NCBI RefSeq assembly: GCF_001194135.2
Contig: NC_068990.1
Span: 50,802,963-50,842,192, forward strand
DNA length: 39,230 bases
Source: Octopus bimaculoides
Taxonomy: Eukaryota
Direction of reading: 5' to 3'
The position numbers and the translations under genes are program-made. Positions within the stretch are counted from its first letter, which is position 1. Each line of letters opens with the position of its first letter. Below the pieces are notes generated by a model. It worked only from the letters and a program-made list of their open reading frames with translations, was not told where the DNA came from and did no database searches. Of the stretch, positions 1 through 39,230 are shown in pieces.

Positions 1-1990
1 GAGTTTTTGTGTAGCGCGGACGCCGGGATGTGCTAGTGAATGCAGAGCGGAGAAAACGTCACGTCTGTACTTTGGAGGGTCATTCGTGGCCGGTGGATAC
101 ATCACACCAAATATGTTCAGCAGAAGAGGGTAGTAGAGATTGTTGGAATTTCAAGGATGACGAATTTCGTAGCCGTTGTAGCTGTTCATCATACTTTTGG
201 TCTGCGGCAATCTGTTGGAGGTTGATCTGAGCAGGGCTGTGAATAGCATTTATCTCCATTCGGGACAGGGCATCAGCTGCTGAGTTGTTTACACCACTTA
301 TGTGTCTGATGTCAGTGGTGTATTGCGATATGAAGTCTAAATGCCTGACTTCTCTGGGTGAATGGCGATCAGGTTTTGCATGGAATGCGTAGACAAGTGG
401 TTTGTGGTCAGTATACACCGAAAATACACGACCTTCCTAACCGCTTAGAAAAAAAAGATATAGGTTGCCAAGATCCATGAGTGAGCTGTTGGAGTACGCC
501 TCCAACTCTGGAAGCAGATGCATCGACTAACAAAGTTAAAGGAGCGTCCGGTTTTGGGTATGCTAACATAGTGGCATCGGACAATGCTTCTTTTAGGTAG
601 TTGAATGCTGATGCTAACTGTTCGTCGCTGAGGGTAATGTTGGCATTTTTGGTCGACCGGTCTCGCAGTAAATCTGTAAGGTGTTGTGCTATGTCAGAGC
701 AGCGCAGGATGAAACGCCTATAAAAATTAATGAGACCAAGAAATTCTCGTAATTTCCGCAGAGATGTGGGTGCTGGAAAATCTGTGATAGCTTTCACTTT
801 CTCCGGTAGGGGGCGAATGCCATCTTTGTCAACCGTGTGTCTGAGAAATTCAACGGACGTGACTCTGAACAAACATTTGCCAGGGTTAATGACAATGCCA
901 TATTGTCTAAGGCACTGGAACAAGAGATAGAGGTGTTGTACATGTTCTTCATGGGAGCTACTGGCTACGAGAAGGTCATCTATGTATGCATAAACAAAAG
1001 GTAAGCCTCTGGTCACTGTGTCGATGAATCTTTGGAAAGTTTGTGCTGCGTTGCGTAAGCCGAATGGCATACGCAGAAATTCAAACAGTCCAAAAGGAGT
1101 CGTGAATGCTGTTTTTGGTACATTGGCAGGTTCCACTGGGATCTGATTGTATGCCCTAACCAGGTCGATTTTTGAAAAACATGCTAGTTCCATGTAATGA
1201 GCTTGACACATCATGCAGGTGGGGGACTGGATAGGAGTCTGGAGCCATGCAGCTATTCAATGCTCTGTAATCCCCGCAGATGCGACAGTCGTTGGAACCT
1301 TTTTTGGGCACACAATGTATTGGAGACGACCAGTTACTGCTAGATGGACAGATGATGCCAAGGTCTAGCATGTGTTGGAATTCGCATTTTACTGCCTTGA
1401 GGCGATTTCGTGCAAGTCGGCGAGGGTGTGCAGCGACGAGTGGACCGCGGGTCATAATGTGATGGGTGACCTCGTGTTTGATCAGCTGGTTGTGAAATAC
1501 AGGTCAGGCGACATCCGGGTATTCCTGGAGGATGTTGCTGTGACGTGTGGATGTTGTCTGTAGTATTGTAGGGCTCACTGTGGCTATACTGGCGGTAATA
1601 CCAAGCACAGTAAATTTCGTAATGCTGTCTACAAGTCTCTGTCGTTTGAGGTCTACAAGTAGGCCAAAATGGTGAAGGAAATCGGCTCCGAGAATAGGGG
1701 TTGGTAGCTTGGCTACTATGAATACCCACTGGAAAGTGCGGTGTAGACATAAATCTAGTGTGAGACTGCTCGCCGTAAGTAGGGATCAATGATTGGTTGA
1801 CAGCTTGGAGACAGAAGGATGTTGCACTTCGCTTTCCAGTAACATAAGAAACAGGAAGGATGCTAACTTCTGCACCGGTATCGACCAGGAAATGCTTGCC
1901 TGTGAGGCGGTCATTTCTGAAAAACAGGCGACTTTGCAGATGTAAACCAGGAACTGCAGCCGCGTTCAATTTCTGGTGGAATTGTTTCCC
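1..1990 (-). pseudogene. pol: pol (PR-RT-RNaseH-INT start) of CsRn1-like element, frameshifted
   Basis: Fragments in ORFs 1340..2065 (protease DTG), 1156..1455 (RT N-term, WSSPIHCVPKK...[10 protein letters not shown]), 408..1214 (RT core YIDD, RNase H) and 80..418 (RNase H end/tether). Confidence 0.95.
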
Positions 1991-2823
1991 AAATGAGAAA
2001 GTGAAAATGAACAGGGTCTTGTGCATCGGTTCACCTGTGCTCCAAACTTGTGGTGATGCCAGCAAATGCCATTTGAATTACGGGATGAACTTGGACTTCT
2101 AGAACGTCTTCCAGATCATCGTACGGGACTGTTGCTGTGGTGGTGCCTGTTGTATGATAAGGCTTGTATTTTCGTTGTCAGGAGCTGTATCTGTGATGCC
2201 TGCTCTGTCATTAAAGCTTGTAGTTCGGCCAGATCTGTTGCGCTGGTGGAAGGCGGGAAAGGATTGGTTGGTGGAGCTGCTGTTACAACTGCTGACAGGG
2301 ACGGACAACTGCGTGGGACATCGGCAATGCGGTCGGCTAATTCAGTGAGTTCCACCACTGACTTGCTGTCTTTGGTGGCAGTGAGGACCACTTGTGTATT
2401 AGATGGCAAATGTTGTCGAAAGAGCTGCTTCAACACTCTGTTGGGTAGATTATCATCTCCCATGAGTTGCTTCATTTGTCGCAAGAGCTGGGAGGGCTTC
2501 TTGTCCCCTAATTCTTCTGTGAGAAGTAGCTGGCAGAGACGCTTTTGTTGAGACTCTTCCATCCTGGTGAGCAGCGTAGTTTTGAAGGTATCAAATGATA
2601 CCGTGTCGGGAGGAGCCATGATAAGTTCGCGGACCTCATTCAGGATTTCGGGTGATAAGGACCCGATAATATGTGTGAGGCGAGTGGCATTGCTTGTAAT
2701 GCGGCTCGAAGCAAACTGGGCCACGATATAACAGAACCACAATGGAGGATCAAGAGTCGAAAAGAGTGGTACTTTGATGGAGATTGCAGCCTGGAAATTG
2801 TAGTTCTGTGTGCTGGAGTTCAT
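1966..2823 (-). pseudogene. gag: gag of CsRn1-like element, one in-frame premature stop
   Basis: ORF 2823-2116 (KVPLFSTLDPPLWFCYIVAQF...KPSQLLRQMKQL) continues in frame past a TGA at 2118-2116 (probably CGA>TGA in an R/S-rich tract). It then reads CWHHHKFGAQVNRCTRPC (C-X2-H-X9-C-X3-C, 2064-2011) and stops at TGA 1968-1966. Confidence 0.92.
1984..1990 (-). promoter_or_regulatory. -1 ribosomal frameshift slippery heptamer G GGA AAC at the gag/pol overlap
   Basis: gag frame reads TTG GGA AAC AAT...TGA; pol frame reads GGG AAA CAA TTC, i.e. -1. Canonical X XXY YYZ motif six codons before the gag stop. Confidence 0.8.
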
Positions 2824-2940
2824 GATATGGTGAGTTGGTGTGGTTCTTCGGATATGGTTGGATGGTTATTGCTGTAGGTACGGAGATCAGTATTCTAGTG
2901 GTGTCGAGTAAACTTTGATGAAGGCTGTGTTTCTTGCTTA

Positions 2941-2954
2941 AGTCAGGGTCACCA
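2941..2954 (-). promoter_or_regulatory. Primer-binding site complementary to the tRNA-Trp 3' end
   Basis: Minus strand reads TGGTGACCCTGACT; the complement of the tRNA-Trp 3' end is TGGTGACCCCGACGT (12 of first 13 match). tRNA-Trp priming is typical of CsRn1-clade elements. Confidence 0.85.
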
Positions 2955-2957
2955 TTT

Positions 2958-3462
2958 TGTAGTGGATATGTATCCTGTCATTGTGAATTCGTCTGTTGGG
3001 TTTGAATAAACTGCAGAGACTCGGTAATCAGAGTATAATTTCATTTATTTAGCATAAATGATACTGCGCTGATCGGACATCAGAACATATTACTACATTA
3101 CAAATGTGTATAACTAGCTACGAGTTATATGCAGAGAAAGCATGTATTTGGTTCAGCTTGGTTGATAGCAGTGAAAACCGCTGTTCTGGGTTGTTGCATA
3201 TCTTGGTTGAGTTGATAGCAGTTAAAACCACTTTTCATATGTTCGAGTCAGAAACTAGATTCAGACTGTCCATCTACTGTTCCGTGTTGTATTTATAGTT
3301 AGCAGCGAGGTAGACGATCTATTTTTAGCTATGGTGAAATTCTGCTGCTGATTTACAAAAAGGGCGCCAATTTAAGGTTTTCACTAAGGGAGCTATCAAT
3401 CTAATATTTGCTATTATGAAATCTTAACTAATTCAATCTAAGGCTATAAGATGTCCGTTACA
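2958..3462 (-). repeat. 5' LTR (~505 bp) of the CsRn1-like element
   Basis: Minus strand begins TGTAACGG (3462) and ends CCACTACA (2958): TG..CA ends with imperfect terminal inverted repeat. It lies 3 nt from the PBS. Minus-strand TATAAA at ~3292-3297 and AATAAA at 3044-3049. Outer flank is a TA microsatellite. Confidence 0.85.
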
Positions 3463-3566
3463 ATATATATAATATATATATATGNNNNNNNNNNCACATA
3501 TAGATACATAATATATATACATATAGATATATAATATACATATAGATACATAATATATATACACAT
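3463..3566. repeat. TA-rich micro/minisatellite (ACATATAGATAYATAATATATAT-like units) with small gap
   Basis: Direct reading; the same unit type recurs at 4274-4450. Confidence 0.9.
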
Positions 3567-4278
3567 AATTAAGGGATCAGCAACAGTTGCTTCACCACAT
3601 ACCGAAGTTCAGAAATAGCAGCTAAAATGCGGTGTTTACATACCGAAGGGCTTGGTAAAAATTATTAATTATTAATTTATTAATAAATTAATAAATGATA
3701 ATCCATTACCCTTTTAATTGTAATAATTATTCACTCCCGGAGAGTAAACAGCAGATTTTCTGCGGTATTGCCTGCGATGCACATGGTAATTCTTGAGGAG
3801 GGATGATGAGATGGCTGGCCTACGTAGGTTCGGAGATGTTTTCAAACTGTGCCGATTGTATGATGGCGCTCGGTCATACATGCACAATTGCTGGCATCGT
3901 CGAATTTGCAACTGCAATATCATACTGATGAGGTAATGAAGAGTTTTTCCTTCTAAGCCAGAAACATGTATATGATTAACTATGATTAGTTTAGTTCGTT
4001 ATTATTATTTTTTTTTCTTCTTGTTTTGCCTTTGTGAGTTACAGGTAATGCTATCTGTTGGAGTTTCAGCATTTTAGCTGCTATTTCTGAACTTCGGTAT
4101 GTGGTGAAGCAATTTTTGTTGATCCCTTAATTTTGTTTATAAATGTATAAGAACTTTTGAATAAGTTCCTCGCCGATAATGGTGTTTACATACCGAAGGG
4201 CTTGGTAAAAATTATTAATTATTAATTTATTAATAAATTAATAAATTGATAATCCTTTACCCTTTTAATTGCAATAAT
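3567..4278 (+). mobile_element. Non-coding repeat unit with 64-bp inverted repeat, ~97-bp direct repeat and hammerhead core; Penelope pseudo-LTR/retrozyme-like
   Basis: 3567-3630 is the reverse complement of 4069-4132 (61/64 identical). 3631-3727 repeats directly at 4181-4278 (3 differences). Hammerhead motif at 3919-3976. No convincing ORF. Confidence 0.6.
3919..3976 (+). ncRNA. Minimal type I hammerhead ribozyme candidate
   Basis: ATCATA (stem I) - CTGATGA (3925-3931) - stem II region - GAAA (3961-3964) - palindromic ACATGT (stem III) - cleavage triplet GTA (after 3970) - TATGAT (stem I partner, 6 bp). Caveat: base before GAAA is A rather than C. Confidence 0.6.
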
Positions 4279-4317
4279 ATATATACATATAGATAAATAA
4301 TATATATATACATATAG

Positions 4318-4364
<47 letters not shown>

Positions 4365-4450
4365 CATATACATATAGATATATAATATATATATATACAT
4401 ATAGATATATAATATATATATACATATGAATATATAATATATATATACAT
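4274..4450. repeat. TA-rich micro/minisatellite
   Basis: (TA)n plus ATACATATAGATATATAATAT units. Confidence 0.9.
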
Positions 4451-4617
4451 ATCATCGTTTAACGTCTGCTTTCGATGCTAGCATGGGTTGGACGATTTGA
4501 CTGAGGACTGGTGAAACCGGATGGCAACACCAGGATCCAATCTGATTTGGCAGAGTTTCTACAGCTGGATGCCCTTCCTAATGCCAACCACTCAGAGAGT
4601 GTAGTGGGTGCTTTTAT
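4448..4617 (-). mobile_element. Isolated 3' end of the RTE LINE family
   Basis: Near-identical to 4958-5125 (CATCGTTTAACGTC...GCCAACCACTC), the tail of the RTE copy at 4945-7653. Confidence 0.85.
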
Positions 4618-4692
4618 ATGTATTTATTTATTTATGGGTTTCAGCCAACTGGTTGTGGTCATGCTGGAGCACCACCGTGACTTTCCGCCTCA

Positions 4693-4909
4693 GGAACCTG
4701 CACAAAGTAGATGTAGGGGTTTTTAAATCAAAGCTGGACCTCTTCCTATCTGACGGCAGGAGATGCAAATGAGGGTTGCTAAATCAAACTCCATTTTTCA
4801 CCAAGTGCCACATATTGTAGGAGGCTCCCCGTAATAGCAGTGTAGCAACACGGCGGTGCATCAGCATGGCCGCAGCTCTAAGCTGAAACTGTAAACAAAC
4901 AAAAAAAAA
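4693..4909 (+). mobile_element. 3' end fragment of CR1-like LINE
   Basis: Matches the reverse complement of 7660-7887 (GGAACCTGCACAAAGTAGATGTAGGGG...GCTGAAACT) and ends in an A-rich tail. Confidence 0.85.
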
Positions 4910-4944
4910 TATATTCAATATATCAATACGTACATATATATATA

Positions 4945-7653
4945 TCATCATCATCATCATCATCGTTTAACGTCCGCTTTCCATGCTAGCATGGATTGGA
5001 TGATTTGACTGAGGACTGGTGAAACAGATGGCTACACCAGGCTCCAATCTGATTTGGCAGAGTTTCTACAGCTGGATGCCTTTCCTAACATCAACCACTC
5101 AGACAGTGTAGTGAGTGCTTTTACGTGCCACCGACACAAAGGCCAGTCATGGGGTACTGGCAATGGCCACGCTCGAATTGTTGCATTTTACGTGCCACCT
5201 GCACAACAGTCAGTCCAGCGGGGCTGGCAACGAACTCGCTCGAATGTCTTTCACGTGCCAGGAAGGCGATGTTGGTAACGGTCACGCTCAAATGGTGCTA
5301 TTTACGTGCCACCGGCACGAAAGCCAGACAGCTGATTCTTTGGCAACGATCACGCTCGGATAGTGCTCTTAGTGATTTACTGGTACAGGTGCCATCACGA
5401 TTTCCCTTTTGCTTGCCCCAACAGGTCTTCGCAAGCCGAGTTTAGTGTTCAATGAAGATGTTGGCATGGGTGCCAGTCTACAAATTTAGTTCGATTTCAA
5501 TTTCACTTGCTTCAACAGGTCTTTGCAAGCGGAGTTTAGTGTCCAAAGAAGAAATGTTACGCATAACTGGGCTCGCTACATCCCTGGGAGAGAGGCCTTG
5601 GATTTTAGTTTAATCCCTGGCAGAGGCCTTGGATTTTGGTCTCACTTGGCTTGCCGGGTCTTCTCATGCACAGCATATTTCCAAAGATCATGCTTCACCA
5701 CCTCATCCCAAGTCTTCCTGGGCCTGCCTCTTCCACGGGTTCCCTTAACTGCTAGGGTGTGGCACTTTTTCACACAACTATCCTCATCCATTCTCGNNNN
5801 NNNNNNNNNNNNNNNNNNNNNNNNNNNNNNNNNNNNNNNNNNNNNNNNNNNNNNNNNNNNNNNNNNNNNNNNNNNNNNNNNNNNNNNNNNNNNNNNTGAG
5901 GCCCAATGTTCGAAGGTCTTGCTTCACCACCTCATCCCAGGTCTTCCAGGGCCTACCTCTTCCCTCAACTACTAGTGTGTGACACATATTCACACAGCTA
6001 TCCTCGTCCATTCTCGCCACATGATCACACCAACGCAATCGTCTCTCTTGCACACCACAACTGATGCTTCTTAGGTTCAGCTTTTCTCTCAAGGTACTTA
6101 CACTCTGTCTAGTATGCACACTGACATTATACATCCATCGGAGCATACTGGCTTCATTCCTTGTGAGCCTACGCACGTCTTCAGCAGTCACGGCCCATGT
6201 TTAACTGCCATGAAGCATGGCTGTTCGTACACATACGTCATACAGTCTGCCTGTCAGAGCTCTCTGAACTCTGCCCAGGCTATTCTTATTCTAGCAGCTA
6301 CACTTTCAGCGCACCCTCCCCCACTACTAACTTGGTCACCTAGATAGTGGAAGGTATCAACCACTTCTAGTTTTTCTCCCTGGAATGTGGCAGTAGTTGT
6401 TTTCTGCACATTTACAGTGTTTATAGCTACTGAACATCTGCTACATACAAAAACTAACTTCCTAGTTAACCTTCCTTTGATATTGCTGCACTTTTTATGT
6501 GTCCATAGCTTGCACTCGGTGCATCTTATAGAGTTTCTACTTACGCCTTTTCTACAGATCGAGCAGGGCCATCTACCTGAAGGTGTTTATGATTTTTCTA
6601 CCTTCCTACTTATTAGGACTTTGGTTTTAGCTAGGTTGATTCTAAGGCCTTTCAATTCTAGTCCTTGCTTCCACATCTGAAACTTCTCCTCTAGTTCTGA
6701 TAGTGACTCAGCAATTAGTGCAAGGTCATCAGCATAGAGGAGCTCCCAGGGGCATCCTGTCTTGAATTCATCTGTTATAGCTTAGAGGACTATGATAAAT
6801 AGGAGGTGGCTGAGGACAGAACCTTGGTGGCCCCCTACCTCTACCCGGAATTCTTCACTGTACTCATTGCCAACCCTCACTTTACTGACAGCGTCTCTGT
6901 ACATGGCTCACACAGCTCTCACTAACCATTCTTATATCCCAAGTTTCGTCATTGACCACCAGACGATGAATCGGGGGACCCTGTCAAAGGCCTTCTCCAT
7001 GTCAATGAAAGCCAGGTACAGAGGTCTATCCATGGCTAGGTATTTCTCCTGAAGCTGTCTTACCAGAAATATAGCATCAGTGGTGCTTTTTTCCCTGGCA
7101 CGAACCCAAACTGCATCTCATCTAAACTGACCCGCTCCCTAATTAGTTGGGCTATGCCCCTCTCTGTGACTTTCATTACCTGATCTAACAGTTTGATGCC
7201 TCTGTAATTATTTGTATCTAAAGCGTCACCTTTACCTTTGTAGCAGTTGACAACGGAGCTGCTACACCAGTCATTGGGTATGACTCCTTCGTGTATCACC
7301 TGGTTAACAATACAGGTGACTAGGCTATAGCCGACACTGCCAGATATTTTGAGCATCTCTGCAGTGATTCCTGATGGGCCGGGGGGCCTTCCCTGTCTTC
7401 ATACTCTTAATTGCTTTATCTACCATGGTACTGTCAACACGGATAGCTGGTCCCTCAGTTGGGTCAACATTCGGCAGACTCTCTTTCTCCCATTCATTCT
7501 CTTTATTGAGCAAACTTTTGTAGTGGCGTCTCCAAACCTCTTTCTTTGCAGCCTCGTTTAGTGCAAGCATACCTTCATCCATGCGAACCCATTTCTCTCC
7601 CACGACATCACGATTCTCTCTCCCACACTGTCTTGCAACACGAAATACCTCAA
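4945..7653 (-). mobile_element. RTE-clade LINE, 5'-truncated, with RT, C-terminal domain, 3' UTR and (GAT)n tail
   Basis: Fragments NYRGIKLLDQVMKVTE...DEMQFGFVPG, MEKAFDRVP, HQGSVLS, LLYADDL, LRWCDHVARMDEDSCV...GRGRPWKTWDEVVKQDL. (TCA)n on + strand at 4945-4963. Gap at 5797-5896 with a second diverged C-terminal piece to its left. Confidence 0.92.
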
Positions 7654-9689
7654 GTTTTTTTGTTTTTTTTCCCTATAGTTTCAGCTGATGCACTGCTGTG
7701 TTGCTACAGTAATATTACGTGGAGCCTCCTACAATATGTGGCACTTGGTGAAGAATGGAGTTTGATTTAGCAACCCTCATTTGCACCTCTTGCCATGAGG
7801 TAGGTTCATCTGGGACTCTCGACAGGAACAGGTCCAGCTTTGATTTAAAAACCCCTACATCTACTTTGTGCAGGTTCCTCAGGCTCTTTGGGAGAATATT
7901 AAAAAGCTGTGGGCCCCTGAAACCCAAACTGTTGCAGTAACTGGTCCTGAAGCGCGATGGCATTGCTGGGATCTTTGGCACTATGCAGTGTTGTCCCATT
8001 TTGGCATTGGTGTAGCTTNNNNNNNNNNNNNNNNNNNNNNNNNNNNNNNNNNNNNNNNNNNNNNNNNNNNNNNNNNNNNNNNNNNNNNNNNNNNNNNNNN
8101 NNNNNNNNNNNNNNNNNNNNNNNNNNNNNNNNNNNNNNNNNNNNNNNNNNNNNNNNNNNNNNNNNNNCGGCTGAGGACGAATGTCCTCCAGAGGGCCATC
8201 ATGGTTTCCTTATCTCTGGTTCTGAATGTTCTCAGGATCCATCCAGCCAGTCGCCTGCACTTTGTCGCCATCCTGGTAATGTGCACTTGGAAAGAGGTAT
8301 CATCACTCATGTCGATAACGAGGTCTCTCACTGATTTCGGTTCTGGGATTGAAATTCCCTGCGGACCAGTGTACTCTGTAAGTTTCATATTCAGTTTTGG
8401 ACGTTGGTAGTGCAGGGCTTGGAATTTTTCAGCATTAAACTGCATATTATTATCCTCAGCCCATCTGTAAACTGAATCCAACTCCTGCTGCAGATGGCAA
8501 CATCACTGGAGTTCTGTATTTTCTGTGAGACTTTCGTATTGTCTGCGTAGCTTGCAAGAGTGGCTATCCGGGCACTTGAGGGCATATCTGAGAGAGCGAC
8601 TATAAAAAGCAATGGTCCCAAGACAGTGCCCTGTGGAACACCACTCATTATTTGTGTTTTCATAGAGGTGGCTCCATTAGCACTACTGCCTGACTTCTAT
8701 CTTTCAGAAAGTTATGTAACCACTCTCCAAGTTTTCTAGCTATGCCAAGATCACGCATTATGTGGCATATCACACCATGATCCACTTTGTCAAAAGCTTT
8801 TGCAAAATCAAGGTATATTAAGTCCACATTTGAGTTGTTGAGTAACTGCCTCAACACCCAGTCATAATGTTGTAAGAGCTGGGTCAGGCAGCTCCTACCT
8901 GGTCGAAAGCCATGTTGGGTATCACTCAGCAATTTATTTTCTTCGAGGAATACGATTAGTTTTCTTCTGACTATCCTTTCCATGACTTTGCTGATGTGTG
9001 AAGTCAGAGAGATAGACCTATAGTTTTTGGCATCTGCTCTGCTTCCCCCTTTATGGATTGGGTATATAATTTCCTCCTTCAGCTTGCTTGGCAGTCTGCC
9101 GTTTGCGAGAAAGCTCTGGAAGAGGATCTGGAGGGGTTTTGCCAGGGCATGCTTACACGATTTAAGGAGGATTGCTGGGAAACCATCAGGGCCAGCAGTT
9201 GAGTTTGTGTCCACTTCATGTATACCTAGTAGTACATCTTCTTCGCTAATGTTGATGTATTCCATCGTAACTGCCTCACTGGTTATAGGGGAGGTAGCAA
9301 AGAAGTCCACTGGTTCGTTCACTTGTCTGGGCTCCAACGGAGTGGTAAAGACACTTTTGAACTGCTCATTCAGTACCTCACTGATCCTAGTTGGACTGTC
9401 TGTGAGGGAGCCATCCTTTTCGAAGAGGGGTCCAATCTTGCAGCGTACTGAGGCTGTTTCTTTTGCGTAATGAAAGAAGGCCTTTGGATTTGACTTAATG
9501 TTTTCCATATGTATATTATTACATATCTCTCCCGCCTGCACTCCAGGGAGTAGAGACCTAGTGCCTTCAGTCGCTCCCTGTAGTTCATCTGCTGGAGTGT
9601 GGCGATCTTTTTTGTATAGTGACGCTGAATTGCCTCGAGTTCTGCTCTCCGCTTGACACTGTTTGGTGACCACAACTGAGAGCAATAGT
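7654..9689 (-). mobile_element. CR1/L2-group LINE, 5'-truncated, decayed RT ORF
   Basis: NYRSISLTSHISKVMERI, QHGFRPGRSCLTQLL, DLIYLDFAKAFDKVDHG, SGVPQGTVLGPLLF, YADNTK, NMQFNAEKFQAL, C-terminal RGPQLFNILP, A-rich tail at 7654-7672. Confidence 0.9.
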
Positions 9690-10022
9690 CTAGGCGGCTT
9701 GTAGCGTATATATGTGCTTGTTTACATATATCTATTATATATATATGTGTACGTCAGAGTATAAGGATATTAAAATCAGATATATTGCATGTTTATAACT
9801 AAATTGGTATTAAGTAAAACATCTAAAAAAAATATTTTTATAATATTAATTAAAGTTAATCAAAAGTTTTATTATTATTAATAAATTCATTAAGCAGAGA
9901 GGGAATAATTGTGTATTTTTTGGCTATATAGAATTAATGTGTCACATTATCAGATTATGTGTAATTGAAAGAACAACAAGATTATCACTATTGAAGATTG
10001 TATGTTTATATAGTAATTATAT

Positions 10023-11150
10023 TACAAGCCATGTATAGGGATGCTGTCAGTAAGGTAAGGTGAGGGTTGGCAAGGAGAATAGCGAAGAATTCTAGGTAGA
10101 TGTCGAGGCTCACCAAGTACCAGTCCTCAGATCCCTCTTGTTCATCATAGTCCTCTGGGCAATAACAGAAGAATTTAAGACAGGCTGCCTCTGGGAGCTC
10201 TTTTATGCTGATGACCTTGGTCTAATAGTTAAGTCACTACCAGACTGAGAGAAGACATTTCAGGCGTGGAAGCAAGGTCTAGAATTGAAGGGCCTTAGAG
10301 TTAACCTAACAAAAACCAAAGTCTTAATAAGTAGGGAGGACAAATCACAAATCCCTTCAGGTAGATGGCCCTACTTGATCTGCAGAAACGGCATAGATAG
10401 AAACTCCATAAGATGTATCTGGTGTAAGCTATGGACACATAAAAGGTGCAGCAATATCAAAGGAAGGTTGACTGGGAAGTTAGCTTTTGTGTGTGGGAGA
10501 TGCACAGGTGCAATAAACACTGAAAATGTAGAGAAAACAGATTCCATCACATGTCAGGAGGAAAAACTAGAAGTAGTTGATAGTTTCTGTTACATAGGTT
10601 ACCAAATGAGTAGTGGTGGGGATGCTCTAAAATAAGAATAGGTTGGGCAAAGTTCAGAGAGCTCCAACCTCTGCTGGTAACAAAGAGCCTCTTGCTCAGA
10701 GTGAAAGGTAGGCTGTATGATGCATGTGTGTGAACAGCCATGCTACACAGCAGTGAAACATTGGCTGTGGCTGCTGAGGATATGCATAGGCTTGAAAGAA
10801 ATGAAGCTAGTATGCTCTGCTGGGTGTGTAACATCAGTGTGCATGCACGACAGAATGTAAGTTTGCTGAGAGAAAAGTTTGACATAAGAAGCATCAGATG
10901 TGGTGTGCAAGAGAGATGACTGTGCTGACATGGTCATGCATTGTGTATAGATGAGGACAGCAGTGTGAAGAAGTGTCACACCCTAATGGTGGAGGGAACC
11001 TGTGGAAGAGGTAGACCCAGGAAAACATGGGGTGAGGTGGTAAAGCATGGCTTTTGAATATTGGGTCTCAGGTAATGACAAGTGACCGAGACCTTTGGAG
11101 ATATGCTGTACTTGAGAATACCCTGCAAGTCAAGTGAGATCATAGTCATA
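10023..11150 (+). mobile_element. RTE LINE 3' half (RT motifs through 3' end)
   Basis: ELFYADDL, KGLRVNLTKTKVL, KLEVVDSFCYIG, RLYDACV, MLCWVCNISV, GRGRPRKTW; same family as 4945-7653, opposite strand. Confidence 0.9.
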
Positions 11151-11184
11151 GCCAATTATTACTACAATTCCATTTATATATAGC

Positions 11185-12940
11185 TAGCAATATTTAGAGA
11201 AAAGATACTTAGAAGCATGTACACTAGCTAAAACTTTTTCTTTTCTAGAATTTAGTAGTTGATTTCTGGAAGAAGATATTTGGTATATCTTTTCTAGACA
11301 AAGCTCACACCTCCTATCATTGGTACTATATGTTTTAGCATGACTCATAATTTTCATCAAATGAACTTACTAAGACTTGTATTATTAATTTTTAGATGGT
11401 TCCTGAAACTATTCTCGTGGATAGCTATTTTCTTTATAAAGCATTCTGTTGATCCAAAAGTAATTCTTACCTTCAGATTCAACAATAGCCTGATATACCT
11501 GATTAATGCATTTACAAAAATTGCTAAATTTACAGTTGGACTTATCCTTACAATTACAAAATTTATTTTCATCAAATCTTTTAATTTTGTGCAATAACAA
11601 AGGAGTTCTGGTGGGTTATTTCCCCTTCACTATTTGAACTAAAGTTATCGTCATTACTTATGGCCAATTTATTATGTTGTCTATTCAATGAAGAAATGTC
11701 TATTTTACGATTCTCATAAAACTAATCAAGTTTGCAGTTGTTAATTGAAGAAATAATTCCAAATAGATTATGAAATAAAGAGAATCCTATTCTAGTTTTC
11801 CTTTTATCATTTCACTATATTTATTATTAGTAAAGTATTTAATTATTAATCTTTGCAAAATTTTAATTAAGTTAGATTTTATTTGTTTTCCAAAAGGGGA
11901 TAAGAAGCCATATAGTATCATCCTTATCAGAATTAGGATTATAATAATTGCCATTATTTATTCTAGTGGAGTTAACACAAGGTATATATGGCTTAGTCTT
12001 GTTCATGTGAGTACTATAAATTCCATTTCCATTTATTGGATTTCAAATTATACTGATCAATAGTATTATTATTCTGAGATTTCTTATTTCCATCATTATA
12101 CCCTATAAAACTTTAGTTGGACTCAATGCTTAACATTCCTGGATTGTTATCTTTATTATTATCAATATTCATATTACTAAATCTTTATTGTTGTTAAAAA
12201 TTTCCTCATTTGATGAGAGGTAATTAATTCTTTTTCAATATTTGAAGTTAAACAATTAGTTATTGATTTTGGATGATTACTTTTAAAGTTACTTAATTTA
12301 GAATTAGGTTTATGGTAAGGCTTATATTTCCCTGTTTTAAGATTGAAATTTATATCTAAGAAGTTTAACTGAGTGTATTGAAATAGATAGTCCAAATCAT
12401 TTAAAAAATGATAGAATTTTTTCTTATATATTTCTAGTTTCCTATGAGATGGGCTTTTGATAACAAAAAGTGCATCATCCCTATACAAACCACCTGCTAT
12501 TTCTGGAAATTAATTATTTAAATTAAATAAGATATATATTCCTACAAGATCTGTCACCTGTGCAGAATTGGCAGACCCCCATTGCAATGTCAAAACAGTC
12601 ATATGTGTCATTTCTAACCCAATATCTATTATCAAAATTAATAACCGATTTTCTAGCTACTAATATTACATTTATTTCATTCATACTCATGTTTGTAGTT
12701 TTTTTTTTTTTTTTGGTGAATAAGAATGCTTTATCAAGAACTATTGGGCTAATGGAGGAATAATAGTCATTAATATCAACCTGCAAGAATTTATATCTGT
12801 CCTTGTTTTTAATATGATTGAACCAACCTATTGCCTTCTGTGTATTAGACCAAAGTTCCAATTGAATCTTCTTTTTCAGGACAATAATATATTTGTCAAT
12901 AATAGACTTTATTTAATTTCCCTATGTCTGATTAGGGATA
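11185..12940 (-). mobile_element. Penelope-like element remnant: RT plus GIY-YIG endonuclease
   Basis: WSNTQKAIGWFNHIKNKDRYKFLQVDINDYYSSIS, GLYRDDALF, FLDINFNLKTGKYKPYHKPNS, then QVYQAIVESEGKNY.GSTE...HENSFR (GIY-YIG) and RRCELCLEK...LLNSRKE; many frameshifts. Confidence 0.88.
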
Positions 12941-13770
12941 AAAACTATATTTTTATACTTATGCACACACAAGATATATATATATATATATATANNNNNN
13001 NNNNNNNNNNNNNNNNNNNNNNNNNNNNNNNNNNNNNNNNNNNNNNNNNNNNNNNNNNNNNNNNNNNNNNNNNNNNNNNNNNNNNNNNNNNNNNNNNNNN
13101 NNNNNNNNNNNNNNNNNNNNNNNNNNNNNNNNNNNNNNNNNNNNNNNNNNNNNNNNNNTTTTTAACAGCTATTCTATTCAAATTAAACTACACATACACA
13201 AGCAAAAATAAGTCAATCTGATTCGATAAGATTTTATAATAATATATAGATAGTAATATACATTGATTATATAAATCAATATAAACTTACATAGATAACA
13301 GTTTCATTTTTATTTTTTTACCCTTATATTAAATTTTAATCTTTTTTAATATCATTTTTTTATATTATTAGCATATACATACACAAAATAAATATACTTT
13401 TCTTAGCCTATTGATAAAATCCAATCCATAGACAGGTAATTCTTTCTACTGAAGCCCTAATGAGATTCTACCCAATATTATTCAAAATGCTATTTTATTC
13501 CTATCATTTGATTTATTCCAATCTTTAATTTGCAATTGTATATTGGATTGAATTGAAATGTGCATAGGCTTTATTTGATTTTATTTTTTGGCAGTATGTT
13601 AATAAATTAATTTTATATCCTTACAAAGTTGGTTTGACATACATTAGTTTGACATACAAGAAATGGGAAAAGAAGGAAATATCTTTAACATCCATTCTTC
13701 TTTTGAAAGATAGGACAGAGATGAAGAGAAGGAAAATTAGAGAAATAGAAATGCTCGCTTGTGTATCCAA

Positions 13771-15830
13771 CTTATTTCCAACCCATACTTTACTGACAGC
13801 ATCCTTGTATATGGCTTGTATAGCTCTCACTAGCCACTCTACTAGTCTTAGTTTCTGCAGTAACAACCAAATAAGGGGATCCTATCAAAAGATTTCATCA
13901 TGTCAACAAAAGCTAAGTACAGAGGTTTACTTTTGGGCAGGTACATCTCCTGCAGTTGTCTTACCAGGAATATAGCATCAATGGTGCTTCTCCTTGGCAC
14001 AAAACCAAACTGCGTCTCATCTAGACTAACACTCTTCCTAATTAGTTAAGCAATAACCTTCTCCGTAACTTTTATCACCTAATCCACCAATTTGATACCT
14101 CTGTAATTATTTCTAAGGTGTCACCTTTGCCTTTGAAGTAGTTGAGTATGGTGCTGCTACATCAGTCATTGGGTATGAGTCCCTCATGTACAACCTGATT
14201 GACTATATGTGCGATGAGACTATAACCCACACTGCCAGATATTTTAAGCTTCTCAGTGGTGATTCCTGATGGGCCAGGGGCTTTCTCAGTCTTCATATCC
14301 TTCATGACTTTATCTACCAAGCTACTGTCTATTTGGATAGTTGGTCCCTCTGTTGGATCTACCTTAGCCAGACTCTCCTCCCATGAGTTCTCTACATTTA
14401 GCAGCTTTTCATAGTAACACTTTGAAGCCTCCTTCTTAGCAGAGTCACTAATTGCAAGTGAACCATCATTCATGCAAACGCACTTCTCTCTAACCACATC
14501 ACAATTTTCCGTGACACAGTTTTGTAAGCTGGAACACTTCAAGCTGCTGGTCCTCATGTCACAGAACATTGGCAAACCTCTTCCTTTCTGCTTCACCCTT
14601 GGCTAGGTATACCTGCCTCCTAGTTTCCCTTCTAGCTACATGATATAGTTTCTTGCTACTGCAGCCCTTCCAGGCCTGCTTCTTTCCTTCAATGGCCCTG
14701 TCAACTACACTGTTTCACCACAATGTCACAAATTTGGTCTGTGGCTCTCAGTACGTTGTCTCATAGGAACTTCCAGTTATTCTCTATGTGACATGTCTTT
14801 AACTCCTCCTTCTCATTAAATGCATCAGTTATGACTTCTGTAAGTCACTGACTATTCAGAGTATCCTTAAGCTTCCAGGCCCTTCTTTTCCAGACTGGCT
14901 TCTTTCTTAGAATCCTTCTTACTTGTAGTCTGAAAACACTAATGACTAATCTATGCTGAAGGGTAATTCTTTGCCAGGGAAGGTCTTTGCATTTATGAGC
15001 AACCATGAATCTCACTTCTTGGTGAGAATATGGTCACTGGATTTATAGTTATCAGGTGATTTGTTGGTTTCCTGAAGTTGGTGTTGCAGATCATTAGGCC
15101 ATTCATATCACAGAACTCTAGCAACCTTGTTCCCTCTTCATTTTGGGAATCAATTCCATGGCTCCCATGTACTCCATGGAAGACACCTGGGTGCTGCCCA
15201 ACATGTCTGTTGAAATCACCAGCCACAAAGATAAGGTCACCATAATTTGTCCTTGAGGCAGCCTACAGAAGAATGTTATAAAAGCAGTCCTTTTGTTCAT
15301 TCGGCAGACAAGGTTTGGTGGTGGTGGTAGTAGGGGGGAAGCAGAGGCAGAGATGATTGTTGCTATGCTACTCTGTAAATCTAGTTGAAGCTTAATTACC
15401 CTATCATACACTCTGTCTACTCCAATCATCTTATTGACCCATTTCTCTGCTAGAAGTATGCCCATACCTCCTACTCCGTCACTGTTGCTCTCCCAGAAGT
15501 GTTTTTTTTTATACCTATGTCTCTTGTCTGTGAGGAATCTGGTTGAAGCTCACCTCCTCCTTACTTCTTGAAAGCAGCACATGTCAGCATGTCTCTGTTC
15601 AAGCATCTCAACAATATCACCAGGCCTATCTTTCAATATGCCTACATTGATAGTGCCAACTGTGAGGGAGTGTATAGGAGGTAGGAGGTAACACAAGGCA
15701 GGGAAACTGGCTTTTGACATCTGAAAGGGAAGTTCTAAAGAGCATTGTGAACAGACATGACATAACAATTGTCCTTGCATTTAATCTCCCATCATTCATA
15801 TTACTTGCTGCTCCCACTGGAAGTGGGTTC
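13771..15830 (-). mobile_element. RTE LINE 5' half: apurinic endonuclease and first part of RT, broken mid-RT
   Basis: VGTINVGILKDRPGDIVEMLEQRHADMCCFQEVR, GDFNRHVG, LLEFCDMNGLMICNTNF, KAPGPSGIT, NYRGIKL, ending at AIQAIYKDAVSKVWVGN. Confidence 0.9.
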
Positions 15831-16561
15831 TAAATAAGTATTAGAACAAGTGATGTTAGTACAAATACAGTTAATCAAATAAATGAATAAGAGTAGAGTA
15901 GTTATTCATTATATATAGTTAGATGGTTAATTAACTAAGCAATAAAACTGGATACTGCATGATCACAGTTAGTTTTGCTTTCTTTGGGGTGAAGTAGTAA
16001 GCTACAGCATTTGTAATTGCAGCAATGTGGGTGACACTACTGGGAAGAGGGACGGATGAAGGGTTGCCATGAGAAGTTCTGGTACAGAAGGGAGATTTAC
16101 GGTATAGGTGGAAAAGGGTGGGCACATTGTGGATAAGTAAACATTGAAGCAAAATTCTTAGTATTAACGAAGAGAATGACAGGAGAAAGGAGAGATGGAG
16201 CAAGCATAAGTTAAATTAAATTAAATCAAATTAACTAAATTAATCAAGTTAAGTTAAATTAATACAGGTGGGGGCTAGTGAGGTAGAATGTGGATTAATG
16301 CTGGGGTGCAAAGACCAACTTATCTTATCTGTTCCTATCTTGGCATGCGTGTCGGATAGTTAGCCAAAAGAGAAATCGAAGGTTTGGGATCTTATTTATA
16401 CTAAATGGTTGGCAGGAGGCAATATGGCTGCCAGAAGTATGCAATGAAAATACAAATAGAGGATATAGAAAGCTCTAATGAAATATAGAGATGTTTATAA
16501 CAAGTAAGATATGTAATAAGCTAAGAACAAACACCAAGAAATTTGTGTAGTATTTACATAC

Positions 16562-16637
16562 CTAAAGAATGTTTATATGTTCCTGAGACCATGGAATTAT
16601 GAGCATTGAGTAAAGCAAGGGCAATGTTGTCTGGATG
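16562..16637 (-). CDS. GTF3C3: GTF3C3 coding exon (76 nt, phase 0 to 1): HPDNIALALLNAHNSMVSGTYKHSLG
   Basis: Acceptor ttctttcatctttgtcttaatAG, donor GTatgt; matches recalled human NPENHALCVLNGHNAFVSGSFKHALG. Confidence 0.92.
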
Positions 16638-16863
16638 CTATTAAGACAAAGATGAAAGAATTATTGATTTATTTTTTAAAGTTTTAATGTTGAAATGTAC
16701 ATTGTAACCATTTGGCTCACACAAAGTTAATATTTGTAATAAATTACACTGCTTTGTGAATATATGGAGTGATCTGATTTAAATTAACAAAAAATCATTT
16801 CAAATTGCATCCAATAGAATGTTGAACTATGTTAAGAAGGTGTCTTTACATTTTAAATATATA

Positions 16864-17740
16864 CGTGGTCTGATCAATAAGTATCCGAACTGTTGCCATA
16901 GTAACAAATCTAAAAGAACACAAAGTAAAGCCGCTAGGGGAAGATTGACACTGAACTCTGCTGTGCATGCACATTAAGTTTTAACATTCTAGCTCACTTC
17001 TGCTGTTTACAGCAGTACTTGGAAAGAAGATGTGTAGTATGTGATCATCATATTGACCATGACAGAGATAGTTGAGAAGAGAATCGGCATCAAATTTTGC
17101 CAAAAGTTTGGTGATACCTGCTCAGAGGCCTATGCAAAGTTTTCAAAAAGCTTTTATCATTCTTGACATAATCAACAAGATCTTGTGCAACTGAAACCCA
17201 AGTGTCTTTTTGGTCAGCTGAAAGCAGTTTTGGAGCAAATTTGGAAGACATGCGTCTCATACCCAAATCCTCAGTGATAATGGACTGAACTGAAGTGTAA
17301 CTAATCTGCACATCTGATAACTCATGGATGGTGATTCAATGATTTTCCCTCACAGCTGCATGCACATCTGTGATGTTTTTCTCAGTTCTGCTGGTTGCAG
17401 ATCTCCCAGAATGTTTGTCAATATCGACATTTTTTCGGCCATCTTGGAAACGTCTGAACCACTCATACATTTGTGTGTGGCTCATACACTTTCTGCAAAT
17501 TTGCGCAGGCTTTTGAGCAGGTATCGCCATGACAACTTTCTCTGTCATAGTCAATGCGATAATCACACGCTACACACCTTCCTTCCAAGCACTGCTGTAA
17601 ACAGCAGAAGTGAGCTAGAATGTTAAAACTTTGTGTGCATGCACAGCAGAGTTCAGTGTCAATCTGCCCCAAGTAGCTCTACTCTGTGCTTTAGCTTTGT
17701 TACTATGGCAACAGTCCGGATACTTATTGATCAGACCTCA
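16864..17740. mobile_element. Fold-back non-autonomous mariner made of two inverted 5' ends, TA target duplication
   Basis: TA at 16862-16863 and 17741-17742; both ends read YGWGGTCTGATCAATAAGTATCCG. Left arm 16864-17149 is inverse-homologous to ~17490-17740. The minus strand carries the transposase HTH N-terminus (MYEWFRRFQDGRKNVDIDKHSGRSATS; LGMRRMSSKFAPKLLS), with no DD34D domain. Confidence 0.9.
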
Positions 17741-18827
17741 TATATATACTTTTGTTTATTAAATATTATTTTTGATGGCTTAGTCAGAGTAGGAAGGGCA
17801 GTACCTAACATCTTTCCCAGGATCTCCAACATTGGTGGGAAGAAAAGAAAACATTATACTCAGAACAGAGATCTGGTCTGAATGCTTTCCACAAAGTTGA
17901 TTCTGCTAAAGATCCCCATGGTCAGGTGGTGGTNNNNNNNNNNNNNNNNNNNNNNNNNNNNNNNNNNNNNNNNNNNNNNNNNNNNNNNNNNNNNNNNNNN
18001 NNNNNNNNNNNNNNNNNNNNNNNNNNNNNNNNNNNNNNNNNNNNNNNNNNNNNNNNNNNNNNNNNNNNNNNNNNNNNNNNNNNNNNNNNNNNNNNNNNNN
18101 NNNNNNNNNNNNNNNNNNNNNNNNNNNNNNNNNNNNNNNNNNNNNNNNNNNNNNNNNNNNNNNNNNNNNNNNNNNNNNNNNNNNNNNNNNNNNNNNNNNN
18201 NNNNNNNNNNNNNNNNNNNNNNNNNNNNNNNNNNNNNNNNNNNNNNNNNNNNNNNNNNNNNNNNNNNNNNNNNNNNNNNNNNNNNNNNNNNNNNNNNNNN
18301 NNNNNNNNNNNNNNNNNNNNNNNNNNNNNNNNNNNNNNNNNNNNNNNNNNNNNNNNNNNNNNNNNNNNNNNNNNNNNNNNNNNNNNNNNNNNNNNNNNNN
18401 NNNNNNNNNNNNNNNNNNNNNNNNNNNNNNNNNNNNNNNNNNNNNNNNNNNNNNNNNNNNNNNNNNNNNNNNNNNNNNNCCTTCAAAAGTATTTCAGCCA
18501 TATCTATCCATTTGACCATTTTACCCAGAATCAAATACCTAGGATCACATTATCCAATATGTCCTTTTCTAACAATGTGGGGTGTGATTTGCAGAAAATC
18601 TGGCCACTATTTCTATAAGGTCAAGTTATTGCAGAGAGGCTCCCTTATACTAAGCTGATGTTTGGAACAGCAAAAGACAAATGTTTAACATATGAAATGT
18701 TGCATTAATGATAAACAAAATTAAATATGAATACTTGAATAATAAAAATTTGAGGGGATTAACATTCGTTTTTTTTTTTTTTTAAAGCAATACAATTTAA
18801 AATGGAAGTATAAGATATCGGGCTTAC

Positions 18828-18926
18828 TTTCATCATTAGACGTAAACAGAACCTGTTGTGACGTCCATCAGAAGAACATATAATGACTTGATTGAAAAGA
18901 TTCCAGGCTTGGTTATTATTGATTTC
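18828..18926 (-). CDS. GTF3C3: GTF3C3 coding exon (99 nt, phase 0 to 0): EINNNQAWNLFNQVIICSSDGRHNRFCLRLMMK
   Basis: Acceptor cttttctcttgtctttttcAG, donor GTaagc; only frame 0 is open; matches recalled human ENVNKPQLWNIFNQVTMHSQDVRHHRFCLRLMLK. Confidence 0.95.
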
Positions 18927-19163
18927 CTGAAAAAGACAAGAGAAAAGTATTTAATAAAATAATATTTCTATCTGAAACTTTTTAAAATTTATAAAAAAGA
19001 CACTAATACCTATTAAGCATAGATATAGAAAACTGTCCAAAAGACACTATCACAAAATAGAATTTTTCTTTTGGAGTATACTACATTTGATGTATCTTAT
19101 GTAAATCTTCAAACATATACTGGTTTCTAACAATTAAATGGAATTCATACATTTATTCTTAAG

Positions 19164-20107
19164 TAGTGGTTCTCAATCTTTTCTTTGCTCCACTCTCCTA
19201 AGAAATGGCTTGATTAATTTTCACTCTCCCTACAAAAGTAATATAATATTTGAAGATGGAAAAGTCAATTTTCTAGCAACTAACTTATATTTTTAATTGA
19301 ATCACATACAGCAACCAAACTGAACTAAAAAAAAAATACACTTTTGAGTAATTAGGAAAAAACTCTTTAAACAATGAAATTAATCACAGCTGTGAAAATA
19401 AAACTCAATGACTTCTTTTGTTCTTGCTTCTCATTCATGACTTTATCAAGACAGAATCTTTTACTAATAGTGATCCACAGGTAATTCCTCAATTTTTTTT
19501 TGATTGGCAAAAGAGAATTCACACAAATATGTTGTTCCAAATGAAATGAGTACACAGAATTCTTTTCCAGTGCTGAACACTAAAACTTTTCCAAAGACTA
19601 GCTTTTAAATTATAACCAAAGAGCTTGACTTGTCTGTAAATCAGTAAGATTTTACTTAATCCATCTGATATTTTCTCCAAGTTGCAGGAATATAGATTCA
19701 TAAACTTTTTTTTTTAATCTTTAGGGTTCCAGTAGCAAAATATCCATCAAACAATTTTGACAGCATTTCCACATATGCTACAATTTCTTCAAGCTCAGTA
19801 AAAGTTATGTATCCAGCATCATCAATCATCACTTCAAATGAAGGGAAATTTGAAGGATTGCTTTTTTCTATCTGACACCAAAGGAGTAATTTTTTCTTTG
19901 GAATCATTTAGCTTTTCACAAGCCTTTAACATATCCTTTCTTATCAAGAGAAGCCCTTAGGTCAATCACTGAAACTGTCTGCTCAATAAGCTAGCATATG
20001 AGTGAATTTTTGTGATTATAATGCTTCAGCTAGATCACATTCACACTCCTGTAGAAAAACTTTTAATGTCTTGCTGCATGTTTCAAAGAAGTAAATTAAA
20101 ATTTCTC
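19164..20107 (-). mobile_element. hAT (Buster/ZBED-like) transposase C-terminal remnant with probable 3' TIR
   Basis: Decayed frames FFETCSKTLKVFLQECECDLAEAL..MLAY.ADSF, KKLLLWCQIEKSNPSNFPSF, LSKLFDGYF, VLISFGTTYLCEFSF, IKKKLRNYL...KQEQK (dimerisation domain). TAGTGGTTCTCAA at 19164 resembles a Buster TIR. Confidence 0.8.
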
Positions 20108-20303
20108 CTGTGAAAAAAAAAAAAAAAAAAAGGACTTTGGCACTTCCTACATCTTCACAAAATGATTAGAAAGATAAGGTGAATCAAAGCAATCCTCTTA
20201 TTTGGTTGAAATAGCTCATAATTAGTAGTGTGCATTATTTATGAGTGCATTTAGAAAAATAAAATAAACTAAGTAAAAAAAAAAGAATAGTGCAAAAACT
20301 AAC

Positions 20304-20390
20304 CTTGACACAAATTTCTCGAATAAGATTATATGCCAACTTGCCATTTCTACTGAGAGTACAAGCTATAAGGCATAAAAATTCAGCTTC
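20304..20390 (-). CDS. GTF3C3: GTF3C3 coding exon (87 nt, phase 0 to 0): EAEFLCLIACTLSRNGKLAYNLIREICVK
   Basis: Acceptor cctgttttctctgtAG, donor GTtagt; aligns to recalled human ELEYFGLSAAILDKNFRKAYNYIRIMVM. Confidence 0.92.
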
Positions 20391-20507
20391 CTACAGAGAA
20401 AACAGGTAACAGTATGTTATATTTTTTTATGAATAAAAACAAAGTTTTCCTCAGAAGTACATTTATAAAAAATCTTATAAAAATCATTTAGAAAAATCTG
20501 TTGTTAC

Positions 20508-20553
20508 CATTGCTCCTGACAGTACAATGTATCAGGTATAACAGCTCAGTTTT
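20508..20553 (-). pseudogene. Diverged tandem duplicate of the 5' part of the 20390-20304 exon (KTELLYLIHCTVRSNG); pseudo-exon or poison exon
   Basis: 37/51 nt ungapped identity (20553-20503) to the first 51 nt of the real exon, starting exactly at its own acceptor ttgtattttattcccAG. Candidate donor G|GTAACA after 46 nt; read-through stop TAA at 20490-20488. Confidence 0.7.
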
Positions 20554-21248
20554 CTGGGAATAAAATACAATATCCATATACACTTCTGAATTTTGAAATA
20601 TGTATGAAGATAAAATTAGTATTACTGAGGTAAAGGTAATGTAAAAACTGGTAACTTTTGAATGGGTAAATGATTCTGAAAATGTAATGAAATCTTAATT
20701 AGATATGATAAGCATGTTATGTTCATATTATGGCTCAAATTCAGATGGAGTTGACTTTATTTATCATTCTTTTAGTTCTGACAAATACTAGTCAAATGCT
20801 GGAGATTAATTAAATCATCTATAATCCCTATGTCCACCCAAATAATATGTGTAGTCTTGTGTTGATTTCATTATTCTTATTGAAAGCATAATCGAAGATC
20901 AATTTCAAATGTATGCAAATGAATTAAATTAAAATATACACAATTGATTATAATTACATGGATTTTATAATTTGGGGTTTTACAACTTGGTCAGATATCG
21001 TAACATATGAGTAGTTAGTGGTTTCTTTTGAATTTACAGGTTTCTGTTCAGGAAATTAATTTTTCTTTGTCTATGCTTCAGTAGTTTTCCCATACTTTAG
21101 TGGAATACACTATTAGATAATGAAGCTGCATTAGTTTTAATAAGAAATTTCCTGTATCACATGATTTTCAAACAGAAGGCACTTGGTGCACAGAGGAGGA
21201 ATTTCAGTCAAAGAAAGGTTTCTGAACTGAGAAAGAATGTGTTGTGTG

Positions 21249-34049: not shown

Positions 34050-35830
34050 TGGGCAGTTCTAGAAATACATGTTGCCAGTCATCCTGTTTCTTTTTCATCA
34101 ATCTTCATGAGGTTCAAGGTTCTGAGATAGCCTTCACCACTTTGTCTCATGTCTTCTTAAGTCTCTATCATCCACAAGCTCCATCCACATTTAGTGATCA
34201 GCACATCTTTATACAGCTGTTCTCATCCATATGCATCACATGTCCATACCAGTGCAGCCTTCTTTCTTCAACATTATATCTAATTCTTCTTATGTCTAGT
34301 TTTTCTCTCAATGCATTTGTATTCTGTCATTCATGCATGCTTACATTGCACATCCAATGGGGAATCTAGTTGTATTTCTTTCCAGCCTTCTCAAGTCCTC
34401 TGCATTCACTATGTCTCACTACCATGCCCCATTGCATTTCTAACACAAGTGTCATACAATTTGTTCTTCTCTCTGAGGGAAAAAAAACTTTGTTGCCAGC
34501 AGCTGCAGTAGCTCCTATGAATTTTCTTCAACCTGTGCTTAACTACTGTATATTCACAGCAACCACCTACCCTGCTAATTACAACTAGCTACTGACTACT
34601 GCTAGTGAGCCATCCAGGCATTTAAAAGAATCTATTTCTGGTGTGTTCCATTGCATTTGTCACATATGATGCTTACTTTCTCTGGTAGTCTACTTGTCAT
34701 TCCACTACACCTCTTGTGTGTTCATAGCTTACAACTGGTACAATGTTTGGAGTTTACATTTACTCTGCTGTTGCAAATCAAGCACGTCATTTTCCGGATG
34801 ATACCAAAGTCCTGTCTTCTTTCTAGTATGCATATACCTTAGTGTTTGCAAAGTTTATCTTAAGGCCTCCCAATTCTAGATTTAGCTTCCATGCTTGGAA
34901 TTTTTCCTTTAGTTCCACTATAGATTCAGCTATAAGAACTAAATTATCAGCATAGAGGAGTTCCTATGGACAGCCAGTATTAAATTCCTCTGTGATGGCC
35001 TGCTGGGTTATGATGAATACGAGGAACAATGAACATTAATGAACTCCTACATTCATACTAAATCTGTTATTGAAATTGTTGTTGATTCCCATTTTACTTA
35101 CTGTATCTTTGTACATATCTTGTACAACCATCACAACCCATTTGTCTACACCTAGTTTCCAATTACAGAGCATCGTATTTTGTCAAATGCCTTTTCCAAA
35201 TCAACAAAGGCCAGGTACAGTGATTTACTCTTAGTTTAATATTTCTCCTACAGTTACCTCACTAAGAAGATTGAATCCATGGTACCTCTTCTGGGCTCAG
35301 AGCTGAATTGTATCTTATCTAGGTATACTTAGTCACAGATTAATTGTTATATGATTTTCTCTATGATCTTCATAAGCAGTTTGATTACCAAAGCATCTTT
35401 CTAAAGCATCTCCTTTACTTGTGTAGTATTTTATGATGACACTGATATACTAATTATTGGATATGATACCTTCCTGTATAACTTGATTAACTATCCAGCT
35501 GGTAATCAGAAATCTTACCTCACTAGATGTTTTGAGCACCTCTGCAACTATTCCTGGTGGACCCAGAGCTTTCTCTCTCTTCATGTTCCTTATTGATTCA
35601 TTTACTATGCTGCTGTCAACTTGAATTGCTGGTCCCTTTGTAGGATCAGCATGAGATAGCCCCTCTATATCCCATGCATTCTCCACATTCAGCAACCTGT
35701 CATAACAGCACTTCTATATCACTTTCTTGTCTTCCATATCTATGGTGTGTATGCCTTCATCATTCTGAATACACTTCTTACTAATGAGGTCTCACTTCTC
35801 TCTCACACACTGTCTTGCAATCCTGAACAC
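34050..35830 (-). mobile_element. RTE LINE fragments (main family), old
   Basis: Homologous to 5900-7650: DPTKGPAIQVDSSIV, KALGPPGIVAE, DLEKAFD, GCP.ELLYADNL, C-terminal region to ~34050. Confidence 0.85.
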
Positions 35831-35929
35831 TTCATGCTTCTGATACTCACTTTACAGGATGCATATAATTTTTTACAGATATTAATATCAAATAATTAAG
35901 GAAAGCGAAAGTATTACTGTTAACATTAC

Positions 35930-36034
35930 TTTATATTTCTCTTCATCTCCCAATATTTGGGGATTTGTTAAACCATGAATACAAGCATCCAAAAGGTCAT
36001 TGTACATCTTCTTTTCCCAAAGACCACGACACAA
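35930..36034 (-). CDS. GTF3C3: GTF3C3 coding exon (105 nt, phase 0 to 0): LCRGLWEKKMYNDLLDACIHGLTNPQILGDEEKYK
   Basis: Acceptor attttttctttttatAG, donor GTaatg; open frame; its end GDEEKYK joins EAEFL, paralleling recalled human DDRQKRK-ELEYF. Confidence 0.88.
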
Positions 36035-36699
36035 CTATAAAAAGAAAAAATATAGATTAAAGCAGCAAAATGAAATAATATTTTTGAGTTCAACTTTATT
36101 TTGGTGCAAGACAATTCAAAAAATTTTTTTTAAAATTATATCCAGAAATACACACAGCTAAAATGTATTTGCTTATATTTCTCTAAGCTCAAGTTTATCT
36201 GATAAATATTGTATATCATATTTCTGCTGATACTTTGTTAGCACCTATTCTTCCCCTGATAGCATGATTTTGAAATTTCTGGAGTATTGCCAAACTGCTT
36301 AACCCTTTCTTATCTGATATAAGACTCAACATCCAAAGATTTGGTTTCACCACTACCTTGCATGTCTTACACTGCCATAAGTAATTCTCAATCCTCATTG
36401 AGCTTCCTGGTAAAGTCAAGGCCAGATGTCTATAAAAGTGATGTAGGGAAGAACATTGTGGCTTTCATTCTGAATGCTGCACAACCAACTAGATATTCAC
36501 TCCATGTTAGGTCTCCAGGAAATTGTGAGAATATTGCCTAAAAGTGTATTCTTGTTCCATAAACTTTGCTATGGCATATGACCTCATACTGCAGAACATC
36601 CATGGAAGGTTTTACAGCATTTTGAGATTAATGGGCAACTTCTTAGTTGCTGTGAAGTCCCTATATAAATAATGCTATGTCAAAACCTTTCAATGTGGG

Positions 36700-36850
36700 C
36701 ATTGGACTTCAGGAGTGTGTATTATCACCTCTCTTTGCATGAACTAGATTGACATGTACACTCATTGTGGAAGTGGTATCACAGAGGGTATAGGATCGGT
36801 CAGCTGATATTTGCAGATGACACGGAAAGTGCAATGATGATTGCTTCTCA
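36700..36850 (+). mobile_element. Very old LINE RT remnant
   Basis: Decayed G..Q.CV.S.LF followed by RIGQLIFADD. Confidence 0.5.
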
Positions 36851-37490
36851 GAGGATCTTATGGAGGAGTTACCTGAGACTCTACCCCCATGACCCTCCCA
36901 GGAATAGTGGGCAGAGAAAATGGATGGTAAAACAAATTGTTTCATTCAGTACTCATAGTCCATATCAATATTGTGATCTGTACTGCATAAATGGGTTTTT
37001 AATGCCCAGTTATATTTTTGTACTGCTCATATTGTCTCAACTGTTTTTTTTTTTAGGTGGAGGCATACAAGTAATCCAATTGACCATACAACTCCCTTCT
37101 TCCCATTCTCTACAAATGTTATGTATTGTTTAATGCCTGTCTTAGTAACATGCAGCATTGCATTTTATGCATGTTTCAAACAGTTAGCCTTCTGAACAGA
37201 AAAAGAAACATTTCAGTATCAAACTCTAACATTCTTCCATCCCTTTCTTAGTCTAGTCACAATAAGTTTACTGTAACCACTCAAAGCATTAATTGTGCCA
37301 TGTAGATAAGTGCCTATTTATAGTGAATTTATGAATAATTTACAGCTTTATTTTATAGCCTATTTTATAACCAGATTTCCTATCAATTTACCACTGAGCC
37401 CATTGCATCTCTTTTGTGACCATTTCTTTTATTGGGTGCTTACAAGTGTTTACTTATTTATCAAATGTATTTTCCTAATGTCAAAGATAT

Positions 37491-37713
37491 TTTATACTCT
37501 TTTTACTCTTTTACTTGTTTCAGTCATTTGACTGCGGCCATGCTGGAGCACCATCTTTAGTCGAATCAAATTGACCCCCACGACTTATTCTTTGTAAGCC
37601 TAGTACTTATTCTATCAGTCTCTTTTGCCGAACCGCTAAGTTACGGGGACCTAAACACACCAGCATCGGTTGTCAAGTGATGCTGGGGTGGAGGGACAAA
37701 CACACAAACATAT

Positions 37714-37745
<32 letters not shown>

Positions 37746-37916
37746 ATATATACGACAGGGTTCTTTCAGTTTCTGTCTACCAAATCCACTCACAAGGCTT
37801 TGGTCGGCCCGAGGCTATAGTAGAAGACACTTGCCCAAGGTGCCACGCAGTGGGACTGAACCCGATACCATGTGGTTAGTAAGCAAGCTATTTAACACAC
37901 AGCCACTCCTGCGCCT
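37491..37916 (-). mobile_element. tRNA-derived, CORE-like SINE with internal (TA)n and LINE-like 3' tail
   Basis: Head AGGCGCAGGAG, A box TGGCTGTGTGT (37905-37895), B box GGTTCAGTCCC (37862-37852), CORE-like GTGGCACCTTGGGCAA (37846-37831), tail GGTGCTCCAGCATGGCCGCAGTCAAATGACTGAAACAAGTAAAAGAG with A-rich repeats. Confidence 0.92.
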
Positions 37917-38250
37917 ATGTTCAAAATTACTAATTAATAATTCAATTTTTGCCATGTGAAACATGACTGAAAACAACTATTCCAATACATCAAAAACTAG
38001 GATAGTTTATAAAAATAAAATGACACCAGAGTAAATGAAAGCAAGAAATGTTTACCAGTAGTTCATACTCACTTCAGAATTATCAGAAATCATTTATAAA
38101 AATGCTTAAGTACAGAGCAAGGCTTTGTTAATTGACAAAAAAATCTTATCAGCATAACATTACTAATTAGTTCAAATACCATAACAAAGAAATTAAAAAA
38201 AAAAAACATCATGTTAGGTGTGTATATTCATAAAGAAGGTTTACACATAC

Positions 38251-38294
38251 CATCAAAAATATATCCCAAAGATCATCAGCAGAAACAAGTGTTT
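38251..38294 (-). CDS. GTF3C3: GTF3C3 coding exon (44 nt, first 2 nt complete the previous codon, ends phase 0): TLVSADDLWDIFLM
   Basis: Acceptor ttttagaatatttttcAG, donor GTatgt; only one frame is open; matches recalled human SVLTKDDWWNLLLK and joins the next exon in frame. Confidence 0.85.
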
Positions 38295-38339
38295 CTGAAA
38301 AATATTCTAAAAAGAAAAGGAATAAATTAAGTTATTTAG

Positions 38340-38960
38340 AGTTTAATCAGTTATCAAAAATACAAATAGAGAAAAATGAGTGATTTTTTTATTGTTATGC
38401 TAAGATCAAATGTTTTCTTAAAATGGATAATATCCTTCCTTACTGGTTCATTAGTATTCTTAGCAAAAGCATCATCCCTATAAATAGCGCAATAAATAGC
38501 AGGAAAAGCTTTTCCTAATTTGTCACGCAGGAATAGCCCAATGAGATCGAAAGCACCCTCTATGTAAGCTAAAGAGCAAGATCTTTCTTGCTGAAGAGCA
38601 AGGTCTTTCTAGTATGGAGGATTATATTCTTATCTTGTTCACTAATCTCTATAAAATCACTTGCGAAAGTGAGGGCTTTATCTAGCAGTTTTCTAGATGC
38701 ATAGAAATCTACACTATCAAATTGTGCAAATCTTGCTTTATTCTTAATTCTAATTGTTTTAAACCAGCTAACAACTTCTATACTATTGGACCATTGTACT
38801 AAATTAGTTGCTCTTCTAACTTTAGCATTGACTTTGCTTAAAATTTCTTTACAAATTATACCAATATCTGATTTTGTAAAATGTATGTATATCTTATCGC
38901 TCCTTAAAATTATGGCTTTTAAGTGTTGATTTCTCAGCCCAAGAATTACAGCGTGATGTG
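38340..38960 (-). mobile_element. Penelope-like RT remnant
   Basis: KSDIGIICKEILSKVNAKVRRATNLVQWSNSIEVVSWFKTIRIKNKARFAQFDSVDFYAS, LLDKALTFAS, IGLFLRDKL...AIYRDDAF. Confidence 0.85.
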
Positions 38961-38978
38961 CTGCTTGACTGGTCCCCC

Positions 38979-38993
38979 CTCTCTCTCTCTCTT

Positions 38994-39024
<31 letters not shown>

Positions 39025-39092
39025 ATGATGATGATCTTTTCTCCCGCCATGCCTCTGTCTACCCCTCCATCCTCTCTCTCTCTCTCTCTCTC
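38979..39092. repeat. Compound microsatellite (CT)n-(TA)n-(GAT)n-(CT)n
   Basis: Direct reading. Confidence 0.85.
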
Positions 39093-39230
39093 GTAGTTTT
39101 TCCTTAAGGTCTTCAGGTTCTGGCTATATATAAATGAGAAATCCATTCTAAATTATCTCAATCTCTTCTCCGCTGACATACTACGACGAAGTCTCCAAGA
39201 TGCAGATAAGATAGAGATTTTTATTTATTT

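What the first reader, a model, noticed from the sequence alone, without database searches (positions are those of the whole stretch)
20488..20555. Tandem-duplicated half-exon in GTF3C3 with intact splice sites: candidate poison exon
Upstream of the 87-nt exon, separated by a 117-nt intron, lies a paralogous copy. AAAACTGAGCTGTTATACCTGATACATTGTACTGTCAGGAGCAATGGTAAC versus GAAGCTGAATTTTTATGCCTTATAGCTTGTACTCTCAGTAGAAATGGCAAG gives 37/51 ungapped identity (KTELLYLIHCTVRSNG vs EAEFLCLIACTLSRNG). It begins exactly at its own polypyrimidine-CAG acceptor. A GGC/GGT difference creates a G|GTAACA donor after 46 nt, and similarity ends just beyond it. Every use is terminating: joined to the 87-nt exon it reads GGA AGC TGA, joined to the 99-nt exon GGA AAT CAA TAA, and read-through stops at 20490-20488. 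It is therefore either a decayed duplicate or an NMD-coupled switch controlling a Pol III transcription factor. I know of no description of this.
Basis: partly seen in the sequence, partly recalled or inferred. Interest (0 to 1): 0.75.

Follow-up and report, generated by a model that had tools for sequence, protein, structure and literature searches.

The report
Decayed partial copy of GTF3C3 exon
A 51-base leftover copy of the start of one exon of the octopus GTF3C3 gene sits in the intron just upstream; it looks spliceable but mutates at the same rate as ordinary intron DNA, so it is most likely an inert relic and not a regulatory "poison exon".

Summary
On the minus strand, window 20553-20503 matches the first 51 nt of the 87-nt exon (20390-20340) at 37/51. 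The next best of about 78,000 positions scores 27. The host gene is GTF3C3, and the 87-nt exon is exon 20 of 25. The copy follows ...ttattcccAG and is followed after 46 nt by G|GTAACA. Every way of splicing it in gives a premature stop.

The poison-exon reading is not supported. The copy is present in four Octopus-lineage genomes but absent from Argonauta and a cuttlefish. Against a fourth, more distant octopod it diverges like intron: 10.9% plus a 1-nt indel, versus 11.2% for flanking intron and 3.4% for exon 20. Its differences from exon 20 look neutral (pN/pS 0.69; a ratio of 0.1 or less is rejected). Both splice sites fall in the weak tail of the gene's real sites. Two equally good decoy site pairs occur elsewhere in the gene's introns. 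No predicted protein in the public collections carries its peptide.

Best reading: a neutrally decaying relic of a partial local exon duplication, which is a well-described kind of feature. Transcript evidence could not be tested. Interest is low.

The parts
20503..20555 (-). Homology block: the acceptor AG plus 51 nt copied from the 5' end of GTF3C3 exon 20 (37/51 identical to 20390-20340).
   Evidence: also present in O. sinensis L002:36872-36922, O. vulgaris and a fourth octopod L021:311-361
20508..20553 (-). The 46-nt 'pseudo-exon' as delimited by the AG and the GT. It is 47 nt in the fourth octopod. Its length is not a multiple of 3.
20554..20573 (-). Acceptor-like site atattgtattttattcccAG. 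It scores 8.2 bits on the gene's own matrix; 22 of 24 real acceptors score higher.
20502..20507 (-). Donor-like site G|GTAACA, created by GGC>GGT relative to exon 20. It scores 6.2 bits; 20 of 24 real donors score higher. The real donor of exon 5 has the same hexamer. O. vulgaris has GTGACA (3.4 bits).
20488..20490 (-). TAA that ends the read-through frame in this species. It is absent in O. sinensis and O. vulgaris, where the frame runs on to the TAG of the exon-20 acceptor.
20391..20507 (-). 117-nt spacer between the copy and exon 20. It holds the polypyrimidine tract and acceptor of exon 20. It has no detectable homology to the rest of exon 20 or to intron 20.
20304..20390 (-). GTF3C3 exon 20 (87 nt, phase 0-0; EAEFLCLIACTLSRNGKLAYNLIREICVK). 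This is the parent of the copy.
35930..36034 (-). GTF3C3 exon 19 (105 nt), with donor AAA|GTAATG.
18828..18926 (-). GTF3C3 exon 21 (99 nt).
38251..38306 (-). GTF3C3 exon 18 (56 nt), given for context.
16562..16637 (-). GTF3C3 exon 22 (76 nt), given for context.
22052..30707 (.). About 8.7 kb of species-specific sequence in intron 19. It is absent from O. sinensis. It holds retrotransposon ORFs (RVT_1, rve, DUF7083) on the plus strand and two N gaps.
31594..35299 (.). A second species-specific insertion in intron 19 (about 3.7 kb). Its identity was not determined: the one ORF tested here (35450-35713, minus strand, just outside the insertion) had no Pfam hit.

Best explanation
The block is a non-functional relic of a short local duplication. 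The duplication copied the 3' splice-site AG and the first ~51 nt of GTF3C3 exon 20 into intron 19, about 112 nt upstream of the parent exon.

The event happened in the lineage leading to Octopus after it split from the Argonauta lineage. It is roughly ten times older than the split between this species and O. vulgaris/O. sinensis. Since then the copy has drifted like any intron sequence.

Its acceptor-like AG came with the copy and happens to lie after T-rich intron. Its donor-like GT arose from a single C>T change. Both sites are weak.

The spliceosome may occasionally use them. The product would then carry a premature stop five exon junctions before the last one, and would presumably be removed by NMD as splicing noise.

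**Shown:** homology, phylogenetic distribution, neutral rate, neutral substitution pattern, weak site scores, premature stops in silico.

**Inferred:** the mode of origin (a larger tandem duplication followed by deletions, or a templated insertion during repair), and the absence of regulated use.
For: - **Homology is real and local.** It is 37/51 versus 27 for the next best position. It is the only convincing exon-to-intron paralogy in the 46-kb gene (E=1.2e-5). It is single-copy in the genome.
- **Lineage-restricted.** It is present in the window, O. sinensis, O. vulgaris and a fourth octopod. There is no second copy anywhere in the Argonauta hians or Acanthosepion pharaonis gene loci. The copy shares the Octopus-derived T at site 33 of exon 20.
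- **Age.** The copy differs from its parent by 0.34 substitutions per site (JC-corrected). Intron divergence between the window species and O. sinensis is 0.054. Fourfold-site divergence between Octopus and Argonauta is 0.91.
- **Neutral rate.** Against the fourth octopod, the copy shows 5/46 differences plus a 1-nt indel (10.9%), pooled intron 37/329 (11.2%) and exon 20 3/87 (3.4%); Fisher p=1.0. Within the three close species it shows 1/46 variable sites, and 26% of 46-nt intron windows are as conserved.
- **Neutral pattern.** There are 10 nonsynonymous and 4 synonymous differences, giving pN/pS 0.69. Neutrality is not rejected (p=0.36); a ratio of 0.1 or less is rejected (p<=6e-4). Real exon 20 between species has pN/pS 0.05-0.10. 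Derived changes in each lineage move away from the parent sequence.
- **Weak sites.** The acceptor scores 8.2-8.7 bits and the donor 6.2-6.3 bits (3.4 in O. vulgaris), in the low tail of the real sites. Two other AG...GT pairs at least as good occur in 40 kb of this gene's introns.
- **No isoform found.** No protein in the 5.8-billion-cluster collection carries KTELLYLIHCTVRSNG. A transcript-derived fragment shows the normal KYK|EAEF junction.
Against: - Both splice-site dinucleotides are intact in all four species. The donor hexamer GTAACA is identical to the functioning donor of exon 5. The gene also uses donors scoring as low as 3.7 bits. The block is therefore splice-competent on paper.
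- The similarity starts within a few bases of the exon boundary and does not extend into either flank. A simple tandem duplication followed by uniform decay does not predict this, so the origin is not fully explained.
- No RNA-seq could be consulted. NMD substrates are under-represented in assembled transcripts, so the lack of an isoform is weak evidence.
- The comparison set spans only about 11-14% intron divergence. Weak constraint on a 46-nt element cannot be excluded.
Confidence: 0.8

Rival explanations
1. Regulated poison exon. The 46-nt block is a cassette exon whose inclusion shifts the frame, creates a premature stop in exon 20 and sends GTF3C3 mRNA to NMD. This would tune the dosage of a Pol III transcription factor in Octopus.
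For: - An AG acceptor after a pyrimidine-rich stretch and a GT donor are present in all four species.
- The donor hexamer equals the real donor of exon 5.
- All inclusion products terminate early and far upstream of the last junction. This holds for both the 46-nt and the 47-nt versions.
Against: - There is no excess conservation of the block or its flanks over the surrounding intron. Characterised poison exons are typically far more conserved than their introns (established knowledge; not tested here).
- It is absent from Argonauta and the cuttlefish.
- The sites are weak, and comparable decoys exist elsewhere in the gene.
- O. vulgaris carries a donor change that lowers the score to 3.4 bits.
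- No isoform carries the peptide.
- No literature links GTF3C3 to poison exons.
Confidence: 0.06
2. Remnant of a once-functional alternative exon. Exon 20 was fully duplicated in tandem and the upstream copy served for a time as a mutually exclusive coding exon. It then lost its 3' part and decayed. This would explain why similarity is confined to exonic sequence.
For: - Similarity begins at the exon boundary and neither intron flank is alignable.
- The copy is in phase with exon 19.
- Second codon positions carry the fewest differences (5/2/7 by codon position).
Against: - pN/pS of 0.69 over the whole history leaves little room for a long period of coding constraint.
- The codon-position skew is small, on only 14 differences; it was not tested formally.
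- No second copy exists in Argonauta or the cuttlefish.
- The 36 nt that should follow are at random identity, 9/36.
- Exon-derived sequence is also less prone to slippage indels than the AT-rich, homopolymer-rich flanks. That alone could explain why it alone remains alignable. This point is inference; indels are visible in the spacer.
Confidence: 0.1
3. Chance resemblance in AT-rich intron sequence, with no common origin.
For: The intron is 72% A+T and low in complexity, which inflates background similarity.
Against: - The match is 37/51, against a maximum of 27 over about 78,000 other positions.
- BLAST gives E=1.2e-5 within the gene locus.
- The copy is on the same strand and adjacent to its parent, and is conserved in four species.
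Confidence: 0.01

Closest known systems
Unannotated intronic relics of tandem exon duplication (Letunic, Copley & Bork 2002, as summarised in Ivanov & Pervouchine 2022, PMC9013439)
   Same: An intronic stretch, on the same strand and next to an annotated exon, that is significantly similar to that exon and keeps an acceptor AG. According to PMC9013439, about 10% of animal genes have tandemly duplicated exons, and more than 2,000 such unannotated candidates were found by the same kind of similarity search.
   Different: Only the first 51 of 87 nt are recognisable. The AG-to-GT length is 46-47 nt, so it breaks the frame and cannot act as a substitute coding exon. No expression evidence is available.
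Poison exons / NMD-coupled cassette exons (e.g. in SR-protein and other splicing-factor genes)
   Same: Inclusion would introduce a premature stop many junctions upstream of the last exon, which is the configuration that triggers EJC-dependent NMD.
   Different: Known regulatory poison exons are strongly conserved, often ultraconserved, and mostly sit in genes whose products can regulate their own splicing (knowledge, not tested here). This block evolves at the intron rate, is genus- or family-restricted, and lies in a Pol III transcription factor gene.
SCN8A exon 18N/18A (PMC3809569)
   Same: This is a pair of duplicated neighbouring exons in which one copy carries an in-frame stop, so its use yields a non-functional message. 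It shows that a duplication-derived terminating exon is a described concept.
   Different: 18N is a full-length, mutually exclusive, tissue-regulated exon with demonstrated expression and RBFOX control. The octopus block is a truncated copy with no demonstrated expression.
Cryptic pseudoexons in long introns (e.g. the DMD pseudoexon catalogue, PMC7175933)
   Same: Intronic AG...GT pairs that look like exons, are normally ignored or used at noise level, and usually break the frame.
   Different: Most pseudoexons arise from unrelated intron or transposon sequence. This one derives from the neighbouring exon.

Membership tests
GTF3C3 / TFIIIC102 (host gene) | Sequence homology to GTF3C3 across the exons in the window | tested here: met
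   Human GTF3C3 chain 8clk_D matches at E=1.2e-15 over residues 659-728. The exons are 100% identical to the O. vulgaris/O. sinensis GTF3C3 protein. The 25-exon structure is shared with Argonauta, and its first 24 exons with the cuttlefish model.
Tandem exon duplication relic | Statistically significant similarity to a neighbouring exon of the same gene | tested here: met
   37/51 versus 27 for the next best position; E=1.2e-5 in the gene locus.
Tandem exon duplication relic | Same strand, located in the adjacent intron, not a dispersed repeat | tested here: met
   163-165 nt upstream on the same strand; only a self-match in the 2.34-Gb genome.
Tandem exon duplication relic | Homology of the whole duplicated unit, including intron flanks | tested here: not met
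   No significant flank alignment upstream (p=0.61) or downstream (p=0.07-0.97). The event was therefore either a short copy or was followed by deletions.
Mutually exclusive exon pair | Two copies of equal or near-equal length and the same phase, each with its own acceptor and donor, both open | tested here: not met
   The copy is 46-47 nt against 87 nt. It shifts the frame, and the next 36 nt are at random identity.
Poison exon (regulated, NMD-coupled) | Inclusion creates a premature stop more than ~50 nt upstream of the last exon junction | tested here: met
   The stop falls at codon 3 of exon 20, which is exon 20 of 25. The same holds for the 47-nt version.
Poison exon (regulated, NMD-coupled) | Exon and flanks more conserved than the surrounding intron | tested here: not met
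   10.9% plus an indel versus 11.2% for intron, Fisher p=1.0. 26% of intron windows are as conserved among the three close species.
Poison exon (regulated, NMD-coupled) | Splice sites of functional strength | tested here: inconclusive
   The sites lie in the weak tail but within the range of real sites of this gene: acceptor 8.2-8.7 bits, donor 6.2-6.3 bits. Two equally good decoy pairs occur elsewhere in the introns.
Poison exon (regulated, NMD-coupled) | Inclusion seen in transcripts and stabilised when NMD is blocked | not testable with these tools
   There was no access to RNA-seq reads. Searches of predicted proteins found no product with the block's peptide, which is weak negative evidence.

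The most novel reading that the evidence does not exclude
The block is a young, Octopus-lineage-specific poison exon. It would be used at a low or condition-dependent level to down-tune GTF3C3 through NMD, and maintained only through its two splice sites and its non-3n length. That could leave no detectable signal in a 46-nt, four-species comparison.
Probability: 0.05. Interest if true: 0.5.

Novelty: new member of a known kind. Interest (0 to 1): 0.12.

Why it matters
If the poison-exon reading were true, it would be a rare example of post-transcriptional dosage control of a core Pol III factor, born from exon duplication in cephalopods.

As it stands, the value is modest. It is a clean, datable example of how a partial exon copy with splice-site look-alikes can persist in an intron without being under selection. 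It is also a caution that "intact splice sites plus a premature stop" does not by itself indicate a regulatory exon.

The comparison also documents that the GTF3C3 gene is badly scattered in this genome's assembly. That matters to anyone mapping reads or annotating this locus.

Tried and rejected
- **Flank homology.** Gapped local alignments of the 147 nt upstream of the copy against the spacer, and of the spacer against the rest of exon 20 plus intron 20, were run under four scoring schemes with shuffles. Nothing was significant. The only matches were a 12-mer and the 13-mer ATTTTTCTAAATG.
- **Which copy is ancestral.** I asked whether the copy keeps the ancestral acceptor flank, because it appeared to share TTGTATT...CCCAG with the Argonauta exon-20 flank. 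This was rejected. The score ranks 12th of 24 Argonauta acceptor flanks, and 21% of decoy AG flanks do as well.
- **Alternative in-frame donors inside the block.** GT after 11, 28 and 33 nt all score negative on the gene's donor matrix.
- **Isoform search.** Two searches used chimeric queries carrying the inclusion peptide, covering candidate lengths 398-1265 aa and 53-168 aa. They returned only normal GTF3C3 clusters, one fragment with the normal junction, and a cuttlefish-type intron read-through ORF.
- **More species.** Only one further octopod could be reached, through an ORF that happens to span the block. Its 90% cluster has no other members. The species behind SRR11869385/SRR11869391 could not be identified from the paper library.
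- **Non-coding RNA.** There is no Rfam family and no tRNA in the window.
- **Other exon relics.** No other exon of the gene has a convincing intronic copy in Octopus, Argonauta or the cuttlefish.

Full report
**1. What is in the sequence**

The minus strand of window 20100-20800 reads ...gtattttattcccAG|AAAACTGAGCTGTTATACCTGATACATTGTACTGTCAGGAGCAATG|GTAACAacagatttttcTAA.... After 117 nt comes ...ttttctctgtAG|GAAGCTGAATTTTTATGCC...GTCAAG|GTTAGT.

- The repeat finder reports the pair as a 52-nt direct repeat, 75% identical, spaced 163 nt apart.
- Ungapped identity of the first 51 nt is 37/51.
- The same 51-mer scanned over both strands of the window scores at most 27 elsewhere (mean 13.0, sd 4.1).
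- After position 51 identity drops to 9/36.

**2. The host gene**

The three neighbouring open exons are 36034-35930, 20390-20304 and 18926-18828. Joined, they match human GTF3C3 (PDB 8clk chain D, residues 659-728) at E=1.2e-15. They are 100% identical to the GTF3C3 protein annotated in O. vulgaris and O. sinensis.

An exact spliced mapping of those proteins onto their genomic loci gives 25 exons. The 105-, 87- and 99-nt exons are exons 19, 20 and 21. The same first 24 exon boundaries are used in Argonauta hians and Acanthosepion pharaonis.

The window also holds exon 18 (38306-38251) and exon 22 (16637-16562). The window's genome is 2.34 Gb in 145,327 contigs. It differs by 5.4-5.7% in intron sequence from O. 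sinensis and O. vulgaris. It is therefore a third Octopus species, probably O. bimaculoides. That name is my inference from the assembly size, not a tool result.

**3. Consequences of using the block**

| Splicing pattern | Product |
|---|---|
| Exon 19 + block + exon 20 | ...RSNGS* |
| Exon 19 + block + exon 21 | ...NGNQ** |
| Read-through, this species | stops at TAA 20490-20488 |
| Read-through, O. sinensis / O. vulgaris | runs to the TAG of the exon-20 acceptor |
| Inclusion of the 47-nt version, fourth octopod | ...QEQWKLNFYAS* |

The stop lies in exon 20 of 25. The messages would therefore be NMD substrates under the exon-junction rule (established knowledge). Other GT dinucleotides inside the block score negative as donors, so no in-frame version is plausible.

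**4. How good are the splice sites?**

I built position matrices from 71 real donors and 71 real acceptors of this gene in Octopus, Argonauta and the cuttlefish.

| Site | Block score (bits) | Real sites scoring higher |
|---|---|---|
| Acceptor | 8.2-8.7 | 22 of 24 |
| Donor | 6.2-6.3 (3.4 for the O. vulgaris variant GTGACA) | 20 of 24 |

The sites are in range: exon 5 uses TTG|GTAACA, and the exon 19 donor scores only 3.7.

In 40 kb of intron of the same gene there are 24 acceptor-like and 53 donor-like sites at least as good. Two other AG...GT pairs 30-250 nt apart also qualify.

The AG is part of the copied block. The GT is a single C>T change at a former third codon position. "Intact splice sites" is thus only mildly unusual, roughly a 6% chance of a donor this good within 50 nt.

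**5. Who has it**

- The block is present at the same place in O. sinensis (1 mismatch in 51) and O. vulgaris.
- A HMMER search with the window ORF that runs through the block found a single 65-aa ORF on two Logan contigs.
- That 2.2-kb genomic contig comes from a fourth, more divergent octopod. It carries the end of intron 19, the block, exon 20, intron 20 and exon 21.
- Argonauta hians has a 418-nt intron 19 made of microsatellite, with no copy. The Acanthosepion intron 19 (1,092 nt) has none either. Whole-locus scans find no second copy of exon 20 in either species.
- At site 33 the block shares a T with Octopus exon 20, where Argonauta and the cuttlefish have C.

**6. Age**

| Comparison | Divergence |
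|---|---|
| Block vs parent exon | 14/51 (JC 0.34) |
| Intron, window species vs O. sinensis | 0.054 |
| Intron, O. sinensis vs O. vulgaris | 0.025 |
| Fourfold sites, Octopus vs Argonauta | 0.91 |

Most change must be on the unconstrained copy. The duplication is therefore about ten times older than the split among these Octopus species, and younger than or near the Octopus-Argonauta split. This agrees with the distribution.

**7. Is it under selection?**

It is not detectably under selection.

| Region | Differences, window species vs fourth octopod |
|---|---|
| Block | 5/46 (10.9%) plus a 1-nt insertion |
| Pooled flanking intron | 37/329 (11.2%) |
| Exon 20 | 3/87 (3.4%) |

- Fisher p for block versus intron is 1.0.
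- Among the three close species the block has 1 variable site in 46, and 26% of 46-nt intron windows do as well.
- Between block and parent there are 10 nonsynonymous and 4 synonymous differences. That gives pN/pS 0.69, which is compatible with neutrality (p=0.36) and incompatible with a ratio of 0.1 or less (p<=6e-4).
- Real exon 20 between species has pN/pS 0.05-0.10.
- Where the species differ, the derived state moves away from the parent sequence.

**8. Transcripts**

No RNA-seq could be queried. Two searches of the 5.8-billion-cluster protein collection used queries containing the inclusion peptide. They returned only the normal GTF3C3 clusters, a fragment with the normal KYK|EAEF junction, and an unrelated intron read-through ORF. 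This is weak negative evidence, because NMD targets are rarely assembled.

**9. Origin**

The similarity is confined to the AG plus 51 nt. Neither flank aligns. An apparent resemblance of the block's acceptor flank to the Argonauta exon-20 flank is not significant.

A plain 163-nt tandem duplication with uniform decay does not fit this. Two options remain:
- a larger tandem duplication followed by deletions and heavy indel turnover in the AT-rich flanks (indels are already visible there between close species);
- a short templated insertion during repair.

I cannot decide between them. A period as a coding alternative exon is unlikely given the pN/pS value.

**10. Comparison with what is known**

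Intronic copies of neighbouring exons are a catalogued class. About 10% of animal genes have tandemly duplicated exons, and more than 2,000 unannotated candidates are on record (PMC9013439, citing Letunic et al. 2002). A duplicated exon with an in-frame stop that switches a gene off is known in SCN8A, exon 18N (PMC3809569). No paper in the library links GTF3C3 to a poison exon.

The block meets the definition of an exon-duplication relic. It does not meet the conservation criterion of regulated poison exons, and it cannot be a mutually exclusive exon.

**11. Verdict**

It is a new instance of a known kind and of low interest. The decisive test is junction reads with and without NMD block.

Noticed in passing
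G000:C10:50503680-50841272 plus unplaced contigs C48166 and C51933 (window = C10:50802963-50842192): In this genome's assembly the GTF3C3 exons are spread over about 340 kb, on both strands and out of order. Residues 584-627 and 791-888 lie on two unplaced scaffolds. The same gene is contiguous in 44-45 kb in O. sinensis and O. vulgaris. This looks like scaffolding errors or unfilled gaps around this locus.
   Followed up: partly
window 22052-30707 and 31594-35299: Intron 19 is 15.5 kb here, against 2.9-3.0 kb in O. sinensis and O. vulgaris. The excess is two blocks absent from O. sinensis. The larger one carries degenerate retrotransposon ORFs (RVT_1, integrase core, DUF7083) antisense to the gene, plus N gaps at 22812-23101 and 24449-24817.
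   Followed up: partly
window 1-16100: Downstream of exon 22 the window stops being colinear with the O. sinensis gene at about 16109. It consists of reverse-transcriptase-bearing repeats (RVT_1 plus RNase H at 408-1256, RVT_1 at 8660-9721, DUF7041 at 2116-2865) and several N gaps. Exon 23 is not in the window.
   Followed up: partly
window 20497-20485 and 20260-20248; 20395-20387 and 20151-20143: Two short exact repeats lie near the duplication. ATTTTTCTAAATG occurs just after the block and again in intron 20. The exon-20 acceptor junction TGTAG|GAAG recurs 244 nt downstream in intron 20; it is also there in O. sinensis and O. vulgaris, and altered in the fourth octopod. These may be traces of a larger original duplication unit or chance; neither is statistically significant.
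   Followed up: partly
L002:36872-37036 and L003:36439-36603: In O. sinensis and O. vulgaris (and the fourth octopod) the two copies are 165 nt apart rather than 163. This puts the block in the same frame as exon 20. In O. sinensis and O. vulgaris the read-through frame stays open until the TAG of the exon-20 acceptor.
   Followed up: yes
L004:11573-11990: Argonauta hians GTF3C3 is compact (14.5 kb against 44 kb). Its intron 19 is a 418-nt array of CATCAT/CTTTGCCTT-type microsatellite.
   Followed up: no
L005:60671-66554: The annotated Acanthosepion pharaonis protein (P0004) ends in four tiny exons of 15-19 nt. Its C-terminus disagrees with transcript-derived decapod proteins (...REIAHNLSLIYQNSGS...). 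This is probably a gene-model error at the 3' end.
   Followed up: no
L021:1-235: In the fourth octopod the sequence more than about 80 nt upstream of the block is not alignable to the three Octopus species. This points to an indel or insertion there. The species behind SRR11869385/SRR11869391 could not be identified.
   Followed up: no
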